Assembly (NCBI GenBank): GCA_016193315.1 | Contig: JACPSJ010000001.1 | Location: 284,446-348,445 of the forward strand | Reading direction: 5' to 3' | Length of the DNA stretch: 64,000 nt | From: Candidatus Kerfeldbacteria bacterium | Lineage (GTDB): Bacteria; Patescibacteriota; Patescibacteriia; SBBC01; CAIJZX01 | In this document: piece after piece, positions 1 through 64,000 of the stretch | Position numbering within the stretch: the stretch's first letter is position 1 | Layout: each line of letters starts with the position of its first letter | The notes under the pieces: generated by a model | Databases searched by the model: none | What the model saw: only the letters and a program-made list of their open reading frames with translations | Told to the model about the DNA's origin: nothing | Position numbers and translations under genes: made by a program

Positions 1-248
1 TGGGCGCTGATGGCCGCCGCCCGAGCGCTGGTCACCCGCTCGAATAACTGCCGCTCGTGGCTGGCATACCCTTTGATGGTTTCCACCAGATTGGGAATCA
101 AGTCGTAGCGACGTTTCAATTGGACGTCTATGTCAGACCAGGCTTCATCAGTTTGGTTGCGCAGACGGATCAAGCCGTTGTACGCCCCGATCAGCCACAA
201 CAGCAACACTAGGACGATACCGATGGCGATCCAGAGGATGTTTTCCAT
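1..248 (-). CDS. lemA: LemA family protein (partial; continues beyond window start)
   Basis: Reverse-strand translation from ATG at 248-246 gives [72 protein letters not shown]. This is the hallmark LemA N-terminus (TM helix + YN.L..L...v.eAWS.Id.QLkRR.[14 protein letters not shown].HE). Confidence 0.75.
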
Positions 249-262
249 AGGGTCGAAGTGAA

Positions 263-781
263 TTATGAGCCCGTTACTTTTGTGATTCTAGTGGCGGTGA
301 ACGAAGTCACCGTGGCCAGGTTGATTTCGGTCGGACCGAAGACTTGCACCAGGTCGCCCACCTTGAATTCCGACCAATCAACCTGGCTGGCACTCGGTTG
401 GCCGGCCGCCGCGTCGAGCTGGCTGATGGCCGTTTGGTCGTTGGTGGCTACTTGGTAAACTCGCGTTAGCCGTTCTCCTGAAGGAGAGGTCACGGTAGCG
501 GCCACGTCAAGACCGTCTGAGTCCAGTCCACGGACATAACCGTAGAAGTCGGTGAAGTGCGCGGGGGTGACTGCCACGGCCGGAGTTACTACCCGGCGGG
601 GGGCTTTGGATGGGGACTTTGTCTTTAGGTAGATACCGATTCCCACCAACAGCACCAGGGACAGCAGGACGCTAAAGGCGAGGACCCGTTCGTGGTAACG
701 ATGGTCCGAAGTAGGCTTTGTTACTTTCGGATTTAGGCGCGGCCTAGCCACCGCTTTACTATACCCTGGCCGCGCTGACAC
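263..781 (-). CDS. hypothetical membrane-anchored protein
   Basis: 172-aa ORF with one N-terminal TM helix ([20 protein letters not shown]) and a Thr/Ser-rich C-terminal domain. No family recognised. Co-directional and adjacent to lemA. Confidence 0.45.
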
Positions 782-803
782 GACAACTCACGGATTTCTG
801 ATA

Positions 804-835
804 CCTGGCAAGCCTCACCGCTGGCAGTTGCCAGG
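804..835. promoter_or_regulatory. 8-bp inverted repeat CCTGGCAA-N16-TTGCCAGG in the divergent intergenic region
   Basis: Perfect inverted repeat between divergently oriented genes, upstream of a TATATT -10-like box at 851-856. Confidence 0.25.
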
Positions 836-897
836 AGCGAGTAAAACTGTTATATTCACCTGGTCACCCTCGATAGAGATTGGTCGGAAACCAAAGG

Positions 898-1848
898 ATG
901 AGAATGTCCAAAAAATTGGTCCAAATTGGCGCCATGTCTGGGTTGACGACCTTGGCTGTTTTGGCGTTGGCGCTTTCATCCGGATGGGGTGGTCGACCCC
1001 CGACGGCCTCGGCGGCGCATATTCCCTACGTCGAACCAGACGGCCCACCACCACAAAGCGTTCCGCAACGAACACTTCAGGGTTATAATCAGCCACTCGA
1101 GTTTCTGAACGCCTCTTCAGCCAGCCAGCTGAAGCGCGGGTCGCTGTTAATCGGCGAGAGCAGTGGCAGCGTGTCTGACTGTACCGACCCAGCCTCGAGC
1201 GATCCAGATAAGACTCGTGGTTGCAGCCGCTGGTGTCTTAATTCCGACCAGTCCCTCTGGACGACCGATGTCAACAACTGCATTCGGACCTGGCAGCAAC
1301 TGCCCCTGGTCGGTGGTGGGCCGTTCCTGCGACTCCTGGATGAGACCGGGTTGAGTCAGGTCGATCGCGGCGTCGTCGTTCTGTTGGGGCGCAACACTGA
1401 AAACCAATTTAAGACGCTGGTGGCTGAGGCCAACCCAGCGGCCAGCGGTTCAGTCGGCATCGGGGCTCGAAGCACCTCGACCAGCCACTACGCGGCTGAG
1501 TTTGCCGGCCGGGTGCTGGTCAACAACAGCAGCGGCGACGCCAAGCTGTGTCTCAACGGCAACGACTCCACTCACTGCATCGCCACCTGGCAAGGGGCGA
1601 TCGAAAGCGGCTTTCCGCCGGAGACTGTTCGCCTTCGGAACGCCACCCCTTGGTCGGTTCAAGATAGTCCTGGTGGCTTGCCCGGCAACGTCGGCTTGAA
1701 TGGACCACTGATCGTCGGGTCGCTGGTAGTCGGCACGCCGGCCGGGCCGCTGCTGTGCGGCGCGGCGCCGTGTTCTTGTGGCGATGGTTTATGCTCGACG
1801 GTCAGCAACGAGAACTCAGCCACTTGTGCAGCTGATTGCCCGCCCTAA
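898..1848 (+). CDS. secreted Cys-motif protein, paralog A (signal peptide; ends CGAAPCSCGDGLCSTVSNENSATCAADCPP)
   Basis: ORF-track frame 880-1848. ATG at 898/904 with AAAGGA RBS. Sec-type signal peptide (ALALSSGWGG). Motifs shared with paralogs B, C and D (EPDGPPPQ, GSLLIGE, CLNS..C..TW, CLNG..HCIATW). Confidence 0.6.
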   Translation: MRMSKKLVQIGAMSGLTTLAVLALALSSGWGGRPPTASAAHIPYVEPDGPPPQSVPQRTLQGYNQPLEFLNASSASQLKRGSLLIGESSGSVSDCTDPASSDPDKTRGCSRWCLNSDQSLWTTDVNNCIRTWQQLPLVGGGPFLRLLDETGLSQVDRGVVVLLGRNTENQFKTLVAEANPAASGSVGIGARSTSTSHYAAEFAGRVLVNNSSGDAKLCLNGNDSTHCIATWQGAIESGFPPETVRLRNATPWSVQDSPGGLPGNVGLNGPLIVGSLVVGTPAGPLLCGAAPCSCGDGLCSTVSNENSATCAADCPP

Positions 1849-1850
1849 CC

Positions 1851-4322
1851 ATGTTCCTCGACTACCGAATCCGGCTGCCGTTTCTGCTAGTGATGGTCAT
1901 CACTATTGCGGCCCTGGCCAGCCCGGCCCGGTCGCAGAACTTCATCAACCCCGGCGCCGACGCGCCAAGCGGGTCAATCGCGCCGCCGCTCAACGCCGGC
2001 AACACCATCCAGCGCAAGATCGGACCGCTGTTAATCGGGCCTGATCCGCGGATTGCCTATTATGAATGCTACAGTTACGGCGGGGCAAGCGAACTTGAAA
2101 CCTGGCTGGGTACGGCCATTCAAAGCGACCCATGGCTGAGCGCCCGCACGAGCTATTATAGCGACATCGATAATACCGATCCCTATGACGACGGTTGTCT
2201 CGATTCCCTTGAACCCGGTGACCCGCAGCCGCGGCGCCTGCGGCAAATGCTGTTGGATAACGCCGCTCACCCCTTCAGCTTGATCATCCTGAATACTCCG
2301 GGTCTGGCCAATGGCGTACCCGATCCGAGCGATAACTACCTGGCGCAAATTGAGGACTACATTGCTGATGGCGGCACGGTCTTGGTGACCAGAAAGCCAG
2401 TCGGGCTCGATGGCGATCCCAAGGTCGGACCCGGCGACATATCGCGGCAATTGTTTGCCGGGGTAGTGATGTGCAAGAGTTATTGTGAAGATCCGACCTG
2501 GACCGGTTGCGGTTACACCATGCAGGGCGGTGCAGCCGGGTGTGACAGCAATCCGGTCAACCGCCCTTCGGGCCCCTTTACGGCCAGCGTTTCATCGCCG
2601 TGGGACATTTCCCCGGCTGCGGCTGGCGGCGATGATGTCTCATGGCAATACCCGCCAACCGCCAGATACATGGGCGTCATCGGGAACTCCACCGGCTACA
2701 ATGATCACGGCGTCGGATCGACGGTTCACGGCAGCATCAACCCCACGCTTGACGTCGTCTACAACCTGTCCAGCGCTCCGGCCGACGTCGGCCCAATCGG
2801 CCAGATGGCGCACTGGCAGTACTTCCAAGGCAAAGTCTACTTCGTGGCCGACGAGTCGGAGAATCTGTCGATTGTCGACAATGGTACCGAGGACGAAAAC
2901 AGCATTTGCGGATCCGACGACACGATGTGTATCAAAACGACTGGCGCTCCCGGCGGCGATTACGATCGAACCGTTCGCTTTTGGATTAACACCATCACCA
3001 CTCTGGCTGAGCAGTGCGGCGATCGTTGCCAGAGCAAGATCTGTCTTAACGCCGATGTTGGTGCCGACATCAACGATCCCGTCAACTGCATCTCTCAGTG
3101 GACCGACGTGGTCATTTCCGGCGGCCCGTATGTCAGTTTGACGGAAAGCCGAGTGACCGGCGACCCGCTGTCGATCAGCAGCTACTCGCTCCAAACCGGC
3201 TTTGCCCGGGTCAGATCGACTGGTAGCGGTCAAGCGTTCTCCACCATCGTCCACTCCTCGGCGGCCGGTCCGGAGGCCGCCGCCCTCGACAGTACCGACG
3301 GTAGTACGGCTGGCAACGAAGCCGGTCTGTTCGGTGGTCGCTTCTGGGTCCATTCAAACCTGGTCGACGATCTCGGCCAGCTGTGTCTCAATGGCACCGG
3401 GGCCGTGGACTGCATCACCAGTTGGGATCAAGTCGATACTCTCTTCACCAGTTCCTACGTCAAGCTCCAGGCCTATGCCATCGGACAGCCGGTCTTATCA
3501 ACGGCCCAGGAGGAACAGATTGGCGGCGGTTCGGTTAGCGGCGTTGGCAAGATTTCTACCATCATCGCTGGCAACCCCGCCAACGTCAGCGGGGTATCCT
3601 GTGGGGCGGCGCCTTGTACCTGCGGTGATGGACAGTGCGCCGACCCGGCCGAAACCGGCGGGGTCGGGGGCAATTGTCCGGCCGACTGCGACGCCATCAG
3701 CCCAGCCGTCTCGCTCAGTCTCGGCACCTGGCTGGAAACCGTCACCCTGCGGGTCCGCACCGCAGCCCAGGCGCCGGCTGGCTCGAAAGTCAAGCTGTTG
3801 GTCGTCCGGCGTCAAGGCGCCGCCCCGGATTTCGTGCCCCAGGCCGGCGTGGTGTACGCCACGAACATGGTCTTTGGCTCAAACAAGATCGTCTATGCCG
3901 GCGAGGTCGATCAGGATACCCTGGTCACCGTTCCGGCCGACAGCGATCCGGCGCTCGACGCCGACCAAACGTACTTCTACCAGGCCATCCAGGGAAATCT
4001 TTTCCCCCGTTACGGCACGCCGGTCACTGAATCGATCACCCTGCGGCAACTGTTTGTCTCCAAGAATATTCCTGGCGCCGGATCGATCTTCGGTTCGGCC
4101 TTCAACTGCCTGCCAGCTTGCTTTGGCGCCAGCGCTTTCTATCGCCACGGGACCGTCGAAACTATTCGGGCGACAGCGTCAGCCCCCAATGAGTTTATCG
4201 GCTGGGAGGGTAGTGACTGCTTCGGCCCTGACCCTGAATGTACCATCACCATGGATCGGACACGCAGCGCGCGAGCCATCTATTGTGAGCCGCCGCGACC
4301 CGGCCGAATATGCGCAGAGTAA
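1851..4322 (+). CDS. secreted Cys-motif protein, paralog B (823 aa)
   Basis: ATG 3 nt after the stop of A. Signal peptide MFLDYRIRLPFLLVMVITIAALASPARSQ. Contains PLLIGPDP, two CLN..C(I)..W modules and an internal SCGAAPCTCGDGQCADPAETGGVGGNCPADC motif. Confidence 0.6.
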   Translation: MFLDYRIRLPFLLVMVITIAALASPARSQNFINPGADAPSGSIAPPLNAGNTIQRKIGPLLIGPDPRIAYYECYSYGGASELETWLGTAIQSDPWLSARTSYYSDIDNTDPYDDGCLDSLEPGDPQPRRLRQMLLDNAAHPFSLIILNTPGLANGVPDPSDNYLAQIEDYIADGGTVLVTRKPVGLDGDPKVGPGDISRQLFAGVVMCKSYCEDPTWTGCGYTMQGGAAGCDSNPVNRPSGPFTASVSSPWDISPAAAGGDDVSWQYPPTARYMGVIGNSTGYNDHGVGSTVHGSINPTLDVVYNLSSAPADVGPIGQMAHWQYFQGKVYFVADESENLSIVDNGTEDENSICGSDDTMCIKTTGAPGGDYDRTVRFWINTITTLAEQCGDRCQSKICLNADVGADINDPVNCISQWTDVVISGGPYVSLTESRVTGDPLSISSYSLQTGFARVRSTGSGQAFSTIVHSSAAGPEAAALDSTDGSTAGNEAGLFGGRFWVHSNLVDDLGQLCLNGTGAVDCITSWDQVDTLFTSSYVKLQAYAIGQPVLSTAQEEQIGGGSVSGVGKISTIIAGNPANVSGVSCGAAPCTCGDGQCADPAETGGVGGNCPADCDAISPAVSLSLGTWLETVTLRVRTAAQAPAGSKVKLLVVRRQGAAPDFVPQAGVVYATNMVFGSNKIVYAGEVDQDTLVTVPADSDPALDADQTYFYQAIQGNLFPRYGTPVTESITLRQLFVSKNIPGAGSIFGSAFNCLPACFGASAFYRHGTVETIRATASAPNEFIGWEGSDCFGPDPECTITMDRTRSARAIYCEPPRPGRICAE

Positions 4323-4325
4323 TAG

Positions 4326-5210
4326 ATGTCTAACCGCCACGATTCTTACGCCGTCGCTTCATTGCTCTTCGCCCTGGTTGGCGCGATTCTAGTCGTACCC
4401 GTGGCGGCCCAGTACCTCGAACCAGATGCCCCCCCGCCCGAGGGCCGGAGCGGGGTTTATCTCGACATATCCAGCCAGCCGCAGCAGAAACTCGGCTCGC
4501 TGCTCATCGGCGATGGCGATGTTGGCGATCAGCTGTGCTTGAATTCACCGAGCACTGGCGACGCCGGCCCATACTGCCTGGGGTCGTGGTCCGACGTCTA
4601 CGAGCGCGTCAACGGACCGTTCGTCAAAGTTCGCCAGGATCAGATCGGCGCCGCCCCCGAGGTCGTCAGTAGCTACGATAGTTTGCGCCAGAACGGGTAC
4701 ATGCGCTTGCGGGGTGCTGGCAGTACGCCCGCCACGACCTACCAGTCCGACGCCGACGCCGGAGCTGGCACTAAGGTCGGTATCTATGCCGGTGACCGCG
4801 GTGATATCAGCGGCTATGCCGCGCAGTTTACCGGGCAGCTGCGTATCAACGAACACAACAACGTCGGCGCCGACCCCGGCGAACTCTGCCTCGGCCCGTT
4901 TGACGACGGTGGAACCGCCCCCTATGACCAGGCCGGTCCGGCGCCGCGCTATGGCTGCCTGCAACAATGGAGCCAGCTGACCGCTGGCCTGATCGGGCCG
5001 TACCTCAAGGTGCAGAGCAGCAACCCGCCGAGCGACGTGCAGCTTGGCAGCGTCCGCATGGCCGGCAAAGCCTTCCAACTCGACGTTGGAACGGTCGTCG
5101 GAGGGGTAACTCCGGGCATGATTTGTGCCGGCGGGAATTGCTTTTGCGGCGACGGGTTGTGCAGCGCCGAAGCCGGCGAAACTGCGGCTACTTGCAGCAA
5201 TGATTGTTGA
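4326..5210 (+). CDS. secreted Cys-motif protein, paralog C
   Basis: Signal peptide, YLEPDAPPPEG, QQKLGSLLIGDGD, QLCLNS...YCLGSW, ELCLGP...GCLQQW. C-terminus is ICAGGNCFCGDGLCSAEAGETAATCSNDC. Confidence 0.6.
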   Translation: MSNRHDSYAVASLLFALVGAILVVPVAAQYLEPDAPPPEGRSGVYLDISSQPQQKLGSLLIGDGDVGDQLCLNSPSTGDAGPYCLGSWSDVYERVNGPFVKVRQDQIGAAPEVVSSYDSLRQNGYMRLRGAGSTPATTYQSDADAGAGTKVGIYAGDRGDISGYAAQFTGQLRINEHNNVGADPGELCLGPFDDGGTAPYDQAGPAPRYGCLQQWSQLTAGLIGPYLKVQSSNPPSDVQLGSVRMAGKAFQLDVGTVVGGVTPGMICAGGNCFCGDGLCSAEAGETAATCSNDC

Positions 5211-5252
5211 GGTAGCATTTTCTCGCCAGTTCGTTATACTAACAAGAGGTCT

Positions 5253-6746
5253 ATGGAGAGGATGAAACGAAAGCAAAAGACCAGCCTACGTCTGGCCAGT
5301 CGAAGACCGCCGGTTTTCTTGACGGCCATTATCGGCCTGCTGTTCGGGATTTCTATCACCCTGGCTAGCCGCTCAGCCTTGGCCGGGCCAATTACCGGCG
5401 GACCAGGCAGTGCGCCGTTCACCAAACTGGGCGTCTACCAGGGAGTCATCTCGATTATTCCTGGCGGGGGCGGGAACAGCGTCATGGAAATCGGCAATGC
5501 TGGTCGAGACATCAAGTCAACCGGAGCTCTGCATCTGGTTCCTGGGGGTGGCGGCGACGTTCATCTCGACGCTGGCCGGCTTTGTTTTGGCGCGGGCGTC
5601 GGCGATTGCCGCAATACCTGGGTCGGGTTGGGAGCGCAATCGCTCGATCAAGTGTTGGCGGCCGGGAACAGATCAAACAGCGATATCGTTTTGGGTCAAG
5701 GGCCTGGTCTCGGCGCTGGTGTGGCGTTGATCGACATCACTCAAACAAATGCCAGCCTAGATGCGATCTCGGCCAAACAGAATACGGCTGGCAACTCAAA
5801 AGCCGCCGTCTACGGGGAAAACACCAGCGCTAGCGGTTTTGCTGGCTACTTCTCTCATGGCCCCACCGGTAGCAGTACAACCGCGACACTCTTCTCGGAT
5901 AATCTCTACGAGTCCGGCGGCTCGACCATCGTCAATGCCAACGCAGCCAAATTTGTCGCTGACGTGGAAATCCTCCAAAAGGGGTTGCCGGCACAATCGT
6001 GGACCAATGCCTCCGTATTGAAGGTGGCGGCGAATGCCGCTCACGCCATTGGCGGCGTGCGCACGTGGCCGCTCCATGTCCGGAATCTGAATCCTAACGG
6101 CTACGCCGCGTACTTAGAAGGGTCGACGTATATTTTTGGTCAAGCCGGCGTGTTTTCGGGCGGAGCTGAAGGCACAGTGAATGCGACGCTGTTGGTGGAC
6201 AACACCGCTGGCGCTTCGCCGATGTGGGGGAATGCCATCAAAGGCCACGCGGGTAACGCCTATGTCGGCGCCCCGCCCATCGCCGACGCGCCAAGCGCGT
6301 TCATTGGGGTGTGGGGGAATGCTGGGTTCACGGCCGCTGGGACGAATGGCATTGGAGTCTACGGCTCGACCAATGCCACCAGTTCAGGCACTGAATACGG
6401 TGGCTATTTTGAAGCCCGGAACACCTCGGCCGCCGGCCAGGTGCGGTACGGGCTGTACGGAAAATCCGGGACCGGACCGGGCACACAGTACGCCGCGTAC
6501 TTTGAAGGTCAAGTGGTAAAAAAGGGCTCGGGCTCTGCCGGCCCGGCCATGACAAGCTTGGCGATCAGTAGCCCGCTGCCCGGCGCTTGCGGCGTGGTGG
6601 GACCAAAGAATTGTCTAACGATTTGCACAGAGTCTGGACTGACGTGTGTCGGAGCGATGAATCTTGGAGGTGCGCCGCCGGGCTCCTATAACCTGGGCGG
6701 TACATGTAACGAGAATCGCGGGTGCTATCGATGCGTTTGTTTGTAA
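5253..6746 (+). CDS. secreted Gly-rich repeat protein (Hep_Hag-like repeats), paralog D
   Basis: TATACT at 5235-5240 and AGAGG RBS before ATG 5253. N-terminal TM/signal. GRLCFGAGVGDCRNTW module related to A-C. Repeats of the xGxYGxSxxxxGxxxxAAYFEG type. Cys-rich C-terminus. Confidence 0.55.
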   Translation: MERMKRKQKTSLRLASRRPPVFLTAIIGLLFGISITLASRSALAGPITGGPGSAPFTKLGVYQGVISIIPGGGGNSVMEIGNAGRDIKSTGALHLVPGGGGDVHLDAGRLCFGAGVGDCRNTWVGLGAQSLDQVLAAGNRSNSDIVLGQGPGLGAGVALIDITQTNASLDAISAKQNTAGNSKAAVYGENTSASGFAGYFSHGPTGSSTTATLFSDNLYESGGSTIVNANAAKFVADVEILQKGLPAQSWTNASVLKVAANAAHAIGGVRTWPLHVRNLNPNGYAAYLEGSTYIFGQAGVFSGGAEGTVNATLLVDNTAGASPMWGNAIKGHAGNAYVGAPPIADAPSAFIGVWGNAGFTAAGTNGIGVYGSTNATSSGTEYGGYFEARNTSAAGQVRYGLYGKSGTGPGTQYAAYFEGQVVKKGSGSAGPAMTSLAISSPLPGACGVVGPKNCLTICTESGLTCVGAMNLGGAPPGSYNLGGTCNENRGCYRCVCL

Positions 6747-6791
6747 GGATCGTCCCGAAGCGGCCCACCGCGCTCGGTTAGATGTTCGTCA

Positions 6792-9700
6792 ATGAACAAG
6801 CATCTCATCCTGCCACCACGGATAAGAGTTGCTCGTGCCACATACGGTTTCAGGTTATTGATCCTGGCGGTTGGTTTGGGTTTCTTACTCATCATCGGCG
6901 GTTGGAATTTGTTTCGTGCGACCCGAGCCGAATTCGAGGTGCCGCTGATCGACACCACCTTCCTGGCTCGGGCCGACCTGCGCGACGTGTGGAGTTACTT
7001 CCGCAACACCCGGACCCTGGGTAGTCTTAGCCCGGATTACACTGGCAGCCTCGGGACCAACGAATTTGTCCACGCCTTGGCCGTCGGCGAGACCACTGAC
7101 GGTCGAGCCTCGGTCATCCAGCTGCGCAACGGCAAGTGGGAGCAGGTCATGCCGGTCGCTGTCAATAACGGTACGGAGTACCGGATCGATGGCGCGTTCA
7201 ACGCCATTGCCGGCGCCTACGAAGACGGCGGTGGTTATGCGGACTTCTTCGTTGGCGGCTATGATAGCACCACCGGCCGGGCGATTATCCGATCCGCTTC
7301 CACTCTGGATTCTCGAATTTTTGCTGGTTGCAGTGCCAGCGCCGGTAGGCTTCAACCGTGCGACCTGGCCATGGCGTTTCAGAACAATAACAACCAGCTT
7401 TACAGCCTGCCCGGCGGGAGTACCGAAATCTACGCCATGGATGCCGTGCCCCGCTTTCTCGGCCGGAAGTATGCCGGTGGCGTCAATGGGCTATTCCTTG
7501 AGTGGGTACAGGCTCCCAATGCTACGAATACCTGCAGTGCTGGTCGGTGTACGGAAAACAACCTCCTGTGTGGCGGGGATAGTGATTGTCGATCAAACCG
7601 TTGGGACACCGTTACGGCTGGCCCGCCGTTTCTGGGCAGCAGCGAGGATATCACTGGCGTCGCCCTCGTGCAGGGTGATCTGACCTACATCACCACCAGC
7701 ACCTTTGCCGGCACTAAACCCTACGATCGGGTCTGCGGTGCCGGCCAGCGGAGCAAACTCTACCGCCTCGTCGGGCGACCCACCACCGGCGACTGGACCA
7801 CGCTGATTGACACCGGTGGCACCGGCGTTTGTTTCTACGGGCTCGCCGCTGACACCAAGTATACGTTCCCGGGCGACCATGGCCCGCTCCAGGGTGTGGT
7901 CTGGATCGCGGCTGGGCGGAGTGATGGGTCGGGTGCCGTGTACCGCTTCGATGAGGGCACCGGCGTGACGAGCATCAGCTCGACCGCACAGGGAGTAACC
8001 ACTCCGGTTTACAGCGTCACCGCCCTGCCTGACCGCGGCGGCGACGGGCAAAATATACTCACCAACGGCGATTTCGAGGCTTGGAGTGTCCGCAGCCCGA
8101 TCGTCACCGATCCAAACGTGCGGCCCGATCAATGGCCCCACACGGACGAGTCCAAGTGGGGTCGCAACAACCCCGGCGCGTCCTGCGGTCAGAACTCGAT
8201 GGATGTCCGGATCGTCGACAGCACGCAAGTCGCCGGCGTGAACGGCTACGGCATTAGGCAGGCACCGGGCATCTATTTTGACGACCAGCTCAAGTGTTTG
8301 ACAAACCTGTCGGTTGACCGAAAAAGGAACGCCTCAGCTTCGAGCTACAACCGAGTCGATCTGTCAACCATCGAGGGCACGACGTTCAAGGTCTCCGGCC
8401 GCTATAAAGTCACCTTTGATCCGGCCGCCGATTCCCCACAATACCCGCAGGGCGGGGTGATGATTCAATGCCAGGGGGCCAATTACCCCAGCAGCGTGGA
8501 CTGTTCCTTTAGCAACTTCCGCGAAGTGCGGACGCTCAGCCAGGGAAACTCGAGCCTCGATTCCCGGTCCGATGCCAACGGCTTCATCAACTTTTCCTAT
8601 ACATTCTCTCGCCAGAACAACCAATTCCTGACGCCGATCCTGGGCGGCACTTCGGGTCCGCGGGTTCTGGAACGAGGAGAAGTGTTGGAGATACGCTGCT
8701 ACGCCACCTATGGCGTAGACGTAGTCTGCGATGATCTGGCCGTGGAACCAGTCAACAGCCCAAATAAGACACCCCGCTTCAATTACACCGTCATCGCCGT
8801 CGGCGAGAATGATCCCGGCAACCCGAATGCATTCGTCAACCGGGATGGTCTTGGCAGCACCACCTTCGTTCCGGAAGACGATACCGAGTGGCCCGACCTC
8901 AATGCGGTTCACGGCTTCGGCCAACAACAGGTTTTTACCGTCGGGGCCGACAGCACCATTCTCCAACGGACGCCCGGCAACGTGCTGGGTTATGTGTGGC
9001 TGGGTTCGGCCAGTCCGGTCGACCTCGGTCGGGCCGGGCTGGGTTGGATTTCCACCACCTGCATCAACCACCGCACCCCCGGTGGGACACTATGCCTCCG
9101 GTCGCCGGAATCATTTGCCCTGACGGTCGAAAACAACCAGCTCATCGGTCGGGCCTGGGTGGGGAAGAATTACGGTACCGCCCCCGGTGGGGCGGACAAA
9201 GAATCAGCCAATCTCGGCCGGTGCCGGCGAGCGTCCTTGCCGAGCCCAACCGCCTCCGGGGCGCCGTATGACAAAAGCGGCGCCTGTAATACGGCCAGTC
9301 GAACCTGCGTGGCTAATGCCAATCAGGCCTGCCTCCGCGACTTCGATTGCTATGGTCGTTGTGAGAAGAATGAAGGATTTATCTGCGTCTCTGACGCCGA
9401 CTGCCGAGCCAGCCCTTTTGCCGCCGCCGCGCCTTTCGATAGCACCGGCAGCCGTTTGGCTCGCGAGCCGCGGGTGGGTTTAGAGTGTGCTCAGTCGAAC
9501 GCCAGCCCCTCGGCCTGCGCGGGCGGTGGTTGGCTGACATTTAGCGCCTCCGAGTTCACCGACACGCCGCCGAATGCGATAAACCCCAACAATGACTGCG
9601 GAGTCAGCGGCGGCGCCTGCCTGGACGCCGCCTCCGGGCAACTGAAAGGCTGGGGTCAATTCATGACCCTGGCGCAATCACCAGCCCCCAACGGCGACCC

Positions 9701-11153
9701 GGAACGTGGCTGGGTCAGCCTCCGCGGGCTTAACTCCACCGACCCGCCGCTCGGCATCATCATCCCCGGCGGCGGGACATGGCTGTACGGCTGCCAAGTC
9801 TGCAGCGGCGCGGCCGTCGATTCACTGACCTGCCAGTTTTGCCAAGATGGAAAGAACCGTAGTTGTGCCCCGCCGCCGACCAGCTGCACTAATTTTTGCG
9901 ACGGCGACATTACCAAAGCGCACTGCTCGCAAAACGTCCATTGCCCAGGCGGCGAAGTGTGTAAACCGGCCGGATTCTGTGCTTGGAGCGGTGAGAGGTG
10001 CACATCCGATGCTGAATGTGTAGCCAGTAGTGGCGGCCGCTGCATTTTCGGCGCCCTCTGTCCGACCACCGGTTCCAGTTGCCAGGAGTATGGCGTCAAC
10101 TTGAGCTCAGAGAACGGTCGATTCTACGGCTATGCCTGGAGTCCGGATTACGGTTGGCTCGATTTCGGACTCCTCAGTCGGGGCAGCCGCCGCTACATCC
10201 AAGCCACGCTCGGCGACATCTACTCTCAGGGCGGCATTGGATCGGAAAGTACCCTCCCGGCGCCGAGCGGCAAGAGCAACGCCACCTTTGCCATCTCCGC
10301 CGCCGGCACGATTAATAACTTTTCCACCACGTTTGCGCCGGCGGCGGTTGACTTCGACGTTTCCCGTTCACTGGCGCCGTTCATCCCCTCGCTGACCGAG
10401 CGCAACAAGTACGCTTCGGCGCTCGGCCGACTCGATCTCGATGGCATTGCCAATGAAGCGACGGGGGGCAGCGGGATCAACAAGTATGGCTCGCGCATCG
10501 TCGCTTTGACGACCGCCGGCCCGAACGATGATATCGCCAGTGACTGGAACAGCCAGCTGGACCTGGGCGGTGGCAACACTGGCCGGTTGGACGGACGCGT
10601 GTTCAGGGCCGGCACCAGCGGCCAGACGCTGACGATTGAAAACGGTGTGCGGATTAGGAATGCCACTAACGCCGCCCCCTACCGTCACGGGTCCGGCATG
10701 CTGATCGTCGAGGGCGACCTGTACGTCAAGGAAGACGTCACCTATGGCGCCAGCACGGTCCAGGATTTGCGGACGCTGGCCTCGCTGATGGTCTGGGTCA
10801 AAGGGGACTTGATGATCGATAACCACGTGACCCAGCTGGCGGGAAATTACCTGGTCGAAGGCACCATCTGTACTGGCCAGAAAGAACCCTACGGGGCCGC
10901 GGACCCGCCGGCGTGCGATCCGGTCCGCGTCGGGCCGTTCGGCGGGCCGACGTCCGACAATGTCTTCCCCCTGACCGTCCGCGGCGTCATGCTGGCCAAG
11001 AAGTTCTTCTTCGCCCGCACCTTCGCCGGGACGATCGACAATCCCTCGCCCTCGGAGTTGGTCATCAACGATGGCCGACTGCAAACAAACCCCTTGCCCG
11101 GCCTGACGGACTTCGCCAATGTGCTGCCCAGCACGGTCAACACCGGTCCGTAG
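6792..11153 (+). CDS. giant (1453 aa) membrane-anchored Cys-rich surface protein
   Basis: Single long ORF. N-terminal TM anchor (FRLLILAVGLGFLLIIGGW). Several Cys-dense stretches (CSAGRCTENNLLCGGDSDC; CQFCQDGKNRSCAPPPTSCTNFCDGD...). The ORF is uninterrupted over 4.3 kb. Confidence 0.6.
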   Translation: MNKHLILPPRIRVARATYGFRLLILAVGLGFLLIIGGWNLFRATRAEFEVPLIDTTFLARADLRDVWSYFRNTRTLGSLSPDYTGSLGTNEFVHALAVGETTDGRASVIQLRNGKWEQVMPVAVNNGTEYRIDGAFNAIAGAYEDGGGYADFFVGGYDSTTGRAIIRSASTLDSRIFAGCSASAGRLQPCDLAMAFQNNNNQLYSLPGGSTEIYAMDAVPRFLGRKYAGGVNGLFLEWVQAPNATNTCSAGRCTENNLLCGGDSDCRSNRWDTVTAGPPFLGSSEDITGVALVQGDLTYITTSTFAGTKPYDRVCGAGQRSKLYRLVGRPTTGDWTTLIDTGGTGVCFYGLAADTKYTFPGDHGPLQGVVWIAAGRSDGSGAVYRFDEGTGVTSISSTAQGVTTPVYSVTALPDRGGDGQNILTNGDFEAWSVRSPIVTDPNVRPDQWPHTDESKWGRNNPGASCGQNSMDVRIVDSTQVAGVNGYGIRQAPGIYFDDQLKCLTNLSVDRKRNASASSYNRVDLSTIEGTTFKVSGRYKVTFDPAADSPQYPQGGVMIQCQGANYPSSVDCSFSNFREVRTLSQGNSSLDSRSDANGFINFSYTFSRQNNQFLTPILGGTSGPRVLERGEVLEIRCYATYGVDVVCDDLAVEPVNSPNKTPRFNYTVIAVGENDPGNPNAFVNRDGLGSTTFVPEDDTEWPDLNAVHGFGQQQVFTVGADSTILQRTPGNVLGYVWLGSASPVDLGRAGLGWISTTCINHRTPGGTLCLRSPESFALTVENNQLIGRAWVGKNYGTAPGGADKESANLGRCRRASLPSPTASGAPYDKSGACNTASRTCVANANQACLRDFDCYGRCEKNEGFICVSDADCRASPFAAAAPFDSTGSRLAREPRVGLECAQSNASPSACAGGGWLTFSASEFTDTPPNAINPNNDCGVSGGACLDAASGQLKGWGQFMTLAQSPAPNGDPERGWVSLRGLNSTDPPLGIIIPGGGTWLYGCQVCSGAAVDSLTCQFCQDGKNRSCAPPPTSCTNFCDGDITKAHCSQNVHCPGGEVCKPAGFCAWSGERCTSDAECVASSGGRCIFGALCPTTGSSCQEYGVNLSSENGRFYGYAWSPDYGWLDFGLLSRGSRRYIQATLGDIYSQGGIGSESTLPAPSGKSNATFAISAAGTINNFSTTFAPAAVDFDVSRSLAPFIPSLTERNKYASALGRLDLDGIANEATGGSGINKYGSRIVALTTAGPNDDIASDWNSQLDLGGGNTGRLDGRVFRAGTSGQTLTIENGVRIRNATNAAPYRHGSGMLIVEGDLYVKEDVTYGASTVQDLRTLASLMVWVKGDLMIDNHVTQLAGNYLVEGTICTGQKEPYGAADPPACDPVRVGPFGGPTSDNVFPLTVRGVMLAKKFFFARTFAGTIDNPSPSELVINDGRLQTNPLPGLTDFANVLPSTVNTGP

Positions 11154-11234
11154 TCTGGCGATGACAGCCAGCATCGCGATCCAATGCTATTAGGGCTTGG
11201 TGAGCAATGAACTTCTCCACAGCCCTTTTCGCTT

Positions 11235-11263
11235 TTGACGCCAAGTCGATTTTATGCTATACT
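11235..11263 (+). promoter_or_regulatory. sigma70-type promoter of the T4P operon (TTGACG-N17-TATACT)
   Basis: Near-consensus -35 (11235-11240) and -10 (11258-11263) with a 17-nt spacer in an AT-rich gap upstream of pilM. Confidence 0.45.
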
Positions 11264-11365
11264 GAAAATACATTTAGTCGTTGTTTTTGTTGAAAAAACC
11301 CGGAACGTTGGATCCTGGTAGAACGGTCAGGGTCTGAAACCCTATCGGCTCGAGGCCGGACCGGG

Positions 11366-12382
11366 ATGTTATGGCCACCTTTAATCCCAAACATAGTTTT
11401 CTACAATGGTCGGCCTCGGCTGATGACGTACGGGTACCTAGAGCAGGCCACGGACATCGTCAAGAGCGACGCGGTCAGCAGTAAGGCGGCGGTAGTGACC
11501 GGTCTCAAGACCCTCATCCACCAGGCCCACGTTACGACCAGCAAAATGGTGGCTGCCCTGCCGAGCTTCACGGTCTTTAGCTCGATTATTAGTCTGCCGC
11601 TGATGACGCGGAAGGAGTTGAATGCCGCCGTTCGTTGGGAAGCGAAGAAGTTCGTGCCCTTGCCGATCGATGAACTGGTTCTCGACTGGAAACTAGTCAA
11701 GGACACCACCCCAAAATCGAGTGATGAACAGACGCCCAAGAACCTCCGCGTCCTGATTACGGCCGCGCCCAAGAGTTTGGTCAAACGGTATTTGGATATC
11801 GCTAAGGACAGCGGGCTGCAAATGGTCAATCTCGAAACCGAAGCCTTGGCCCTCGAACGCTCGTTGATCGGCACCGATGTCGCGCCGGTGATGATCGTCG
11901 ACATCGGCGCCGTGGCCACCGACATCGCCGTCCTGGTCGACGGCATCCCGCTCATCAACCGCAGCATCGACGTCGGCGGCAACACCATCACCAAGTCGAT
12001 CGCCCAAAGCATGAACATTGACCTGGAACGGGCCGAACAGTTCAAACGCGATTTCGGCTTGGCCACCGGCCAGCAGTCGGTGTCGCAAGTGCCGAAGACG
12101 ATCGAGTTCGTGGTCAGCTCGATCATCAACGAAATCCGCTTCGTCCTCAACCTCTACCGCACCCAGGGTCAGCCGCCGGTGGAAAAGATCGTCTTGGCCG
12201 GCGGGTCGGCCTTCCTCCTCAACTTGCCGGAGTACCTGGAGAAAACTCTGTCGATAAAAACGTTCGTCGGCGATCCCTGGGCCCGCGCCGTTTACCCACT
12301 TGAACTCCAGCCAGCGCTCCAGGAAATCGGGCCGCGCTTCGCGGTGGCCATCGGGCTAGCCATGCGTGAGATCGTGTCCTAG
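11366..12382 (+). CDS. pilM: type IV pilus assembly protein PilM (actin-like ATPase fold); N-terminally short
   Basis: AVRWEAKKFVPLPIDELVLDWKL, LITAAPKSLVKRYLDIAKDSGLQMVNLETEALALERS and DIGAVATDIAV motifs align with PilM. There is no upstream in-frame extension (TGA at 11291), so the canonical first ~25 aa (GIDIGSxxIK hairpin) are absent. Confidence 0.8.
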   Translation: MLWPPLIPNIVFYNGRPRLMTYGYLEQATDIVKSDAVSSKAAVVTGLKTLIHQAHVTTSKMVAALPSFTVFSSIISLPLMTRKELNAAVRWEAKKFVPLPIDELVLDWKLVKDTTPKSSDEQTPKNLRVLITAAPKSLVKRYLDIAKDSGLQMVNLETEALALERSLIGTDVAPVMIVDIGAVATDIAVLVDGIPLINRSIDVGGNTITKSIAQSMNIDLERAEQFKRDFGLATGQQSVSQVPKTIEFVVSSIINEIRFVLNLYRTQGQPPVEKIVLAGGSAFLLNLPEYLEKTLSIKTFVGDPWARAVYPLELQPALQEIGPRFAVAIGLAMREIVS

Positions 12383-12461
12383 AAACTTTTTACACTCTCG
12401 ATTCGAATCAAACACCGTGGTCAATCTTAAATCCCATATCCTAAATCCTTAGCCCCGTGTT

Positions 12462-12558
12462 CCCGTTAGAGATAATCACCTCCATAGTTCGGAGCATACA
12501 CTTGTGATAGTAACCGCCCCATCCTCCACCAAGGCTTACGCCCTTAATCTCTAACGGG
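12462..12558 (+). promoter_or_regulatory. long-range stem (CCCGTTAGAGAT / ATCTCTAACGGG) enclosing an AT-rich CCTCC-containing loop, abutting the pilN start
   Basis: 12-bp perfect complementary arms at 12462-12473 and 12547-12558. The 3' arm ends 1 nt before the pilN ATG (12560). The loop carries CACCTCC and CCTCCACC (anti-SD-like). Confidence 0.3.
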
Positions 12559-12559
12559 C

Positions 12560-13480
12560 ATGCCCGACGTCAACTTACTACGTGACACCGAGTCCCCGGA
12601 ACTGCCGCCCAAGAAACCTCGGCGGCCCGGGCCACCGGAGTTGACCGATCCGGTCGCTCAAGGCGGAGGTTTGAGTAAGTTTTTTCAGTCGTTCCTCAGC
12701 CGGACTGGACGGCCAGGTCGAACGCCAACCCCGGCGGTCGGCGCTCGACGGGACAACAGCATCATGGGCCTCGGCCGATCGAAAGTCGACCAGCGGATCA
12801 TTAAAGAAGAAACGCGGGCTGGCCGACCGACCGTTATCCCGCTGCCAGAAGAGGAGGGCTTGGGCGTCAACCTGCTGGCCGAAGAGCTGTTTACGACGGT
12901 CAAGCCAAGGGAACGGCTGATCCAGTTGGGGGTTTGGACAGCCGGGGCCGTCGTCCTAGTCGGGCTGGCCTACGTCGGTCTAGCCTTAGCCGAGCGATCG
13001 GTGTCCCAAAGTATCAACTCCACCCGTCAAGAACTCCGCCAAGTTGAGTCCGACGTGGCGGCGCTCCAGGATGACCAGCGACAGATCATGGCGACCACCA
13101 AGAAAGTTGCGGCCATCCGATCGCTGATCGAAAATCACACTCGCTGGACGAACTTCTTCGCCAAACTCGAAGCCTACACGCTGCCGGAAGTCTTCTACGG
13201 CACGAACTTTAGCGGCGACATCAACGGGCAGCTAACGCTCAGCGCCCGAACCGACAGTTATGAGAACCTGGCCAAACAGTATCTCGTATTCACCGCGGCG
13301 GTGAAACAAAAAGATTTCATCAGCGCCTTCGAAATCAGCAGCGCCAGCCAGCAGGTTACCCCCGAGGGTACCGCGGTCACTTTCAGCGTCTCGCTGACAG
13401 TCGTCCCGTCGGTGTTTGCCAACACCAGTGTCGCGTCGACGACTACCGACACGGCCGACGATTCCGTCCGTAACCCATGA
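12560..13480 (+). CDS. pilN: PilN-like type IV pilus assembly protein with extended cytoplasmic N-terminus
   Basis: Starts MPDVNLLRD (PilN INLLP-type N-terminus). Single TM (VWTAGAVVLVGLAYVGLAL) followed by a coiled-coil periplasmic region. Position between pilM and pilO. Confidence 0.65.
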   Translation: MPDVNLLRDTESPELPPKKPRRPGPPELTDPVAQGGGLSKFFQSFLSRTGRPGRTPTPAVGARRDNSIMGLGRSKVDQRIIKEETRAGRPTVIPLPEEEGLGVNLLAEELFTTVKPRERLIQLGVWTAGAVVLVGLAYVGLALAERSVSQSINSTRQELRQVESDVAALQDDQRQIMATTKKVAAIRSLIENHTRWTNFFAKLEAYTLPEVFYGTNFSGDINGQLTLSARTDSYENLAKQYLVFTAAVKQKDFISAFEISSASQQVTPEGTAVTFSVSLTVVPSVFANTSVASTTTDTADDSVRNP

Positions 13481-14130
13481 AAGTTCCCGCCAGCTTAACC
13501 AGTTTTCTAGTCGACCACTTCCGCTGGGCGGCCGGGACGGTGATGGCCATCATCTTTATCCTCGGCTACTTACTGTTGCTGCAAGGGCGGATCGACACCC
13601 TGCGGACGGCAGGTTTCTTGGAACGTCGGAAGGTCGAGGCCGAACTCAACGCCCAGCGGCAATTCGCGCGGGACTTGCGGACCTCCGTCGACCGATTCCG
13701 TCAGGCGCTGACTCCCGACCGCCTGGAGGTAGTCGACCACTTTATCCCCACCGGCCCCGACTTTCCGGGCTTACTCCTCACCCTCGACAATATCGCCCGC
13801 TCAGCCAATCTGCGCCTCGACTCGATGATCGTTAGCCAAGCCGGCCAAACGGGCAACCTCGGGGACGAGGCGACGGCCAGCGGGGAGGGCGCCGTCAGCG
13901 CCGCCACGATTAGCGGGGTCAACCTCCGGACCCAGGATGTGTCCGTTCTGGTTTCCGGCGGCGCGAGCTATGATCACTTTAAGCGCTTTATTTCGTTGGT
14001 CGAGTCCAGTCAGCGGTTGCTTGACGTTATCACTCTCAACTTCGTGACGCCCCAAAAAGATGAATCAGAGGCCTCCGAATCTTACGGTATCGTCGTCCGG
14101 ACATACTATTTACCAGATGAACAAGCCTGA
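13477..14130 (+). CDS. pilO: PilO-like type IV pilus assembly protein
   Basis: Single TM (AAGTVMAIIFILGYLLLL), then coiled coil and a C-terminal domain. Translationally coupled with pilN (ATGA overlap). Confidence 0.6.
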   Translation: MKVPASLTSFLVDHFRWAAGTVMAIIFILGYLLLLQGRIDTLRTAGFLERRKVEAELNAQRQFARDLRTSVDRFRQALTPDRLEVVDHFIPTGPDFPGLLLTLDNIARSANLRLDSMIVSQAGQTGNLGDEATASGEGAVSAATISGVNLRTQDVSVLVSGGASYDHFKRFISLVESSQRLLDVITLNFVTPQKDESEASESYGIVVRTYYLPDEQA

Positions 14131-14133
14131 GCC

Positions 14134-14409
14134 ATGGCGCTGGTAAAGAAACGATCAAATTCCGCCCGCTTGTTCCTGGTGCTGGTCGTGGTGGTGGCCA
14201 TTGCCGGCGTCGGTTATTTCTTAGTGCAACAATTCATCGCCCCCTCGCCAGGCGGCCCGGATGACCAAGCCAATCGGAATCGGGCAGTCATTACAAATTT
14301 TGGCGAAGGCATTCTCAACGACGATCGCTACCGCGCCCTACGGTCCTTTGAACGAACCATCTCGGTCAACGTCAACGCCGACGCCGGTAATCCTGATCCG
14401 TTCCAGTAG
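14134..14409 (+). CDS. small membrane protein (possible PilP-like component)
   Basis: 91 aa with an N-terminal TM (LFLVLVVVVAIAGVGYFLV). Ends ...AGNPDPFQ. Sits between pilO and pilB. Confidence 0.4.
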   Translation: MALVKKRSNSARLFLVLVVVVAIAGVGYFLVQQFIAPSPGGPDDQANRNRAVITNFGEGILNDDRYRALRSFERTISVNVNADAGNPDPFQ

Positions 14410-14411
14410 CC

Positions 14412-16166
14412 ATGGCCCCGCCACCAGTTGCCACCACCGCCTCGCTGGCTGATATTCTTCTCCGCGAGAACGTTCTTAGCCCTACCAAGATCGGCGAACT
14501 ACAAGCCGAAGCCCAGCGCGCCCACGAGACGCTCGACCATATCATCGAACAATCGGGGGCGGTGCGGGAGGAAGATTTACTGCGGGCCAAGTCGGCCCTG
14601 TACAACCTGCCGGCAATTGACTTGTTCGGCAAGATCGTCCGGGCGGAAATCCTGAACATCATTCCGCCGGAGCTGGCGGAAAACTATCGGATGGTCGCCT
14701 TCAATCGAGCCGGCGACGAGGTGGCGATCGCCATGGTCGACCCGACGAATTTCCAGGCCCTCGAGGCGGTGGAATACTTGGCTCGCAAACATAATTTGCG
14801 CATCAAGTACTACTTGACGGCCGAGGCCTCACTGAAATACGTTCTCCGTCAGTACGAGAGTCTGTCGGCCGAAGTAGAGGAAGCGCTGAAAGGGGCCGAG
14901 GCCGGGGCGGCCAAGCAACTCGGGGCCGTCGAAATTTCGGAAAAAGGGCTGGAAGAGGTAGTCAAAACAGCGCCGGTCTCGAAAATCGTCTCGGTCGTGC
15001 TCCGTCACGCGGTCGAGGGCAAAGCTTCCGACGTCCACATCGAACCGGTGGGCAACGAAACCCGAATTCGTTACCGCATCGACGGTATCCTCCACACCTC
15101 GTTGACCTTGCCGAAGCACGTCCACTCCGCCCTGGTCGCCCGGATTAAAGTTCTATCGAATCTGAAGATCGATGAAACCCGCGTCCCCCAAGATGGCCGT
15201 TTTCGGATGGTCATCGACGGCCGCAACATCGACTATCGGGTCTCGACGCTGCCGCTGATCAGCAACGAAAAGGTGGTGATGCGGATCCTGGACACGAGTT
15301 CCGAGCTGATTACGCTCGAGCACCTTGGTTTCGAGGGCAAGAACATGGAGGTTATGCAGGAAGCGGTCACCCGCTCGCACGGCATGTTTCTCATCACCGG
15401 GCCGACTGGGTCGGGCAAGTCAACCACCCTCTATGCGTTGCTGAACATTCTCAACGAAGAAGGAGTCAATATCATCACCCTCGAAGATCCGGTCGAATAT
15501 TACATGACCGGGGTCAATCAATCGCAGGTCAACCCAGACGTCGGTTTGACCTTTGCCGCCGGCTTGCGCTCAATTCTCCGCCAAGACCCGGACATCATCA
15601 TGGTCGGCGAGGTCCGGGACAACGAGACCGCCGCGCTGGGCGTCCACGCCGCCCTGACCGGTCACATCGTCCTGTCGACCCTCCACACGAACGACGCCAT
15701 CGGTGCCATCCCCCGTCTGATCGACATGAAGATTGAGCCGTTCCTGATCGCTTCGTCCCTGAATGTGGTCATGGCCCAGCGGCTGGTTCGTCGCGTCTGC
15801 CAACACTGCAAACGCGAGTTGCCGATGCCGAAGGAAATGGAATCGTTAGTGGTCGAGGGCCTGCACGGATTGGCGCGCGATCGCCTACCGAAGGATGTCA
15901 AGTTGACGCCGCCACTTCGCATTTGGCAGGGCCAGGGCTGCGCGCGATGCGAGAACTCGGGCTACAAAGGCCGAGTGGCCATTTCCGAGGTGCTGGAGAT
16001 TACGGAGGGGATGAAGAAGATAATCGTCGCCGGTGGCGACCTGATGGAGAACATCCACACCGAGTTCGTCACGCAGGGCATGTTTTCTATGAAGCAGGAC
16101 GGGATTATTAAGGCCCTTCGTGGGCTAACAACGGTCGAAGAGGTGCTCGACGCCACCCGGGCATGA
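14412..16166 (+). CDS. pilB: type IV pilus assembly ATPase PilB (GspE family)
   Basis: N-terminal GSPII_E_N-like domain. Canonical Walker A ITGPTGSGKSTT, Asp box ITLEDPVEY, Walker B DPDIIMVGEVRD, His box LSTLHTNDA, and the CxxC...CxxC tetracysteine. Confidence 0.9.
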   Translation: MAPPPVATTASLADILLRENVLSPTKIGELQAEAQRAHETLDHIIEQSGAVREEDLLRAKSALYNLPAIDLFGKIVRAEILNIIPPELAENYRMVAFNRAGDEVAIAMVDPTNFQALEAVEYLARKHNLRIKYYLTAEASLKYVLRQYESLSAEVEEALKGAEAGAAKQLGAVEISEKGLEEVVKTAPVSKIVSVVLRHAVEGKASDVHIEPVGNETRIRYRIDGILHTSLTLPKHVHSALVARIKVLSNLKIDETRVPQDGRFRMVIDGRNIDYRVSTLPLISNEKVVMRILDTSSELITLEHLGFEGKNMEVMQEAVTRSHGMFLITGPTGSGKSTTLYALLNILNEEGVNIITLEDPVEYYMTGVNQSQVNPDVGLTFAAGLRSILRQDPDIIMVGEVRDNETAALGVHAALTGHIVLSTLHTNDAIGAIPRLIDMKIEPFLIASSLNVVMAQRLVRRVCQHCKRELPMPKEMESLVVEGLHGLARDRLPKDVKLTPPLRIWQGQGCARCENSGYKGRVAISEVLEITEGMKKIIVAGGDLMENIHTEFVTQGMFSMKQDGIIKALRGLTTVEEVLDATRA

Positions 16167-16582
16167 CGCGTTCTATGACCACCGCCAACCACAGCCAGAC
16201 CAAGATTCTGATCGTCGAGGACGATACGTTCCTGGCCGGCATGTACGTCACCAAGCTGGGGATGGAACATTTTGCCACCGACTTGGCGAGCGACGGTAAA
16301 AGCGGACTGGAAAAAGCTAAGAAGTTTGCGCCCGACCTCATTCTGCTGGACGTGCTACTGCCAAAACTGAACGGCTTCGACGTCCTCCGATCATTGAAGC
16401 GTGAGCCGAGCACGCGCCATATCCCCGTCATCCTGCTAACCAACCTCGGTCAAAAATCCGATGTCTTGAAAGGGCTCGAACTCGGCGCCAGCGACTATCT
16501 GATCAAAGCGCACTTTATGCCGTCGGAGGTGGTCGATAAGATCAAGCAAACGCTCCGGCGTGCGCATCCCCGCTCGCGATGA
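16163..16582 (+). CDS. stand-alone response-regulator receiver (CheY-like REC) protein
   Basis: ILIVEDD...DLILLDVLLP...LTNLG...IKA carries all REC signature residues (DD, phospho-Asp, T, K). No output domain. Confidence 0.8.
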   Translation: MTRSMTTANHSQTKILIVEDDTFLAGMYVTKLGMEHFATDLASDGKSGLEKAKKFAPDLILLDVLLPKLNGFDVLRSLKREPSTRHIPVILLTNLGQKSDVLKGLELGASDYLIKAHFMPSEVVDKIKQTLRRAHPRSR

Positions 16583-16664
16583 TGATGGTCACTGCTGGCG
16601 ACCGATATCCCACCGCCTGGCCCACCGAATCAACGTTAACTGACATTCGGAGTTTCTAGCCGGA

Positions 16665-17735
16665 ATGGGCGCCACGGACACCATCATTCTCAACCGCATC
16701 CTGACTACCGCCGCTGGCCTGCGAGCCTCTGATCTTCATTTTCTCATTGGCAGCTCGCCGATACTGCGAGTCGAAGGCCGGCTGACGCCGCTCAACGACG
16801 AGCCGCCGGTCAGCGCCGATTTCATGGAATCGATTATCGCCACCTTCTTGTCCGAAACGCAGCGTCAGCACCTGACCCAGAACAAAGAAATCGTCGTCGG
16901 CCACAGCCTGAATCCCCAAGTTCGTTTCAAGGTCAGTGCCTTCTACCAGCGCGGTTCGCTGACGGTGACGCTGCACTTCATCAGTGCCGAACTGAAGCGG
17001 GTCAAGGATCTTGGCTTGCCGGAGGCGGTCGCCGGATTCGTCCGCCTGACCAAAGGCCTGGTGCTCATCACCGGGCCGTACGGTGCCGGCCGGACCACGA
17101 CCATGAATGCCATCATTAACGACATCAACGAGTCGCGGACGGTCAATCTGGTGACCATTGAGCAGCCGATCGAGCACCTGTTCGTCAACAACCAGAGCAT
17201 TATTGAGCAACGCGAGGTTGGACGAGACGCCCTCTCCTACGAGCAGGCCATCCGCACCGCCAGCCGAGAGGATGTCGACGTCATTGTGGTGTCCGAGTCC
17301 GAGGGCCAAGAGGTGCTGGCCGCCATGCTCGACGCGGCCGAGGCCAGTCGACTAGTCATTTCGACCATGAACACCGATTCCGTCCTGGGGACGATCGAAA
17401 AGATCCTGAATAGCTTCCCGGCCGATGAGGTGCCGAAAGCCCGGGTCCAGCTGTCGAACGTCCTGTCCGGCATCATCAGTCAGCGGCTGTTGCCGAAAGT
17501 GGGCGGCGGGGTGGTAGCGGTGGCTGAGGTGATGATCCCGACCGGCCCGGTGCGGGCGGTCATCCGCGATGGGGCGATGGTCCAGCTCAACAACGTCCTG
17601 CAAACGTCGCGTCAGCCGGGGATGGTGTCGCTCGATCGTAGTCTGGCGCAGCTGGTGCGCGACGGCATCATTGTGGTTGAAGACGCGCTCATCCATGCCC
17701 AAGACCCGAATCAGTTGAAAGCGATGGTCAGGTAA
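16665..17735 (+). CDS. pilT: PilT-like retraction ATPase paralog with degenerate catalytic motifs
   Basis: Aligns end-to-end with PilT, but Walker A is GPYGAGRTT (Lys->Arg). Asp box is IEQPIE (Asp->Gln). Walker B is DVIVVSESEG instead of DIILVGEMRD. His box is STMNTDS (His->Asn). Confidence 0.8.
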   Translation: MGATDTIILNRILTTAAGLRASDLHFLIGSSPILRVEGRLTPLNDEPPVSADFMESIIATFLSETQRQHLTQNKEIVVGHSLNPQVRFKVSAFYQRGSLTVTLHFISAELKRVKDLGLPEAVAGFVRLTKGLVLITGPYGAGRTTTMNAIINDINESRTVNLVTIEQPIEHLFVNNQSIIEQREVGRDALSYEQAIRTASREDVDVIVVSESEGQEVLAAMLDAAEASRLVISTMNTDSVLGTIEKILNSFPADEVPKARVQLSNVLSGIISQRLLPKVGGGVVAVAEVMIPTGPVRAVIRDGAMVQLNNVLQTSRQPGMVSLDRSLAQLVRDGIIVVEDALIHAQDPNQLKAMVR

Positions 17736-18947
17736 ATGCCCGTCTACGACTACAAAGCGAAAGACGCCGAAGGGCTGACCGTGACTGGCGCGGTCGAAGC
17801 GCCGAGCGAAGCGGTCGCGCAGGATACGCTCAAAGAACGCAGCTTGGTGGTCGTGGCCCTGCGGGAGCGGAAGCGCCTGACGCTCTTTCAGTCGTCACTC
17901 GGGTTCTTCAACCGGGTGCCGCGGAAGGACGTGGTGCTCTTCGCCCGTCAATTGGCGGTCATGATTTCGGCCACCGTGCCGATCGTTCAGGCCCTCCGCA
18001 TCCTGGTCAAGCAGACCTCGAACATCACCTTCAAGATCATCGTCTCGGAAATCGCCGACGAAGTCGACGGCGGCGCCAAGCTGTCGGCCAGCCTAGCCCG
18101 GTACCCCCAGGCCTTCTCCGACTTCTTCGTCCACATGGTTCGCTCCGGTGAGACGACCGGCAAACTCGATGAGACACTCAATTACCTGGCCGACCAGCAG
18201 GAGAAGGACTACGATCTGGAACAGAAGATCCGCGGGGCTATGATCTACCCATCCTTCATCGTCGGGGCGATGGTCATCATCGGCACGCTGATGATGATTT
18301 TCGTCATCCCCAAACTGACCGAGGCCCTGGTCGCCGGCGGCGCCCAACTGCCGATCGCTACCCGACTGCTGATCGGCACCAGCAGCTTTCTACAGAACTT
18401 CTGGTGGTTATTGATTGCCGTCGTCGGCATCACCGTTTCCCTGCTCCGGGTCTACATGCGCACCCCCGTCGGCCGTCGACAATTGGACACCCTCAAGTTC
18501 CACCTGCCAGTCTTCGGTCAGATCTTCCAGAAGATCTACCTGGTCCGTTTCTCGCGCAGTTTCTCGACCCTCATCGCCAGCGGCATCCCGGTCACCCGCG
18601 CCCTCGAGATCGTGGCCGACGTCATCGGCAACCTGCTCTACAAGGAGCTAACGATAGCCACCATCAAGGAAGTGGAAGCCGGTAACTCAATCGCCACCGT
18701 CTTCGTCCAGAGCAAAATCGTCCCGCCGATGCTGCCGCAGATGATGATCGTTGGCGAGCAGACCGGCAAGCTTGATCTTATTCTCGATAAACTTTCGGCC
18801 TTCTACGCCAAAGAACTCGAAAACCTGGTCGCCAACCTGGTCAGTATTATCGAGCCGCTGATCCTGGTGATCATGGGCGTGGCCGTGGCCGTCATTGTGA
18901 TGGCCATTCTGCTGCCGCTCTACAACCTGTCCGGGGCAATTCAGTAA
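17736..18947 (+). CDS. pilC: type IV pilus platform protein PilC (GspF family)
   Basis: Two T2SS-F repeats, three TM segments, typical PilC length (403 aa). Immediately follows the ATPases. Confidence 0.85.
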   Translation: MPVYDYKAKDAEGLTVTGAVEAPSEAVAQDTLKERSLVVVALRERKRLTLFQSSLGFFNRVPRKDVVLFARQLAVMISATVPIVQALRILVKQTSNITFKIIVSEIADEVDGGAKLSASLARYPQAFSDFFVHMVRSGETTGKLDETLNYLADQQEKDYDLEQKIRGAMIYPSFIVGAMVIIGTLMMIFVIPKLTEALVAGGAQLPIATRLLIGTSSFLQNFWWLLIAVVGITVSLLRVYMRTPVGRRQLDTLKFHLPVFGQIFQKIYLVRFSRSFSTLIASGIPVTRALEIVADVIGNLLYKELTIATIKEVEAGNSIATVFVQSKIVPPMLPQMMIVGEQTGKLDLILDKLSAFYAKELENLVANLVSIIEPLILVIMGVAVAVIVMAILLPLYNLSGAIQ

Positions 18948-18955
18948 CGCGCGCT

Positions 18956-18984
18956 CGACAGTCGGTCCGATCTGTGCTATACTC
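18956..18984 (+). promoter_or_regulatory. promoter of the major pilin gene (TCGACA-N17-TATACT)
   Basis: Extended -10 TGCTATACT at 18976-18984. About 105-nt leader ending in a strong GGGAGGTGA RBS before ATG 19095. Confidence 0.4.
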
Positions 18985-19094
18985 AATGTGGATAACATGA
19001 AAAACTCAGCGAACGGCGTTAACCAAGACAGATAGGGACCAACCGGATCCGTGGTCCCTGCGTTTGGCATCGTCAGTTCCAATCCCGAAGGGAG

Positions 19095-19682
19095 GTGAGA
19101 AGAATGCAAACGAAGAAAGGCTTCACACTCATCGAACTGCTGGTGGTCATTGCCATCATCGGTATTTTGTCGGCCATCGGCCTGGTGACGCTATCCGGAG
19201 CCCGGGAGAAAGCACGAGATGCGGCCCGGAAGAGCGACATCGGTCAAATACGCACCGCCCTGGTCCTCTACTTTGATGACCACGACAGCGAATACCCCGG
19301 GGTGGCCACGATCAACGAGTCGGACTCCATCATTGATAACGGGGACGCCGCCTGCAACAGCGGCATTGATGTTTGTGACAACATTGTCACCGAGTATCTG
19401 GACCGGATGCCGGCCCCGCCCAATGCCACGGGCACAGGCGCCTGCGCGCTCGGCGATTCCTACTGGTACACGGCTAATGATGTCGCCGCCAACGATGCGT
19501 CTGATTGGGCGCTCTGGACTCGACTTGAGGCGAACGCTTGTGAGGAACTCTACATTATCAACGAGAGTGGTTTCGGCGATGAATTCGATGATACTGGAGA
19601 TGAAACTGCCGCGACCGAAATCAATTGCGACGATGAAATCGGCGGAGTTAATGCCTGCGATTCCCCGCCAACCAACAACTAG
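19095..19682 (+). CDS. pilA: type IV (major) pilin with class III signal peptide and acidic C-terminal region
   Basis: MRRMQTKKGFTLIELLVVIAIIGIL is a canonical prepilin leader (G|FTLIE). Cys pair near the C-terminus (INCDDEIGGVNACD). Own promoter and strong RBS. Confidence 0.85.
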   Translation: MRRMQTKKGFTLIELLVVIAIIGILSAIGLVTLSGAREKARDAARKSDIGQIRTALVLYFDDHDSEYPGVATINESDSIIDNGDAACNSGIDVCDNIVTEYLDRMPAPPNATGTGACALGDSYWYTANDVAANDASDWALWTRLEANACEELYIINESGFGDEFDDTGDETAATEINCDDEIGGVNACDSPPTNN

Positions 19683-19768
19683 CGTTTGGCAACGTCTGGC
19701 AACGCCCCCGAGTCTGCGGGGCGTTGCTGGCATTGTCGGTGCCGCCGACTTTCAGTAGGATATCAATC

Positions 19769-20386
19769 ATGGTTCAGAGCATTGCCGCGAACGCCCCGGG
19801 CTGGTTATACCTGCTGGCGGGGGTACTTCTTGGGTCCATCAGCCTGTGGTCGTCGCTGGTTATCATCCGGCGGCCAGCGCGCGGGTCGACCGTCGCCCGA
19901 CGGGCGGCTTGGTGGCTAGTCACCGTCCAGCTGGCGTTTCTCTTTCTATCGCACGGTCTACTCTGGCGAGACTTCCGGCGGAGTGACTTCACCCGCTGGC
20001 TGGTACCGCCGCATAACTGGTTTCTGGTTGACCAGTTCAACCAAGACCTAACCTCGCTGTTGGCCGGCTGGCTGGCCGCCGGTGTCCTTTTCCTCCTGCT
20101 GGCCCTGCTGTTCGTCAAGGTCTGGCCGGGGAAGTTTCTCGACCCCACCGATCTCATGTTACTGAGCCTCGGCGCCGGAGTCGTCGGTTGGCCGTCGGTA
20201 TTGTTGTTTCTCGGTCTCACTTTCGCCACCACCGTCATCGGACTCGTGTTCTTGGTTATCATCCGCCGGCGATCAGCGCGCGACCGCCTGGTGATTACCC
20301 CGTTTATTCCGGTGGCGGTGATTCTGACGTTGGTTTTCCAAACGCCATTGCTAGCCTGGACGCACCTCGGGGCGATCAGGTTCTAA
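19769..20386 (+). CDS. polytopic membrane protein, possibly A24 prepilin-peptidase-like (no zinc-finger domain)
   Basis: 5-6 TM helices. FLDPTDLMLLSLGAGVVGWP and the terminal ITPFIPVAVILTLVF resemble the GGDVKLL / PFGPFLA regions of A24 peptidases. Start chosen at ATG 19769 (AGGA 8 nt upstream). Confidence 0.35.
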   Translation: MVQSIAANAPGWLYLLAGVLLGSISLWSSLVIIRRPARGSTVARRAAWWLVTVQLAFLFLSHGLLWRDFRRSDFTRWLVPPHNWFLVDQFNQDLTSLLAGWLAAGVLFLLLALLFVKVWPGKFLDPTDLMLLSLGAGVVGWPSVLLFLGLTFATTVIGLVFLVIIRRRSARDRLVITPFIPVAVILTLVFQTPLLAWTHLGAIRF

Positions 20387-20418
20387 CCGCGGGTCGATCA
20401 ATCTGCTATACTTCTCTC

Positions 20419-20826
20419 ATGATCAGAAAAGGCTTTTCCTTCGCCGAAACACTGATCGTCGGCTCGCTCTTCGCCCTGGCTGTCCTGCTTGGGACGCTGC
20501 TCCTGTCGGGTGAACGGGCCCGGACCAGGGACGCCAAGCGGATCGCCGACATGACCCGGGTGGCCGGCGCCATGGCCGTCCTCTACGCCCAACAGGCCAG
20601 TTACGCCTCGGCTGCTCAAGGCTGCGCCAAGATCGGTGATGCGGCCAGCGCTTGCACGTTTGCCGCCGCCCCTGGCTGGGGGGAACTGCAAGATCCGGGT
20701 CGGTTTTCCTACACCGTGGTGCGCGTCCCGGATGGGGACGATTTCGGGGTTCGCTTTCGACTGGAAAGAAACTACGGCCCACTCCGTGCTGGGCCGCACG
20801 TCGTCACCAAGACCGGAATCCACTAA
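20419..20826 (+). CDS. second type IV pilin-like protein
   Basis: MIRKGFSFAETLIVGSLFALAVLLG is a prepilin leader (G|FSFAE, Glu at +5). TGCTATACT at 20404-20412 lies 6 nt upstream of the ATG (leaderless). Confidence 0.7.
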   Translation: MIRKGFSFAETLIVGSLFALAVLLGTLLLSGERARTRDAKRIADMTRVAGAMAVLYAQQASYASAAQGCAKIGDAASACTFAAAPGWGELQDPGRFSYTVVRVPDGDDFGVRFRLERNYGPLRAGPHVVTKTGIH

Positions 20827-21593
20827 TGACCGACCACCCGGTACTGTTGGTGCTCGTGTTTGTACTCGGCGCCGCGGTCGGCAGCTGGCTCAACGTGGTC
20901 ATTCTCCGGACGCACAACCAAACTCCCCATTGGCTGGGACGATCGCGCTGTCCGCATTGTCACCGCACCCTGGAGTGGTGGGAACTCATCCCGGTCGTCA
21001 GCTTCATCGCCCTGGGTGGTCGCTGCCGCACCTGTCACCGCGACCTCGACCCACAGTACCTGATCGTCGAACTGCTGACCGGCGTCGCCTTTCTAATTGT
21101 CTGGCGAGCCATGGGCTGGACGGCCGTACTGCTGACCGCCTGGTTGGTGGCGGCGGCGATGATCAGCATCGCCGTCTACGACGCGCGTTGGTCGGTCATT
21201 CCCGACAGCTTCACGCTCAGCCTAGCGCTGGCCGCCATCCTGTTCGTCACCCTCAGCCGACAGCCGTGGCTGGACAGTCTGCTGGGCGGTTTGGTCGGCG
21301 CCACGTTCTTCGCCTTGCAGTACTTCCTTTCCCGGCGGCGCTGGGTCGGCAGCGGCGACATCCTGCTCGGCCTGGCGCTCGGCTTGCTGCTCGGCTGGCG
21401 GATGCTCGGCCTGGCGCTGATGGGGGCGTATTTCCTCGGCGCGCTCAGCGCCTCCACGCTGATCATTCTGCGGCGCGCCAACCATGGCAGCGCCATGGCC
21501 TTCGGCCCATATCTGATGCTGGGGGGTTTCTTGACGTGGTTGTGGGGGCCGCAGGTAGTTGAATGGTATTTTCGCCATGCCATTTTTTTCTAA
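20826..21593 (+). CDS. pilD: prepilin peptidase PilD (A24A family)
   Basis: Start overlaps the pilin stop (TAATG). CPHCHRTLEWWELIPVVSF...GRCRTCHRDL tetracysteine domain. Catalytic-Asp motifs (VYDARWSVIPD; GSGDILLGLALGLLLG). Confidence 0.85.
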   Translation: MTDHPVLLVLVFVLGAAVGSWLNVVILRTHNQTPHWLGRSRCPHCHRTLEWWELIPVVSFIALGGRCRTCHRDLDPQYLIVELLTGVAFLIVWRAMGWTAVLLTAWLVAAAMISIAVYDARWSVIPDSFTLSLALAAILFVTLSRQPWLDSLLGGLVGATFFALQYFLSRRRWVGSGDILLGLALGLLLGWRMLGLALMGAYFLGALSASTLIILRRANHGSAMAFGPYLMLGGFLTWLWGPQVVEWYFRHAIFF

Positions 21594-22176
21594 ACCGGCC
21601 GGGCTAACGCTGGTCGAACTCTTGATCAGCATCGCGGTCATTGGCATCCTTAGTTCGATCGTCTTTGTCGGATTCTATCAAGACCGCGAACGCTCAGCTG
21701 TCAAGCGCGCCGCCGAGCAACTGCAAGTCGACGTTCAATCCGCCCAGAACCGGGCTCAGTCTGGAGTTTTGACCGGCGGCAGCCTGCCAGCTGGCTACGG
21801 TGTCCACTTTGACGTGGCCACGCCCGACCGTTACCTCATCTTTGCCGATGCCTTGAGCGGCAGCCCGCCAGCTGGCGACAATGAATACCGCCCTCCACCC
21901 GGGGGCACGGACACCATCGTGACGACGGTCATCCTACCGTCCAGAGTCGTGGTGCATCGCATTGGTGTGATCAGCCTCACCTTTGACCGCGGATCAGCGG
22001 TTTTCAGCGTGCCGAACGCCCAAAGCACCTTGCGGGTCTGGGACGCCGGCGGAGCGGCCTCAACGCCGTCGTCGTTGCCGATCACCCTCCGCCAGACGAG
22101 GGCCAACCTGTGCTATAGTGTTACTATCGTGCCTAGCGGAACGGTCAGTCAGCGACAATTGGATTCATGCTCATAA
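21577..22176 (+). CDS. minor pilin / pseudopilin
   Basis: MPFFSKPAGLTLVELLISIAVIGIL gives G|LTLVE prepilin cleavage. ATG 21577 chosen over the upstream TTG in the track. Confidence 0.7.
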   Translation: MPFFSKPAGLTLVELLISIAVIGILSSIVFVGFYQDRERSAVKRAAEQLQVDVQSAQNRAQSGVLTGGSLPAGYGVHFDVATPDRYLIFADALSGSPPAGDNEYRPPPGGTDTIVTTVILPSRVVVHRIGVISLTFDRGSAVFSVPNAQSTLRVWDAGGAASTPSSLPITLRQTRANLCYSVTIVPSGTVSQRQLDSCS

Positions 22177-22811
22177 AGCGCCGCGCCCAGACCCTGTTGG
22201 AAACCGTCATTGCCGCTGGCGTCATTGTCGTCTCGGTCATCGGTTCGACCACGTTAATCATCAGCACCATGACCGTCGGCCGCCTCAGCCAAAGCCGGGT
22301 CGAGGCCGGGAACTTTGCCCGCGAAGGACTGGAGATTATCCGCGGTATCCGCGACAGCAATTGGCTGCAGCGGGAGCAGAATATCGCCGACGGCGCCAGC
22401 GGTACAGTTCAGTGGGACGACTCTGGTCAGTCGACCGGTTACGTATCGTTGGGCGGGTCCGGCACCCCCAAATGTTGGCGGCCGGATTTTGACCCGACGG
22501 TTGGGTGGTCCATAGTTACCGTCGCTTGCCCAGCCGGCGGAATGATACCCACCGACTGTCTCGCTGATGCCCCGCGAGTGTACCGGTATGATGACGGTTC
22601 GGGCAACCGCCATTATACCGATACGGATTGTGGGGCGGACTGCGCCCCGACGATTTTTCGGCGTAACGTGGCCGTGGCGCTGCAAACGGAAGCGGTCACT
22701 GGTATTCCCAACCCGGTCCCGTACCTCCAAGTCGTATCCACCATCTGCTGGGACGATCGAGTCAGCCACAAGCCGGTGATTGTTGAAGAACGCCTGTATG
22801 ACTGGCGGTAA
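22167..22811 (+). CDS. minor pilin-like protein (atypical leader, Ala at -1)
   Basis: MLIKRRAQTLLETVIAAGVIVV has a Q-TLLE motif with Glu at +5 and a hydrophobic helix, but Ala replaces the usual Gly. Confidence 0.55.
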   Translation: MLIKRRAQTLLETVIAAGVIVVSVIGSTTLIISTMTVGRLSQSRVEAGNFAREGLEIIRGIRDSNWLQREQNIADGASGTVQWDDSGQSTGYVSLGGSGTPKCWRPDFDPTVGWSIVTVACPAGGMIPTDCLADAPRVYRYDDGSGNRHYTDTDCGADCAPTIFRRNVAVALQTEAVTGIPNPVPYLQVVSTICWDDRVSHKPVIVEERLYDWR

Positions 22812-23577
22812 GAAATACAGCCGGCTGGCTTACCGACCATCTTTTACTTTGGTCGAAATATTAGTGGTCGCCTCGGTGTTCTCGCTTCTATTCTTAGTCG
22901 CCTCAACCATTTTCGTCAGCGTCCAATCCTCGCAACGGGCCTCGCTCATCCAGCAGCGGGTAGTGGCCGATGGCCGATTCATGCTGGAAACGATCGCCCG
23001 GAGCGTGCGCCTCAGCTCGATTGACTACGAGTACTACCGCGATCCGGACGGCAATGGGAATTTTAGCGATGAGATTCCCCTCAGCAGTCGAGTCGGGAGC
23101 GCGGCCGTCCCGCTCGTGCTCCGTGATCAAAACGGCGGGCAAACGTGTTACCGTCTGAATACCAATGTCCTCGAGGTCGGCACTGACTGCGCCGGCTGGC
23201 AAGGTTTTACGCCGGCCGATCTTCAGGTCACCGACTTTGACGCTTTCGTTCGCCCGCAGTCAAGCCCGTTTCTGCCCGTCCCTACCAGCGAGCCGGAATG
23301 CTACAATTATGATGCCGGGGCGGGAGACAGCAATTTTGATCCCGACCTCGGGGTCTGTGTTTGTTCCGATGCGGACGGGGACTTCCTCGATAGCACCAAC
23401 TGTTTTCCCAATCAACGTTGCGTGACGGCCACACCCGGCAACTGGATTTGTCAAAATGCCACTGTCCAGCCGCAGGTGACGCTGGTCATGCGGACCGTCT
23501 CCAGTCGGGCTGGGCCAGGTGAGTCGGCCGAGACCACGTTGCAGACGACTGTTAACTCGCGTGTCTATGGCGGCTAG
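22798..23577 (+). CDS. minor pilin-like protein (Ser at -1)
   Basis: MTGGKKYSRLAYRPSFTLVEILVVASVFSLLFL is a prepilin-like FTLVE motif. Cys-rich C-terminal half. Confidence 0.6.
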   Translation: MTGGKKYSRLAYRPSFTLVEILVVASVFSLLFLVASTIFVSVQSSQRASLIQQRVVADGRFMLETIARSVRLSSIDYEYYRDPDGNGNFSDEIPLSSRVGSAAVPLVLRDQNGGQTCYRLNTNVLEVGTDCAGWQGFTPADLQVTDFDAFVRPQSSPFLPVPTSEPECYNYDAGAGDSNFDPDLGVCVCSDADGDFLDSTNCFPNQRCVTATPGNWICQNATVQPQVTLVMRTVSSRAGPGESAETTLQTTVNSRVYGG

Positions 23578-24498
23578 GGAACACCGCTGGGTCTTTCGCT
23601 CCCGCCGGCGGCCAGGAGTCGTGCTGTTACTGGCGATGCTGCTGATGGCCTCGGTCACCGCCTCGACGATCGCCGTGGCCGTGGTCATCAATTCCACCCT
23701 CGGTCAATCAAAGAATCTCGACGATTTCTTCACTGCCTCCGCCGCCGCGGACGCGGGGATAGAGCGTAGTTTGGCCGTGGTCAAGGAGGGTCGGAAATCT
23801 GGAGTTAGGTTCAACGATGGTAACCCCAATAACGATAATGATGTGATGGACAAAGTTGGCCGACCGCCGCCATCAGCACCGAGAACTGTCACCTTGTCGT
23901 CTAGCAACGCTAGCACGGCCATCACCTCAGACAACTTCCCCGCCCCCCTAACCATGAGGGAGATGGCAGTTAACCAGACCATTAGTTTTGACATCCTCAG
24001 CACCCTGGTGCCGTACTTGGTCATCAAAATTGAATGCCCCGAGGACACGTACCCCTGCGCCGGCCAGCTGGAGGTCAGTTGGAACGTTATCGACTCGAGC
24101 GGCAATAGCGCTTTTGCCTCTCGGGATGTCATCTCCTCGGCCATCTTCGATCACACCCCCCGAAGTTACGACTTACGAGCCGCCTTGTCAGAGACCGGGT
24201 CGGGGGCAGTCTACTCCGGAGGCATTTTGGGTTTTCGCGTCCACCTCCGAGCCCTGGAAGACGAATTGGCAAACCTCAGCGTGGTTCCCTGCGCGGCCAA
24301 TACTCCAACCTGGGAAGTACCATGTACCTCGCTACCGGAGTTTACGAAGTTCTTCGGGCGGCTGACGATTTCCAGCCGCGGAACTGTCGGATCCGCTGCC
24401 AATCAAGTTCAATCACTGAAGACAGCCGCCGTCCTCTGGCAGCTTCCCACACCCAGTCTCTTCAACTACGTCCTCTTCTCCGAGGAAAGCATCATCCC

Positions 24499-24502
<4 letters not shown>
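23567..24502 (+). CDS. PilX-like / pilus-associated protein with N-terminal TM helix
   Basis: MAAREHRWVFRSRRRPGVVLLLAMLLMASVTAST has a hydrophobic N-terminal helix without the conserved Glu. Last gene of the pilin block. Confidence 0.45.
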
Positions 24503-27393
<2,891 letters not shown>

Positions 27394-27436
27394 TGGTCGT
27401 TGTCAGACCGATGGAACACATGATAAGCTTTGGGCC

Positions 27437-27712
27437 ATGAAGTCAAACACTGATGTTGAGTCGCTGGCGAGTCTGGCCAGGCTCGATCTGAGGGCCGATG
27501 AAACCCGCCAGTTCGCCACCCAGGTGAATCGGATTTTGGATTACGTTGGTCAGCTGCAAGCGCTGGCCGATCTGCCGCTCGCCCCGCCATCGGTGGTGGT
27601 CACTACCTGGCGTCAAGATCAACCAGCCGTCAGCCGGGCGATCGAACTGATCTTGGCCGCCGCGCCGGATCGTCTCGACCGCTACTGGCGAGTGCCGGCC
27701 GTTTTTGCATGA
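27437..27712 (+). CDS. gatC: Asp/Glu-tRNA amidotransferase subunit C
   Basis: LASLARLDLRADETRQFATQVNRILDYVGQL is a GatC signature. Directly upstream of gatA with a 4-nt overlap. Confidence 0.75.
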   Translation: MKSNTDVESLASLARLDLRADETRQFATQVNRILDYVGQLQALADLPLAPPSVVVTTWRQDQPAVSRAIELILAAAPDRLDRYWRVPAVFA

Positions 27713-29172
27713 CACTGCCAGCCAGCATCGCTGAGCTCCAGCAGGGCTTGCGGCGTAAAGATTTCTCCTGCCGCGAAATCGTGGCTGGATTTCTTGACCG
27801 GATCGAGGCCAGCGATAAACAACTCGGCGCCTTTCTTCGCACCCGGCGAGACGTCTTGGATGAAGCTCAGTCGAACGATGAACGACTCGCTCGCGGCCAG
27901 GCTCTGCGTCCATTGGAAGGAGTGGCCGTGGCGATCAAAGATAACCTGCTCCTGCGGGGCGCCCCGGCTACCGCCGGCTCGCAGATTTTGGCCAACTACC
28001 AAGCGGTCTACACCGCCACCGCCGTGCAGCGCCTGATCGATGCCGGCGCGCTGATCGTTGGCCAGACCAATCTAGACGAATTCGCCATGGGCGCGTCAAC
28101 TGAGAATTCTGCCCTGGGCACCACCCGTAACCCCTGGAACCAGGCGCTGGTGCCTGGCGGTTCGTCTGGCGGTTCAGCCGTGGCCGTGGCTGCCGGCCAG
28201 GCGATGGTCGCGCTCGGTTCCGATACCGGCGGTTCCATCCGCCAGCCCGCCGCTTTTTGCAATGTGGTGGGCCTGAAACCAACCTACGGCCGCGTGTCGC
28301 GCTACGGACTGATCGCCTTAGCCTCGTCGCTTGATCAAATCGGCCCGCTCACTCGAACCGTGGCCGATGCCGCCCAGGTCTATCAGCTGATCGCCGGCCC
28401 GGATGCCTGTGATCTGACCGCCAATCCCGCCGCACCAGCCGACGTGATAACCGACCTGCGAGCGGGCATTCAAGGATTGCGAATCGGCCTGCCGCCGGAG
28501 TTTTTCGGTCAAGGCGTCGACCCGCAGATCGTGACCGCCATTCAAGAAGTGGCCAAAGTTTTCACTCGGCTCGGCGCGACCATCGATGAAGAAATCACCA
28601 TTCCCCACGCGCCGCAAGCACTGCCGACCTACTACATTATTCAACCCGCCGAAGCGAGTTCAAACTTGGCCCGATACGACGGCGTTCGTTACGGTTTGTC
28701 CGTGCGGACCGGGCCGGACCTGGCCGCCCTCTACCACTCGACGCGCGCCCAGGGGTTTGGCCCGGAAGTCAAGCGGCGAATGATGATCGGCACCTTTAGC
28801 CTGTCGGCTGGCTATGCCGACGCCTACTACCACCAAGCCAACCGCGTGCGGGATGTACTCCGCGAAGAATTCCACCGCGCCTTTGACCGTGTTGATCTCC
28901 TACTGACGCCGACCACGCCGACGCCGGCTTTCCCGCAGGGGGCCAAAACGGCCGATCCATTAACCATGTACTTGGCCGATTTGCTAACCGTCCCAGCCAA
29001 CTTGGCGGGAATTCCGGCCGTGTCCCTGCCGGCCGGATTTGTCAACGGCTTGCCAGTTGGCGCTCAGCTGATGGCCAATGCCTGGGATGAAGCCACGCTC
29101 TTCCGCGCCGCCTACGCCTTCGAACAGGCTACCGACTGGCACCGCCGTCAGCCGCCGCTCAGCGGCGATTGA
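27709..29172 (+). CDS. gatA: Glu-tRNA(Gln) amidotransferase subunit A
   Basis: Amidase signature GGSSGGSAVAVAAG and catalytic Ser/Lys context. 487 aa. Follows gatC. Confidence 0.9.
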   Translation: MTLPASIAELQQGLRRKDFSCREIVAGFLDRIEASDKQLGAFLRTRRDVLDEAQSNDERLARGQALRPLEGVAVAIKDNLLLRGAPATAGSQILANYQAVYTATAVQRLIDAGALIVGQTNLDEFAMGASTENSALGTTRNPWNQALVPGGSSGGSAVAVAAGQAMVALGSDTGGSIRQPAAFCNVVGLKPTYGRVSRYGLIALASSLDQIGPLTRTVADAAQVYQLIAGPDACDLTANPAAPADVITDLRAGIQGLRIGLPPEFFGQGVDPQIVTAIQEVAKVFTRLGATIDEEITIPHAPQALPTYYIIQPAEASSNLARYDGVRYGLSVRTGPDLAALYHSTRAQGFGPEVKRRMMIGTFSLSAGYADAYYHQANRVRDVLREEFHRAFDRVDLLLTPTTPTPAFPQGAKTADPLTMYLADLLTVPANLAGIPAVSLPAGFVNGLPVGAQLMANAWDEATLFRAAYAFEQATDWHRRQPPLSGD

Positions 29173-29205
29173 ACGGATCCAGATTTTTTGCTACACTAGC
29201 AGACC

Positions 29206-29592
29206 ATGGTCAAGAAGAAACCCACCGTGCTCCTAGTTGAAGACGAGAAGATGCTGGCGGATATGTATGCCACCAAGTTTTCAATGGAAGGCTTTGCCAC
29301 TCACAAGGCCTACGACGGCCAAGCGGGCCTACGTTTGGCCCAAGACATGAAACCGGATATCATTCTGCTCGACATCATCATGCCGAAGCTCGATGGCTTT
29401 GCCGTGCTCAAGGCCCTCCGCCAAGACCCGTCATTCAAATCGACGCCGGTACTGTTGCTGACCAACCTCGGTCAGGACGAGGACATTAAGAAAGGCCAGC
29501 AGCTCGGGGCGACCGACTATTTCGTCAAAGCCAACCACACGCCGGCCGAAGTAGTCAATAAGGTTCGGACCATCCTCCGTCAGCCGGTATGA
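29206..29592 (+). CDS. stand-alone response-regulator receiver protein (paralog of 16163-16582)
   Basis: VLLVEDE...DIILLDIIMP...LTNLG...VKA. About 55% identical to the REC gene inside the pilus locus. Confidence 0.8.
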   Translation: MVKKKPTVLLVEDEKMLADMYATKFSMEGFATHKAYDGQAGLRLAQDMKPDIILLDIIMPKLDGFAVLKALRQDPSFKSTPVLLLTNLGQDEDIKKGQQLGATDYFVKANHTPAEVVNKVRTILRQPV

Positions 29593-29595
29593 CTA

Positions 29596-29754
29596 GCACT
29601 CATTTCAAAACCTGCTTTCATGGCGAAATGGTCGGTTTCGCGGGCGAGGCGCTGCGGCGGAGGGTGAAATGTATTAGATATACACTGAGCCCGGGCCGCC
29701 AGCCGCAGCCCGAAACCGGGCCTGGCAGCCGAAATGAGGTTTTGAAATGAGTGC
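29596..29754. repeat. 159-bp MITE-like palindromic element with 18-bp perfect terminal inverted repeats
   Basis: GCACTCATTTCAAAACCT (29596-29613) pairs with AGGTTTTGAAATGAGTGC (29737-29754). Nested GC hairpins inside (GCGAAATGGTCGGTTTCGC; GCTGCGGC...GCCGCAGC; GCCCGAAACCGGGC). Begins 3 nt after the REC stop. Confidence 0.45.
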
Positions 29755-29808
29755 CTGGTCGGAGAAATAGTTCAGCGCTTTGAGCAAGCCGGCCTAAAAA
29801 TCGTCGGG

Positions 29809-30288
29809 ATGAAAATGGTGTGGGTCGATAAGGGGCAGGTGGCGAAGCACTACCCCGACGCTCGGACCGAACTGTTGAAGGCGATGGGCGAGAAGTCGCT
29901 CAAGACGTATGCCAAATACGGCCTGGCGCCCGAAAGCATCCTCGGCACTACCGAACCATTGGCTATCGGCAAGATGATCAACGAGTGGAATCGTCACTTC
30001 CTGACTTCCGGGCCGGTAGTGGCGATGGTGCTCGAAGGTATTCACGCCATCGACAACGTCCGGATGATCACCGGCGACACCCTGCCGACCTTTGCCGAAC
30101 CGGGCAGTATCCGTGGCGACCTGGCGATTGATTCGCCGGCCTTGGCCAACAGCCAGAAGCGAGCCGTGCACAATCTGGTCCACGCCTCCGGTAACCTGGC
30201 TGAGGCGACCTATGAAATAGCGCTCTGGTTCAAACCAGCCGAGGTCCACGACTACAAGCGGGCCGATGAGGATGTGATGTTCGGCTAG
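29809..30288 (+). CDS. ndk: nucleoside diphosphate kinase, apparently 5'-truncated
   Basis: NLVHASGNLAEATYEIALWF, SIRGD and TSGPVVAMVLEG are NDK motifs. In-frame homology (NECLVGEIVQRFEQAGLKIVG) extends upstream of ATG 29809 to a TGA at 29743-29745. The conserved MxxERTFxxIKPDG region is not encoded. Confidence 0.7.
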   Translation: MKMVWVDKGQVAKHYPDARTELLKAMGEKSLKTYAKYGLAPESILGTTEPLAIGKMINEWNRHFLTSGPVVAMVLEGIHAIDNVRMITGDTLPTFAEPGSIRGDLAIDSPALANSQKRAVHNLVHASGNLAEATYEIALWFKPAEVHDYKRADEDVMFG

Positions 30289-30290
30289 GA

Positions 30291-30382
30291 CCACCCCCGA
30301 CCCCTCCCTGTCGCTCACGCCACGCGCCCTCCCCTCAACTGAGGGGACGGCTGTCCGTAGGACTGGGAGGGGTCGGGGGTGG
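30291..30382. repeat. 92-bp GC-rich palindromic element (18-bp perfect inverted repeats) with internal CCCCTC/GAGGGG hairpin
   Basis: CCACCCCCGACCCCTCCC (30291-30308) pairs with GGGAGGGGTCGGGGGTGG (30365-30382). Begins 3 nt after the ndk stop. No T-tract. Confidence 0.4.
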
Positions 30383-30399
30383 GGTGGCGTATCCCTGGC

Positions 30400-30427
30400 T
30401 TGACGACTTGAGTACAGGCGCTATACT
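30400..30427 (+). promoter_or_regulatory. promoter TTGACG-N16-TATACT
   Basis: Near-consensus boxes about 80 nt upstream of the small membrane-protein gene at 30508. Confidence 0.4.
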
Positions 30428-30507
30428 GCTTTTCCTCCTGATCGAGCTGCGGCACAGCATTCCGCCCTTTCACAACCAGCCTGATCAACCTAAGCCATAC
30501 CAAGGCT

Positions 30508-30723
30508 ATGACCATCCATTTGGAATTGGTCACCGCCCCGTACCTTGCACCGCTGCAGGCCTTCGTCACCCAGTACGGCCTGATGGTCCTCGGAGCGTTA
30601 CTGCTCCTCGGCGCCTTCAGCGGTCGACGAATCGGTCCGCTGGCACTCATCACCTTGGTTCTCGGCCTGGGTTTGGTCGTGGCGGGTGCGGCGCACCTTT
30701 TCGTCCCCTTGGTGGGGCGCTGA
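30508..30723 (+). CDS. small two-TM membrane protein
   Basis: 71 aa with two hydrophobic helices. Own promoter upstream and an intrinsic terminator immediately downstream. Confidence 0.5.
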   Translation: MTIHLELVTAPYLAPLQAFVTQYGLMVLGALLLLGAFSGRRIGPLALITLVLGLGLVVAGAAHLFVPLVGR

Positions 30724-30729
30724 TCGATC

Positions 30730-30763
30730 GAAGTCCATGGCCTAGGCCGCGGACTTCTTTTTT
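30730..30763 (+). terminator. Rho-independent terminator
   Basis: GAAGTCC-(loop containing GGCCTAGGCC)-GGACTTC followed by TTTTTT. Confidence 0.6.
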
Positions 30764-30854
30764 CCATTATCCGGAAAATCCCCGGCTTGCCTAAAAAATT
30801 GTCTTGACGTAGAGTAGGCACGATTTCGCCCTTTACCATTCGGAGGGATTCGCC

Positions 30855-31448
30855 ATGATGCCTGTCCGATCAACCTTTGCCGTTGCGGACGGCAGTTTCT
30901 TTGTGGCCGAGTTTTGCGGAAAGTACCGCCATCCGCCATTGCTGGCTCGGAGGTTCGTCGGAGAGATGATGTCGGTTGCCCATGCTATCGATGAGCTCGA
31001 TCGGCCTTACGACGAGCGTCAGGGGTTAGTCCAGTTGCTTGATACGCTGACCGCGCTCCACGTCCACGATGGGATTTTCCTCCAGCGTAGTCTGCTGATG
31101 ATGAGCCTGTCTTTCGTCTTCATCGTCCAGCCATACGTGGTGTGGGGGTCACTGCAACTCGGTCAGCGGTTGGCCATGACGCGCCTGGGCGTTATTGGCC
31201 TGTCCGGTATCCTGACGGGCATGATACTCATGGGACTGCAAATGCTTTTCATGGCGGCCATCCGCCGCGGCCCGGCATACCGTCAACCGCGCCAATCGAT
31301 CTGTCACCAAGCGGCCGAACGATACCAGGCCGAGCCAGGCCTACTGACCACCGACCTGGAACTGCTAGCTGGACATTGTGCGGTCCCGGCCAACGTCTAT
31401 CGTCCGCTGCTCGAAGCCGCCCTGACCAGTCCGAAAGCTATCGCCTAG
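30855..31448 (+). CDS. hypothetical membrane-associated protein
   Basis: 197-aa ORF with GGAGGG RBS 8 nt upstream. Central hydrophobic helices. No family recognised. Confidence 0.45.
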   Translation: MMPVRSTFAVADGSFFVAEFCGKYRHPPLLARRFVGEMMSVAHAIDELDRPYDERQGLVQLLDTLTALHVHDGIFLQRSLLMMSLSFVFIVQPYVVWGSLQLGQRLAMTRLGVIGLSGILTGMILMGLQMLFMAAIRRGPAYRQPRQSICHQAAERYQAEPGLLTTDLELLAGHCAVPANVYRPLLEAALTSPKAIA

Positions 31449-31997
31449 GCTGGTTTTTTCTTGCCAAAAGCGAAGCCGCAGAGTACGCTGAAGCCGCCCC
31501 ATCCCTCATCGTTGTTCGATACATCTGTCCTTGGAGCGCTGAATCCCCCCGGCTCGTGGGCCGAGGGTCTGGCGCAACCGGCGGCCAAAAAGCTGCGGCA
31601 GGACGCTCAAGTGCTCCTTCGCGAAGTACTGGAGTTGTCCGACAGCAGCCCTCGTCATTCGTAACGGCGAGGAATCAGGCCCGCTTACCATGAGTTGAGG
31701 ACACGGTGAGGATGGGGTTCGAGCGGCATCCGGTCGTACGACCGGATAGCGAGCAAACTGCTTTGCTCGCGGCCGCGAGAACGGGCGAGCCGATGCTTCG
31801 AGCGGAGCGAGGAGCCGGATCGCCCAGGGGAAATTGCCAAAATATCAGAAAAATATTTCTAATGGAGCATGGTGCCTCCGTAAAATCCTGCTGTCCCGGG
31901 ATCACGGGGCAGGCAGTTGGCAGCCCCGCGCAACAACTCGCAAGCTCGCGGTCTGTGGGGTAAACGCGCATATTGATAAAACATCGTCAGCTCGGGT

Positions 31998-32070
31998 CGG
32001 GGTGTGGCGCAGCTGGTAGCGCGCTTGCATGGGGTGCAAGAGGCCGTGGGTTCAAATCCCGCCACCCCGA
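31998..32070 (+). tRNA. tRNA-Pro (anticodon GGG)
   Basis: Cloverleaf read by eye. Acceptor CGGGGTG/CACCCCG, D-arm GCGC-AGCTGGTA-GCGC, anticodon arm CTTGC-ATGGGGT-GCAAG, T-arm GTGGG-TTCAAAT-CCCGC, discriminator A. CCA not encoded. Confidence 0.8.
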
Positions 32071-32108
32071 CCCGAGCTGGTAGCGCATGCATGGGGGTCG
32101 AGGCCGCA
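32071..32108 (+). pseudogene. degenerate partial copy of the tRNA-Pro D-arm/anticodon-arm region
   Basis: GAGCTGGTAGCGC-ATGCATGGGGGT-CGAGGCCG parallels tRNA positions about 14-48 (AGCTGGTAGCGC / TGCATGGGG / GAGGCCG). No T-arm or acceptor. Confidence 0.3.
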
Positions 32109-32446
32109 ACGCGAAGCGCATGTTTCGACGCCGAGTTTGACGAGGCGAGGAACGGCGAGGCCCCGGACCGAGGCGGGCTTGCGAGACGAGAGGCAACAAA
32201 CCGCTTTCTTCCGACCGGCGAGATGGGTGACGCGATTCCCCAACCCGATCGTGGGCGCGACACCCCGGAGCTGAAGATCCCGGGTTTCCGGCAAAGCTGG
32301 ATCCGGCTCGGCCGGACAAATCCCGGTACCCCGACCATTGGGAACAATGCGTCTAACACTTCTCGTTAGTGTCGCGATAGTCATCGGGCTCTATATTCTT
32401 ATCGGCCCGCCTCGGCGGTCATACGGCCGACCGAACCTACGCCGGC

Positions 32447-32842
32447 GTGGTACAAGACTGCAGTACCTCGAAGCCCGTGGCCGCGGAGGTGCAAATCTCC
32501 GGGACCGAACGACGTTTTAACTGGCGCATCTTTCCCTTCCCGATCTGGGATTTTCCGGTTGGCGCAGAGACGGCAACTGACAACCAGGGCAGATTCTCAG
32601 CCCGGCTGAAGGTAACTGACGAAACTGCTACACTCCACGCGCGGAAAGATGGATATCTTGCCGCTGAACAGGTTGATACAGCAGGAACCAACATTGTCAT
32701 TGGCCGGTTAAAGAAAACCACCGCCCATAAACCGGCCGAGTTTACGACCCGCTGCAAACTCAGCAGTGAGTGTCTTGTAACCACCACCGAGACCGATGCT
32801 CAGGGACGGGCCATCCAGGTGACAAAAAACGTTTGTCAGTAG
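32447..32842 (+). CDS. CarboxypepD_reg-like beta-sandwich domain protein, probably frameshifted from an upstream TM-anchor ORF (32347-32415)
   Basis: Motifs FPVGAETATDNQGRFSARL...KDGYLAAEQVDTAGTNIVIGRL match carboxypeptidase-regulatory-like domains. The only start is GTG. A +1 frame upstream encodes MRLTLLVSVAIVIGLYILIGPP and then Arg-rich nonsense. Confidence 0.35.
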   Translation: MVQDCSTSKPVAAEVQISGTERRFNWRIFPFPIWDFPVGAETATDNQGRFSARLKVTDETATLHARKDGYLAAEQVDTAGTNIVIGRLKKTTAHKPAEFTTRCKLSSECLVTTTETDAQGRAIQVTKNVCQ

Positions 32843-32944
32843 TTTGACGAATACTGATTATCCGCGGGATACGGAGCCGGCATTGACTCTTTAGCCCGGC
32901 GATGGTAGGCCAGGAGTGTAATTGTTGACCGGACGGATTCGAGA

Positions 32945-33451
32945 ATGTGGAGGGCAACCAACACGTTCTTTCAAGCATGGTGTGAGGAGGTGATGGAAAT
33001 GAAGCCCCAGGTAGAGTGGGCGTTCGGCACTTGGCCGGAGTTGACCAGATTCAACCCGCGATTCAGCGCGGAGGCGCCTAAGATCCTGCTGGAAGTGGTA
33101 ATCCCGAACGAAGCGCCTTACGCCACCGTCGGCGTGGCGCCACTGTTCCGTTGTTTGAGCCACCGTCGCCCATCCCTGAAGCGCATTCGCTGCGGGGCCG
33201 GGGACAGGAGCCTGCACCTGACCGGCGAACAGCTAGTCGACCTGGCGCACTTATTCGAACACTACCTGACCTGCGTTCTCGGGCGTCATCTGCCAGGCCC
33301 GCGGGTCAGCGGCGTAACGCTCGTACCGGTGCGCGACGGGCAACCTTTCAGGATCTACGTTGAGTGCTGGTCGAACCAGCAGCGTTCCCTGCGGCTCTTG
33401 GCCTTGGCTGGCGGGGAATTTCTCCAGACGCTCAATCAGTTAGCAGCTTGA
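32945..33451 (+). CDS. hypothetical protein
   Basis: 168-aa ORF. No family recognised. Start ambiguous (M1, M17 or M19). Confidence 0.35.
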   Translation: MWRATNTFFQAWCEEVMEMKPQVEWAFGTWPELTRFNPRFSAEAPKILLEVVIPNEAPYATVGVAPLFRCLSHRRPSLKRIRCGAGDRSLHLTGEQLVDLAHLFEHYLTCVLGRHLPGPRVSGVTLVPVRDGQPFRIYVECWSNQQRSLRLLALAGGEFLQTLNQLAA

Positions 33452-33465
33452 CGGCACGATACTGA

Positions 33466-33822
33466 TTGGGCGTTTTTTCTTGTCCGACGATGAAGTCGCC
33501 AGGCGAGGTGCCCCTGACACAGTTTGCAAGTTGCCAGAATTGCGCTAGGCTGGTAGCAGAGATAACCACTGCGCTCATGCCCGAAACCATGGACGAGCAA
33601 GAACAAGCCTTGGCCGATCAACTCTCCTTTGACGCCGAGGAACTACACCGTATCGACCATGAATTAGAAGTGCACGACGTGCCACCTGAACGACGGGCGG
33701 ACGTGCACGACAAACTTTCGCTGCCAAGTACGGTTGGCTACGACGACCGACGGTTTTCCATCACCCGCAATCTCCACCATGGCTGGAACCTGGAGTGGCA
33801 CGATCAGCGTCGGGCGGCGTAA
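33466..33822 (+). CDS. hypothetical acidic protein
   Basis: 118-aa ORF, Glu/Asp-rich middle, CQNCARL motif. No family recognised. Confidence 0.35.
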   Translation: MGVFSCPTMKSPGEVPLTQFASCQNCARLVAEITTALMPETMDEQEQALADQLSFDAEELHRIDHELEVHDVPPERRADVHDKLSLPSTVGYDDRRFSITRNLHHGWNLEWHDQRRAA

Positions 33823-33825
33823 GAG

Positions 33826-33850
33826 AAAAACCTCCAGCTGGTGCGGGAGG
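33826..33850 (-). terminator. intrinsic terminator for the minus-strand 183-aa gene
   Basis: CCTCC-AGCTGGTGCG-GGAGG stem followed on the minus strand by a T-run (plus strand AAAAA at 33826-33830). Confidence 0.4.
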
Positions 33851-33866
33851 ATTGACGACGAAAGGG

Positions 33867-34418
33867 CTAATACTTACCGACGTACCGCAGCAGCGGCTCG
33901 CCGTCGACAATGACTACCTCGTAGTTGTGTTGTCGGAGTGATTGGCGTCGCTCTTCAGCTTCGGCTAGGACCCGCTGGTGCTGAACGAAGAACTGATGAT
34001 GGGCGGCGAGCTCCTGGAGTTCAGACCGATTCGACTGCCGCGATGCGACGCTGGCCGAGCGCTCGCGGCGATGGGCCGGCCGACCACGCTTCCTAGCTTG
34101 GTGCGGCCGGGACTTGGTCTTCGCGGCTTGGGAGGCCCGCTGTTGGCCCGTTTGGCCTTCAATCGAGAATGGGCGCCGCACGACCGACGTTACGTTCGGC
34201 CCACGATGACCACGCTTGGGTTTGGGCCGTCGCAACAGGCCTTTCGAGAGCAGGCCTTGGTAGCGCGACATGCCCTTGTCCCCGAACTGGGCGGTCAGCT
34301 GGGCGGTCAGATTTCGAACATCGAACTGCCGAGCTTTGCCGGTCCGGTCCAGCGACAGCAGGAAACGATAGGTCTTCGCTTGGACGAGAGTTAGGACCAA
34401 AGATCCGGATTGAGCCAT
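33867..34418 (-). CDS. putative winged-helix protein with conserved C-terminal HHQFF...GEPLLR domain (short paralog)
   Basis: GGAGGTGA RBS. N-terminus LVLTLVQAKTYRFLLSLD...KGLLRR has a wHTH-like pattern. Basic linker. The C-terminal 50 aa are shared with the 34553-36271 product. Confidence 0.55.
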   Translation of the reverse strand: MAQSGSLVLTLVQAKTYRFLLSLDRTGKARQFDVRNLTAQLTAQFGDKGMSRYQGLLSKGLLRRPKPKRGHRGPNVTSVVRRPFSIEGQTGQQRASQAAKTKSRPHQARKRGRPAHRRERSASVASRQSNRSELQELAAHHQFFVQHQRVLAEAEERRQSLRQHNYEVVIVDGEPLLRYVGKY

Positions 34419-34504
34419 AGTTCACCTCCAAAGAGCAGGGAGAAATTGGCCACCGTGGACAGCCAAACCCTAGCCGAACCGCCCTGACCTTGTCAACGGA
34501 GTCT

Positions 34505-34535
34505 AAAAAAAGCGACCAGCCTTGACAGCTGGTCG
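34505..34535 (-). terminator. Rho-independent terminator (minus strand) for the 572-aa gene
   Basis: CGACCAGC-TGTCAAG-GCTGGTCG hairpin followed on the minus strand by TTTTTTT (plus-strand A7 at 34505-34511). Confidence 0.55.
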
Positions 34536-34552
34536 GGGGACAGGAAACGTGG

Positions 34553-36271
34553 TTATCGCTTCCGGCGACGAAGGAGCGGTTCGCCCTCAACGGATACGAT
34601 CTCCCAGCCGAGTGCCCGCAGCACGGCGGCATGAGCGTCCCGCTCGGTCAGGAGGCGCTCCGCAGCCTCGAGTTCAGTCTGTCGCTCGATGAAGAATTGA
34701 TGGTGGGCAGAAGCGGCAGATGGGCTCGAGGGTTGGTCGGCCGTGGGACTGGGCTTCGAATCACTGGCCATGGGTCCTTGAGTCTGTCCTGGTCGAGTGG
34801 ACGGGGCGGGCGATCGAGTTGTGGTCCCGCCTGTGGCCGGAGTTGGGACTCCCGACCTGGCTTGCAGGTCGTTTGGCCGGTTGGTATCGGTTGACGGTCG
34901 GGCAGCTTGGCTCGCCCGATCGGACTTTGGTAGTCGCAGTGGAATCGGGTCAGCCCGGACTCCTGAGGATGTGGATTCAACGGTGGTGTAGCCTACCCGC
35001 CGGACGAACTTCCGGCCGTCCCGGTCGACGATCAACCCCTTCCCGACCAGCGGCGTATAGCGATTCGAACCGCTGGTGTCAGTGAACCGCCGGCCGAGCT
35101 TGGTGGTTATCCCATCTAGCGGGAATTCGTCGCCTTCTGCCGGTCCGAGGCCGAGCAGGTAATCATAGGATTCGGCCTGCTTTGACGTCAGGGTCACTAC
35201 CGCACGTTGTTGTGAAGGAGGCGCTGGTGGAGACGCCGGTCGTGTGTTAGACAGAGCCGTCTGCGCCCGGGCAGGAGGCGGAGCGACAACAGGTGCTGGC
35301 GACCGCTCCCCCGTTGCTGGAGTTGCGAGGAGGGCCTGAATTTCCTTCGCCAGCCGTGGTAAATCCTGACCAGCCTTCGGGCTCGCCAGAAGCTCCTGTT
35401 CTTGAATTCCTGCGTAGAAGGTCACGACTACCAGATTCTGGCGGGTCGAGACCGTGGGTATCCGAGGAGCTAAGTCGTCAGTCCGCTCGGCGAAACGATG
35501 CATCCGTACATATTGTACACTGGGGTGAACGGCGATCCGGGCCGCAACTTCTTGAGCGCCGGGAATCGGGCTGAAGTCCATAGCTATTCGCCGGCCGTCG
35601 AGGATCGGTGTATCGAGCGGCTGATCGTCTCGACGCAAGACTGACCCCTCGGCGTTTCTTTCTCCGCGTTGGACTAGGCTTGTTACTCCCGACCGGATTC
35701 GGCCGAGCGCACCCCGGTCCTTCGGCGCGATCGTGATGATCTGTCTCTGGCCGGCCGCGGTGACGATGACTTCGATGTTTCCGCTCCGCTCTTTCCAAGT
35801 TGATGGCCCTGATTCTTGAGTCGCCGGAGTTGGCTCCTGCTGCTCGACGTACTGGACGCCCGGGATCTCCGCCAGCTGTTCGGCTAGGCGCTGCGCTCCC
35901 GGGATCCACTTGGCGACATCGCCATATACTTCGGCTGCCGTGGACATGGATTCCTCCTGGTCTGCTCCCTGGGGCGCTCGACCATTGGTAGTTGGGGGCG
36001 AAGCGAGCGCATGCGCGATCGCTGGTTTAAGGTCAGCTGGACTAACAAACGGTTGTGGCACGACGAACAAGAACTGCAGTTCACTGCCGCGACGATAACG
36101 GACCAAGAGTTCGGTGCGGAGAGGTACGAGTTGCGGTTCAGGCCGTGTGTCCTTGACCGTCGCCGTCGTGCCCTGGCGAACACACTCCACACCGGGTAGA
36201 TTATTCAGGAGACGGGCGACCTCTTCGGCCCCGTCTACCCACCGAAACATCGGATTTGGTAGGACGGGCAT
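34553..36271 (-). CDS. 572-aa protein: three tandem ~95-aa PGAxxVAxxLxxxPGVxYV repeats, Pro-rich linker, wHTH-like domain and C-terminal HHQFF...GEPLLR domain (long paralog)
   Basis: AAGGAG RBS. Internal repeats at about aa 8-75, 110-180 and 215-290. Segment VVTLTSKQAESYDYLLGL...GKGLIVDRDGRKFVRRVGY parallels the N-terminus of the 183-aa neighbour. Identical C-terminal motif. Confidence 0.6.
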   Translation of the reverse strand: MPVLPNPMFRWVDGAEEVARLLNNLPGVECVRQGTTATVKDTRPEPQLVPLRTELLVRYRRGSELQFLFVVPQPFVSPADLKPAIAHALASPPTTNGRAPQGADQEESMSTAAEVYGDVAKWIPGAQRLAEQLAEIPGVQYVEQQEPTPATQESGPSTWKERSGNIEVIVTAAGQRQIITIAPKDRGALGRIRSGVTSLVQRGERNAEGSVLRRDDQPLDTPILDGRRIAMDFSPIPGAQEVAARIAVHPSVQYVRMHRFAERTDDLAPRIPTVSTRQNLVVVTFYAGIQEQELLASPKAGQDLPRLAKEIQALLATPATGERSPAPVVAPPPARAQTALSNTRPASPPAPPSQQRAVVTLTSKQAESYDYLLGLGPAEGDEFPLDGITTKLGRRFTDTSGSNRYTPLVGKGLIVDRDGRKFVRRVGYTTVESTSSGVRADPIPLRLPKSDRASQAARPSTDTNRPNDLQARSGVPTPATGGTTTRSPAPSTRPGQTQGPMASDSKPSPTADQPSSPSAASAHHQFFIERQTELEAAERLLTERDAHAAVLRALGWEIVSVEGEPLLRRRKR

Positions 36272-36583
36272 GGCTCGATCTCCTTCCGCACGGCGCGGAT
36301 TCGGGTCACACTTTTCAATGGGCAGATCTTCAGTCTAGCCGAGATGGCTGTGCTGTCAAGTAAGATGCCACTCAAATTATTTTGTGATTGATCGGAAATC
36401 TTGATAGACTTCCGATGTGTGACAGGGTGATACTGTCCGGCGCGGTGGCCAAACCGCGGGGGCGAATGTAGAACGTACCAGTTTAGGTTCATGGCCTGAC
36501 TGCGTTGTTCGCGTTACCTGATGGCTGGGATTTCGTTATACTATATGTAGGCCATAGATTCTAAGCTATGATTTCCCCAGGGC

Positions 36584-37123
36584 ATGGATGAATTGGCCAT
36601 CATCACGGCCTGCCAATGCGGCCAGCCGGAGCGGTTCGCCGCGTTGTACGACGCTTATGTCGACCGGATTTACGCCTTTCATTACTACCGCCTCGGCCAC
36701 CAACAAACGGCTGAGGATTTAACGAGCACCACCTTTCTAAAGGCCCTGGAGAGTATCACCACGTTTCATACTGGTTCGTTCTCAGCTTGGCTTTATCGGA
36801 TCGCTCGCAATACGCTAATTGATTTCTACCGCACCAGGCGACCGACCCTCGAGTTTAACGAGCAGTTCGACCGGCCAGCTCCTCATCACCCTGATCAGTC
36901 CGTCGACGCGACGTTAGCCATCGAGCGCATTCAGCGCTTTCTCCGCACGCTGACGGATGACCATCGCGAACTGGTCTTGATGCGCCTGTGGGATCAATTG
37001 CCGTTCGCCGAGATTGCGGCCATTACCGGCCGGAGCGAAGCCAGCTGCAAGATGGCCTTTTCCCGAACGATGGCTAAACTCCGTGCCGCTCTTGGCTCAA
37101 TCAGGCCGGTAGCGGCTGGCTAG
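36584..37123 (+). CDS. ECF-family RNA polymerase sigma factor
   Basis: Region 2 (TFLKALESITTFHTGSFSAWLYRIARNTLIDFYR) and region 4 (VLMRLWDQLPFAEIAAITGRSEASCKMAFSR). TATACT -10 at 36537-36542. Confidence 0.85.
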   Translation: MDELAIITACQCGQPERFAALYDAYVDRIYAFHYYRLGHQQTAEDLTSTTFLKALESITTFHTGSFSAWLYRIARNTLIDFYRTRRPTLEFNEQFDRPAPHHPDQSVDATLAIERIQRFLRTLTDDHRELVLMRLWDQLPFAEIAAITGRSEASCKMAFSRTMAKLRAALGSIRPVAAG

Positions 37124-37130
37124 ACCTTCC

Positions 37131-38654
37131 ATGGACCCACACATACGACAACTACTGGAGGAAATCTATCAGTCCCAGCCGGCTCTTCGTCAGCAAGAAC
37201 CACAGCTGGCGGCCTGGCTCGAGCAGTTTATGGTCGCGCGACCAACGGTGCAACTTACGCCCGATTTCCGCCAGCAGCTCCGGCAAAAACTTCTGGCGGC
37301 TGCCAGGTCTACTTCCCAGCCACCATCTTTATCAACTGACTCATGGTTTATGCCCAAATGGATCATTCCGGCGGCGGCTACGGCCGTCATTATTGCGGTG
37401 GCCATCCCGTTAACTAATCTGCTGATGCCGAAAGCACCGCCCACCACTACGGGACCAGGTGTAACCATTGCCACGGTCGGGGCCGACGCTTTTGGATCGC
37501 TGGCGTCGGCCACCAAGCAATCATTGTCCGCCACCAGCCCGACCGGGGGGGCCGCTGAACGGCGCAGCGCTACTGCACCGGTCACGGCCGATGACTCGAC
37601 TGGCCTGGGTACCGGCGTGGGGACGACCATCGTGGAACCTGTACCACCGGAAAGTGTTAAGCGGTATGAATTTATCTATGACGGACCGATCGCCATTCCC
37701 GATCTGCCGATACTGATGCGCCAGGCGACGCTGCGGGCGGGTACGGTGACCGGACTGATTGATGATGTGGGCCTCATTGGAAGTGAACCGTTCCGTTCCT
37801 ATCAACCCCAGTATCTGACCGTCGCCCAGAGCGTCGCCGATGGTTTGACGCTGTCGATCGACTACGTCAACGGCAGCATCTCGCTCTATCGGAATCAAAC
37901 AGTCGCGCTTGACCGCGGTATCAGCGTCGGGGTTGAGTCACCGGTCAGTCTCGAACAGGTACAGTTGGCCAGCCTCCCTCCTGACGACGAACTGATTACT
38001 GTGGCTAACCGTTTCCTCGATCAGTATGGCATTAGCCGTCAAGGATTTGGCCAGCCAATCGTCAATAAGGATTTCCTCCGCTACGAAATCATGGCCCAAA
38101 CGGACATGGTCTACGCGCCCCAGGAGTTGACCGTAGTCTATCCCTGGCAGATCAACGGCCAGCCGGTCTACGACGAAAGCGGCAACCGCTATGGGTTGGT
38201 GGTTAATGTTAACGCCGTGACCAAGACGGTGTCAGGAGTTTCTAACTTGGTAACTCTCAGTTTCCAAGCCTCAGATTACGCTCGGGAAGACGATTCGGAC
38301 AAGATCGTCGAAGTCGCCAAGCACGGCGGACTGTACAGCTACCAACCTGAACCGGCCGAGGGCGTGGAGACAGTCAAGATCCAACTCGGCCAACCAGCGA
38401 GCGGCTACATGATTTCCCGCTACCAGCTCGACCAGACGAGCAGCGAGTTCCTGGTCCCGGCCCTGATCTTCCCGATCACCTCGGTCCCCAGCGGCGAGCA
38501 GCTCTATCAGTCCTCGATCATCGTGCCGGTGGTCAAGGACCTCCTCGCCCAAGGCGACGCCACGATTAAACCGATGCCGTTGCCGGCCGAAGGCGGGGGC
38601 TCGGAACCTTCCTCGGCGGGCCCGGTCAACGCCGAATCAGACAGCCAACCATAG
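37131..38654 (+). CDS. putative anti-sigma factor / single-pass membrane protein with large extracytoplasmic domain
   Basis: Immediately downstream of the ECF sigma. About 85-aa cytoplasmic N-terminus, one TM (WIIPAAATAVIIAVAIPL), 400-aa external domain. Confidence 0.5.
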   Translation: MDPHIRQLLEEIYQSQPALRQQEPQLAAWLEQFMVARPTVQLTPDFRQQLRQKLLAAARSTSQPPSLSTDSWFMPKWIIPAAATAVIIAVAIPLTNLLMPKAPPTTTGPGVTIATVGADAFGSLASATKQSLSATSPTGGAAERRSATAPVTADDSTGLGTGVGTTIVEPVPPESVKRYEFIYDGPIAIPDLPILMRQATLRAGTVTGLIDDVGLIGSEPFRSYQPQYLTVAQSVADGLTLSIDYVNGSISLYRNQTVALDRGISVGVESPVSLEQVQLASLPPDDELITVANRFLDQYGISRQGFGQPIVNKDFLRYEIMAQTDMVYAPQELTVVYPWQINGQPVYDESGNRYGLVVNVNAVTKTVSGVSNLVTLSFQASDYAREDDSDKIVEVAKHGGLYSYQPEPAEGVETVKIQLGQPASGYMISRYQLDQTSSEFLVPALIFPITSVPSGEQLYQSSIIVPVVKDLLAQGDATIKPMPLPAEGGGSEPSSAGPVNAESDSQP

Positions 38655-38697
38655 GCGGTTTGGCCGGGGCCAGACGGCGGTCTGCTATACTAGGTTA

Positions 38698-39090
38698 GTG
38701 GAACTGAATCGGTTTGAAGATCTTGTCCGCCAAACTATTTTTCGGTTACCTGACCGGATTCGGCGCCGACTAGAGAATGTGGCCTTTGTGATCGAACCCG
38801 ACCAACGCCGGGCTCAGGCTCATGAGCTGGTGATTGAACGCCACCACGTCTTGCTCGGTCTCTACCAAGGCGTGCCGTACGGTCGTCGCGGCCCGTGGTA
38901 TTCGGGCGTGCTCCCCGACAAGATCACGCTCTTCCAGTCGTCAATCGAACAACTGGCCGGTGGCGATGAAGGTCGGATCCGCCGCATCGTCGCTGACACC
39001 GTTCGTCACGAGATCGCCCATTACTTCGGATTAGATGAAGCTGAAGTCCGGCGTTGGGAGAAACAACGCCGCCAGCGGCCCCGACCGTGA
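38698..39090 (+). CDS. zincin-like minimal metallopeptidase (HExxH)
   Basis: RHEIAHYFG motif. Small (130 aa). GTG start 6 nt after TGCTATACT (38683-38691). Confidence 0.55.
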   Translation: MELNRFEDLVRQTIFRLPDRIRRRLENVAFVIEPDQRRAQAHELVIERHHVLLGLYQGVPYGRRGPWYSGVLPDKITLFQSSIEQLAGGDEGRIRRIVADTVRHEIAHYFGLDEAEVRRWEKQRRQRPRP

Positions 39091-39104
39091 AGGCAATCGT
39101 CATC

Positions 39105-40025
39105 ATGGCGGTGGTAGTTTTGTCCTTGGTGACCGTCGGGTGGTGGCTGGGTCGGTTATCAAACCCGCCATCGTGGCCGAATCGAAATTCGAGCCCACCC
39201 ACCGTCACCCACGTCAGCCCAGACGACCAAGCAGTGACACTGCTGGCCGCCGGTGATATCGCTTCCGGTGGCAACGATCACGATGAAGAGACCGCCAAAA
39301 TCCTCGATCAATTACCTGGGACGGTGGCCGCGCTGGGCGATGAAGCGTATCCGTCTGGACGCGATCAAGATTTTCAAGAATGCTACGAACCGACCTGGGG
39401 GCGGCACCGTTCACGAACCCGGCCGACGCCGGGCAATCATGAATACGTCACCGACCGAGCCGCCGGCTACTTTCGCTATTTCAACGACCAAGCCGGCGAT
39501 CCTGAGCAAGGGTACTACTCCTACCGCCTGGGGGAATGGCAAGTTTTTGCGCTCAACAGCAACTGCCAGGAAATCGGCGGTTGCGACTACGGCTCGCCGC
39601 AGCAGCGTTGGTTAGAGCAAGCCCTGGCCGAGACGAAGACGGCGTGCGCCCTGGCGTACTCCCACCACCCGCGTTTTAGTTCCGGTTTGCACGGTGACAC
39701 GGAGGAGATAGACCCGTTGTGGCGGACGCTCCAGCGCGGTGGCGTTGACGTCGCGCTCGCGGGTCATGACCACGATTACGAACGCTTTGCGCCGCTCGAT
39801 GAACAGGGCCAGGCCGATCCAGAAACCGGCACTCGATCTTTTGTCGTCGGCACTGGCGGCCGGTCGCTCTATCCGTTGCGTCGCGTCCAGCGCGGCAGCG
39901 AGGCGCGGGATCACAAGACATATGGCGTGCTACGACTGTCTCTTGAGCCGACCGGCTACCGATGGCAATTCATGCCGGTCGCCGGCTCGACGTTCACCGA
40001 TGCTGGCACGGGCCAGTGTCACTAA
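39105..40025 (+). CDS. metallophosphoesterase (purple-acid-phosphatase-like), membrane-anchored
   Basis: GDIA, GDEAY, GNHEY, GHDHDYER motifs. N-terminal TM. The start could instead be the GTG at 39087 that overlaps the upstream stop. Confidence 0.65.
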   Translation: MAVVVLSLVTVGWWLGRLSNPPSWPNRNSSPPTVTHVSPDDQAVTLLAAGDIASGGNDHDEETAKILDQLPGTVAALGDEAYPSGRDQDFQECYEPTWGRHRSRTRPTPGNHEYVTDRAAGYFRYFNDQAGDPEQGYYSYRLGEWQVFALNSNCQEIGGCDYGSPQQRWLEQALAETKTACALAYSHHPRFSSGLHGDTEEIDPLWRTLQRGGVDVALAGHDHDYERFAPLDEQGQADPETGTRSFVVGTGGRSLYPLRRVQRGSEARDHKTYGVLRLSLEPTGYRWQFMPVAGSTFTDAGTGQCH

Positions 40026-40186
40026 AAGACCCGTCCCCGGGCGACCGTTGGCTGAGAATAAGGCCATGGTCTTGCTGCGGTCATTAAAAACCAGACGCGG
40101 TTGACAAATTCGCCACAGTCAAGTAGAACAGGGGCACGATTCCCAACAGTCTCAGCTCCTTAAACTATCAGCCCAGGAGGCGCGCC

Positions 40187-41269
40187 GTGTTCGTCGATGT
40201 CCGGAAGCTTGGCGCCGGCCAAGCCTGTCGCATCGCCGGGTACGGTCACACCGTCCTCGGCGAAGAGTATCTCTACGATAACCCCCGGTTCATTCGGGAA
40301 GTCCTATCGCCGACCGGCCGAACCAGGTTGTGGCTTGAAGTCGGTGACCCGAGTACAATGTCGGAGGAAGAATTGGTCGCTCGGGCGGACGCCAAGATGA
40401 GCGCCCTGCCGCTCGGCATCCGTTCCCGGTATCTCTACCCGGGGCCGACGTCAATGTTGGCCGCCATGGCGGCCGAGACGGCCCTGGCCGACGCTGGTTG
40501 GTTGGCCGCCGACCTCGACGCCATCATCGTGGCCACCAATACCGGCCGGGGCTACCCGAGTACCGCGGACATGGTCAAGCTCCACCTCGACCAGCGGTCG
40601 GAGGCGCTGTGTTTTGACCTGACCGAGGCCTGCAGCGCCGGCGTGGCCGCCATCTTCGATGGCTGGCGGGGGATTCGATCCGGTGCCTGGCGACGGGTCC
40701 TCGTCATCGGCGCGGAAAACGCCTTGACGCTCGCCACACCCGACAATCATGAGCCGGAGCTTGATAACTACAAGGATTGCAATCTCTTCGGCTCGGCCGC
40801 CTTCGCCCTGGCCATGGAAGCCGCGGCGGTCGAACAGTTCCGGTTCTTCGACCAGCTGTCCGAACCCTTTGACGGCCAATCCGAGTGGGTTCGGAAAGGC
40901 CCGCACGGGTTTACCCAGGACGGCCGACGGGTTCATGAGTACATCGGACGGGCGATCCCGCCGCGCATCGTCGCCGCTTGTCAGCAAGCCGGGATTGATC
41001 CGGCCGATGTCCGACACGTTTTCCCGCACATGCCGAGCCGCAAGACAGTTGACTTCTTCATCGAGCGGCTGCGGCGGCTGTGGCCGAGGGAAGTATTCAA
41101 CGGTTGTATCCACGAGAACATTGCCACTCACGGTAATACCAGCGCCGCGAGCAGCGGTTGGCTGTTGGCCCGGGCCAAAGCTAGTGGCCTCCTCCGGCCG
41201 GGCGACATCTGCATCATCTGGTCGTTCGGATCTGGCATGAGTGCGGCCGGTACAGCCTTCATCTTCTAA
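40187..41269 (+). CDS. 3-oxoacyl-ACP synthase III (FabH)-like condensing enzyme
   Basis: Active-site Cys (TEACSAG), His/Asn region (ENIATHGNTSAASSG). Thiolase-fold length 360 aa. Confidence 0.7.
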   Translation: MFVDVRKLGAGQACRIAGYGHTVLGEEYLYDNPRFIREVLSPTGRTRLWLEVGDPSTMSEEELVARADAKMSALPLGIRSRYLYPGPTSMLAAMAAETALADAGWLAADLDAIIVATNTGRGYPSTADMVKLHLDQRSEALCFDLTEACSAGVAAIFDGWRGIRSGAWRRVLVIGAENALTLATPDNHEPELDNYKDCNLFGSAAFALAMEAAAVEQFRFFDQLSEPFDGQSEWVRKGPHGFTQDGRRVHEYIGRAIPPRIVAACQQAGIDPADVRHVFPHMPSRKTVDFFIERLRRLWPREVFNGCIHENIATHGNTSAASSGWLLARAKASGLLRPGDICIIWSFGSGMSAAGTAFIF

Positions 41270-41406
41270 GCCCTTTTCCTCTCGCCCGGGCGAGAGTTTT
41301 TTGTTCCTCTTCCCAGCGGCTTGCCAAGAGCCGACGGCCGGCGTATACTGGTCCTGCTACGCTTGAACCCTGGCTGAAGTAGCGGTTCTGGCAGCACCGT
41401 ACGAGA

Positions 41407-41940
41407 GTGATGGCTTTGATTGCTGATCACTTCCATAGTCCAACGCTGGGGAATATCGATACCAGGGGACTGGTGGCGCGAATGCACCAGTTTGTGACGG
41501 CTGACCAGCAGAGTCAGTACCGCTTGATTATCGGCACGGATTCGTTGCCGAACCTTGATGGTTGCGTTTACCTTGTGACCGCCATTGTTCTCCACCGCCT
41601 GGGCCATGGGGGCATTTACTTTTGGCAGCGGGCCTTGTCCCAACGATTGCACAGCCTGCGTGATCGGATGTATGCCGAAGCGCTCAGCTCGATCGCCATG
41701 GCCCAGGCGCTTGAGGGCATGCCGGCGCTTCAGCCGTTATTGCGTCAGAATATTGAGATCCATGTCGATATCGGTCAGGCCGGGCCGACCCGCGAAATGA
41801 TTCAAGAGTTGGTGGGCATGATCGTCGCCCATGGCTACCTGGCCAAAACCAAACCCGAGTCCTTTGCCGCTTCGAAGGTGGCTGATCGTCATACTCTTCC
41901 GGGTCCGGCCTTATCACCGCAGCCGGTGGTGATTGAATAG
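41407..41940 (+). CDS. YkuK-like (DUF458) RNase-H-fold protein
   Basis: LIIGTDS and IEIHVDIG motifs, as in the YkuK family. TATACT at 41344-41349. Confidence 0.45.
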   Translation: MMALIADHFHSPTLGNIDTRGLVARMHQFVTADQQSQYRLIIGTDSLPNLDGCVYLVTAIVLHRLGHGGIYFWQRALSQRLHSLRDRMYAEALSSIAMAQALEGMPALQPLLRQNIEIHVDIGQAGPTREMIQELVGMIVAHGYLAKTKPESFAASKVADRHTLPGPALSPQPVVIE

Positions 41941-41950
41941 CCGCGCGACC

Positions 41951-42163
41951 ATGGCCGCGGCCGGTCCGTTCAGTAAGGGGGATCGTGTCCCAGCGGAAGG
42001 GGACTATGTCTGTGTGCCCTGCGGCTACCGTCGGCATTACCAGGTCGGCCAACAATTTGCCGAATGTTTGTCTTGCTTCAGCGGCACCCCGGAGGGGCAG
42101 CACGAGGAGTTTGTGGAGGGATTGGAAATGTGGGAGCCAGTCACCCCGCCGCCAGGCCCATGA
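41951..42163 (+). CDS. small zinc-ribbon protein
   Basis: CVPCGYRRHYQVGQQFAECLSCFS carries two CxxC pairs. ATG 41951 chosen over the upstream TTG. Confidence 0.4.
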   Translation: MAAAGPFSKGDRVPAEGDYVCVPCGYRRHYQVGQQFAECLSCFSGTPEGQHEEFVEGLEMWEPVTPPPGP

Positions 42164-42561
42164 ATTTGGGGGAGACACTGCCGCTGACCGTGCCCACCAC
42201 CAAGCACCGGCAGATCCTTGACCTGACTGAACGGATTAACGAATCCGTCAGCGCTGCACCGGCCGCCGCGCTATGCCACCTGTTTCTGACGCACACTACC
42301 GCGGCCTTGACCACGGCCGACCTTGATCCCGGTACCGACCTGGACCTGCTTGATGCCTTCGAGGTTATGGTCCCGAAGCTGGCTTACCGTCACCCACACG
42401 ACCCCAGCCACGTGGGCGATCACATTCTCTCGGCCCTGATCGGCACCTCGCTGGTTCTGCCCCTGAAGCGGGGACAACTGGTGCTTGGAACGTGGCAACG
42501 AGTAGTGCTGATTGAGTTCGATGGCCCGCGGACGAGGACCATAATCCTGACGCCGAGCTAG
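42160..42561 (+). CDS. YjbQ family (UPF0047) protein
   Basis: CHLFLTHTTAALT...PHDPSHVGDHI...LGTWQRVVLIEFDGPRTR. Start at ATG 42160 (ATGA overlap with the upstream gene) rather than the 5' extension in the track. Confidence 0.7.
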   Translation: MNLGETLPLTVPTTKHRQILDLTERINESVSAAPAAALCHLFLTHTTAALTTADLDPGTDLDLLDAFEVMVPKLAYRHPHDPSHVGDHILSALIGTSLVLPLKRGQLVLGTWQRVVLIEFDGPRTRTIILTPS

Positions 42562-42563
42562 TC

Positions 42564-43718
42564 ATGCCCGCCCTGGCCGATCACTTCTCGCGCGATATCG
42601 CCATCGTCGATGGCGACGGGTGCTATGTGACCGATCGCGACGGCCGGCGCTACATTGACTTTGTGGCTGGCTGGTGCGTCGGCACGGTCGGGTGGAAACA
42701 TCACGCCGTGGTGACAGCTCTGAAACGGCAGGCCGAACACGGGCTGTTCGTCCCGGCCCTCTTCCGTTATCCCGCCTGGGAACAGTTCGCTAAACAGCTG
42801 GTTGACCTCGCTCCCGGCTCACGGTTGCAGCGGGCCTGGCGCTGCACCAGCGGTTCCGAGGCCATCGAGTTCGCCATCAAATGTGCCCGTGCTGCCACCG
42901 GAAAGAAAACTATCGTCTCTATCGACGGCGTCTACCACGGCCACACCTATGGTGCCGCGTCGGTCGGTGACGCGATGACGCCAGACATGGCTCCCGGGGT
43001 ACCGGGTTTCATGAAGTTACCCCTGCCCAATCAATACCACGGGGTCGATACTGGCGATGTCATCTCTCGCTTCGAGCACCTCCTCCGAGCCAGCCACGAC
43101 GTGGCCGCTTTCCTCAGTGAGCCGGTGTTCACGAACGCCGGCGTTATCCTACCGCCGTCCGACTTCTATCCAGAAATCCAGCGCCTCTGCCGCCAGCACG
43201 GAGTGCTCGTCATGATGGACGAGGTCGCCACCGGTTTTGGGCGCTGTGGGGCCTTATTCGCTAGCTCGCTCTGGGGCCTGGAACCGGACGTTCTCTGTCT
43301 CGGCAAGGGGATGACTGGCGGTTACGGCACCATGGGCGCGACGCTGGTGAGCGAAGAGATATTTCAACGCTCCAAGCACATTCCACAGCTTTCGACCTTC
43401 GGCTGGGCAGCCCAGGACATGGCTGCCGCCCAAGCGGTCATTGACGTCATTCTCCGCGAGCGGTTATGGGAAAATGCCCATGGCCTGGGTATGTACTTGA
43501 TCGACCAGCTTCGGGCTCTCGAAAGTCGGCCGTATGTCGGGCAGGTGCGGAACGCTGGATTGCTGCTCGGGATGGAGATCGTCAAAGACAAGTCCAGCAA
43601 GAAACCCGATCCCGAACGGGCCGAAAAATTGGCCGAAGATTGCGCTCGGTCTGGCTTGCTGATCGAGACGGCTGGTAACGTTCTCTTCATGTCTCCGCCA
43701 ATACACGATGTCGCGTAA
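42564..43718 (+). CDS. class III (PLP-dependent) aminotransferase
   Basis: DEVATGFGRCG, CLGKGMTGG (PLP-Lys), SGSEAIEFAIK motifs. Confidence 0.75.
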   Translation: MPALADHFSRDIAIVDGDGCYVTDRDGRRYIDFVAGWCVGTVGWKHHAVVTALKRQAEHGLFVPALFRYPAWEQFAKQLVDLAPGSRLQRAWRCTSGSEAIEFAIKCARAATGKKTIVSIDGVYHGHTYGAASVGDAMTPDMAPGVPGFMKLPLPNQYHGVDTGDVISRFEHLLRASHDVAAFLSEPVFTNAGVILPPSDFYPEIQRLCRQHGVLVMMDEVATGFGRCGALFASSLWGLEPDVLCLGKGMTGGYGTMGATLVSEEIFQRSKHIPQLSTFGWAAQDMAAAQAVIDVILRERLWENAHGLGMYLIDQLRALESRPYVGQVRNAGLLLGMEIVKDKSSKKPDPERAEKLAEDCARSGLLIETAGNVLFMSPPIHDVA

Positions 43719-43986
43719 ACCTCGCTCGCCGCGTGTGACGCGGCTAGCTCGGACGCGACTTCGGGTTTGCGGCCCAAGTCTAACTTTTGACCCCCGCCTC
43801 GGCCAGCCTTCTTGTCTCGGAGCGAATACACGATGTACAAGCCGGCCAACGACGGCCGTCCTTGAAAAGGGTGTGGAGGTTGAGATGTTGCTTGCGCTTG
43901 GTGGCGATGTTGGAGTGACTGCGCGAATAGCTGTTCATCGCCCCGCGGCCGCAAATGGAGCAGGTCCGGGCCATTAGTCAGAGATA

Positions 43987-46104
43987 ATGATTCATGCAGT
44001 TAGCGTCGAGCCAACACAAACTACCATGATTGCTTCGACTGGTCAAGACCGGTCGGCGGTTACGACGACCGTGACTGGAGGCGGTCGGTCAATGGGCGCG
44101 GCGCGACGATTGTTTATCGCCAGCGGACTGATTTTGTTCCTGGAGTTGTGCTTGATCCGCTGGTCCGGGGCCAACGTCGTTCACCTCTCGTATTTTACCA
44201 ATTTCATCTTGCTCGGAAGCTTCCTCGGCATCGGACTCGGTTTTCTAACCATCCGCTGGACTTTCTCCATGCTGACGCTCTCAACCTATCTCTTGGCCGG
44301 GTACGTGGCGTTGATTCTAGTCGCGCCGGTCCAGATCGTTCGTGATTTTTCCGAACTGATTTTTTTCACCGCCATTGACGGCCGGTTAACTGGTCTGCCA
44401 GCCTGGCTGATGTTGCCGCTGATCTTTGTCTTTGTCACTGCCATTTTTATGACCCTGGCTCAGACGATGGGTCGGGCCTTTGCTCAACTGCCGGCCTTGG
44501 CCGCCTACCGGATCGATATTCTGGGCAGCTTGACCGGGATCGTCGTCTTTTCCGGTCTGTCATTCTTGGGTTGGCCGCCGCTGACCTGGGGGATCTTGGT
44601 CGCGGCCGGCTACCTCTGCCTTCAGGAACGCGGCCAATGGCGGAAAATGGTTGTGCCCCTCGGGGCGATAGTTATCCTCTTGGGCCTTGAATCTCTGCCG
44701 GCCAACATTAGGTGGTCGCCGTATTATAAGGTCGATTTTCGGCGCCAACTCCTGGCGGGTGGCCTGGGCGAGGCCACCGTCGTCCAGGTCAATGGCATCC
44801 CGCATCAGTCCGCCCTATCAGTGGCAGCGGTCGAGCAGGCCCAGCTGGTGTATCTCTGGCCTTATGAACGCTATGGCCCTCAGCCGCCGTCGCGGGTGCT
44901 GGTAATTGGTGCCGGCACCGGCACCGATGTCGCCACGGCACTGGCCAAAGGCGCAAACCGGGTGGAGGCGGTCGAAATCGACCCCGTCTTGGCCAAATTG
45001 GGACGCCAGCGACATCCCGACCGGCCGTACGATGACCCGCGGGTCCAGCTTTGGCTGACGGACGGGCGCGCTTTCCTTGAACAAACTGCGGCCGTCTACG
45101 ACCTAATAGTCTTCGCCCTGCCAGATTCGCTGACGCTGGTCGCTGGCCAGTCCTCCCTGCGTCTAGAAAGTTATATGTTTACTCGTGAGGCCATTAGGGC
45201 GACGGCCAAAAAGTTGGCTCCGGAAGGGGTGTTCGTGATGTATAATTATTACCGTCGGCCATGGCTGATTGATCGGCTGGCGACGACGCTCCAAGAAGTA
45301 TTCGGCGTCAGACCGTGCGTCGAGCGGGTAACCGGGGAGACCGACGTCATGCTGTCAGTCGCCCTCAGGCCGAACCGGATTACTTGCCCAAATCAAGACC
45401 AAAGAAACGCTGTCCCGCCGGTCACGGATGATTACCCTTTTCTGTATTTAGGCCAACGCTCGATACCGACTTTCTACTTGTTGACCCTGCTGTTGATCGT
45501 GGCCTTTTCTGGCTTGGCCGTGCGGCGTGTCCTCGGCCCGCTCCGCCAGCTTCGACCGTACGCGGATCTATTTTGGATGGGCGCCGCCTTTTTGCTGTTG
45601 GAAACCAAGAATGTGGTCCAATTTGCCCTGCTGTTCGGGACGACATGGATCGTCAACGCCCTAGTCTTTGCCGGCATTTTGGGGGTAGTATTTCTGGCCG
45701 TAACAATGGCCCGACATTTGATCATTCGCCGGCTCGAGTGGTGGTACGGCGCTCTACTCGCCTCGTTGCTTGTGGCCTGGCTGGTGCCGCCGGGGTGGCT
45801 GCTGCGACTGTCTGCCGGCCCCAGATTCTTGGCGGCCACCGTCCTGGCCTTCGCGCCGGTTTTTATCGCCAATTGTATTTTTGCCAGTCGATTGCGCGCG
45901 GCGGCGTCATCAACGGCGGCCTTGGCTGCCAACCTACTGGGGGCCATGGTTGGTGGCGTGCTCGAGTATACTTCCCTAGTGGTTGGTTACCGTTATCTCC
46001 TGGTCTTGATCGCCGCCTGCTATGTTGCCGCGCTGTGGCTAATGCCCCGCCCCGGACGCCATCAAGATCGAATTGCCTTCGGGGCAACCGATGCGGTAGA
46101 ATAG
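43987..46104 (+). CDS. polytopic membrane protein with spermidine-synthase-like (SpeE) aminopropyltransferase domain
   Basis: N- and C-terminal TM bundles flank VLVIGAGTGTDV...VEAVEIDPVLAKL...DLIVFALPDS (SpeE fold). The true start may be the Met at 44092. Confidence 0.55.
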   Translation: MIHAVSVEPTQTTMIASTGQDRSAVTTTVTGGGRSMGAARRLFIASGLILFLELCLIRWSGANVVHLSYFTNFILLGSFLGIGLGFLTIRWTFSMLTLSTYLLAGYVALILVAPVQIVRDFSELIFFTAIDGRLTGLPAWLMLPLIFVFVTAIFMTLAQTMGRAFAQLPALAAYRIDILGSLTGIVVFSGLSFLGWPPLTWGILVAAGYLCLQERGQWRKMVVPLGAIVILLGLESLPANIRWSPYYKVDFRRQLLAGGLGEATVVQVNGIPHQSALSVAAVEQAQLVYLWPYERYGPQPPSRVLVIGAGTGTDVATALAKGANRVEAVEIDPVLAKLGRQRHPDRPYDDPRVQLWLTDGRAFLEQTAAVYDLIVFALPDSLTLVAGQSSLRLESYMFTREAIRATAKKLAPEGVFVMYNYYRRPWLIDRLATTLQEVFGVRPCVERVTGETDVMLSVALRPNRITCPNQDQRNAVPPVTDDYPFLYLGQRSIPTFYLLTLLLIVAFSGLAVRRVLGPLRQLRPYADLFWMGAAFLLLETKNVVQFALLFGTTWIVNALVFAGILGVVFLAVTMARHLIIRRLEWWYGALLASLLVAWLVPPGWLLRLSAGPRFLAATVLAFAPVFIANCIFASRLRAAASSTAALAANLLGAMVGGVLEYTSLVVGYRYLLVLIAACYVAALWLMPRPGRHQDRIAFGATDAVE

Positions 46105-46123
46105 AAAATAAATCCGCCGGCCC

Positions 46124-46762
46124 ATGTTCTCGATCCAAACGCTCTTCTCTGACCCGCTCCGATTCGTGGTTGGTTTTCTGGCCTTGGCCGTCTCGATCGG
46201 TATCCACGAATTCGCTCACGTCCTGGCCGCCGACCTCCAGGGTGATTCCACCGGTCGGTCGCTCGGTCGGCTGACGCTCAACCCGCTCCGGCACCTCGAT
46301 CCGCTCGGCACGATCGCCATCCTGATCGCCGGCATTGGCTGGGGCAAGCCAGCGCCGTTCAATCCGTACAACCTACGTTTTCGACGCTGGGGACCGGCGT
46401 TGGTGGCGGTGGCTGGCCCGATCGCCAATATCGTGATGCTCATCCTGGCCGGCTATGCCCTGGTGATACTCCAAGCCAGCCTGGGAAACGATAATCTCCT
46501 CCGCCTTTTCTTGCATACCCTGGTCATCCTCAATGCGGCCCTGGCAGTCTTTAATCTCATCCCGGTTCACCCGCTTGACGGGTCACATCTGCTGCGGGCC
46601 CTCCTGACACCAGTCAACCCATTGGTCCAATGGGTTGAGCAGTACGGGGTCTACCTCCTGTTGGGTATTCTGTTCTTCGGCGGCGCGATTCTCAATCTGT
46701 ACATTGTGACCGGCATTCGTTGGCTGCTGACCGCGGTCGGGTTGAGTGGCTTATTCTTGTGA
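46124..46762 (+). CDS. site-2-protease-like M50 family metalloprotease
   Basis: HEFAHVLAA (HExxH) in TM1, further TM helices, LDGSHLL motif. Confidence 0.6.
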   Translation: MFSIQTLFSDPLRFVVGFLALAVSIGIHEFAHVLAADLQGDSTGRSLGRLTLNPLRHLDPLGTIAILIAGIGWGKPAPFNPYNLRFRRWGPALVAVAGPIANIVMLILAGYALVILQASLGNDNLLRLFLHTLVILNAALAVFNLIPVHPLDGSHLLRALLTPVNPLVQWVEQYGVYLLLGILFFGGAILNLYIVTGIRWLLTAVGLSGLFL

Positions 46763-46810
46763 CAGTTGACGGCCAGCGGGGGTTGATGGTAGAGTACCAA
46801 TGGTTCACTC

Positions 46811-46842
46811 GCTTGTTCGTCGCCCTGACGAAGCGCGTTTTT
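46811..46842 (+). terminator. intrinsic terminator-like hairpin + T5 between the M50 gene and rpsL
   Basis: CGC-TTG-TTCGTC-gccc-TGACGAA-GCG, then CG, then TTTTT. Confidence 0.35.
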
Positions 46843-46882
46843 AGTCCCGACCATAATACCTAATACCTAGATTGCAGATCCA

Positions 46883-47299
46883 ATGCCCACCATGAGTCAA
46901 CTCGTCCGCCATGGGCGGACAACGCATCCACCGAAGTCGAAAACTCCGGCCCTGGAGTCGATCATGAACGCCGTTCAACGCCGACGAACGTATTTGCCAA
47001 AAGGCAGCCCGTTTAAGCGCGGTGTGTGCATCAAAGTCACGACCACCACGCCGAAAAAGCCGAATTCAGCGCTGCGGAAAATTGCCCGGGTGCGGTTGTC
47101 GAATGGCCAGGAAGTGACGGCCTACATCCCCGGCATTGGTCATAACCTCCAAGAACACTCCATCGTTCTTATCCGCGGTGGCCGAGTCAAAGACTTGCCT
47201 GGTGTGCGATACCACATCGTCCGTGGCGTCTACGACACCCAAGGCGTCCCGGAACGAAAACAAGGCCGCAGCCTGTACGGCGCCAAGCAACCGAGCTAA
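46883..47299 (+). CDS. rpsL: 30S ribosomal protein S12 (with ~14-aa internal insertion)
   Basis: [72 protein letters not shown]. Confidence 0.95.
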
Positions 47300-47316
47300 C
47301 CATCGAATGATCGACT

Positions 47317-47781
47317 ATGCGCAGCAAACGAGCGCCGATTCGTCGGGTCGAACCTGACCCGACGTATGAATCGGAGACCGTCGCCAAGTTCATCAACACT
47401 ATCATGGAGCGTGGCAAGAAAACGGTGGCCCGCCGGATTGTGTATGGCAGCTTTCAGGTAATTGAGTCTAAGGTCCAGCAGTCGCCGGTTCAGGTTTTTG
47501 AGCAGGCGGTCAAGAATGTCGGTCCCGTGGTCGAAGTGAAATCGCGGCGGGTCGGCGGCGCTAATTACCAGGTGCCGATCGAAGTCGGCCCGAAACGGCG
47601 GCAAGCCCTAGCCTTCCGCTGGCTGATCGCCGCGGCCAAAGCCAAACCCGGGCGCCCGATGTATGCCAAGCTGGCTGACGAGCTGATGCAAGCGGCCCAG
47701 AACCAAGGCGACGCCATCAAGAAGAAACAAGACGTCCATCGCATGGCTGAGGCCAATCGGGCTTTTGCTCACTTTGCTTAG
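47317..47781 (+). CDS. rpsG: 30S ribosomal protein S7
   Basis: Full-length S7 ([22 protein letters not shown]..., [11 protein letters not shown]). Confidence 0.95.
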
Positions 47782-47869
47782 ATCGAGCGTGGGCGAACTT
47801 CCGAAAAGTCCAGAAGCCGGGAATCCTGACCGTCCACCGCACGACGAACGGGAGCGGGCGGATTTGTCC

Positions 47870-48247
47870 ATGGAAAAAGTTTTAGCTGATTGGGAGGTTC
47901 AAGCCGAAGAACAGCTGCCGCCCGGCGACCCGACCCGACCGAAGACCGGTGACACAAAGGCTGAAACGGGGTTTTCCGAGAGCGATCTCGAACGCCTCAA
48001 CCAGGAACTCGAGACCTTGGCCGGGAACGTTTCAGAGAGGCTCGAGGAGTTGGCCAGGCGGGACCCCGGTGATCCGACATATATTGATTATCGCGATCTC
48101 AATGATCGCATTGATGAGATGAGATCTGTGACCGAAGCCATGGCCAAGGATGAGGCGCTCAGTCAGGAGCAGCGATTCTTCTGGACCCGGATGTACGTCT
48201 CAATGCTCCGCCGGCTGCGGCAAGACCTGGATCGGATTACCGAATAG
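47870..48247 (+). CDS. hypothetical acidic coiled-coil protein inserted in the str operon
   Basis: ORF 47765-48247 overlaps the rpsG 3' end. First ATG at 47870. Glu/Asp/Arg-rich. No family. Confidence 0.3.
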   Translation: MEKVLADWEVQAEEQLPPGDPTRPKTGDTKAETGFSESDLERLNQELETLAGNVSERLEELARRDPGDPTYIDYRDLNDRIDEMRSVTEAMAKDEALSQEQRFFWTRMYVSMLRRLRQDLDRITE

Positions 48248-48272
48248 GTATCCGACAGTTCGCGCATCTGCC

Positions 48273-49091
48273 ATGATTATCGTCACCCATCGCAAACCCC
48301 ACCTCGACGAAGTGGTGGCGGCGTGGTTACTAAAGACCTTTGATCCGGCTTTCAGAGACGCCGGCTTTGAGTTTGTTCCCTACCGCCCTACCGGTGGCCA
48401 GCCGCCGACCGGCCCGCAGTATGTATCGATTGGCATCGGTCACGGCAAGTTCGATGAGCACAACCAACAGGCCGGGCACTCAGCTACGCAGCTCGTCTAC
48501 CGCGACTTGCTCCACCGCGGGCTGATCCCGAACGACCGGTTTGAAGACAAAGCGCTCGAGTGGCTGGTGGAATACAGTCACCAGGAAGACACCGCCCACT
48601 GGCGGGTGACCGACCCCGTGCTACGCAGTTTCATGTTGCCGGCGATCCTCCGCGGTTACGCTCTGCTGAATCCGGACGACCCCAGTCCAGTGATGATGAC
48701 CAAGGGCCTTGACCTTATTGAGGCGGTGGTGGCGCAACTCGATGAACTAGCAAAATTCTTGGTCGATTGGGACCGTCGCGTCGAATTCGTCTCACGGTGG
48801 GGCAAAGCGGTCGGCGTCCATAGTTCATTCCGGTCGGCCGACGCGTTTGCTTACCATCATGGCTTTGTGCTCTGTGCCCAGACCGACCCACGCAAGCCAT
48901 ATGGTAACTTCCGGGCGCGAGCCGACAGCCAGGTCGACTTAACCCCGGTCTATGAACAGCTCCAGGCGCAGGAGCCCGGCGCCTGGTACCTACACCAAAC
49001 GAAGAGAGTGCTCCTGTCGAATGTTGACCCGGCCACTGGCCGCCAGCCGACGCGGATGACGCTTGAGCAGCTGATTGAACTAGTCACATAG
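48273..49091 (+). CDS. MYG1/UPF0160-like metal-dependent hydrolase
   Basis: IVTHRKPHLDEVVAAWLL...SIGIGHGKFDEHNQQ matches the THxGxFHxDE ... GG.YD...DHHQ pattern. Start at ATG 48273. Confidence 0.5.
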   Translation: MIIVTHRKPHLDEVVAAWLLKTFDPAFRDAGFEFVPYRPTGGQPPTGPQYVSIGIGHGKFDEHNQQAGHSATQLVYRDLLHRGLIPNDRFEDKALEWLVEYSHQEDTAHWRVTDPVLRSFMLPAILRGYALLNPDDPSPVMMTKGLDLIEAVVAQLDELAKFLVDWDRRVEFVSRWGKAVGVHSSFRSADAFAYHHGFVLCAQTDPRKPYGNFRARADSQVDLTPVYEQLQAQEPGAWYLHQTKRVLLSNVDPATGRQPTRMTLEQLIELVT

Positions 49092-49097
49092 ACGAGC

Positions 49098-51179
49098 ATG
49101 CCCCGAGAATACGCCCTCGAACACACGCGGAACATCGGCATCATTGCTCATATTGATGCGGGGAAAACAACCGTCTCTGAACGAATATTATTTTACACCG
49201 GTAAGAAACACAAAATAGGGGAAGTTCACGAAGGCGAGGCGGAAATGGATTGGATGGCGCAGGAAAAAGAGCGGGGGATTACGATTACCGCCGCGGCCAC
49301 GACCTGCTTCTGGAAGGCCCAGCGGATCAACTTGATAGATACGCCCGGCCATATTGATTTCACGGTTGAGGTGCAACGAAGTTTGCGCGTTCTCGACGGC
49401 GGGGTGGTCGTCTTTGATGGCGTGGCCGGCGTTGAGCCGCAATCAGAAACGGTCTGGCACCAAGCTGAGAAGTTCGGGGTGCCGCGGATTTGTTTCATTA
49501 ACAAGATGGACCGCATCGGCGCCGATTTCTATGCCGATCTACAATCGATCCACGAGCGCCTGACGCCGCATGCCATCCCGCTCCAGCTGCCGATCGGCGC
49601 GGCGGAAACGTTTCGTGGAATCATCGACCTCTTCGAACGGAAGGCTCGGATCTACCAGGACGAATTAGGAAAAGAATGGCAAGACACCGACGTTCCACCT
49701 GAGATGAATGAGCAAGTCGAACAACATCGACACCGACTGGTCGAAGCGGTGGCCGAACAGGATGACGCGCTGCTCGAAAAATATCTTCACGGCACCGAAC
49801 CCACGGTGGCCGAGCTGAAAGCCGTGCTGCGGCGGGCGACGATTATGAACCGGCTGGTCCCGGTTCTGTGCGGCTCGGCTCTCAAGAACAAGGGCGTTCA
49901 GTTCTTGCTCGACGCCATCGTTGAGTACTTACCCTCGCCACTCGACGTACCGGCCATCAAAGGCGTTGATCCGAAGACGAACGCCGAGCTTGAGCGCCAT
50001 GCGTCTGATGCTGAGCCGTTTGCGGCGTTGGCGTTCAAGATCGCGGCTGATCCGTTTGTGGGGAAACTGGCCTTCTTCCGGGTCTACTCCGGCACCATCA
50101 GTGCCGGGTCCTACGTCCTCAACACCACCACCGGCAACAAAGAGCGGGTAGGCCGGATCGTTCGGCTCCACGCTAACCACCGTGAAGATGTCGAGGAAGT
50201 CTATGCCGGAGAAATCGCGGCCGCCGTCGGCTTGAAAGGCACGGCCACCGGCGATACGCTCTGCGACCCTGAGCACCCGATCAAACTCGAGAATATCACC
50301 TTTCCCGAACCAGTCATCGACATCGCCATCGAGCCGAAAACGAAACAAGATCAGGAAAAGATGGGGTTGGCGCTTGGCCGGCTGGCCGAGGAAGACCCGA
50401 CGTTCCGCGTCCGGGCCGACGAGGAAACCGGGCAGACGGTTATTTCCGGCATGGGCGAGCTGCACCTGGAAATTATCGTTGACCGAATGAAACGCGAATT
50501 CAAAGTCGAAGCCAGCGTCGGGCGTCCCCGGGTCGCGTACCGTGAGACGATAACCGCTCCCGCCGAGGGGGAAGGAAAATACATCCGTCAGTCCGGCGGT
50601 CGGGGACAATACGGACATTGCTGGATCCGGGTCGAACCGAAGGCTCGCGGCGAAGGGTTTGAATTCGTTGATGAGGTCAAAGGTGGCGTCATCCCTCATG
50701 AATACATCCTGCCGATTCAGAAAGGGATCAAGGAGGCGATGGACAATGGCGTGGTGGCTGGTTATCCGATGGTCGACTTGACAGCGACAGTCTTCGATGG
50801 CTCGTACCACGAGGTCGATTCCTCGGAAGGGGCCTTCAAGATTGCCGGCTCGATCGGTTTCAAGGAGGCAGCCAAGCGGGCCAAACCGGTGCTCCTCGAA
50901 CCGATCATGAAAGTAGAGGTCATCACCCCGGAAGCGAGCATGGGCGACGTGCTCGGCGACTTGAACGCCAAACGCTCAGTCATCAAAGAAATGCGCAACC
51001 GCGGTCAAGCCAAGGTCATTGATGCCGAGGTGCCGCTGGGTGAGATGTTTGGCTACGCGACCAGCCTACGCTCGATGACCCAGGGCCGGGCTTCGTTCAA
51101 TATGGAGTTTGCGCACTACCAACCGGTGCCGAAGAATGTGGCGGCCGCAATTATAGGCGACCAAGAGAAAACGGCATAA
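49098..51179 (+). CDS. fusA: elongation factor G
   Basis: [15 protein letters not shown]-domain and all five EF-G domains. 693 aa. Confidence 0.95.
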
Positions 51180-51306
51180 ATCAGAGTCGATAATCAGCGA
51201 ATCGCCAGAAAGATGTGCCGGCTATCAGAGCGGCCGGTTTTGACATTGAGCGCCTGGTGTGGTAACACGTCGGTCAGACAAAAAACCACCCCCCACTAGA
51301 GGTCCC

Positions 51307-51690
51307 ATGCTCTGCCTGATGTTGGTGATTATACTCAACGCCGCTCTTTCTGCGGTCCCCCCAGCCAACAAGGCACCCGTCCCTGAGGAAATTCGCGGGC
51401 ACATTACCCGATTTCATTTAGACCGGGGGCGATGCCGGTACTGGGATCATCAGTATGGACTTTCATCCCTCCGATGCCCGCTCAAGATTCGGATCGAGTT
51501 CCCGGGCAGGATGGTCGAAGTCAGAACGTACGTCTACGGTCGGCACGTCGATCTCCAAGTCAGTCCTGCAGACTGGCATCAGGCCGAGACCGGAGACAGC
51601 ATCGCCTGTCGGATCGATCCGGAGACGCGCGTCATCGGCAGTCTCCTCTTCATTGGACGGAATGGCATCGACAAACGGTTTGGCCGTTAG
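51307..51690 (+). CDS. hypothetical secreted protein
   Basis: Start at internal Met with signal-peptide-like MLCLMLVIILNAALSAV. No family recognised. Confidence 0.3.
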   Translation: MLCLMLVIILNAALSAVPPANKAPVPEEIRGHITRFHLDRGRCRYWDHQYGLSSLRCPLKIRIEFPGRMVEVRTYVYGRHVDLQVSPADWHQAETGDSIACRIDPETRVIGSLLFIGRNGIDKRFGR

Positions 51691-51742
51691 CCAGCCGTTT
51701 TTCCGTCCTCAAAAACCTCTTCCGTTCTTGGAAGAGGGTGGT

Positions 51743-52156
51743 TCAGCCCGTCTCGGGCCGGATCGTTGTTTGGAACTCCCGCACGGCCAGCCGGAGCCTG
51801 ACCGACGTTTCCGGCGCGTCGGCTGAGAAAAGGACCACATCGCGGTCGTCGCTCGTCAAACTGGCCATGATTTCCGCTGGCGGACCGTGATGAAGTAGAA
51901 AGACCGTCATCGGTTTTGACTGCCGCGTCCTTGACGCCTGCCGGTAGAACGCGACTGGGCCGGCACATTGGCCGATGTCGGGCAAGATGACGAGGATCTC
52001 CGGTGGCAGTTGCTCCATCAGGCCGATGGCGATCGGGCCGTTGGTGCTGACGATGGTGACCCACGGGCGGTCGTCGTTAGCTGTTCCTTCCCACTGATGA
52101 ATGAGCCCGGGGATCATTTCACTCCGACCAACAATCATGATAACCCGTGGTTCCAT
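51743..52156 (-). CDS. hypothetical Rossmann-like protein
   Basis: Start at ATG 52156 with AAAGGAG RBS. MEPRVIMIVGRSEMIPG...NGPIAIGLMEQLP pattern. Confidence 0.4.
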   Translation of the reverse strand: MEPRVIMIVGRSEMIPGLIHQWEGTANDDRPWVTIVSTNGPIAIGLMEQLPPEILVILPDIGQCAGPVAFYRQASRTRQSKPMTVFLLHHGPPAEIMASLTSDDRDVVLFSADAPETSVRLRLAVREFQTTIRPETG

Positions 52157-52306
52157 GTCGGCGCTCCTTTTCTTTAAGGCCTTCTCCAAGCTTGAGTCGA
52201 ATGAGCAGGCGGTCCGGTAACGCCTGACATTATCTCCAGCCGGCTGAACCGTCAAGTACCGGCCCGACCCTTTCCCGGCCGGGCGAAAGGCCGTATACTT
52301 GCACCT

Positions 52307-52825
52307 ATGCCTCGCTACACGATCGCCGCCTTGGTGCCCGATCCATGGGCCGCGGAGATTCATGCCCTCCGGCGGCAATTTGATCGTTGGTCGCGACAGT
52401 GGTTACCGCCGCACCTAACGATTGTTCCTCCGGTCTCGGCCGACATCAGTCTGCCGATGGTGGTCGAGATCGAAACGTTCCCGGCCGACATCGCGGTCAA
52501 CTGGCAAGGCTGGGGCGCCTTTCATCATGAGCGGAGCAACGTCATCTGGCTCCACGCCGGTCAGGGGGTCACCGATCACCTCCGACCGAAACTGGTATCC
52601 GCCATCCCATCCCTGGCGGCGACGGCGACCATCCCGCCGGTTGACTGGCAAGGCCCAGCGGCTTATCACGTGACCGTGGTCAATCGCGTTCCCCATGATG
52701 TCTTCGCTGAGCTTGATCAGGAATTGCGGAAACGGACAGTCGCCGGACAGTTTGTTATCCCCTGGCTGACGGTTTTTCAGTGGGACGAGTTGACGAACCG
52801 CTGGCTGTTTGCCCGCCCGAAGTAG
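52307..52825 (+). CDS. 2H-phosphoesterase superfamily protein (LigT-like, two HxT/S motifs)
   Basis: PHLTIVPP and YHVTVVNRV. ATG 7 nt after TATACT (52294-52299). Confidence 0.65.
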   Translation: MPRYTIAALVPDPWAAEIHALRRQFDRWSRQWLPPHLTIVPPVSADISLPMVVEIETFPADIAVNWQGWGAFHHERSNVIWLHAGQGVTDHLRPKLVSAIPSLAATATIPPVDWQGPAAYHVTVVNRVPHDVFAELDQELRKRTVAGQFVIPWLTVFQWDELTNRWLFARPK

Positions 52826-52844
52826 AAAGAGAAGTAGAAAGAAA

Positions 52845-52866
52845 GGAGCCCCCTCAGGGAGGCTCC
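52845..52866 (-). terminator. hairpin GGAGCCCCCT-C-AGGGAGGCTCC, T-rich on the minus strand
   Basis: Lies between convergent genes. The minus-strand downstream sequence CCTTTCTTTCT gives the T-tract. Preceded on the plus strand by a GAAGTAGAAAGA x2 tandem repeat. Confidence 0.4.
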
Positions 52867-52899
52867 CGTGTCAGTCGGCCAGTGGACCTTGAGGTGACC

Positions 52900-53493
52900 T
52901 TACCGTGCGCGATGGCTATGGTGAGAAGCATGGCGTCTGAATCCTTTCACAAGCTTCCACGGTTTCAAAATGATGAGCTGACTCAGGGTGGCCTGAAGCA
53001 GTTCAGGGACGTGCCAGCGCCGGAATCGAATGTGCCATTTTCGGCGCGTGGCGGGATGGGAGAGACGCGACATCCAGCTCATGGCGGCCAGCTGGACCAG
53101 CCAGATGGTGGCTTCGATGGCGCTCGCCGGCAGCTGCAGCCGGACATGCGGCGACAGCCAATCGACCACCATCAGCGTGCCGAGGAATGTCAACCAACTG
53201 ACCACCAGCCGGTCGGCACTCTTTCGGCCGCGACGAATCTTGAACCACCGATGGGCTTCCTGTCGAAGGAAGAGGATGACGATCAGCCCGAGACCGGGCC
53301 AGGTACGGAGGAGCCACTCGCTGAGCAGCTGCCCCCACGGTCGTTCATTCTCAACCAACGCCAAGAGGTCCCGATAGCCGAAGGGGATATCGAAGGTCAG
53401 ATCGAGCGTCAGCCAGGCCTGGGTAATGAGCCACAAGCCCGCTGAGCACAGGACCAGCCGTCGAGCCACCCCTTTCAGGGTATGGATCAACAC
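52900..53493 (-). CDS. hypothetical polytopic membrane protein
   Basis: 197 aa with 4-5 Trp/Leu-rich TM helices. No family recognised. Confidence 0.4.
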   Translation of the reverse strand: MLIHTLKGVARRLVLCSAGLWLITQAWLTLDLTFDIPFGYRDLLALVENERPWGQLLSEWLLRTWPGLGLIVILFLRQEAHRWFKIRRGRKSADRLVVSWLTFLGTLMVVDWLSPHVRLQLPASAIEATIWLVQLAAMSWMSRLSHPATRRKWHIRFRRWHVPELLQATLSQLIILKPWKLVKGFRRHASHHSHRAR

Positions 53494-53729
53494 AACAGTT
53501 CACCACCTCGTGTGTCGAGCACGGGTTGTCAAGGTCCTTTGGATGGTGACTGACGTCCCCACCCTACACCCCCAGGACGAGTTGTCAAGTCCACTGCCGG
53601 CTAGACGTAGAACCAGGATCGGGACGAGAAGAGCCTACCCGTCGTGGGCACAAACAGTCGTTTTTTGGCTAACCATAAGGAAGAAAAACAACCCTCGATG
53701 GGGGGAAAACATCTGGAAACATGACAGGC

Positions 53730-53758
53730 TTGCCAAACACAGGGCCCGCTGCTATAAT
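53730..53758 (+). promoter_or_regulatory. tuf promoter TTGCCA-N17-TATAAT
   Basis: Consensus-like boxes with extended TGn (TGCTATAAT). About 45-nt T-rich leader. Confidence 0.5.
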
Positions 53759-53810
53759 CAGGCACGCCTCTTTTTTTCGATTTTTTACTCATTTAACGGA
53801 ACCGTTCCGT

Positions 53811-54995
<1,185 letters not shown>

Positions 54996-55022
54996 TCAAT
55001 CCGTTCGCTCTTTTCCAGGTCT

Positions 55023-55376
55023 ATGGCCGAATCTCCCGTCCCCGCAACGAACCAGGGCCCCGACGAGGAAGTCCACCAGAAACTCCGGATCAAGATTCGG
55101 GCCTACGACCATAAAATCATCGACCAATCAACGCGCACGATTCTCGACACGGCGCTCCGCACCGGGGCCAAGGTCAAGGGCCCGGTGCCGTTACCGACCG
55201 AACGAAATCGGTACACCGTCATTCGCTCCGCCTTTGCCCACAAGAACTCTCGCGAGCAGTATGAGATGCGGACCCACAAACGATTGATCGACATCATTGA
55301 CCCGACACCGAAGACCGTCGACGCCCTGACCAGCTTGACGCTACCGGCTGGCGTCGATATCGAGATAAAGTCATAA
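55023..55376 (+). CDS. rpsJ: 30S ribosomal protein S10
   Basis: [39 protein letters not shown]... Confidence 0.95.
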
Positions 55377-55538
55377 GCCCTCGACAATTTCGCCTTCGTG
55401 GCCATTCGTTCCGGAGATGACGAGACAGGTCGCGGTCGCCTTCATCCCCGGATAACAATCGCCAACCGTCTCGGCTCAAGCTAGTTTCCCGCCGTTTCGC
55501 CCTCCCTCGCGGACCGGACCAACTACTGGGCTGCATCG

Positions 55539-55590
55539 AACGCCGCTTGCGGCGGGACTGAGTTGGCCCGTCTCCGCTAGCGGCGTTTTT
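55539..55590 (+). promoter_or_regulatory. terminator/attenuator-like hairpin + T-tract in the 212-nt rpsJ-rplC spacer
   Basis: AACGCCGCT...AGCGGCGTT (9-bp stem, structured loop) followed by TTTTT ending 10 nt before the rplC ATG. No SD. Confidence 0.4.
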
Positions 55591-55600
55591 GAACCACCCT

Positions 55601-56227
55601 ATGAAGATTCTTCTCGGACAGAAAAAATCGATGACGCAAGTCTTTCAAGACGACGGCACGGTCGTCCCGGTGACCATTATCCAGGTCACACCGAATGTCG
55701 TCGCCGACCTGCGAACGGCAGAACGCCATGGCTATCAGGCCGTCCAGCTGGGCTACGGGTCGAGATCACCACGCCGGATCGCCAAACCGCAACGCCAGCA
55801 GTGGCAGGCGATGGGAAATTTTCGCTGGGTGCGAGAGTTTCGTGTGCCAACGACCGAGGGTTGGCGTCCGGGACAGAAGATTGAAGCCAATGTTTTTCAG
55901 CCGGGCGACACCGTCCAAGTGACGGCCACCTCGAAAGGGCGTGGTTTCGCCGGGGTCGTCAAGCGGCACCATTTTCGTGGCGGTCCGGCTTCGCACGGAC
56001 ACAAAGATAACCTCCGAGCACCGGGGTCGATTGGCGCCACCTTCCCGCAACACGTCTTGCGTGGGACGCGGATGGCTGGTCGTTTGGGCCACGCCCGGGT
56101 GACGATCAAGAACCTGAAGGTCGTGGCCGTCAAGCCTGAACGACACGAACTGGTCTTGAGTGGGGCGGTGCCTGGGCCGCGGAACGGGTTGGTCATGATC
56201 CAAGGACGTACCCATGCCAAACGCTAA
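55601..56227 (+). CDS. rplC: 50S ribosomal protein L3
   Basis: MKILLGQKKSMTQVF..., VTATSKGRGFAGVVKRHHFRGG. ATG 55601 chosen over the TTG of the track. Confidence 0.95.
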   Translation: MKILLGQKKSMTQVFQDDGTVVPVTIIQVTPNVVADLRTAERHGYQAVQLGYGSRSPRRIAKPQRQQWQAMGNFRWVREFRVPTTEGWRPGQKIEANVFQPGDTVQVTATSKGRGFAGVVKRHHFRGGPASHGHKDNLRAPGSIGATFPQHVLRGTRMAGRLGHARVTIKNLKVVAVKPERHELVLSGAVPGPRNGLVMIQGRTHAKR

Positions 56228-56846
56228 GGTTTACAATGCTGCCGGCCGCATCATCGGCTCGATCGAGCTCGATCCGTCGGTGTTCGGCGTCCGCCCGAAA
56301 CCCGATCTGATCGAGCAGGCGGTGGTGGCCCAGCTGGCGAACCGCCGCGCCCCGCTGGCGCACACGAAAACTCGTGGCGAAGTTCGAGGGGGCGGGCGGA
56401 AGCCCTGGCGCCAAAAGGGGACCGGTCGAGCACGCCAGGGTTCGATCCGGGCGCCGCAGTGGCGAGGCGGAGGTGTGGTCCACGGTCCCCGGGCGGAACG
56501 CAACTTCCGTCAGAAAATGAATCGAGTCGCGAAGCGTCAAGCCCTACTCATGGCCCTGTCGGATAAGGCTCAAGCCGAGCGGATCTCGGTCCTCGAGTCA
56601 CTTCAACTGCCAGCCGCGAAGACGAAACATTTGTCCGCCTTACTCACCCACCTGCCGCGCGCGCCGCAGTCCCTCATCATTTTGCCGAAGAGCGCCCCGG
56701 ACGTTATCCGGGCTGGCCGGAATATTCCCGGCTTAACCTTCATTCGGGCCGATAGTCTCAACGTCTACGAGATCATGAAGCACCAACAGCTACTCATTGA
56801 GCGGCCGGCGCTACCGGTCATTCGGTCAACCTTTGTGAAGTCCTGA
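56214..56846 (+). CDS. rplD: 50S ribosomal protein L4
   Basis: L4 signature KTRGEVRGGGRKPWRQKGTGRARQGS. Confidence 0.9.
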   Translation: MPNAKVYNAAGRIIGSIELDPSVFGVRPKPDLIEQAVVAQLANRRAPLAHTKTRGEVRGGGRKPWRQKGTGRARQGSIRAPQWRGGGVVHGPRAERNFRQKMNRVAKRQALLMALSDKAQAERISVLESLQLPAAKTKHLSALLTHLPRAPQSLIILPKSAPDVIRAGRNIPGLTFIRADSLNVYEIMKHQQLLIERPALPVIRSTFVKS

Positions 56847-56850
56847 AACA

Positions 56851-57372
56851 ATGGGTTTGTTTGATCGCTGGATGAGCAAGAAAGGGAAGGCGGGTAAGGC
56901 CGGGCCGAAGAAAGCCCATCCAGCTTCGGCTGCGGACGAAGAGAAAAAGCGGATCTTTGCCGCGGTGCCATCAGGCCAGGATGCGCCGGCGGCACCTCCG
57001 GCCAAACAAGAACGGCCAGCCACAGTCGCCGCCCCAGCCGCGGCCCCCAAAAAACCGGCCACCAATCAACCGGCGATGGCCGTCAAGGAGACGAGCGGCA
57101 CCGCTAGTCAGATTCTTTTTCGACCGCTGGTGACCGAGAAATCTTCACGCCAACCGGGGCACTACACGTTCGAGGTGGCGCGGGATGCCACCAAGGTTGA
57201 CGTCCGCCACGCGGTTGAAGCCGTTTACGGAATTCGCCCGCAGGACGTGACCATCGTTCGTTTGCCCGGTAAGGCGATTCGCTACGGACGGACGGTCGGC
57301 CGAACAGTGGCGCGCAAAAAAGCGGTCGTCACATTGCCGGGCGGAAAGACCATCGACATTTTACAATCATAG
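56851..57372 (+). CDS. rplW: 50S ribosomal protein L23 with ~75-aa Lys/Ala/Pro-rich N-terminal extension
   Basis: The canonical L23 core begins at Met76 (MAVKETSGTASQILFRPLVTEKSS...). The open frame upstream to 56851 encodes KKGKAGKAGPKK...APAAAPKKPA low complexity. Confidence 0.8.
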   Translation: MGLFDRWMSKKGKAGKAGPKKAHPASAADEEKKRIFAAVPSGQDAPAAPPAKQERPATVAAPAAAPKKPATNQPAMAVKETSGTASQILFRPLVTEKSSRQPGHYTFEVARDATKVDVRHAVEAVYGIRPQDVTIVRLPGKAIRYGRTVGRTVARKKAVVTLPGGKTIDILQS

Positions 57373-57375
57373 TCA

Positions 57376-58209
57376 ATGGCCGTCCGGATCTACAAACCTA
57401 CTAGCCCCGGTCGCCGTCGGTCTTCAGTCAATACGTTCACCGCGCTGACGCCAAGTTCGCGGCCGGAAAAAAGACTGCTGGTACCGCTGGCTCGCCAGGC
57501 CGGCCGGAACGTCCAGGGCAAGATCACCGTTCGTCACCGTGGCGGCGGCCATAAACGTTTCTACCGACTGGTTGATTTTCAGCAGCGGCGTTATGACCAG
57601 CCAGCCAAGGTGCTGGGCGTTCAGTACGACCCCAATCGGTCGGCCCATCTGGCGTTGATTGAATACCCAGATCGTCAGCGGAGCTACATCATCGCCCCGG
57701 CCGAACTAGCGGTTGGGCAGGCCGTGGTTTCCTCGGCTCGGAAAGTCGAGATCCGACCGGGCAACCGGACCCAGCTGCAATTCATCCCCACCGGCCTGCC
57801 AGTTCATAATATTGAGCTCACCCCTGGCCGTGGCGGAGCAATTGTCCGTTCCGCCGGTTCGGCCGCGACCATCCTGTCGATCGAAGGCGATTTCTCACTC
57901 CTCAAACTTCCGTCCGGAGAGGTGCGGAAACTTCTGAAACAATCAATGGCCTCGATTGGCCAGGTGGCCAACGTTGACCACAGTAACGTGCGTTTTGGCA
58001 AGGCCGGCCGGCGGCGATGGCTCGGTATCCGGCCGAGTGTCCGCGGCAAAGCCATGAATCCGGTCGATCACCCCCATGGTGGTGGCGAAGGGCACAACCC
58101 GATCGGGATGAAGCACCCGAAGACGTATACCGGTAAGCCGGCTCTAGGCGTCAAAACCCGGCGTCGTCCGAAATATTCCGATCACTTGATCATCAATCGG
58201 CCGCCATAG
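57376..58209 (+). CDS. rplB: 50S ribosomal protein L2
   Basis: L2 signatures ([26 protein letters not shown]). Confidence 0.95.
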
Positions 58210-58213
58210 TCAT

Positions 58214-58552
58214 ATGTCCCGCTCACTGAAAAAAGGGCCTTTCACTGATGCCAAGCTGCTGGCCAAAGTGTCACGTCTCAAGCCTGGCAGCAAGACGATC
58301 ATCAAGACCTGGTCACGCGATTCCGTCATCACGCCGGAAATGGTGGGCTACACGATCGGCGTCCACAACGGCCGAGACCATGTCTCGGTCTTGGTGGTTG
58401 AGAACATGGTGGGCCATCGTCTGGGAGAATTCGCCCCGACCAGAAAATTCGTCCGCCACGGCGGGCGGATGCAGAAAGAGATCGAACTGAAGCAGGCCGA
58501 AGCCGCCAAGGCCGCCACCGAAGCCCCGGCACCGCCGACCACGAAACCATGA
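58214..58552 (+). CDS. rpsS: 30S ribosomal protein S19 (C-terminal extension)
   Basis: [33 protein letters not shown]. The tail is [25 protein letters not shown]. Confidence 0.9.
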
Positions 58553-59091
58553 GCCCGATGGAAGTTCAATCCCAACTTCGCTACCTCCGCCAGTCGCCCC
58601 GTAAAGTCCGCCTGGTGATCGATCTCGTCCGGGGGTTGCCTGTTGACCAAGCGATTGATCAACTGTCGATGATGCCGAAACGAGCGGCCCAGCCGGTCCG
58701 CAAGTTGATTGAATCGGCGATTGCCAACGCGGTGCACAATTATCACCTGCCACGCCAATCTTTGTTTATCAAATCCATTGTTGCTAACGAAGGTCCGACG
58801 CTCAAGCGCTATCGACCCCGGGCCTTCGGTCGGGCGGCCACCGTCCTCAAGCGACTCAGTCACCTGTCGATCATCCTGGCCGACCGAACGGGACCGCCAT
58901 CGGATCAAAGAAAAATCGCTGATCGGACCAGCCGGCCGGGTCCAGCCCTGAAGACCGGCGCCGTTAAATCGGGCCCGGCACACCCACCGCCAGCGGCCAA
59001 GACCGGCGCCCGTCCGACTTCCCCAACGGCCCAGGCCAGCCGGCAGCGGGCGGCGCAAGATCCGGAAGTGCGGCGACAAGGTAAATCATAA
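58549..59091 (+). CDS. rplV: 50S ribosomal protein L22 (~65-aa Pro/Ala-rich C-terminal extension)
   Basis: L22 core [32 protein letters not shown]... followed by a low-complexity tail. Confidence 0.9.
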
Positions 59092-59094
59092 CCT

Positions 59095-59754
59095 ATGGGT
59101 CAAAAAGTCCATCCCAAAAGCTTTCGACTCGGCCTGACCGCGAATTGGAACTCGAAGTGGTTTGCGAGCCGGCGGTATCCACAGCTCCTACAGCAAGATG
59201 TGGCCATCCGGAAATTCTTGAAATCAAAACTAACCAACGCCGGTCTGGCCGCCATTGACATCGAACGGTCACTCCAGAACCTGACGATCACGATTCACAC
59301 CGCCAAGCCCGGGGTGGTCATCGGTCGCGGCGGTCAGGGCATCGAAAGTCTCCGGCGCGGGCTGCAGATGCTGCTGATGGGTCAGGGTAAATACCTGATC
59401 AAGCTGAACATCCAGGAAGTACAAAAACCAGAACTGTCTGCGCAAATCATGGTCGAGAACATCGCCGACCAGCTCAGCAAACGGATTCCTTTTCGACGGG
59501 TCTTGAAATCGAGCATTGATCAAGTGATGCAAGCCGGGGCCAAAGGGGTGAAGATCGCCCTCGCTGGTCGGCTGAACGGGGCCGAAATTGCGCGGACCGA
59601 GGTCTTGAGCCAAGGCAGTCTACCATTGCAGACCCTGCGGGCGGCCATTGACTATGGCCGCGGCGAGGCCCATACGACCTATGGGAGAATCGGCGTCAAA
59701 GTCTGGGTCTACCACGGCCAGGTCTTTGCTCACGAACTACCGCCCCGTCGCTAA
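59095..59754 (+). CDS. rpsC: 30S ribosomal protein S3
   Basis: [26 protein letters not shown] + S3-C domains. Confidence 0.95.
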
Positions 59755-59756
59755 CT

Positions 59757-60179
59757 ATGTTTCTGCCAAAGAAAGTCAAACACCGGAAGTGGCACCGCGG
59801 ACGCGTCCGCGGGCGGGCGACCCAAAAGCTCGACCTCAGTTTCGGCACCTACGGGCTGAAGGCGCTGGAAGCCCGCTGGGTTACCAGCCGTCAGCTCGAA
59901 GCCGCCCGCCGGGCGATGACTCGCTTTGTCCAGCGCGGCGGCAAGATTTGGATTCGGGTATTCCCCGACAAGCCGGTTACCTTTAAAGGCAATGAAATCC
60001 GGATGGGGGGCGGCAAAGGATCGGTCGACCACTTTGTGGCGGTCGTCAAACCGGGTATGGTCCTGTTTGAAATGGATGGGGTCAAAGCTGACCAGGCGCG
60101 ATCGGCCATGCGCTTGGCCGCCTACAAGTTGCCGGTCAAGACGAGATTTATTAGCCGCCAAACTGGCGCCAACCCATGA
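59757..60179 (+). CDS. rplP: 50S ribosomal protein L16
   Basis: [16 protein letters not shown]... Confidence 0.95.
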
Positions 60180-60382
60180 AGTACCAACTCTTGAAGGCAA
60201 AATCACCGGTCGAACTTGCGCGAGAGCTCAATCGCCTGCGCGAACAATTGCGGCTTGACCGATTTAAGGTGGCGCACGGGCAGCAAAAGAACGTCCGGCA
60301 ACTGCGTCAACTAAAACGGGACATCGCGCGTTTGCTGACCCGACTCAACGAAGCCTCGCCTAACCGTCAATCACCATCGTGA
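60176..60382 (+). CDS. rpmC: 50S ribosomal protein L29
   Basis: [34 protein letters not shown]. Confidence 0.85.
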
Positions 60383-60624
60383 AACGTTCACCGCAGCGCC
60401 GTCGACTGGTCGGCACTGTCATCTCGGTCGCCATGACCAAGACGGCGGTCGTCCAAGTCGATCACGTCAAGACGCATCCGAAGTATCATAAACAGATGGT
60501 TCTCAGCCGGCGTTACCTGGCCCACGATGAGCATCAATCTACCCACCGTGGTGACCGGGTCCAGATTGAGGAAACGCGGCCCCGGTCGGCGCGGAAACGC
60601 TGGCGTATTGTTCACCGACAATGA
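60379..60624 (+). CDS. rpsQ: 30S ribosomal protein S17
   Basis: [31 protein letters not shown]. Confidence 0.9.
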
Positions 60625-60992
60625 TTCAATTTCGGACCATGCTCAATGTGGCTGACAACACCGGGGCGCGGAAGGTGGCAGTCTGGCGCGTCTGGGGCGG
60701 ATATCGCAAGCGCTATGGTCAACTCGGCGATCTCGTCACCGGGTCGGTCAAAGCCGCGGTGCCCCATGGCTTGGTTAAGAAAGGCGAAGTCGTCCACCTG
60801 GTGATCGTCAGGCAGCGGAAGGAATACCGTCGGGCCGACGGCACCTACATCCGATTTGGCGAGAACGCGGCCGTGATCATCGACCCGGACACGAAGGACC
60901 CGCGCGGCACCCGCATCTTTGGTCCGGTGGCCAGGGAACTGAAAGTCAGGGGTTACAGCAAGATTGTGTCTTTAGCGCCGGAGGTGTTGTAA
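60621..60992 (+). CDS. rplN: 50S ribosomal protein L14
   Basis: [19 protein letters not shown]... Confidence 0.95.
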
Positions 60993-60995
60993 ACG

Positions 60996-61322
60996 ATGAC
61001 GACCATGAACCTACGAACTGGCGATCTGGTCATGATCCTGACCGGCAAAGATCGGGGGAAGAAAGGGAAGATCACCCAAGTTTTTCCCCGCCTCGGCCGC
61101 GTGGTCGTTGAGGGAGTGAACCAGATGACCAAGAACATTCGCCGCCGTCGCCGTGGGGAACAAGGCCAGCGGGTGCAGTTCAACGCCCCGATCGACCGAT
61201 CGAAGGTGATGCTGATTGATCCCAAATCTGGACAGCCGACTCGCCTCGGGAGCATCGTCATCAGCGGCAAGAAGATCCGTCGCTCAGTCCGCTCGAACGA
61301 ACCACTCAGTCCATCCTCATGA
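60996..61322 (+). CDS. rplX: 50S ribosomal protein L24
   Basis: KOW motif GDLVMILTGKDRGKKGKI. Confidence 0.9.
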   Translation: MTTMNLRTGDLVMILTGKDRGKKGKITQVFPRLGRVVVEGVNQMTKNIRRRRRGEQGQRVQFNAPIDRSKVMLIDPKSGQPTRLGSIVISGKKIRRSVRSNEPLSPSS

Positions 61323-61888
61323 CCGCCCGCCTGCTTGAACGCTATCGTCAACAGGTGGTGCCGGAACTACAGCGCCACCTGGGACTGTCGAACCGACTGG
61401 CCGTGCCGACGGTTAAGAAGATTGTCGTCAACGTTGGTTTTGGCCGGCACGTCCAGGATCAGAAAATGCAAGATACTGTAGTCAACACCCTGGCCCGTAT
61501 TTCTGGCCAAAAATCGCTGCTGACAGCCGCCAAGAAGTCGATTTCCTCCTTCAAGCTCCGTCAAGGCATGGTCATCGGCGCGAAAGTCACACTCCGCGGT
61601 GTCCGCATGTGGGAGTTTCTTGACAAGTTCATCAATGTCACCCTGCCGCGAGTCCGGGATTTCCGCGGCATTGACCCCCAAGCCTTTGGTCGCAGTTCAA
61701 CCCTAACGGTCGGTTTGCGTGAACACACCGCTTTTCCCGAAATCGGCAGCGATGAAGTTGAGCATCTCCACGGCTTGGAAATTTCCATTGTCACCACCGC
61801 CCGTGATCGATCCTCGGCGGAACGACTCTTAGCGGCCCTGGGGTTTCCCTTCGTGCATCGCCAGGCACCAGTCGGAACAGATCGCTAA
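61319..61888 (+). CDS. rplE: 50S ribosomal protein L5
   Basis: L5 signatures ([26 protein letters not shown]). Confidence 0.95.
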
Positions 61889-61893
61889 CTCCT

Positions 61894-62079
61894 ATGGCTA
61901 CCGCGGCCCAAATCGCCAAATCCAAAAAAAGACCGAAGTTTTCCACCCGCTTGGTCCGTCGCTGTTGGCGATGTGGCCGCAAGCGCGGCTACTTAAGAGA
62001 ATTCGAGTTGTGCCGGATTTGTTTTCGCGAACTGGCGAACAAAGGCGACATCCCCGGCATCCAGAAAGCTTCCTGGTAA
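61894..62079 (+). CDS. rpsZ: 30S ribosomal protein S14 type Z (zinc-binding)
   Basis: 61 aa with [20 protein letters not shown] (C-x2-C...C-x2-C). Confidence 0.9.
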
Positions 62080-62089
62080 CCCGCTGCCA

Positions 62090-62473
62090 ATGACCGATCC
62101 CATTGCCGATCTCCTGACTCGCGTCCGCAACGCCCAGCTGGCCGGCCAGACTGAGGTAGTGGTACCATACTCAAAATTGAAGTACCACCTGGTCCAAGTG
62201 CTCGAGCGCGAAGGCTGGATCAGCGGTTTGGCCGGACTCGACCATCAGCGTCAACTGAAGATCGTCCTCAAATACGATCAAGGGCAGCCAGTCATTCGTC
62301 ACCTCAAGCGGATTAGCCAGCCCGGCCGCCGGGTCTACGCCAAACGCCACCGCCTGCCGCGAGTGATGCAGGGGCTGGGGATGGCCATCATCTCGACCTC
62401 CCGCGGCCTGATGACGAGTGAGGAAGCGCGGCGTCAGAAACTGGGTGGCGAAATACTGTGCGAAATCTCCTGA
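62090..62473 (+). CDS. rpsH: 30S ribosomal protein S8
   Basis: MTDPIADLLTRVRNAQLAG... Confidence 0.95.
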   Translation: MTDPIADLLTRVRNAQLAGQTEVVVPYSKLKYHLVQVLEREGWISGLAGLDHQRQLKIVLKYDQGQPVIRHLKRISQPGRRVYAKRHRLPRVMQGLGMAIISTSRGLMTSEEARRQKLGGEILCEIS

Positions 62474-62477
62474 GCCT

Positions 62478-63029
62478 ATGTCCCGGATTGGCAAACTCCC
62501 AATTGTTCTCCCGGCCGGCGTGACGGTTACCATCAACGGTCAACAGGTATCCGCGCAAGGCCCGAAAGGCCACCTGTCCTTGAGTTTACCCGCCGCGGTC
62601 CACGCCGAACTGAACGCCGGCCGAGTGCGGCTGATGGCTGACCGCCCCGAACAGCAACATCAGCGGGCGCTGTGGGGGCTGTGCCGTGCACTGGTGGCGA
62701 ATATGGTCACCGGTGTCAGCCAGGGGTACCAGAAACGGCTGGAGATTAGCGGCGTCGGCTACCGCGCCACGGTCAGCGGGCAGGTCCTGACGCTCCACGT
62801 CGGCCGCTCCCACCCGGTCGAGTTCCCCATTCCCACCGGGATCACCGTGGTGGTCGAAAAGAATATTATTTCTGTGGCTGGCATTGACAAGCAGCAGGTG
62901 GGAGCGACCGCCGCAAAAATTCGCGCCGTCCGAAGGCCTGAACCGTACAAGGGTAAGGGGATCAAGTATGCCGACGAACTAATCCGTCGCAAGGCCGGCA
63001 AGGTGGTCAAGGCCACCGGCACCAAATAG
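62478..63029 (+). CDS. rplF: 50S ribosomal protein L6
   Basis: MSRIGKLPIVLPAGVTVTING. Start at ATG 62478 after the rpsH stop. Confidence 0.9.
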   Translation: MSRIGKLPIVLPAGVTVTINGQQVSAQGPKGHLSLSLPAAVHAELNAGRVRLMADRPEQQHQRALWGLCRALVANMVTGVSQGYQKRLEISGVGYRATVSGQVLTLHVGRSHPVEFPIPTGITVVVEKNIISVAGIDKQQVGATAAKIRAVRRPEPYKGKGIKYADELIRRKAGKVVKATGTK

Positions 63030-63030
63030 T

Positions 63031-63390
63031 ATGATCGATCGACTCCGACATAAGCAGCAAGCACGATCAATTCGTCACCGCCGTCTCCGGGCGCGTGTCC
63101 GAGGAACCGCGGACGCACCCCGCCTAGCGGTGGCCCGACACCTGAAGCATATCGCGGCGCAATTGATCGATGATCAGGCCGGTCGAACCTTGGCCAGCGC
63201 CACGGACCGAGAACTGAAGAGCCCGGTCGGTACGAAGCGGGAACGAGCGGCCGCGGTCGGTCGGTTGTTGGCCGCCAAAGCCGTTCGTCAAGGGATCACA
63301 AAGGTCGTCTTTGATCGCGGCGGGCATCGCTACCATGGGCGGGTCCAAGCCCTGGCCGACGGCGCCCGTCAAGCCGGATTACATTTCTAG
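63031..63390 (+). CDS. rplR: 50S ribosomal protein L18
   Basis: L18 signature (PRLAVARHLKHIAAQLIDD...). Confidence 0.9.
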   Translation: MIDRLRHKQQARSIRHRRLRARVRGTADAPRLAVARHLKHIAAQLIDDQAGRTLASATDRELKSPVGTKRERAAAVGRLLAAKAVRQGITKVVFDRGGHRYHGRVQALADGARQAGLHF

Positions 63391-63397
63391 AACGACG

Positions 63398-63925
63398 ATG
63401 GCTGAACGTAGTGCATTTCGTGGTAGACGGCGATCCCGCCGAGGCGTTGGCCCACGCGAGCCGAAAGAGTTCGAGCAGAAAACTATCGACCTAGCCCGGG
63501 TGACCCGGGTGGTGGCCGGTGGGAAACGGATGAGGTTCCGGGCCACCGTCGCACTTGGCGATCTGAAAGGGCGGGTCGGGGTCGGGATCGCCAAAGGGGC
63601 CGATGTCTCGATCGCCATTCAAAAAGCTTCCCGTGCGGCGCGTAAGAACCTACTGCGTATCCCCGTCGTGGGTGATACTATCCCCCATCAAGTCGTAGCC
63701 CAATTCGGCGCGGCCAAGGTGCTACTGAAGCCGGCGTCGCCGGGGACCGGCGTCATAGCCGGCGGCCCGATCCGGGTGGTCATGGAACTGGCCGGGATCA
63801 AAAACGTGGTCAGTAAGATTCTGGGCTCACCGAATACGATCAACAACCTCTACGCTTTGCTCCGGGCCCTCAGCCGCCTGCGAACGAAAGAGGAATTACT
63901 CCGCCAACGCGGCCGAAGGCCATGA
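63398..63925 (+). CDS. rpsE: 30S ribosomal protein S5
   Basis: [49 protein letters not shown]. Start at ATG 63398. Confidence 0.9.
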
Positions 63926-64000
63926 TAAATCTTTACTCTCTCCAAGCGGCGACACCTCGACGTCGGCCAAAGCGCGTCGGGCGCGGCAATGCCTCCGGCA
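63922..64000 (+). CDS. rplO: 50S ribosomal protein L15 (5' partial; runs off the window)
   Basis: [26 protein letters not shown] matches the L15 N-terminus. It directly follows rpsE, so no rpmD (L30) gene is present. Confidence 0.6.
   Translation, partial: MINLYSLQAATPRRRPKRVGRGNASG

Follow-up and report, generated by a model that had tools for sequence, protein, structure and literature searches.

A central question about the ultra-small CPR/Patescibacteria is by what means they locate a host and stay attached to it. To our knowledge, type IV pili (T4P) are the sole CPR appendage shown to matter, and the work so far has all been on pilins of Saccharibacteria. Within the CPR, Kerfeldbacteria are conspicuous for attaching strongly to hosts, reportedly more so than any other lineage (PMC7906910). 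The question is raised in a concrete form by a locus in the genome of a Candidatus Kerfeldbacteria bacterium (CPR/Patescibacteria), where five open reading frames (A–E) for putative exported proteins run in one direction towards a T4P operon, with spacers of 2–45 nt. The window, i.e. the whole 64-kb stretch of DNA that was analysed, had been described in an earlier note as carrying a tightly packed secreted cluster directly 5' of the pilus operon; its coordinates were confirmed, and the position was kept in all 11 informative loci. The features are as follows, F1 and F2 being protein families described below.

828 to 856, plus strand: sigma-70-like promoter 5' of gene A (TTGCCA-17-TATATT, extended TG; 10/12 matches)
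904 (or 898) to 1848, plus strand: gene A, short F1 protein (314 aa from ATG 904, 316 aa from ATG 898; F1 HMM 6e-78)
1851 to 4322, plus strand: gene B, long F1 protein of 823 aa (F1 HMM matches in two stretches)
4326 to 5210, plus strand: gene C, short F1 protein of 294 aa (cleavage predicted between VAA and QYLEPDAPPP)
5253 to 6746, plus strand: gene D, F2 protein of 497 aa (F2 HMM 7.6e-50; F1 HMM 5e-6)
6792 to 11153, plus strand: gene E, multidomain protein of 1453 aa with 46 Cys
11192 to 11237, plus strand: terminator-like hairpin (GGGCUUGGUGAG..CUCCACAGCCC then UUUUCGCUUUU)
11235 to 11263, plus strand: sigma-70-like promoter of the T4P operon (TTGACG-17-TATACT), beginning 82 nt past the E stop codon (80 nt in the earlier note, which had recognised it)
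11366 to 24502, plus strand: T4P operon (pilM, three PilN/O-like genes, pilB, pilT, pilC, small pilins, pilD)

The promoter of gene A was one of just two such sites on the plus strand within 1–12600. The hairpin (region dG −30.2 kcal/mol, z −2.4), which a simple scan missed because its loop is long, has a U-tract, lies 5' of the pilM promoter and overlaps the −35 element of the latter. With a promoter and a terminator-like hairpin to itself, the cluster was regarded as a separate transcription unit that is not co-transcribed with pilM, and the region 828–11237 is tentatively read as a self-contained operon for five exported proteins. For gene A, the start at ATG 904 is more likely because of the ribosome-binding site AAAGGA at 892–897 and a database entry of 314 aa. 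No other copies of F1, F2 or E were found within the 64-kb window, and none of the pilins encoded in the window is large (195–327 aa).

Each of A–E has a single N-terminal hydrophobic segment with small residues at −3/−1, in the n-h-c arrangement of Sec signals; the cleavage sites are of the AxA type, and sequence rich in Pro and Gly comes next. The N_methyl motif (PF07963) was absent from all five at E≤1, whereas the downstream pilins match it, and neither a C-terminal hydrophobic segment nor a known sorting signal (LPXTG, PEP-CTERM, GlyGly-CTERM and similar) was found in A–E. Cys counts are 12, 26, 10, 10 and 46 for A to E, all even and amounting to 2–3.8% of residues; the cytoplasmic neighbours have 0–4 Cys each (0–0.7%). 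Judging by these features, A–E are very probably extracytoplasmic and disulfide-bonded. Profile-HMM scans (Pfam, NCBIfam, PHROGs) and searches of PDB sequences with A–E gave nothing above threshold and the isolated C-terminal 31–35-aa peptides had no match there, in agreement with the earlier view that no known family could be assigned. The proteins are lineage-restricted, and their families have no curated name.

Genes A, B and C are paralogs of one unnamed family, here called F1 (BLASTP of A with C, 3e-18; of A with residues 395–613 of B, 4e-14). D, counted earlier as a fourth paralog, belongs to the distant F2 and is connected by profiles only. F1 proteins begin with a Sec signal, and their mature N-terminus is conserved (Q-(T/S)-(Y/F)-(V/I)-E-P..PPGG..LN.S...Q.K.GSL.IG); two duplicated LCLN..C..W hairpin modules and a CGDGxC..E..C..DC knot come after it. 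The motif EPD(G/A)PPP, reported before for four proteins, is present in A and C, but is degenerate in B (NPGADAP) and missing from D. The repeated module was borne out: LCLN..C..W..GP(F/Y)V occurs twice per F1 protein, and one copy is a homolog of the other (hhalign 98.5%, E 1.7e-15). Gene A shows the whole plan, with a signal peptide, YVEPDGPPP, QLKRGSLLIG, both modules and a C-terminal CGDGLC..E..C..DC. In B, the N-terminal motif (residues 17–71) is separated from the F1 core (residues 395–615) by a unique insertion of about 325 aa (residues 72–394, nt 2064–3032) with no relative in the PDB, and the C-terminus (residues 616–823) comprises an FN3-like region and an InlB-B-repeat-like region. 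Matches of B to Flg_new_2 (PF18998) were sub-threshold (13–15.7 bits, cut-off 23.6); long F1 orthologs exceeded the threshold (28.8 bits for the protein of genome L001, precomputed matches in L019 and L020).

As had been noted, A and C end in the CGDG signature, whereas B has it in its interior; the signature comprises six Cys in A, B and C rather than eight, four of them conserved family-wide. A role as a C-terminal sorting or processing tag, proposed on the same occasion, is contradicted by its distribution: it is internal in about half of the F1 family, where the extension behind it is FN3-like, an InlB-B-repeat, Hint or Gly-rich, it recurs as tandem repeats in unrelated proteins, and no hydrophobic anchor accompanies it. 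It behaves as a small disulfide-knot mini-domain with 4–6 Cys.

When 1.84 billion proteins were searched with an F1 profile, 131 cluster representatives were recovered, of which 113 had E≤1e-10. A word-indexed homolog search with C returned only the query itself, and a 75-sequence profile search was swamped by low-complexity candidates. The predicted F1 structure was of low confidence and its fold matched none, so that no binding site can be named. A profile match to antibody VH sequences in the PDB (best E 2e-4) was traced to a look-alike string, YAxxFxGRVTI...C..W, and was rejected as probable chance or convergence because the PDB holds many near-identical antibodies and fold support was lacking. 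Mature F1 has a Glu at +5 that could be read as pilin-like; this was also discarded, since no hydrophobic helix follows it and the position of the Glu varies in E and in distant fibre proteins.

Gene D represents a second family, F2, which by its sequence is distantly related to F1. Besides its signal peptide, the protein has AGPITGGPGSAPFTKLGVYQGV, a single GRLC..C..TW hairpin and Gly-rich YAAYFEG repeats, and its C-terminus is rich in Cys; what D has in common with F1 is limited to the G.LC..C..W hairpin and a YAAxFxG segment. BLAST of C against D was not significant, but the profiles link them (F1 HMM as listed above, hhalign 79–90%). The Hep_Hag-like repeats previously seen in D could not be upheld: no Pfam family, Hep_Hag/YadA head repeats included, matched at E≤1, and the likeness lies in Gly-rich YG/YAAYFEG strings only. 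D is tentatively assigned as a fibre-like protein.

Gene E encodes, in order, an N-terminal hydrophobic segment with ATRA followed by EFEVPL, about 375 aa to which no fold was assigned, a putative CBM-like jelly roll, a middle part with GW repeats and many Cys, and a C-terminal domain that is conserved. Two parts of E were delimited:

8058 to 8756, plus strand: putative CBM4/16/22-like beta-jelly-roll, residues ~423–655 (NGDFEAW at its start, VVCDDLAVEPV at its end)
10086 to 11150, plus strand: C-terminal domain, residues 1099–1453, the most conserved part (...PLTVRG..AKKF.F.R..AG....PSE..I.DGRLQ.NP.PG.TDF)

All E orthologs have the hydrophobic segment with small residues at −3/−1 and then an invariant AEFEVP. 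The segment thus resembles a cleavable signal peptide, and E is probably secreted rather than membrane-anchored, which makes the transmembrane anchor of the earlier description doubtful. Full-length orthologs are 29–36% identical; a word-indexed search with E found one homolog, and the genome-contig search reached the L001 genome only. The jelly roll matched CBM16, CBM22 and CBM4 structures in Foldseek against the PDB (E 1e-4, probability 1.0, TMt 0.45–0.56; pLDDT 45–76 in this block of the model), while no CBM sequence family of Pfam or NCBIfam matched E. The AF2 model of residues 421–1453 was poor (pLDDT 37.5 overall), with the jelly-roll region alone semi-confident. In E and six orthologs, hmmscan against Pfam at E≤1 detected neither a PilC/PilY1 family nor a pilin signature. 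Two candidate folds were dismissed: a Ycf48/BNR-like beta-propeller for the N-terminal 380 aa, which showed no internal repeats on self-comparison and had no HMM support, and a match of the C-terminal profile to designed Kelch-like repeats in the PDB (E 1.5e-5 summed, about 10 bits per stretch), which was attributed to repeat bias.

Conservation in relatives, which the earlier note had proposed as a check, was found for both the motifs and the synteny. The layout was identical in 11 of the 11 F1-bearing contigs that were long enough to judge: LemA/M48/ClpB on the minus strand, 2–6 F1/F2 genes, a homolog of E (1436–1678 aa) in the same orientation as the pilus genes, and then pilM-N-O-pilB. F2 is absent at some of these loci. 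Identities were 27–39% for F1, F2 and E vs. 67–79% for PilM and PilB, and this fast divergence together with the variable paralog number is an evolutionary pattern that would befit surface-exposed proteins. In a distant lineage (PilM 46% and PilB 50% identical), a 970-aa protein with the E C-terminal domain is encoded directly upstream of pilM and is preceded by a secreted fibre-like protein. The LemA-M48-ClpB block was equally syntenic with the pilus block, also in this distant lineage (L016/L017), and therefore adjacency alone is weak evidence for a functional link.

Taken together, A–E are good but unproven candidates for host-attachment parts, and a role at the surface or in host interaction is likely for them. 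Binding-type domains are suggested by the modelled CBM-like fold of E and by the InlB B-repeat and FN3-like region of long F1 proteins. Our preferred reading, put forward tentatively, is that the cluster encodes an adhesion module, extracellular and stabilised by disulfides, which is inherited together with the pilus and in which E is a non-pilin partner resembling PilY1. The five proteins would be non-enzymatic surface proteins exported by Sec, cleaved between AxA and Q (F1) or between TxA and EFEVP (E) and oxidatively folded outside the cell, where they and the adjacent pilus would jointly recognise and hold the host cell. The conserved, beta-rich C-terminal domain of E would provide constant docking or anchoring, its variable N-terminal and CBM-like parts would bind glycans of the host surface, and the duplicated, fast-evolving F1 and F2 proteins would act as variable binding or fibre elements. 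That A–E are physically part of the pilus, or docked to it, is a possibility about which we are more doubtful.

The cluster might instead encode pilus-independent fibres or adhesins associated with the surface, envelope or S-layer, the place beside pilM being due solely to ancestrally frozen gene order, in which the slot between the LemA-M48-ClpB and T4P blocks tolerates expansion of surface genes; we consider this somewhat unlikely. The conserved adjacency may indeed reflect no more than the frozen gene order of streamlined CPR genomes, given a housekeeping block as syntenic as the pilus block, the cluster's own promoter and terminator-like hairpin, and slot contents that vary in number, in the presence of F2 and, in the distant lineage, in the fibre family itself. 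Large extracellular proteins rich in Cys, with a suggested role in attachment, are also numerous in CPR genomes (PMC4736985). However, the gene directly preceding pilM, in the same orientation, is always the one with the E C-terminal domain, even where PilM is only 46% identical; the T4P locus was the site of the cluster in every F1 contig examined, and the window holds no second copy of F1, F2 or E elsewhere.

A closer union with the pilus, in which F1, F2 and the giant are the extracellular parts of a secretin-less CPR pilus (as a tip or adhesin complex of non-pilins, or as a collar crossing the wall and S-layer) recruited by the mature N-terminal peptide and the giant's C-terminal domain, is unlikely. 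The mature peptides are alike: after Ala at the cleavage site, F1 has Q-T-(Y/F)-(V/I)-E-P, the giant has E-F-E-V-P, and the fibre protein of the distant lineage has.W-V-(E/Q)-P. We know of no sorting or assembly system that uses this peptide or the ...DGRLQ.NP.PG.TDF domain as a signature. Less probable still is a purely structural role in a monoderm, secretin-less envelope, with E, with or without F1/F2, forming a collar, conduit or anchor through peptidoglycan and S-layer in place of PilQ/TsaP-type components. CPR are without PilQ (bioRxiv 10.1101/335083), the proteins are rigid and disulfide-rich, and the strongly conserved C-terminal domain of E is invariably next to the alignment-complex genes pilM/N/O. 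Slower evolution would be expected of machine parts, however: E (30–36%) and F1 (about 30%) are no better conserved than the PilN/O-like ectodomain proteins (32–49%). The variable paralog number and presence of F2, the putative CBM-like and InlB-repeat-like binding domains and the separate transcription unit also argue against it.

Contact-dependent delivery of toxins or effectors of the polymorphic-toxin kind is very improbable; some B orthologs end in Pretoxin-HINT (P0027, PF07591, 1.3e-12; also P0069), but no Hint or toxin domain was found in the window proteins, immunity-like genes are absent, and only 2–10 residues follow HINT in the orthologs, which therefore carry no toxin cargo. The reading as spurious ORFs or fast-evolving junk, for which the lack of any match in curated libraries might speak, is refuted by the Cys, Trp and Gly columns that are invariant across 131 representatives of the family, by full-length, syntenic orthologs and by the even Cys counts, and A–E are virtually certain to be real conserved genes.

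The locus thus offers candidates in Kerfeldbacteria that are concrete, conserved and amenable to testing, namely three protein families not yet catalogued and a single conserved domain, for which annotation models could be built (F1 domain, F2, "pilM-upstream giant C-terminal domain"). If the preferred link of this adhesion module to the pilus is true, it would show in what way adhesins other than pilins are recruited to a monoderm pilus; if false, the cluster is one more of the lineage-specific Cys-rich surface sets that abound in CPR genomes.

Among known systems, the beta-solenoid surface proteins with a choice-of-anchor A domain (TIGR04215) align with about 70 residues of the E C-terminal domain in three orthologs, within the first third of the model (positions 12–87 of 255); the ortholog scores (19.4–28.2 bits) are below the cut-off of 29, the E of the window has no match, and a C-terminal sorting signal is lacking. 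InlB B-repeat/Flg_new_2 similarity, above threshold in orthologs, lies in the C-terminal part of long F1 proteins and is sub-threshold in B; it is an accessory domain and not the F1 core. The large Cys-rich extracellular proteins of Peregrinibacteria and other CPR have a signal peptide and no annotated function, and attachment has been suggested for them (PMC4736985). They resemble A–E, by description, in signal peptide, high Cys content and weak similarity to the Myxococcus Cys-rich repeat (TIGR04201; E scores 14.6 bits over one 16-residue stretch, cut-off 25), but were described as gene clusters not tied to a T4P locus.

PilX1 and PilX2 of Saccharibacteria, from the same superphylum, are modular minor pilins with jelly-roll or beta-propeller accessory domains and candidate pilus adhesins for which glycan binding has been proposed (PMC11623550). 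They share with the present cluster the candidate role as host-binding T4P elements, but are true pilins with prepilin-peptidase signals, whereas A–E have ordinary Sec-type N-termini. PilY1/PilC proteins are the non-pilin tip adhesins of type IV pili in Proteobacteria and Myxococcus. E differs from them in its extreme Cys content, in being encoded upstream of pilM and not among minor pilins, and in showing neither a beta-propeller family match at E≤1 nor detectable propeller repeats. As a large (~1000–1500 aa) Sec-exported non-pilin at a T4P locus that combines variable, putatively ligand-binding parts with a conserved one, E would nevertheless be their functional analog.

The window belongs to a Candidatus Kerfeldbacteria (CPR/Patescibacteria) MAG (locus tags HYY50_015xx). 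Its predicted secreted, cysteine-rich ORFs A–E are co-directional within 898-11153 and separated by spacers of 2-45 nt. Translation of A probably starts at ATG 904, since a ribosome-binding site (AAAGGA) is found at 892-897 and the protein has 314 aa in its database entry. The cluster carries operon signals of its own:

Features of the A–E cluster (window coordinates, plus strand)
828-856, sigma-70-like promoter 5' of A
898/904-1848, ORF A (family F1)
1851-4322, ORF B (family F1)
4326-5210, ORF C (family F1)
5253-6746, ORF D (family F2)
6792-11153, ORF E, the 1453-aa giant
11192-11237, hairpin followed by UUUUCGCUUUU, between the E stop and the pilM promoter
11235-11263, sigma-70-like promoter 5' of pilM

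Given this promoter and the hairpin element preceding the pilM promoter, A–E look like a separate transcription unit. The type IV pilus (T4P) operon 3' of E comprises pilM, three PilN/O-like genes, pilB, pilT, pilC, pilins, and pilD. At 19095-24502 this operon carries roughly seven genes for small pilin-like proteins (195-327 aa), with pilD (20652-21593) amid them; an N_methyl match was obtained for three, and several ORFs listed in this region overlap, their start codons needing curation. ARAGORN and Rfam detected only one RNA gene in the window, tRNA-Pro(GGG) at 31997-32073.

Judged from their sequences, the features of A–E fit exported, disulfide-rich proteins. Each has a single N-terminal hydrophobic segment, and cysteine counts were even throughout (12, 26, 10, 10, and 46 in A, B, C, D, and E, respectively), with a cysteine content of 2-3.8% vs. 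0-0.7% in cytoplasmic neighbours. No family was recognised for them in Pfam, NCBIfam, PHROGs or PDB sequences.

The paralogy of A, B, and C proposed in the earlier note was confirmed by BLASTP (3e-18 for A and C; 4e-14 for A and residues 395-613 of B). Each protein indeed carries two LCLN..C..W..GP(F/Y)V modules, which are duplicates of each other (hhalign 98.5%, E 1.7e-15), and CGDGxC..E..C..DC is C-terminal in A and C but lies inside B. The supposed eight-cysteine signature actually contains six cysteines, four of them conserved family-wide, and the EPDxPPP motif attributed to all paralogs is restricted to A and C. In B, the F1 architecture is expanded by an FN3-like plus InlB-B-repeat-like extension at the C-terminus and by a unique insertion of ~325 aa after the N-terminal motif (residues 72-394, window 2064-3032, ending before the first hairpin module). 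The sequence of this insertion (…HPFSLIILNTPG…YIADGGTVLVT…) looks alpha/beta, and no homolog was found in orthologous loci, Pfam or PDB.

An exhaustive HMMER search of 1.84 billion proteins with the A/B/C core profile returned 131 cluster representatives of F1, 113 of them at E<=1e-10. Members were of two sizes: those of ~280-320 aa end in the CGDG knot, and those of 400-760 aa continue past it, for instance with FN3-like plus InlB B-repeat regions, a Pretoxin-HINT domain without cargo, or Gly-rich linkers that terminate in PP.I(I/V)P-like tails. Because the CGDG unit is also found, tandemly repeated, in unrelated proteins, it represents a small disulfide-knot domain; the earlier suggestion of a C-terminal sorting tag is thus not upheld, nor does it agree with the extensions that follow the knot. 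The most striking conserved feature of F1 in the alignments is the mature N-terminus, Q-(T/S)-(Y/F)-(V/I)-(E/N/D)-P-(T/S)-x-x-P-P-G-G directly after the predicted AxA site, then LN.S...Q.K.GSL.IG.

Some B orthologs end in Pretoxin-HINT/Hint (…HNYY…LVHNK), namely L005:10001-12292 (P0027), L008:10001-11974 (P0069), P0044, P0047, P0105, and P0109. As just 2-10 residues lie beyond Hint, these carry no toxin cargo; by analogy with Hedgehog, self-cleavage by terminal Hint could release or ligate the F1-FN3-B-repeat part, an alternative anchoring route. Many long F1 members close with a Gly- or acid-rich linker and then a short tail resembling PP.I(I/V)P / IIPPR (P0011, P0014, P0030, P0065, P0066, P0070; L018:2651-4228). 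This tail, which the window proteins lack, may act as a C-terminal signal or strand specific to the lineage. Profile positions ~150-240 (e.g., C residues ~160-220; YAxxFxGxVxI…LCLN…C..W…V.LQ) weakly matched the antibody VH framework (YAQKFQGRVTI…YYC…WGQGT.VTV; best E 2e-4), a likeness that is probably due to chance, although it could reflect an Ig-like strand order.

D had been regarded as a fourth paralog; it is linked to F1 by profiles (F1 HMM 5e-6, hhalign 79-90%) but not by BLAST, where similarity to C was not detectable. It belongs to a second family, F2, defined by AGP(I/V)T.G.G.AP(F/Y)..L.VYQGV.S and one G.LC..C..W(P) hairpin, and one protein from an ortholog locus matched both the F1 and F2 HMMs. 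The Hep_Hag-like repeats ascribed to D received no HMM support.

For E, a cleavable signal peptide fits better than the transmembrane anchor first assumed, since in every ortholog small -3/-1 residues and then an invariant A-E-F-E-V-P come after the hydrophobic segment. The AF2 model of residues 421-1453 was poor (pLDDT 37.5); its sole semi-confident part (~515-653, inside the segment NGDFEAW ... VVCDDLAVEPV) matched CBM16, CBM22, and CBM4 jelly rolls (Foldseek E 1e-4, prob 1.0, TMt about 0.5). Partial, sub-threshold matches of the C-terminal domain to choice-of-anchor A were obtained in three orthologs (best 28.2 vs. 29 bits), which hints at a beta-solenoid. No repeats were found in the N-terminal 380 aa. 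Repeated G(W/Y)AWS…GW(I/L).F motifs (e.g., FYGYAWSPDYGWLDFG; ISGWAWSDKAGWISLNC), recognised by no library and interleaved with Cys-rich C..D.DC stretches, occur in the giants (E ~740-1125, window ~9010-10165) and in distant 970-aa proteins (L016:8078-11002).

The cluster is invariably located 5' of the T4P operon, as first seen in the window: gene order was the same in 11/11 F1-bearing loci with enough flank (L001/L004, L005/L006/L012, L008, L009, L010, L011, L018, L019, L020, L021, and the window). A small protein, LemA, M48 peptidase, and ClpB are encoded on the minus strand, and 2-6 F1/F2 genes, a 1436-1678-aa E homolog, and pilM-N-O-x-pilB on the plus strand. F1 and the giant were present at every locus; F2 was missing from some. 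Identity to the window was 70-79% for PilM, 67-76% for PilB, 32-49% for PilN/O-like proteins, 30-36% for E, and 27-39% for F1/F2; the cluster diverges fast and varies in copy number. A 172-aa minus-strand ORF (263-781) corresponds, with weak conservation (24-30% identity), to the small protein of the related loci, and the LemA-M48-ClpB block presumably continues just past the left end of the window. The closest giant homolog lies in L004 (CAYGGC010000005.1), a record titled 'uncultured Gammaproteobacteria bacterium'; its CPR-type (Patescibacteria) T4P locus, with PilM 77% identical to that of the window, suggests a mislabelled MAG.

A metagenome scan yielded two far more distant loci, L016 and L017 (PilM 46-47%, PilB 49-51% identical), where the gene immediately 5' of pilM encodes a 970-aa protein with only the E C-terminal domain (30-32% identity). 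Ahead of that gene comes one for a different secreted fibre-like protein, with a mature N-terminus (A↓LWVQP, A↓AWVEP; arrow, predicted cleavage) resembling that of F1. F1, the giant, and these fibre proteins all carry an aromatic-x-(E/Q)-P peptide immediately behind the predicted cleavage site of signal peptidase (A↓QTYVEP, A↓EFEVP, A↓AWVEP; window 4410-4440, 1027-1050, 6927-6945; L016:6570-8054; L017:6940-8085). This candidate motif for N-terminal recognition or assembly has no known counterpart.

We infer that A–E act with the pilus in attaching to the host, a reading supported by the uniformly small pilins of the window, by the proposal that Saccharibacteria adhesins are pilins bearing jelly-roll or propeller domains (PMC11623550), by the absence of PilQ from CPR (bioRxiv 10.1101/335083), and by the unusually firm host attachment of Kerfeldbacteria (PMC7906910). 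E would act as a non-pilin, PilY1-like pilus partner, its C-terminal domain providing a constant docking function and its variable parts glycan binding; F1 and F2 would contribute variable elements for binding or for fibres. In the main rival reading, A–E are pilus-independent surface proteins in a permissive slot of a frozen gene order: the ClpB-M48-LemA block is as conserved as the pilus side, even in L016 and L017, so part of the synteny is frozen gene order. Ranking behind it, A–E could be outer structural components of the pilus machine. A–E are genuine genes, conserved and restricted to their lineage, and readings as toxins or as junk are essentially excluded.

The A–E cluster is a solid, testable lead. 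A–E differ from both PilY1 and pilins, to which they have no homology. Secreted CPR surface proteins rich in Cys are already known as a kind, as are pilus-locus adhesins that are not pilins; uncatalogued here are the three families, the peptide conserved at the mature N-terminus, and the C-terminal domain encoded next to pilM.

Follow-up and report, generated by a model that had tools for sequence, protein, structure and literature searches.

Does the gene that lies between pilB and pilC in the type IV pilus locus of this Kerfeldbacteria bacterium, an ultrasmall member of the CPR, still encode a retraction motor? The locus was analysed within a 64-kb stretch of DNA (hereafter the window), and all genes considered here lie on its plus strand. 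The first-pass annotation had placed an aberrant PilT-like ATPase in an otherwise canonical pilus locus, and the surroundings were indeed the ordinary Patescibacteria type IV pilus gene set. They included pilM (11366–12382; Pfam PilM_2, 1.2e-40), a pilN-like and a pilO-like gene (12560–13480 and 13477–14130, together 12560–14130), whose products had no Pfam match but whose slot was conserved in 60 or more related loci, and a gene for a 91-aa membrane protein (14134–14409), of which a 59% identical ortholog occupied the same slot of locus L090. A weak PilO match was seen in the equivalent slot of the Saccharibacteria locus L087. These were followed by pilB (14412–16166; Pfam T2SSE, 1.1e-129, plus MshEN), encoding a canonical extension ATPase whose translation bore out the earlier statement that all four of its motifs are intact (GPTGSGKST, LEDPVE, GEVRD, and GH..LHT). 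A gene for a stand-alone receiver (REC) protein (16163–16582; Pfam Response_reg, 1.3e-22) overlapped the pilB stop by 4 nt; its phospho-acceptor set was conserved in 65 orthologs. Downstream of the gene under study were pilC, for the platform protein (17736–18947; two Pfam T2SSF matches), a candidate major pilin gene (19095–19682; N_methyl, 5.7e-09), the prepilin peptidase gene pilD (20652–21593; A24_N_bact plus Peptidase_A24), and four minor-pilin-like genes (21559–24502), with an N_methyl match on that at 21559–22176. A series of minor-pilin-like genes was also called in loci L001 and L090. No second PilT-like gene was present in the window.

The gene itself, here called pilT' (16665–17735), is an open reading frame of 356 aa with a Pfam T2SSE match of 2.2e-25 and a GGAG approximately 13 nt 5' of its ATG, and its stop codon directly adjoins the start codon of pilC at 17736 (TAA|ATG). 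Its encoded protein was most similar to PilT of Aquifex (2ewv) among PDB sequences (phmmer, E = 2.8e-77, residues 11–356 colinear), followed by PilT and PilU of Geobacter, Thermus, and Pseudomonas. The AF2 model was confident (pLDDT 90.5, pTM 0.86), and its closest Foldseek match was ATP-bound PilT4 of Geobacter metallireducens (6ojx; TM 0.87, rmsd 2.8 Å). The colinearity with PilT that had been noted before thus held in both sequence and predicted fold, and PilT' was confirmed as a PilT homolog in which the two-domain PilT fold is predicted to be kept. By far its top NCBIfam match was pilT_fam (1.3e-93). Against TIGR01420 it scored 314.0 bits, just under the curated cutoff of 319.1, compared to 340.6 for a sister subtype (P0084) and 437–469 for canonical PilTs. 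The GenBank name "TadA" is a fallback: the TadA/CpaF identity was rejected, as the only TadA-family model matched was TIGR03819, at 4.9e-05 and 22.7 bits (cutoff 373). In automated annotation, members of the same clade are variously named "TadA," "PilT/PilU family," or "hypothetical." PilT' thus resembled the PilT/PilU family in colinear homology and fold, in the Mg-binding glutamate of its Asp box, and in its pilB/pilC neighbourhood, but fell below the HMM cutoff and lacked the Walker A lysine, the His-box histidines, and the arginines of the N-terminal domain.

The nature of these losses was assessed site by site, by residue-by-residue alignment with checked coordinates. Three sets served as reference: 90 canonical PilT domains (88 of them scored at the two N-terminal-domain arginines), the 120 nearest homologs of PilT', and 79 members of the degenerate clade described below. 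Each position replaced in PilT' was at least 97% canonical among the 90 canonical domains. In Walker A (17073–17099), the protein has GPYGAGRTT instead of GPTGSGKST, with R143 in place of the lysine. The canonical domains all contain this lysine (90/90) because they had been chosen to do so; of the 120 nearest homologs, 85 have R and 35 have K. The conserved arginines of the PilT N-terminal domain, which contact the γ-phosphate (PMC6153414, PMC5424180), were mapped through motif and alignment to K89 (16929–16931; R-x-N changed to K-V-S) and H104 (16974–16976). The canonical domains have R at both positions without exception (88/88); among the nearest homologs, the first is K in 119/120, and the second is divided between H (67/120) and R (53/120). 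The Asp box (17154–17177) reads TIEQPIEH rather than TIEDPIEY. The D160-equivalent aspartate of this box, found in 87/90 canonical domains, has given way to Q, K, or S among family members, but both glutamates are kept (E166 and E170). E170, the Mg-coordinating residue equivalent to E163, is E in all 120 nearest homologs and in 79/79 clade members. Together with G137, P138, G140, G142, and P168, these two glutamates were invariant in the degenerate and canonical sets alike.

The Walker B strand and pore loop 1 (17277–17306) read DVIVVSESEG, compared to DVIFVGEMRD in canonical PilT. The aspartate and the catalytic glutamate E211 (E204 in Pseudomonas aeruginosa PilT, PaPilT) are kept, the latter in 114/120 nearest homologs, while Gly is replaced by Ser and Met-Arg-Asp by Ser-Glu-Gly. 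The equivalents of R206 and D207 vary greatly in the family, against a conservation of at least 97% among canonical PilTs. In the His-box region (17337–17381), AEASRLVISTMNTDS stands against AETGHLVFGTLHTNT, with four changes: Thr to Ala, Gly to Ser, His to Arg (R229), and His to Asn (N236). The threonine is the inter-subunit residue T220 of PaPilT. The H222 equivalent is R in 115/120 nearest homologs, and the H229 equivalent is N in 81/120 and His in 0/120. In PaPilT, twitching is abolished by both E204A and H229A (PMC6858323); across the superfamily, the His-box histidine has been described as highly, not completely, conserved (McCallum 2017). Conservation of the degree seen at K89, R229, and N236 would also be expected of a rewired working site.

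Residues outside the catalytic chemistry were better preserved. The AIRNLIRE-like motif PVRAVIRD (17547–17570) differs at 4/8 residues but keeps the hydrophobic pattern and both arginines, R297 and R301, which are nearly invariant across the family; both the open interface and the interaction with PilC depend on R294, the PaPilT equivalent of R301 (PMC6858323). The QRE loop is retained, and the interface residues D31, E219, R239, R294, and R123 correspond to E37, E226, K246, R301, and K130, that is, they are kept or conservatively replaced. Compared with the solved PilTs of Aquifex aeolicus (2ewv/2gsz), G. metallireducens (6ojx), and P. aeruginosa (3jvu), to which it is 34–37% identical over the full length, PilT' therefore shares the fold, the position between the pilB and pilC genes, the glycines of the P-loop, the Asp-box glutamates, the catalytic glutamate, the QRE loop, and the AIRNLIRE arginines. 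It differs in the Walker A lysine, both arginines, both histidines, the inter-subunit threonine, the Asp-box aspartate, and the Gly-x-x-Arg-Asp of Walker B. What has been replaced are the residues by which the γ-phosphate is sensed or attacked (the Walker A lysine, the arginines, the histidines, the inter-subunit threonine, and the Arg and Asp of GEMRD); what has been kept are the P-loop backbone, the Mg-binding glutamate, most hexamer-interface residues, and the AIRNLIRE arginines. All substitutions listed in the first-pass annotation (Walker A, Asp box, SESEG, and His to Asn) were present in the alignment with solved PilT and PilU proteins, although that list missed both N-terminal-domain arginines. 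Its wording that every catalytic motif is degenerate was correct in that each motif carries substitutions, and too strong in that E211, E170, and the P-loop glycines remain.

Relatives of PilT' were encoded in at least 320 species genomes, with intact reading frames throughout, and shared the substitutions in mosaic combinations, as the suggested search of relatives was meant to reveal. Among the best 80 loci, 64 had the order PilM-N-O-PilB-REC-PilT'-PilC-pilin-PilD, extending more widely to LigA, and in none of these 64 was a second PilT-like gene found within 10 kb of pilT'. Canonical PilT occupied the equivalent slot in Saccharibacteria (PilM-N-O-PilB-PilT-PilC), in locus L089 (PilB-PilT-PilC-pilin-PilD), and in locus L093 and dozens of metagenome loci (PilT-PilC-pilin-PilD-minor pilins-LigA-GatC-GatA). 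Because PilT' sits in the slot held by canonical PilT in related Patescibacteria, it is the positional ortholog of PilT, and not the lineage-specific extra paralog that the earlier word "paralog" might suggest. The canonical Patescibacteria PilTs (Saccharibacteria P0340 in L087, and the clade of P0162 in L093) have the same length and the same locus, down to the LigA-GatC-GatA flank, and contain every motif. They are 77–82% identical within Saccharibacteria, but PilT' is only 37–39% identical to them, while PilB reaches approximately 42%. The long N-terminal extensions of two canonical PilTs of 500–850 aa (P0154, P0160) were considered as degenerate PilT domains and rejected, being of low complexity and disordered.

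In a neighbour-joining tree, calculated without support values, 79/79 degenerate sequences formed one clade that enclosed no canonical member. By this tree, degenerate PilT' is of single origin. It is neither a private decay nor an extra paralog, and the clade includes Kerfeldbacteria, Buchananbacteria, and relatives. A second arrangement, PilT''-PilM, was found in 16 of the 80 loci (e.g., CP181398.1). Its PilT'' keeps the Walker A lysine and both arginines, but has also lost the His box and nests within the degenerate clade. It was considered as a co-resident active paralog; the lost His box, the place in the tree, and the lack of any long contig with both types all argue against co-residence, and PilT'' is probably the PilT' ortholog after genome rearrangement. 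The REC gene accompanied every locus of the PilB-PilT'-PilC type and was missing from the canonical loci L087 and L089. Its use as a marker of degenerate lineages was nevertheless rejected, since a metagenome scan with the canonical PilT P0162 recovered approximately 14 loci of the type PilB-REC-canonical PilT. The REC gene does lie directly upstream of pilT', as had been pointed out, but the degenerate form is not alone in having this neighbour.

The ratio dN/dS for pilT' was 0.07–0.23, with dS saturated. PilT' was less conserved than PilB in 55 of approximately 56 locus comparisons and less conserved than PilC in 53 of approximately 54. Between two canonical Patescibacteria lineages the order was the reverse, with PilT (57%) above PilB (40%) and PilC (31%). 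Judged from these comparisons, pilT' is under purifying selection, yet evolving faster than PilB and PilC. Erosion has also continued within the clade. Beyond the clade-wide loss of the His box and the D160 equivalent, Walker A alternates between K and R, and either K, R, or H is found at the arginine positions. A compensatory swap, in which the Walker A change from K to R would be paired with R to K at an arginine position, was rejected, as no covariation of these states was seen in the clade. The catalytic glutamate column was non-acidic in 17/79 members belonging to several subclades, with the gene intact and synteny unchanged. In most members without Glu at this column, an acidic residue persisted three positions downstream, so that a relocation of the catalytic glutamate is possible; L056 and L068 had no acidic residue at that column or nearby and still kept the gene.

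From these replacements we infer that ATP hydrolysis by PilT' is impaired, and the evolutionary pattern fits retention of the protein for a non-catalytic or weakly catalytic role. The proposal of the first-pass annotation, a structural or regulatory subunit unable to hydrolyse ATP, is thus in line with the pattern, although the loss of hydrolysis is itself deduced from the residues. Because most of the residues needed for burning ATP have been lost, a normal motor for powered retraction is probably missing from the pili of this Kerfeldbacteria bacterium and of at least 320 species related to it. We give about an even chance to the reading that PilT' is a former motor that has become a hydrolysis-impaired pseudo-ATPase, or a very slow ATPase, which binds nucleotide and has a non-motor role on PilC. 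PilT' shows three features expected of a pseudoenzyme, namely homology to an active enzyme with its catalytic residues replaced, purifying selection, and further lineage-specific loss. Such a protein may still bind Mg-nucleotide, form a ring, and dock on PilC, its translationally coupled partner, with a conformation that would be set by nucleotide binding rather than turnover. Without being a motor, it could then compete with PilB for the platform as a switch, plug, or clutch, and would either permit slow unpowered retraction or keep the pilus extended for attachment. RecA-like subunits with a nucleotide pocket but no turnover have structural or regulatory roles in other motors, as FlaH/ArlH of the archaellum and the alpha subunit of F1-ATPase do. 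These may serve as analogies, as they belong to other families than PilT' and each works beside a catalytic partner subunit.

The opposite reading, that PilT' is still a working retraction ATPase, would require a rewired site, where the P-loop has Arg, the two arginines have given way to Lys and His, and the γ-phosphate histidine to Asn; turnover would probably be slower. We consider this rather unlikely, though a good deal of evidence is compatible with it: PilT' and almost every close homolog keep the catalytic and Mg-binding glutamates, the P-loop has an invariant backbone, the replacement residues are conserved rather than random, and the gene stays in the slot of the motor, coupled to pilC, with no other PilT-like gene near it in 64 loci. 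Against it, at least 97% of the 90 canonical domains agree at the Walker A lysine (by selection of the set), the two arginines, and H229, and model PilTs lose function upon H229A or the change at R206. The exchange of Lys and Arg at Walker A within the clade also speaks against it; to our knowledge, such an interchange within one clade is not seen among working P-loop motors, and Lys to Arg at this position classically preserves binding and cripples hydrolysis (RecA K72R, Rad51 K to R). The absence of an acidic catalytic column in 17/79 members, with none nearby in L056 and L068, and a rate above those of PilB and PilC, opposite to canonical PilT, likewise speak against a working motor. A gene in decay, or an artefact of assembly or annotation, might be suspected from the TIGR01420 score and the GenBank name, but has a negligible probability. 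The identical protein occurs on 6 independent contigs, full-length intact orthologs are found in at least 320 species, dN/dS is far below 1, the structure model is confident, and the sole apparent split copy, in L073, was explained by an N-run in the record rather than a frameshift. For practical purposes, the conservation data refuted this explanation.

If PilT' does not hydrolyse ATP, it could still be a dead adaptor that brings a competent ATPase to PilC; this ATPase would be PilB itself or else a canonical PilT or PilU from another part of the genome. There is precedent in Vibrio cholerae, where Walker A and Walker B mutants of PilT (K136A, E204A) and the natural R206S variant of strain MO10 are motor-defective, but remain engaged with the machine and allow retraction by PilU (PMC6762196). 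The R206 position is altered in both MO10 PilT and PilT', and the hexamer-interface and PilC-interaction residues that an adaptor would need are kept. Tandem PilT-PilT fusions also occur in databases, and in some of them (e.g., P0131, P0193) the N-terminal half is degenerate while the C-terminal one is canonical. The V. cholerae proteins, however, carry single substitutions in the presence of PilU, whereas PilT' has approximately ten changes, clade-wide, and no PilU or PilT partner was found in the 64-kb window or, in 64 related loci, at a distance of up to 10 kb from pilT'. No overlap was found between the long contigs that bear PilT' and those with Saccharibacteria-type canonical PilT or PilT''-PilM, and the genomes are just 0.6–1.3 Mb, so that we regard an adaptor as improbable. 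Nor is PilT' itself an accessory of the PilU type: PilU is of the same PilT/PilU family and similar in fold (9n32, TM ~0.76), but has functionally required, intact Walker A and B motifs along with an adjacent canonical pilT, while PilT' lacks the Walker A lysine and has no second PilT-like gene beside it. Lower still, and very improbable, we place a remodelled pocket that binds another ligand, a different nucleotide or a second messenger, and makes PilT' a sensor gating the pilus machine. The residues lining the pocket have been replaced in a strongly conserved manner (Y/F139, R143, K89, R229, N236) and a REC regulator gene adjoins pilT', but the P-loop and Mg-binding glutamate resemble an ordinary Mg-NTP site, and canonical PilT, too, has a REC neighbour in related loci.

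A more specific form of the pseudo-ATPase reading is put forward tentatively, as somewhat less than an even prospect. The sole PilT homolog of a large Patescibacteria branch would be a non-hydrolysing, nucleotide-sensing ring; PilB would extend the pili of these episymbionts, powered retraction would be lacking, and PilT' would act as a clutch on PilC. The nucleotide state of PilT' may then select between holding an attached pilus and passive retraction, possibly under control of the adjacent receiver. No description of a catalytically inactive PilT, in Patescibacteria or elsewhere, was found in the literature searched, the coverage of which was incomplete. A central part in host attachment, movement, and DNA uptake of Patescibacteria is ascribed to type IV pili, and papers on their genomes list "PilT" as evidence of retraction or twitching (PMC6744442, PMC5220378). 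If PilT of Kerfeldbacteria, Buchananbacteria, and allied lineages cannot drive retraction, these inferences on motility and DNA uptake would have to be revisited, and if the clutch reading is true, the routine annotation "twitching motility protein PilT" would be overturned across much of the radiation. Should PilT' indeed not drive retraction, its clade would also constitute a natural experiment on the roles that a PilT ring can have besides burning ATP.

The ORF at 16665-17735 (+), whose 356-aa product we call PilT', lay within a compact type IV pilus locus of a Patescibacteria (CPR) genome, with all genes on the + strand. Upstream were pilM (11366-12382), pilN-like and pilO-like genes (12560-14130), the gene for a conserved 91-aa membrane protein (14134-14409), pilB (14412-16166) and a single-domain receiver (REC; 16163-16582); downstream were pilC (17736-18947), a pilin gene (19095-19682), pilD (20652-21593) and four minor-pilin-like genes (21559-24502). 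The REC start overlapped the pilB stop by 4 nt, and the pilC start codon directly abutted the PilT' stop. Identical PilT' copies were found on six independent assemblies. GenBank lists the protein as "Flp pilus assembly complex ATPase component TadA" (Candidatus Kerfeldbacteria MAG, 857,372-bp contig), a fallback name explained by its TIGR01420 score of 314.0 bits, under the cutoff of 319.1.

Several other features of the locus were recorded. The 91-aa protein, encoded between the pilO-like gene and pilB, has an N-terminal transmembrane helix, a 59%-identical ortholog in the same slot of a related locus (L090) and a 94-aa counterpart there in Saccharibacteria (L087); it seems to be a small conserved component, so far unnamed, of Patescibacteria pilus loci. 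Directly upstream of pilM, five consecutive large ORFs (880-11153, +; 322, 828, 294, 497 and 1453 aa) gave no Pfam match. The last of these, at 6792-11153 and with 46 Cys, may be a pilus-associated surface protein; its ortholog at the same position in L090 has 1412 aa and is 38% identical. Negative AT skew was marked at 20001-22000 (−0.22), spanning pilD and membrane-protein genes, and at 44001-46000 (−0.24) relative to the rest of the window.

PilT' was colinear with solved PilTs, as the first-pass annotation had proposed, with Aquifex 2ewv as best match (E=2.8e-77, residues 11-356), followed by Geobacter, Thermus and Pseudomonas PilT and PilU. A confident AlphaFold2 model (pLDDT 90.5, pTM 0.86; 54 homologs) superimposed on ATP-bound Geobacter PilT4 with a TM of 0.87 and an rmsd of 2.8 Å. 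Alignment with the solved PilTs confirmed each of the motif substitutions originally listed: Walker A reads GPYGAGRTT (canonical GPTGSGKST), the Asp box TIEQPIEH (TIEDPIEY), the Walker B/pore loop DVIVVSESEG (DVIFVGEMRD) and the His box AEASRLVISTMNTDS (AETGHLVFGTLHTNT). The accompanying claim that every catalytic motif is degenerate holds in that all four carry substitutions, but it is too extreme in one respect: the catalytic Glu behind the Walker B strand (E211, PaPilT E204 in Pseudomonas aeruginosa) and the Asp-box Glu (E170), which coordinates Mg in the PilT family (McCallum 2017, PMC5424180), are both kept. The list of losses was also short. The N-terminal-domain arginine pair R-x-N...R, which coordinates the gamma-phosphate in the ATP-bound state (PMC6153414) and has been termed "two arginine fingers" (PMC5424180), is replaced by K89-V-S91 and H104, and the inter-subunit Thr (T221 in Geobacter metallireducens PilT) by Ala. 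Every substituted position was at least 97% canonical among the 90 canonical PilT domains collected, so some ten simultaneous departures are not due to chance. At the hexamer interface, as defined by McCallum 2019, PaPilT D31, E219, R239, R294 and R123 were kept or conservatively replaced (E37, E226, K246, R301 and K130), and D242 was replaced by Asn.

The adjoining PilB has intact motifs, as had been noted; the divergence is, however, not specific to the window paralog, being clade-wide and affecting the ortholog of canonical PilT. Motifs of the PilT' kind were shared by all 120 nearest homologs (50-100% identity), in two subtypes, GPYGSG[RK]TT / IE[QS]PIE / VVSEAxx and GPFGSGRTA / IEKPIE / VVSEMEE, with RLV[IL][ST]TMNTDS common to both. 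Searching one genome per GTDB species revealed a relative in at least 320 genomes, the best 80 of which were Kerfeldbacteria, Buchananbacteria, other Patescibacteria and one Microgenomatus. The order PilM-N-O-PilB-REC-PilT'-PilC-pilin(s)-PilD-...-LigA was preserved in 64 of these 80 loci, down to 40% identity. In the other 16 the gene stood beside pilM only, far from any pilB or pilC, in the order Der-Pth-PilT''-PilM-Mfd-DprA-TopA, as in the Kerfeldbacteria MKparc4 chromosome (L052, CP181398.1, 9392-16770) and 15 similar loci. In this PilT'' variant the Walker A Lys and both arginines remain, and both histidines are lost. In a neighbour-joining tree without support values, PilT'' fell inside the degenerate clade, and the 79 degenerate sequences grouped in a single clade that included no canonical member. 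PilT'' and the pilB-pilC-context PilT' never occurred together on one long contig; we take PilT'' to be the PilT' ortholog in genomes that have been rearranged. One apparently split pilT' (L073, 7051-8140, two ORFs) reflected a stretch of Ns in the database entry, with no frameshift. Many third-party-annotated MAG records with typical Patescibacteria pilus loci (L007, L013, L017, L021, L023 and others) are titled "uncultured Gammaproteobacteria bacterium", which look like generic mislabels.

The nearest canonical representatives were Saccharibacteria PilTs, encoded in the order PilM-N-O-(94 aa)-PilB-PilT-PilC-...-PilD. Loci of two other Patescibacteria lineages carried a fully canonical PilT, within PilB-PilT-PilC-pilin-PilD (L089) and within PilT-PilC-pilin-PilD-minor pilins-LigA-GatC-GatA (L093), the latter with the downstream flank of the window locus. 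A metagenome scan with the L093 protein yielded 80 loci, the Patescibacteria-type ones having canonical PilT in the PilT' slot. By position, PilT' is orthologous to canonical PilT. Some canonical Patescibacteria-type PilTs (P0154, P0160; L089, 10001-12193) bear 200-500-aa low-complexity, probably disordered, N-terminal extensions, their genes occupying the normal PilB-PilT-PilC slot. A representative search also recovered tandem PilT-PilT fusions of ~680-1020 aa (P0121-P0128, P0131, P0148, P0193), the N-terminal half being degenerate and the C-terminal half canonical in P0131 and P0193, and both halves degenerate in P0148.

The phospho-acceptor set of the REC protein is complete (E19 D20 D21, D63, T93, Lys) and conserved in 65 orthologs; the protein also has a family-specific motif, DYLIKAHF.P.EV, in which Lys-Ala replaces the usual Lys-Pro. 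Of the window ORFs scanned, a portion of the total, none was recognised as a histidine kinase. The REC slot also precedes canonical PilT in some relatives (L129-L150), and arrival of REC with PilT degeneration was rejected, since ~14 metagenome loci have PilB-REC-PilT with perfect motifs.

The PilT' gene is under purifying selection (dN/dS 0.07-0.23 against six relatives, rough values given saturated synonymous sites). Over ~59 loci, mean identity to the window was 58% for PilM, 62% for PilB, 62% for REC, 50% for PilT' and 65% for PilC, making PilT' the least conserved core pilus protein (under PilB in 55 comparisons, under PilC in 53); two canonical Patescibacteria lineages, compared with each other, showed the reverse order (PilT 57%, PilB 40%, PilC 31%). 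Erosion was mosaic (counts for the 120 nearest homologs or 79 degenerate sequences, PaPilT numbering). The Mg-binding Glu was unchanged in 120/120 and 79/79; the P-loop residues G137, P138, G140 and G142, as well as E166, P168, E170 (all in PilT' numbering) and the QRE..D loop, reached at least 90% conservation among degenerate and canonical sequences alike. The H229 position was never His, H222 was His in only 5/120, and the Asp-box Asp was left in 1/120. Walker A Lys was patchily Arg (85/120) or Lys (35/120). The first arginine was Lys in 119/120 close homologs and Arg in remoter members, the second His, Arg, Lys, Phe or Asn, and R206/D207 were near-random.

By its model and alignment, PilT' adopts the PilT fold and keeps the Mg-nucleotide-binding scaffold intact, with the residues sensing or acting on the gamma-phosphate replaced; selection has retained its gene in the motor's slot, coupled to pilC. 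In RecA-type ATPases, changing the Walker A Lys to Arg usually preserves binding and cripples hydrolysis. Twitching is abolished in PaPilT E204A and H229A (PMC6858323), and Vibrio cholerae PilT with Walker A or Walker B mutations, or the natural R206S, cannot itself drive retraction but still engages the machine, letting PilU drive it (PMC6762196). We favour, with about as much doubt as confidence, a nucleotide-binding ring on PilC with slow or no ATP turnover and a non-motor role. PilT' would bind Mg-ATP or ADP, assemble as a ring and dock on PilC, with its ATP turnover absent or very slow. Its non-motor role would be set by nucleotide state: it would vie with PilB for the platform, either permitting unpowered retraction or holding the pilus.

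That PilT' is a rewired but working ATPase seems a good deal less probable, although it is favoured by the Glu residues that remain and by how well the replacement residues are themselves conserved. The catalytic Glu column was non-acidic in 17/79 sequences from several separate subclades, with gene intact and synteny unchanged; in most of these an acidic residue lies three positions further downstream, L056 and L068 lacking one in the vicinity, so that a relocated catalytic residue is conceivable in most of the 17. We consider it improbable that PilT' serves as a dead adaptor to another ATPase whose gene lies elsewhere in the genome; no further PilT-like gene was found within the 64-kb window, nor a second one within 10 kb of PilT' in the 64 syntenic loci. 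PilT' is not PilU, which depends on unaltered Walker motifs and on a PilT encoded beside it. PilT' descends from PilT and is predicted to work like it; as a member of that family it lacks several defining features, namely the Walker A Lys, the His box and the arginine pair.

In published work on Patescibacteria pili, PilT is taken to be an ordinary retraction/twitching ATPase (PMC6744442, PMC5220378), and the Walker boxes of Saccharibacteria PilT have been reported as conserved. The literature searched, itself incomplete, yielded no account of a PilT clade with eroded catalytic residues. The finding is real and more general than first thought: the PilT' clade is widespread, has gone unremarked in that literature, and bears on the interpretation of CPR pili.

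What the first reader, a model, noticed from the sequence alone, without database searches (positions are those of the whole stretch)
29596..29811. ndk has lost its conserved 5' coding end exactly at a 159-bp MITE-like palindromic element
NDK homology in frame (NECLVGEIVQRFEQAGLKIVGMKM...) runs upstream of the first ATG (29809). It stops at a TGA formed inside the right terminal inverted repeat (29737-29754) of an element with perfect 18-bp inverted termini (GCACTCATTTCAAAACCT ... AGGTTTTGAAATGAGTGC) and nested GC hairpins.

The segment that should encode the essential MxxERTF(V)MIKPDG beta1/Lys region is absent in all frames between the upstream REC gene and the element. In-frame conservation beyond the start codon argues for a recent insertion or deletion rather than an ancestrally short NDK. 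The gene is then either a pseudogene or makes an N-truncated, probably inactive, kinase.
Basis: partly seen in the sequence, partly recalled or inferred. Interest (0 to 1): 0.6.

Follow-up and report, generated by a model that had tools for sequence, protein, structure and literature searches.

The report
Small transposon beside a freshly truncated ndk
A 159-bp hairpin-forming miniature transposon sits at the start of the nucleoside diphosphate kinase gene of a Patescibacteria genome and normally lends that gene its ribosome-binding site and start codon, but this copy of the genome has lost a further 67 bp next to the element, which kills the gene; this is an ordinary, very recent strain-level event.

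Summary
Window 29596-29754 is a 159-bp rod-like hairpin with 18-bp perfect termini, and ndk homology starts only at residue 26 (29755).

The interpretation needs correcting. A sibling metagenome contig (L001, protein P0001, 202 aa) is 100% identical downstream. It keeps the element's right arm and carries a complete ndk, MSSNDFRQFVERTMVLVKPDG. Its ATG (window 29747) and its GAGG Shine-Dalgarno lie inside the element's right end. So the insertion did not destroy ndk.

The window instead lacks 67 bp: the element's last 2 nt, a TA, and 63 nt of ndk. This removes codons 3-25 and shifts the frame.

Removing the element plus one TA restores ATG ACT AAT GAT..., which reads MTNDFRQFVERT in the ndk frame and overlaps the upstream response-regulator stop as ATGA.

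Relatives have the response-regulator and ndk genes adjacent without the element. Five further copies with near-identical ~27-nt termini lie in unrelated Patescibacteria contexts, and one of them supplies the ftsK start codon.

Best reading: a miniature transposon (MITE) of the IS630/Tc1 type with a TA duplication, followed by a recent adjacent deletion. An assembly artefact is not excluded. This is a new member of a known kind and of modest interest.

The parts
29206..29592 (+). Response-regulator receiver gene (128 aa). Its stop TGA 29590-29592 overlaps the inferred ancestral ndk start as ATGA.
   Evidence: Pfam PF00072, E = 8.6e-23. The same gene lies directly upstream of ndk in Patescibacteria relatives L005-L009, L011, L013, L017 and L065.
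29589..29591 (+). Inferred ancestral ndk start codon, used before the element inserted.
   Evidence: Removing the element plus one TA gives ATG ACT AAT GAT TTT CGC..., which reads MTNDFRQFVERTMVLVKPDG in the ndk frame.
29594..29595 (+). Left copy of the TA target-site duplication. The right copy was lost in the window and is present in L001 at 29-30.
   Evidence: TA[GCACTCAT...ATGAGTTC]TA in the window left flank plus L001. The same TA...TA flanks the copy in L071.
29596..29752 (+). Retained 157 of 159 nt of the MITE-like element. The conserved left terminus is 29596-29622 and the conserved right terminus is 29727-29752. The interior forms a variable rod.
   Evidence: Hairpin fold. Termini are shared with L070, L071 and L072 (two copies). 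No Rfam match at E <= 10.
29736..29739 (+). Element-borne Shine-Dalgarno-like GAGG, 7 nt upstream of the element-borne ATG.
   Evidence: Read directly from the sequence. The equivalent GGAGG-N7-ATG of the second L072 copy starts ftsK.
29747..29770 (+). Element-borne ATG (29747-29749), the ndk start in the intact allele. In the window it opens only MSAWSEK, then TAG.
   Evidence: In L001 the gene at 21-629 starts at this ATG and gives P0001, 202 aa. Window translation.
29752..29753 (+). Deletion junction. 67 bp (L001 27-93: TC + TA + 63 nt of ndk) are absent between these two bases.
   Evidence: blastn: L001 1-26 = window 29727-29752 and L001 94-2362 = window 29753-32021, both 100%. The deleted sequence is printed.
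29755..30288 (+). ndk remnant, residues 26-202 of the intact protein, with stop TAG 30286-30288. The first canonical in-frame start is ATG 29809, which is Met44.
   Evidence: tblastn of P0001 matches residues 26-202 at 100%. Pfam PF00334. 1xqi alignment.

Best explanation
The 159-bp element is a non-autonomous DNA transposon (MITE), most likely of the IS630/Tc1-mariner type, belonging to a family spread among Patescibacteria. It inserted at a TA, within the sequence CTAA, in codons 2/3 of ndk. In the ancestor, ndk overlapped the stop of the upstream response-regulator gene as ATGA. The element's right end carries an outward-facing GAGG-N7-ATG, so ndk acquired a new ribosome-binding site and start codon (MSS instead of MT) and stayed intact. 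That state survives in a sibling population (P0001). In the genome sampled by the window a second event removed 67 bp: the last 2 nt of the element, the TA, and ndk codons 3-25. The frame then shifts after ATG AGT. What remains can at best be translated from Met44. It lacks strand beta-1, the conserved Lys and helix alpha-1, so it is a very recent pseudogene. The deletion starts exactly where IS630-family transposases cut the 5' strand, 2 nt inside the end. The most likely cause is therefore a transposase-made break at the right end that was rejoined to a resected flank. Shown: the element anatomy, the family, the intact allele, and the extent of the deletion. Inferred: the transposase type, the break-repair mechanism, and that the deletion exists in cells rather than only in the assembly.
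For: The intact allele with the same right arm is 100% identical over the next 2269 nt. Removing the element plus one TA restores an in-frame ndk start with an ATGA overlap to the upstream stop. Nine of the related loci examined have the two genes 10-25 nt apart with no hairpin. Five further copies in four unrelated contexts have near-identical ~27-nt termini and different rod-forming interiors, with z from -6 to -12. TA flanks both ends in the window and in L071, where the reconstructed target is CTAG. The diverged second copy in L072 supplies GGAGG-N7-ATG for ftsK, and public gene calls start there (P0121, 683 aa; relatives start at the equivalent position). Short-read contigs from three samples all end exactly 30 nt (k-1) past the last locus-specific base on the left, and the one contig that reaches the right arm starts exactly 30 nt before the first locus-specific base. 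Other contig ends from the same samples are scattered. This pattern is expected if identical copies exist elsewhere in those samples. ISY100 cuts at the 3' end and 2 nt inside the 5' end, and IS630 prefers TA within CTAG (PMC2170065). The full-length protein aligns to PDB 1xqi from residue 8, whereas the window product aligns only from chain residue 31.
Against: No second copy and no transposase was found in the 64-kb window. Twenty ORFs were scanned, including every ORF in the 300-430 aa size range expected for such a transposase. No autonomous IS with matching termini was found anywhere. TA duplications are clear in only 2 of 5 copies, one-sided in a third, and absent or decayed in two. The deletion allele is seen only in the window: no other contig carries it, and reads could not be inspected. 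The junction has no microhomology, and no end-joining pathway was identified for this organism. Preservation of the rod despite sequence turnover (18 double-change pairs against 9.4 +/- 2.2 in shuffles) is not required for cut-and-paste transposition and points to some additional constraint.
Confidence: 0.62

Rival explanations
1. The 67-bp deletion is an assembly, library or amplification artefact next to a very stable, repeated hairpin. The real genome carries the intact ndk, as in P0001.
For: The only other contig that reaches this junction (L001) has the intact sequence. k=31 assemblies of four samples fail to cross the element. Window and sibling contigs are otherwise 100% identical over 2.3-6.4 kb, so no other divergence accompanies the deletion.
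Against: A de Bruijn assembler cannot invent a junction absent from the reads. The two breakpoints share no k-mer or microhomology that could cause a false join. Repeat-induced misjoins would swap whole flanks, not remove 67 bp of the correct flank plus 2 nt of the element. Polymerase jumping normally deletes the structured part, not its neighbour.
Confidence: 0.25
2. One reading: the element's insertion, or a deletion simultaneous with it, removed the ndk 5' end.
For: The truncation abuts the element.
Against: L001/P0001 combines the element's right arm with a complete ndk. The insertion site can be reconstructed cleanly, with a TA duplication and no loss of ndk sequence.
Confidence: 0.04
3. 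The hairpin is primarily a structured RNA, either a cis-regulatory leader or a small RNA, selected for its fold. In the intact allele it hides the ndk SD and ATG in stem P1 and releases them when ribosomes finish the upstream gene, giving translational coupling. Mobility is secondary.
For: The rod is preserved with compensatory changes. A 2x2 internal loop (GC/UG) and the motifs TTTCG..GCGAGG / CCGCAGCCCGAAA are conserved across copies with otherwise different interiors. The upstream stop lies 4 nt before the left arm of P1. SD and ATG are paired in the fold.
Against: No Rfam family matches at E <= 10. Genomic contexts are unrelated: ndk, ftsK, ftsH, an inositol monophosphatase gene and an intergenic site. 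The element is absent from the same junction in relatives. No expression data are available. This reading is compatible with, not exclusive of, the MITE explanation.
Confidence: 0.2
4. The shortened ndk is still functional, being translated from Met44 (29809) or from a non-canonical codon such as CTG 29755.
For: The frame is open from 29746. The remainder is undamaged and keeps the catalytic-His motif NLVHASGN.
Against: Residues 1-25 (or 1-43) include strand beta-1 and the conserved KPDG lysine, and residues 26-43 include helix alpha-1 and the start of beta-2. None of the 120 closest homologues is shorter than 188 aa. Zero divergence from the intact allele means there has been no time for selection to show.
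Confidence: 0.03

Closest known systems
IS630/Tc1-mariner-derived bacterial MITEs, such as Nezha in Anabaena, RUP in Streptococcus pneumoniae and the ISY100-related elements of cyanobacteria
   Same: Size of about 100-200 bp and no transposase gene. Terminal inverted repeats of 16-27 nt. A TA duplication, with the reconstructed target CTAG in one copy and CTAA in another. A whole-length stem-loop. Location at gene boundaries (Delihas review PMC3184786; PMC2170065).
   Different: No cognate IS630-family transposase or full-length IS was found. The termini are unrelated in sequence to anything in the phage-contig or plasmid collections searched. Copies in different genomes keep identical ends but have almost wholly different interiors.
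Correia (NEMIS) elements of Neisseria
   Same: From my own knowledge and the Delihas review: about 100-155 bp, ~26-bp inverted ends, TA duplication, co-transcribed hairpins that alter expression of neighbouring genes, and insertion close to gene starts.
   Different: Correia ends provide promoter boxes and an IHF site, not an SD plus ATG. The sequences are unrelated and the host phylum differs. RNase III processing was not examined here.
Neisseria REP2 and Borrelia IR repeats
   Same: [quoted passage not shown] This works like the element's right end for ndk and ftsK.
   Different: REP2 has no terminal inverted repeats and is not a rod-like hairpin. It also carries a promoter, and no convincing promoter was found here.
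Rickettsia palindromic elements and other repeats fused in frame to ORFs
   Same: A palindromic mobile element tolerated inside a coding region because it preserves the reading frame or the expression of the gene.
   Different: Here the element is not translated through. It replaces the first two codons and the initiation signals.

Membership tests
MITE (non-autonomous DNA transposon) | Short (<~400 bp) with no transposase ORF | tested here: met
   159 nt. The only ORFs are accidental (53 aa on +, 37 aa on -) and have no Pfam hit.
MITE (non-autonomous DNA transposon) | Terminal inverted repeats | tested here: met
   16-18 bp perfect, 24 nt at 92%. Conserved in all copies.
MITE (non-autonomous DNA transposon) | Target-site duplication | tested here: met
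   TA on both sides in the window (right copy taken from L001) and in L071. One-sided in the second L072 copy. Not recognisable in L070 or the first L072 copy.
MITE (non-autonomous DNA transposon) | Several copies at non-homologous sites | tested here: met
   Five further copies in four contexts, two of them 4.5 kb apart in one genome. None elsewhere in the 64-kb window. Extra copies in the window's own population are inferred only from the k-1 contig breakpoints.
MITE (non-autonomous DNA transposon) | Filled versus empty site | tested here: inconclusive
   Relatives at 60-82% NDK identity have the response-regulator and ndk genes adjacent without the element, and the empty site reconstructs an in-frame ndk. 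No near-isogenic empty allele was found.
IS630 / Tc1-mariner superfamily | TA duplication, with preference for CTAG | tested here: inconclusive
   The reconstructed targets are CTAA (window) and CTAG (L071), and there is a CTAG on one side of the second L072 copy. Two copies do not fit. The rule is taken from PMC2170065.
IS630 / Tc1-mariner superfamily | A DDE transposase whose IS carries the same termini | tested here: not met
   No transposase domain in 20 window ORFs or in 7 ORFs beside other copies. No hits in phage-contig or plasmid collections. Whole genomes could not be searched, so absence is not established.
Nucleoside diphosphate kinase (PF00334) | Domain match and catalytic-His motif N-x-x-H-[AG]-S | tested here: met
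   PF00334, E = 4.6e-28. HNLVHASGN aligns with NLVHASDS of 1xqi.
Nucleoside diphosphate kinase (PF00334) | N-terminal strand beta-1 with the conserved Lys (ERT-x-V-x-x-KPDG) and helix alpha-1 | tested here: not met
   Absent from the window in all frames. Present in the sibling allele P0001.
Any described RNA family (Rfam 15) | Covariance-model match | tested here: not met
   No hit at gathering scores over the window, and none at E <= 10 over 29540-29810.

The most novel reading that the evidence does not exclude
The family is a 'portable translation-start cassette'. On this reading it is a mobile hairpin whose ends are selected to carry outward-facing SD-N7-ATG signals buried in the terminal stem. 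It can then land in the first codons of essential genes (ndk, ftsK) without inactivating them, and it makes their translation depend on melting of the stem, for example by ribosomes finishing the upstream gene. The conserved internal loops and compensatory changes would reflect this RNA-level role. The 2-nt-inside deletion would be a footprint of ongoing transposase activity in a reduced Patescibacteria genome.
Probability: 0.15. Interest if true: 0.6.

Novelty: new member of a known kind. Interest (0 to 1): 0.33.

Why it matters
For annotation, the ndk in this window should be called a frameshifted pseudogene or flagged as a possible assembly error, not a 159-aa kinase. In intact alleles its start codon lies inside a repeat.

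For biology, this is a clean and datable example of a miniature transposon entering the first codons of a housekeeping gene in a small Patescibacteria genome, rescuing the gene with its own initiation signals, and then seeding a neighbouring deletion. It also documents a MITE family in a phylum for which a literature search returned no description of MITEs (the two papers found mention both terms only once each). None of this changes what is known about how such elements work.

Tried and rejected
**Other places for the ndk N-terminus.** tblastn of the N-terminal 31 residues found only LVGEIV at 29755. A split gene, an intron or trans-splicing was therefore rejected, and the 67 missing bases are ordinary coding sequence in L001.

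**Simple excision.** Excising 29596-29754 does not restore a frame. Restoration needs the TA model and the L001 sequence.

**Invertible segment or flip-flop hairpin as the cause of the contig breaks.** Rejected, because those models predict divergence at 29614 and the contigs end at 29622.

**Programmed -1 frameshift from the 7-codon ORF into the ndk frame.** There is no slippery heptamer, and the product would still lack beta-1.

**attC, REP/BIME, IS200/IS605 subterminal hairpins, retron ncRNA, 6S RNA and SRP RNA.** The motifs or contexts do not fit, and Rfam gave no match.

**Searches that returned nothing:**
- Exact-product look-ups for the 159-aa and 157-aa truncated NDK and for the 53-aa ORF inside the element.
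- The scan of viral contigs and the distant blastn against plasmids.
- The search for papers on MITEs in Patescibacteria, which gave only incidental mentions.

**Genome collection.** The window's own genome is not among the GTDB species representatives; the closest is a Kerfeldbacteria MAG at 82% NDK identity.

**Covariation count.** MAFFT aligns the variable interiors poorly, so the count understates pairing.

Full report
**1. What is in the sequence**

Window 29596-29754 carries GCACTCATTTCAAAACCT and its exact reverse complement at its two ends. These are the only two matches in the 64 kb at up to 3 mismatches, against 0.04 expected by chance. The arms extend to 24 nt at 92% complementarity. 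The entire stretch folds into a single rod. As RNA the MFE is -92.2 kcal/mol (z = -7.7), and as DNA it is -47.8 kcal/mol (z = -6.9).

Upstream lies a response-regulator receiver gene (29206-29592; PF00072) and downstream lies ndk (PF00334). The NDK-like frame is open from 29746 and matches NDKs from 29755 (LVGEIVQRF...). This corresponds to residue 31 of the Pyrobaculum NDK chain 1xqi. The first canonical start is ATG 29809.

**2. The intact allele**

The best database homologue, P0001, is 202 aa and 100% identical to the window product. It begins MSSNDFRQFVERTMVLVKPDGVKRG. It sits on a 2362-nt short-read contig, L001, from SRR12113419.

- L001 1-26 equals window 29727-29752, the right arm of the hairpin.
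- L001 94-2362 equals window 29753-32021.
- Both matches are without a mismatch. L001 27-93 (67 nt) has no counterpart in the window.

The ndk start codon of L001 is the ATG at window 29747, inside the element's right end. It is preceded by GAGG (29736-29739) at a 7-nt spacing. In the window the same ATG now reads ATG AGT GCC TGG TCG GAG AAA TAG.

The N-terminal 25 residues are not encoded anywhere else in the window, and there is only one ndk locus. The full-length protein aligns to 1xqi from residue 8, including VEKTLLILKPDAV. All 120 closest homologues are 188-288 aa.

So the gene was complete with the element in place. A later 67-bp frameshifting loss removed codons 3-25.

**3. The element is an insertion, and where it went in**

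In nine related Patescibacteria loci (NDK 60-82% identical) the response-regulator gene is followed by ndk after 10-25 nt, with no hairpin.

In the intact allele the element is bounded by TA on both sides: TA[GCACTCAT...ATGAGTTC]TA. Deleting the 159 nt and one TA gives ...CCGGTATGACTAATGATTTTCGC.... The ATG at 29589, which overlaps the upstream TGA as ATGA, then reads MTNDFRQFVERTMVLVKPDG in the ndk frame.

The element thus entered ndk between codons 2 and 3, and its right end replaced MT by MSS together with a new Shine-Dalgarno sequence. That the frame and an overlapping start codon reappear exactly under a 2-bp duplication model is the main support for a TA duplication.

**4. A family**

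One scan of JGI metagenome contigs used the two 16-nt cores 108-138 nt apart. It returned four loci with no other similarity to the window:

- L070, 12103-12261.
- L071, 2792-2951, in the opposite polarity.
- L072, 9059-9219, which is the same sequence as L073.

A relaxed search found a diverged 196-nt second copy in L072, at 4473-4668.

Shared features are the ends GAACTCATTTCAAAACCTGCTTTC(R)(W)G and GCCG(R)AATGAGGTTTTGAAATGAGTTC, and a conserved 2x2 mismatch (GC opposite TG) after the terminal stem. Some copies also share TTTCG..GCGAGG on the 5' side and CCGCAGCCCGAAA on the 3' side. The interiors otherwise differ, yet each copy folds into a rod (MFE -73 to -82 kcal/mol, z -6 to -12).

Pairing was counted on a sequence-based alignment using the structure derived from L070. 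It gave 18 pairs with changes on both sides, against 9.4 +/- 2.2 in shuffles, and the pairing was best in the unslid register. With five sequences and a MAFFT alignment this is indicative only.

The contexts are ordinary genes: upstream of ftsH, between murJ and ftsK, upstream of an inositol-monophosphatase gene, and between two unknown genes. FtsK relatives are named Patescibacteria.

In the second L072 copy the end GGAGGCTTTGAAATGAGT gives the SD and ATG of ftsK. The public gene call P0121 (683 aa) starts there, and orthologues at 65-74% identity start at the equivalent position. The element's 3' end therefore acts as a start-codon donor in two independent cases.

L071 is flanked by TA on both sides within a reconstructed CTAG. 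The window target is CTAA. Two copies show no clear duplication.

**5. Evidence for more copies in the window's own population**

Three short-read contigs from three samples are identical to the window, and all stop at 29622. L001 starts at 29727.

With k = 31, position 29622 is exactly 30 nt after the last locus-specific base (29592, before CTA plus the element). L001 position 1 is exactly 30 nt before the first locus-specific base after ...GAGTTC-TA. Contigs of the same samples on the ndk side start at scattered positions (29777, 29898, 30125, 30329), so the fixed stops are not coverage accidents.

The simplest reading is that the strings CTA plus the first 27 nt, and the last 28 nt plus TA, occur elsewhere in those samples. 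That would mean identical copies flanked as after insertion into CTAG. This is an inference, because I could not see reads or the rest of the genome. Within the window there is no other copy, and no transposase among 20 ORFs scanned.

**6. Mechanism of the loss**

The junction is ...GAAATGAGT|GCCTGGTC.... It removes the element's last two bases, the TA and 63 nt of ndk. There is no microhomology, so slipped mispairing is unlikely.

[quoted passage not shown] A double-strand break made at the right end would leave duplex DNA ending ...ATGAGT with a 2-nt TC overhang. Loss of that overhang and rejoining to a flank resected by 65 nt gives precisely the observed junction.

Intramolecular transposition would instead keep ...GAGTTC next to a new TA, and this is not seen.

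This mechanism is inferred and I rate it at about 0.35. It is more certain (about 0.7) that the deletion is real rather than an artefact. No shared k-mer could create the join, and misjoins at repeats exchange flanks rather than trimming 67 nt. However, the allele is seen only in the window.

**7. Consequence**

The remnant can start at Met44 at best. It lacks beta-1, the KPDG lysine and alpha-1. It shows zero substitutions relative to the intact allele over 2.27 kb. It is a very young pseudogene, or a minority or strain allele.

In the intact allele the SD and ATG are paired in the terminal stem, and the upstream stop codon lies 4 nt before the other strand of that stem. Translation of ndk may therefore remain coupled to the upstream gene through stem melting. 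This is untested.

**8. Comparison with known elements, and novelty**

The element works like the TA-duplicating bacterial MITEs (Correia, RUP, Nezha). In donating an RBS and ATG it works like Neisseria REP2 and the Borrelia IR repeats. Fusions of repeats to the 5' ends of genes are also documented (PMC3184786).

It matches no Rfam family and nothing in the phage-contig or plasmid collections. A literature search for MITEs in Patescibacteria gave only incidental mentions.

Membership of the IS630 superfamily is not established, because no cognate transposase was found. I file it as a new member of a known kind.

Noticed in passing
window 30291-30382: A second, unrelated rod-like palindrome starts 3 nt after the ndk stop codon. 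It is GC-rich (CCACCCCCGACCCCTCCC...GGGAGGGGTCGGGGGTGG), has 22-nt arms at 95% complementarity, and folds with RNA MFE -75.4 kcal/mol (z = -6.1). No U-tract follows it. It is also present in L001. It could be a terminator-like structure or another palindromic repeat family.
   Followed up: partly
window 31988-32079: tRNA-Pro(GGG) at 31997-32073 lies inside a perfect 17-bp inverted repeat (31988-32004 / 32063-32079). The acceptor stem is therefore extended by about 9-10 further base pairs into the leader and trailer.
   Followed up: no
L070 12088-12110 (- strand): The ATG in the element's 5' end opens a 6-codon mini-ORF (MSSEEK). Its stop (TGA) lies one base before the ATG of the downstream inositol-monophosphatase-family gene (TGAtATG). 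This could be termination-reinitiation coupling or chance.
   Followed up: partly
window 29587-29596 and L071 2783-2792: The same 9 nt, TATGACTAG, precede the element in the window and in L071, although they adjoin opposite polarity ends of the element. This suggests a target preference wider than TA or CTAG, or slightly longer element ends.
   Followed up: no
L002-L004 ends (window 29622) and L001 start (window 29727): Public k=31 assemblies never cross the element. Their breakpoints fall exactly k-1 nt from the last unique base. This pattern could be used to detect other copies of such repeats from contig ends alone.
   Followed up: partly
window 29512-29527 versus 29621-29636: A 16-nt stretch near the 3' end of the response-regulator gene is 88% complementary to the element's interior (ACCGACTATTTCGTCA / TGGCGAAATGGTCGGT). 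This is probably chance.
   Followed up: no

What the first reader, a model, noticed from the sequence alone, without database searches (positions are those of the whole stretch)
31984..32110. tRNA-Pro(GGG) with a 16-17-bp extended flanking stem and an adjacent degenerate half-copy: possible recombination or integration scar
The 9 nt upstream of the tRNA (AGCTCGGGT) are perfectly complementary to the 9 nt starting at the discriminator (ACCCGAGCT). This extends the 7-bp acceptor helix to ~16 bp in the precursor.

Immediately after that comes a degenerate copy of tRNA positions ~14-48 (GAGCTGGTAGCGC / TGCATGGGGGT / GAGGCCG) with no T-arm. Downstream, for 4.2 kb up to the ECF sigma gene, lie only hypothetical, partly frameshifted genes. 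This arrangement resembles att-site remnants of an integrated, now degraded element, although no integrase is present.
Basis: partly seen in the sequence, partly recalled or inferred. Interest (0 to 1): 0.5.

Follow-up and report, generated by a model that had tools for sequence, protein, structure and literature searches.

The report
Replacement tRNA-Pro beside its wrecked predecessor
A working proline tRNA gene enclosed in a perfect palindrome sits next to the broken pieces of an older copy of itself, and the same layout recurs in distant relatives among the ultra-small "CPR" bacteria, pointing to a repeated, little-described way of replacing tRNA genes rather than to a 4-kb foreign island.

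Summary
tRNA-Pro(GGG) (31998-32070) has no encoded CCA. It lies inside a perfect 17-nt inverted repeat: the 7-bp acceptor stem plus 10 flanking nt. A degenerate copy of tRNA positions 14-49 follows directly.

An inverted copy of the leader plus positions 1-13 lies at 32255-32278. The old 3' end, with an encoded CCA, lies at 32317-32337.

The half-copy breaks in the anticodon loop (GCATGGGG|GTCGAG) and runs into a two-hairpin module. That module is homologous to one at the same junction in a related groundwater genome (L120).

Three further CPR lineages show the same set: a CCA-less tRNA-Pro, a leader-trailer repeat (perfect in two, imperfect in the third), and pieces of an older tRNA-Pro. Nine tRNA-Pro(GGG) genes without the palindrome, five of them encoding CCA, have no such pieces.

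The proposed 4.2-kb island is not supported. It has no distal repeat, no integrase or phage genes, and normal composition. Its genes are lineage-specific ORFans.

Best reading (about 0.45): this is a decayed integration that did not rebuild the host tRNA. The element brought its own tRNA-Pro, which is now the only live copy, and a local inverted duplication followed. This is a new variant of a known kind. The mechanism is inferred, not shown.

The parts
31988..31997 (+). 5' arm of the flanking palindrome (CAGCTCGGGT), immediately upstream of tRNA position 1
   Evidence: It forms a perfect 17-nt inverted repeat together with the acceptor stem (I3). Palindrome-free relatives have ...TCGT(C) abutting position 1 and lack these 9-10 nt. 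A displaced 5' fragment in L120 carries a similar leader, CAGCTCGTCGGGT.
31998..32070 (+). Live tRNA-Pro(GGG) gene, positions 1 to the discriminator; no CCA encoded
   Evidence: ARAGORN. Rfam RF00005 at 64.4 bits. Cloverleaf in the minimum-free-energy fold. It is 76/77 identical to the tRNA region of L003.
32070..32079 (+). 3' arm of the palindrome (ACCCGAGCTG), starting at the discriminator A
   Evidence: I3. It resembles the trailer of relative L116, ACCA-CAGCT. Its last 5 nt (AGCTG) overlap the start of the half-copy.
32075..32096 (+). Fragment (a): copy of tRNA positions 14-37 (D-arm to anticodon loop) from an older tRNA-Pro gene, ending at ...GCATGGGG
   Evidence: Local alignments. The same break point, GCATGGGG|GTCGAG, occurs in L120 and L065.
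32097..32173 (+). Two-hairpin module (HP1 + HP2) that follows the anticodon-loop junction. In the window assembly it is corrupted by a 45-nt gap after 32117
   Evidence: The full version in L009/L010 aligns to the L120 module with score 29, against 10.4 +/- 2.0 in shuffles (z = 9.4). All versions fold as two adjacent hairpins (z = -4.7 to -6.1). The window version does not fold well (z = +1.5). In the HP1 stem, 4 of 9 pairs changed on both sides between the window and L120.
32255..32278 (-). Fragment (b): inverted copy of the leader (ATCtTCAGCTC) plus tRNA positions 1-13
   Evidence: Score 13.0, above the maximum of 12.5 among 300 random window pieces. It matches the reverse complement of the leader beyond the palindrome, so it is not a direct copy of the 3' end (read).
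32317..32337 (+). Fragment (c): displaced old 3' end (T-loop, acceptor 3' strand TACCCCG, discriminator A, encoded CCA)
   Evidence: 18/20 match, with none expected by chance (D8, 11). The sequence reads ...TACCCCGACCA. TACCCCG is the acceptor type of relatives L116, L120 and L121, not that of the live gene, which has CACCCCG.

Best explanation
The live tRNA-Pro(GGG) is a replacement copy. The roughly 270 nt behind it (about 315 nt in the population's true sequence) are the wreck of the earlier tRNA-Pro gene of this locus, which encoded its CCA.

**Proposed history**
1. An integrating element recombined with the resident gene in its anticodon loop, at the junction ...ATGGGG|GTCGAG....
2. The element did not rebuild the tRNA. 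Instead it carried its own complete tRNA-Pro(GGG), which lacks CCA and sits inside a perfect leader-trailer palindrome. This is the logic of 'tRNA-dependent lysogeny' in mycobacteriophages.
3. The element-borne tRNA was then the only working copy, so it was kept while the rest of the element was deleted.
4. What remains is the split halves of the old gene and the element's two-hairpin end module.
5. In this lineage a later local inverted duplication placed the live copy on the 5' side of the old D-arm, joined at the palindromic AGCT. The earlier cassette survives only as inverted fragment (b).

In the transcript the palindrome forms a 17-bp helix. This would have to be cut or opened, most plausibly by RNase III, before RNase P and 3' processing followed by CCA addition.

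**Shown:** the anatomy, its recurrence, the homology of the module, and relatives that lack the palindrome and the fragments.

**Inferred:** the integration event, the foreign origin of the live tRNA, the order of events, and the role of the helix.
For: **Anatomy.** Together the fragments cover a whole second tRNA: positions 14-49 direct, leader plus 1-13 inverted, and 56-76 plus CCA direct.

**Different type from the live gene.** The displaced 3' end has acceptor strand TACCCCG and a CCA, like relatives L116, L120 and L121. The live gene has CACCCCG and no CCA.

**Recurrence.**
- L120: 5' half (1-37) + GTCGAG module + 19-nt perfect inverted repeat enclosing a CCA-less tRNA-Pro + old 3' end with CCA.
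- L065: 5' half (1-37) + GTCGAG hairpins + 27-nt perfect inverted repeat + a piece of positions 41-55.
- L077/L087: positions 1-34, then an intact tRNA, then positions 35-73.
- Fragments occur only with the palindrome-bearing genes, in the window, L065, L077/L087 and L120. None was detected beside the nine tRNA-Pro(GGG) genes without a palindrome.
- Leader-trailer duplex energy reaches p <= 0.006 in 5 of 40 CPR tRNAs, where about 0.25 would be expected.

**Module homology.** Window versus L120 gives z = 9.4, with compensated hairpin stems.

**Relatives without palindrome or fragments.** L116 (NDK 79% identical; ligA-gatCA-RR-NDK synteny), L003 and L035 encode CCA and have no palindrome and no fragments.

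**Possible exchange between lineages.** The displaced 5' half in L120 is 36/37 identical to the window's live tRNA but 34/37 to L120's own.

**Precedent.** Non-reconstructing integration in the anticodon loop, combined with an element-borne tRNA of the same isotype, is described in PMC10865867.

**Synteny break.** Gene order is conserved up to the tRNA and lost beyond it, and the tRNA's orientation differs among relatives.
Against: - No integrase, phage gene or intact element was found next to any of these loci.
- No viral contig carries this tRNA core.
- The order in the window (live tRNA first, then the old 5' piece and the module) differs from the nested order in L120, L065 and L077. An extra rearrangement has to be assumed.
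- The window and L120 hosts are related (62-66% amino-acid identity). The shared module could therefore be inherited rather than independently acquired.
- The old copies are variably incomplete.
- All 42 palindrome-extension pairs are Watson-Crick, with no G-U pair. This fits a DNA copying process at least as well as a structure carried by an element.
- The foreign origin of the live tRNA rests on a few nucleotide differences.
Confidence: 0.45

Rival explanations
1. Local replication errors only. The tRNA gene, a strong quasi-palindrome, provokes template switching and partial tandem or inverted duplications. The acceptor-stem palindrome is extended by copying the trailer's complement into the leader. 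Partial copies then decay. No mobile element is involved.
For: - The leader carries 9-10 extra nt that are the exact reverse complement of a trailer resembling that of L116 (ACCA-CAGCT versus ACCC-GAGCT). L116, L003 and L035 have ...TCGT(C) directly at position 1.
- All 42 extension pairs in three lineages are Watson-Crick.
- The join of palindrome to half-copy uses 5 nt of microhomology at the palindromic AGCTG.
- Both direct and inverted pieces are present.
- Other CPR tRNAs have adjacent truncated copies without palindromes: L107 (Arg) and L088 (Thr).
Against: - It does not explain why the old copy breaks at the same anticodon-loop position and continues into a homologous structured module in L120.
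- It does not explain why outer 5' and 3' pieces are contiguous around the insert: 1-34 and 35-73 in L077, 1-37 and 41-55 in L065.
- It does not explain why the displaced 3' end is of a different acceptor type and keeps its CCA.
- It does not explain the clean two-hairpin inserts in otherwise near-identical copies.
Confidence: 0.25
2. A small mobile tRNA cassette with no recombinase gene of its own. The palindrome-enclosed tRNA, with or without the two-hairpin module, is itself the mobile unit. It moves in the manner of a miniature inverted-repeat or palindrome-associated element, using an enzyme encoded elsewhere. It inserts into single-stranded loops of cognate tRNA genes and replaces their function.
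For: - The terminal inverted repeats include the acceptor stem. Their outermost bases are palindromes present on both sides: AGCT in the window, TTTCGAAA in L065, AAATTT in L072 and L077.
- The inserts sit in the anticodon loop, D-loop or T-loop.
- L077 and L087 share a block of 165 nt with no change (palindrome arm, tRNA, palindrome arm, old 3' half), while the flanks differ by about 10% or cannot be aligned.
- There is no recombinase gene nearby.
Against: - No second copy of any cassette or insert was found in the sequence held.
- Whole genomes could not be searched.
- No transposase family is implicated.
- The palindromic 'target duplications' cannot be told apart from the ends of the inverted repeat itself.
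Confidence: 0.15
3. One reading: a classical genomic island or prophage remnant occupies 32.07-36.3 kb, bounded by tRNA-derived att repeats.
For: - The genes at 32.4-36.3 kb have no homologs in the relatives' loci. The 572-aa ORF is found only in this genome.
- Synteny with relatives stops at the tRNA.
- The same 22-nt tRNA-Pro 3' end occurs at both ends of proviruses of other bacteria.
Against: - The only repeat of the tRNA 3' end lies 264 nt away, not near 36.3 kb.
- Composition is normal: z = +1.0.
- There is no integrase and no phage family hit.
- Genes beyond 36.3 kb also lack homologs in the relatives' loci, so 36.3 kb is not a boundary.
Confidence: 0.05
4. The extended helix is a selected signal for processing the precursor. 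This concerns what the palindrome does and is compatible with any of the origins above. The leader and trailer pair so that a double-strand-specific nuclease (RNase III) releases the CCA-less tRNA from whatever transcript it lies in, in the way ribosomal RNAs are released.
For: - Helices of 17, 19 and 27 bp, of unrelated sequence, stack directly on the acceptor stem in three lineages. A fourth lineage has an imperfect one.
- The five pairs nearest the tRNA differ between the window and L120 by a compensated change: CGGGT/ACCCG versus CGAGT/ACTCG.
- All palindrome-bearing genes lack an encoded CCA. All five CCA-encoding tRNA-Pro(GGG) genes lack the palindrome.
- Pairing of the leader with the 3' end inhibits bacterial RNase P (PMC9433436, abstract seen). 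Such a helix must therefore be dealt with before 5' maturation.
Against: - There is no G-U pair among 42 extension pairs. This is unusual for a structure maintained only at the RNA level.
- Nine tRNA-Pro(GGG) genes manage without it.
- No expression or cleavage data exist.
Confidence: 0.3

Closest known systems
tRNA-dependent lysogeny of mycobacteriophages (Guerrero-Bustamante & Hatfull 2024, PMC10865867)
   Same: The host tRNA gene is cut in the anticodon region through a very short common core and is not rebuilt. An intact tRNA of the same isotype, brought by the element, takes over. The outcome is split host halves plus one live foreign copy.
   Different: - No integrase or prophage is present here; only about 0.3 kb remains.
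- The live tRNA is enclosed in a perfect palindrome and lacks CCA.
- A conserved two-hairpin module follows the junction.
- The host is a CPR bacterium.
- Integration is inferred, not shown.
Genomic islands and prophages integrated in tRNA genes, with a regenerated tRNA and a displaced 3' fragment (Islander concept, PMC4383910; Williams 2002, from my own knowledge)
   Same: A displaced copy of the tRNA 3' end, in direct orientation and with its CCA, lies downstream of the live gene. The break points fall in the anticodon loop and the T-loop.
   Different: - The repeat lies 264 nt away, not kilobases.
- There is no integrase.
- 5'-half and inverted pieces are also present.
- The old gene was not regenerated from an att-borne 3' half.
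Processing stems of ribosomal RNA operons, cut by RNase III (textbook knowledge)
   Same: The 5' leader and 3' trailer pair into a long perfect helix that encloses the mature RNA.
   Different: Here the helix encloses a single tRNA. I know of no such helix described as a standard feature of bacterial tRNA genes. Cleavage is untested.
Quasi-palindrome template-switch mutation (Ripley-type; from my own knowledge)
   Same: An imperfect palindrome (the acceptor stem with its flanks) becomes longer and perfect when one arm is copied from the other. All pairs are Watson-Crick.
   Different: It does not by itself account for the split older gene, the foreign module or the recurrence at one junction.
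tRNA-linked repeats in the distal parts of E. coli tRNA operons, such as tyrT (from my own knowledge)
   Same: Copies of the tRNA 3' end are repeated just downstream of a live tRNA gene.
   Different: Those are tandem repeats of one unit. They have no palindrome, no 5'-half copies and no junction in the anticodon loop.

Membership tests
tRNA gene (Rfam RF00005), isoacceptor Pro(GGG) | Cloverleaf scoring above the family threshold; anticodon GGG | tested here: met
   64.4 bits against a gathering score of 29. ARAGORN reports anticodon ggg. The fold shows a cloverleaf.
Genomic island or prophage at a tRNA gene | Direct repeat of the tRNA 3' part marking the far end of a kilobase-scale island | tested here: not met
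   The only repeat lies 264 nt downstream (32317-32336). There is none near 36.3 kb at up to 3 mismatches.
Genomic island or prophage at a tRNA gene | Integrase or other mobility genes inside the island | tested here: not met
   No credible Pfam or PHROG hit, and none to a mobility family, for the ORFs between 32.4 and 36.3 kb.
Genomic island or prophage at a tRNA gene | Composition that deviates from the host | tested here: not met
   Tetranucleotide distance z = +1.0, rank 14 of 86; GC about 0.60 throughout.
tRNA-dependent-lysogeny-type integration | Host tRNA split in the anticodon region and not rebuilt at the junction | tested here: met
   The half-copy ends at GCATGGGG and continues as non-tRNA GTCGAG.... 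The same junction occurs in L120 and L065.
tRNA-dependent-lysogeny-type integration | Intact tRNA of the same isotype supplied by the element | tested here: inconclusive
   An intact tRNA-Pro(GGG) lies adjacent. It differs from the displaced 3' end in acceptor type (C66 versus T66) and in lacking CCA. Foreign origin is not proven.
tRNA-dependent-lysogeny-type integration | Tyrosine integrase and a temperate-phage genome | tested here: not met
   None in the window region or next to the L065, L077, L087 or L120 loci. No viral contig carries this tRNA core.
RNase III-type processing stem | Long leader-trailer helix kept in relatives through compensated changes | tested here: inconclusive
   Perfect helices of 17, 19 and 27 bp, of different sequence, occur in three lineages. 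There is one compensated change between the window and L120. Nine tRNA-Pro(GGG) genes lack the helix.
RNase III-type processing stem | Cleavage within the helix | not testable with these tools
   Requires mapping of RNA ends or enzyme assays.
Miniature inverted-repeat or palindrome-associated transposable element | Terminal inverted repeats with target-site duplication | tested here: inconclusive
   A 17-nt inverted repeat is present. AGCT occurs on both sides, but it is itself a palindrome and forms part of the repeat.
Miniature inverted-repeat or palindrome-associated transposable element | Several copies per genome | tested here: not met
   No second copy of the cassette, the module or the other inserts in the window or the loci held. 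Whole genomes were not available.
Group I intron in a tRNA anticodon loop | Match to the intron's catalytic core | tested here: not met
   No Rfam match other than the tRNA, even at E-values up to 10, in 31850-32500. The old copies are incomplete.

The most novel reading that the evidence does not exclude
CPR bacteria harbour a self-contained, mobile tRNA cassette: a CCA-less tRNA enclosed in a perfect palindrome, accompanied by a two-hairpin end module. It inserts into the exposed loops of the cognate chromosomal tRNA gene without encoding its own recombinase. It destroys the resident copy and becomes indispensable. In effect it is an addictive, homing tRNA gene. The palindrome would serve both as the recombination hairpin in single-stranded DNA and as the processing stem in the transcript.
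Probability: 0.15. Interest if true: 0.85.

Novelty: new variant of a known kind. Interest (0 to 1): 0.55.

Why it matters
tRNA genes are the classic landing sites for mobile DNA, but the usual rule is that the target is rebuilt. Here the resident gene appears to have been destroyed and replaced by an incoming copy, which then outlived the element that brought it.

This would be the fossil trace of a mechanism known so far only from experiments with mycobacteriophages. It is seen here repeatedly in CPR bacteria, which have minimal tRNA sets, so each such event would replace what may be an essential single-copy gene.

Perfect 17-27-bp leader-trailer helices around single bacterial tRNAs are also unusual. 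Pairing of the leader with the 3' end blocks RNase P, so these helices raise a testable question about how tRNA precursors mature in these organisms.

Practically, such loci break assemblies and can mislead tRNA annotation.

Tried and rejected
- **Genome collection scan.** A 47-mer of the tRNA gave one hit only (L003). The window's own genome is not in that collection.
- **First metagenome scan.** A degenerate tRNA pattern gave no hits.
- **Viral contig scans.**
  - The 22-nt 3' end is a generic att sequence of proviruses of other bacteria.
None had tRNA context, so they are chance matches.
  - The tRNA core gave no hits.
- **Group I intron or an intron-containing outer tRNA: rejected.** There is no Rfam match. 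The outer copies are variably incomplete. The outer 5' half drifts between L077 and L087.
- **Shared GTCGAG signature with L065 as proof of homology: downgraded.** Beyond the junction motif and the two-hairpin layout, the alignment is not significant (z about 1).
- **Inserts as multi-copy repeat families.** No second copies were found in the sequence held.
- **The 357-aa ORF between tRNA 3'-end repeats in L120 as an integrase: rejected.** It looks like a secreted protein and has no Pfam hit.
- **Closer relatives through the 197-aa neighbour gene.** It is an ORFan. The NDK gene worked instead.
- **Deciding vertical inheritance versus transfer of the cassette from host distances.** The relatives are star-like at 62-74% identity, so this was not resolvable.
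- **A full step-by-step history of the window's rearrangement.** I could not reconstruct one. Several simple crossover or inversion schemes that I worked through by hand do not reproduce the observed order.
Full report
**Observation**

ARAGORN and Rfam both call a canonical tRNA-Pro(GGG) at 31998-32070. The gene has no encoded CCA. It lies inside a perfect 17-nt inverted repeat at 31988-32004 / 32063-32079 (I3). The predicted fold shows this helix closing a normal cloverleaf.

Directly after it, 32075-32106 is a degenerate copy of tRNA positions 14-49. Its alignment score is 16.5, against a 99th percentile of 10.6 for random pieces.

**What else is there**

Two more tRNA-derived pieces lie just outside the reported coordinates.
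- A direct copy of the T-loop-to-3'-end lies at 32317-32337. It matches 18/20, with none expected by chance. It reads ...TACCCCG-A-CCA, so it has an encoded CCA.
- An inverted copy of the leader plus positions 1-13 lies at 32255-32278. Its score of 13.0 is above every one of 300 random pieces.

Together the three pieces cover a second, older tRNA-Pro gene.

The half-copy stops in the anticodon loop (GCATGGGG) and continues as GTCGAG....

The window assembly lacks 45 nt after 32117. These bases are present in otherwise 100%-identical Logan contigs from five runs of the same project. With them, the sequence after the junction folds into two strong adjacent hairpins (z = -4.7). Without them it does not fold well (z = +1.5).

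**Source and island test**

The window comes from a 'Candidatus Kerfeldbacteria' MAG with locus tags HYY50_. The region at 32.07-36.3 kb fails the island tests.
- No distal repeat of the tRNA end exists.
- Composition is ordinary: z = +1.0, rank 14 of 86.
- There is no credible Pfam or PHROG hit and no integrase.
- The 572-aa ORF is an ORFan, and its 183-aa neighbour is a paralog of it.

Genes downstream of the tRNA, including those beyond 36.3 kb, have no homologs in the relatives' loci I could fetch. Genes upstream (ligA, gatCA, response regulator, NDK, two small ORFs) are syntenic. The tRNA therefore marks a synteny break, but 36.3 kb is not a boundary.

**Relatives**

A tRNA 76/77 identical to this one occurs in a distant Patescibacteria MAG (L003). 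There it has an encoded CCA, the leader ...ACATCGT abuts position 1, and there is no palindrome and no fragment.

The closest relative that reaches the tRNA is L116 (NDK 79% identical). Its tRNA lies on the opposite strand relative to NDK. It has leader ...GTCGTC, trailer A-CCA-CAGCT, no palindrome and no fragments.

The window's trailer, ACCC-GAGCT, resembles that trailer. The window's leader carries 9-10 extra nt that are its exact reverse complement.

Orientation relative to NDK is + in the window and L121, and - in L116, L120 and L065.

**Recurrence**

Among 80 CPR loci fetched through the neighbouring M50-peptidase gene, tRNA-Pro(GGG) sits near that gene in 10. Leader-trailer complementarity is strong (p <= 0.006) in 5 of 40 tRNAs.

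| Locus | Layout |
|---|---|
| L065 | 27-nt perfect inverted repeat; copy of positions 1-37 followed by GTCGAG hairpins upstream; copy of positions 41-55 downstream |
| L077/L087 | Positions 1-34, then an intact tRNA, then positions 35-73; the outer anticodon stem is compensated; the whole folds as one rod |
| L120 (syntenic relative) | Several displaced 5' pieces, then positions 1-37 + GTCGAG module, a 19-nt perfect inverted repeat around a CCA-less tRNA-Pro, and the old 3' end with CCA |

Fragments accompany only the palindrome-bearing genes. None was detected beside the nine tRNA-Pro(GGG) genes without a palindrome, five of which encode CCA.

**The module**

The sequence after the junction in the window (Logan version) and in L120 is homologous over about 120 nt: score 29 against 10.4 +/- 2.0 in shuffles.

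Both modules, and a minimal version in L065, fold as two adjacent hairpins. In the HP1 inner stem, 4 of 9 pairs changed on both sides between the window and L120, while the loop CTGC is kept. The HP2 closing stem and the five palindrome pairs nearest the tRNA (CGGGT/ACCCG versus CGAGT/ACTCG) also show compensated changes.

**Interpretation**

The anatomy fits an event that split the resident, CCA-encoding tRNA-Pro in its anticodon loop without rebuilding it and supplied a complete tRNA-Pro of its own. This logic has been shown experimentally for 'tRNA-dependent lysogeny' (PMC10865867). Once the resident copy is dead, the incoming tRNA must be kept while the rest of the element can be lost. That explains tiny scars that always contain one live tRNA.

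Three details point the same way.
- The live gene (CACCCCG, no CCA) differs from the displaced end (TACCCCG, CCA).
- L120's displaced 5' half resembles the window's live tRNA more (36/37) than its own (34/37).
- L077 and L087 share an unchanged 165-nt block flanked by diverged or unalignable DNA.

In the window the order is rearranged. The live copy lies 5' of the old D-arm, joined at the palindromic AGCT. An inverted remnant sits where L120 has its cassette. I therefore infer a later inverted duplication.

**Limits**

No integrase, transposase or intact element was found. The hosts of the window and L120 are related. All 42 palindrome-extension pairs are Watson-Crick.

A purely replicative origin by template switching therefore remains a serious rival. 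So does a small mobile cassette that uses an enzyme encoded elsewhere.

Whatever the origin of the helix, it must affect maturation of the precursor, because pairing of the leader with the 3' end inhibits bacterial RNase P (PMC9433436, abstract seen). RNase III cleavage is the most plausible way of dealing with it, but this is untested.

**Verdict**

- The island interpretation is rejected. The 'recombination scar' interpretation is upheld on a scale of about 0.3 kb.
- The best-supported explanation is a decayed, non-reconstructing integration with a replacement tRNA (confidence about 0.45).
- It is a new variant of known kinds, and it recurs across CPR lineages.

Noticed in passing
window 31515-31725 (+); also L116 8498-8720, L120 8587-8795, L117 6172-6380: A conserved intergenic block of about 210 nt lies just upstream of the tRNA, 70-78% identical among four Kerfeldbacteria-like genomes. 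Its consensus fold has 61 pairs, 20 of them with compensated double changes. No Rfam family matches, even at E-values up to 10. It is a candidate unannotated structured RNA.
   Followed up: partly
window ~29752, after 32117, after 36420, ~43700: The window assembly lacks four short segments (about 66, 45, 60 and 98 nt) that are present in otherwise identical Logan contigs of the same population. The gaps remove the N-terminus of NDK, the core of hairpin HP1 and the C-terminus of the aminotransferase (399 aa becomes 384 aa). These are probably local assembly errors in the deposited MAG.
   Followed up: partly
L004-L010 against window 32018-32117: Logan contigs from five sequencing runs all end or start inside or just after the tRNA. 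The locus breaks short-read assemblies.
   Followed up: no
L107 478-660 (minus strand; also L111) and L088 1819-1997: Other CPR tRNAs show an intact gene next to a near-identical truncated copy that carries a clean two-hairpin insert in a loop. For tRNA-Arg(GCG), a copy of positions 25-56 is followed by a 54-nt insert in the T-loop and then positions 57-77 with CCA. For tRNA-Thr(TGT), positions 1-19 are followed by a 62-nt insert in the D-loop and then positions 17-30.
   Followed up: partly
L072 16672-16806: tRNA-Thr(GGT) sits between the arms of a hairpin, GCCCGCC...GGCGGGC, with AAATTT on both sides. Upstream is a tRNA-like 5' piece (GCCCAGATAGCTCAGGAAGCAGAGC).
   Followed up: partly
L077 9400-9760 against L087 1854-2214: A 165-nt block (palindrome arm, tRNA, palindrome arm, old 3' half) is identical between two genomes whose flanks differ by about 10%. 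Homology ends exactly at the old 3' end. L077 has an extra methyltransferase gene at that point.
   Followed up: partly
L120 10700-10945 (minus strand): Further displaced tRNA-Pro 5' pieces lie upstream of the main set, with two copies of a ~55-nt unit (D-arm piece, hairpin CCCGCCATGCGGCGGG, then ...CCTCGAGC). One piece has the leader CAGCTCGTCGGGT, similar to the window's. A second 3' fragment with CCA lies 1.6 kb downstream, beyond a 357-aa secreted-looking ORF.
   Followed up: partly
window 33867-34418 (-) and 34553-36271 (-): Two adjacent ORFan genes are paralogs (BLASTP E = 2e-15) with a shared C-terminal motif, HHQFF...GEPLLR. The larger one has no homolog among 5.8 billion proteins apart from itself.
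   Followed up: partly
window 46124-51179; L003 4302-8000; L034-L113: tRNA-Pro(GGG) is loosely linked to an M50-peptidase gene followed by rpsL, rpsG and fusA across many CPR lineages (10 of 80 loci). In the window, about 14 kb of other genes lie between them, against about 3 kb in L003.
   Followed up: partly
window 25590-25609 (+), inside ligA: A 17/20 match to the tRNA 3'-end 20-mer lies inside the ligA coding sequence. It is most likely chance.
   Followed up: no
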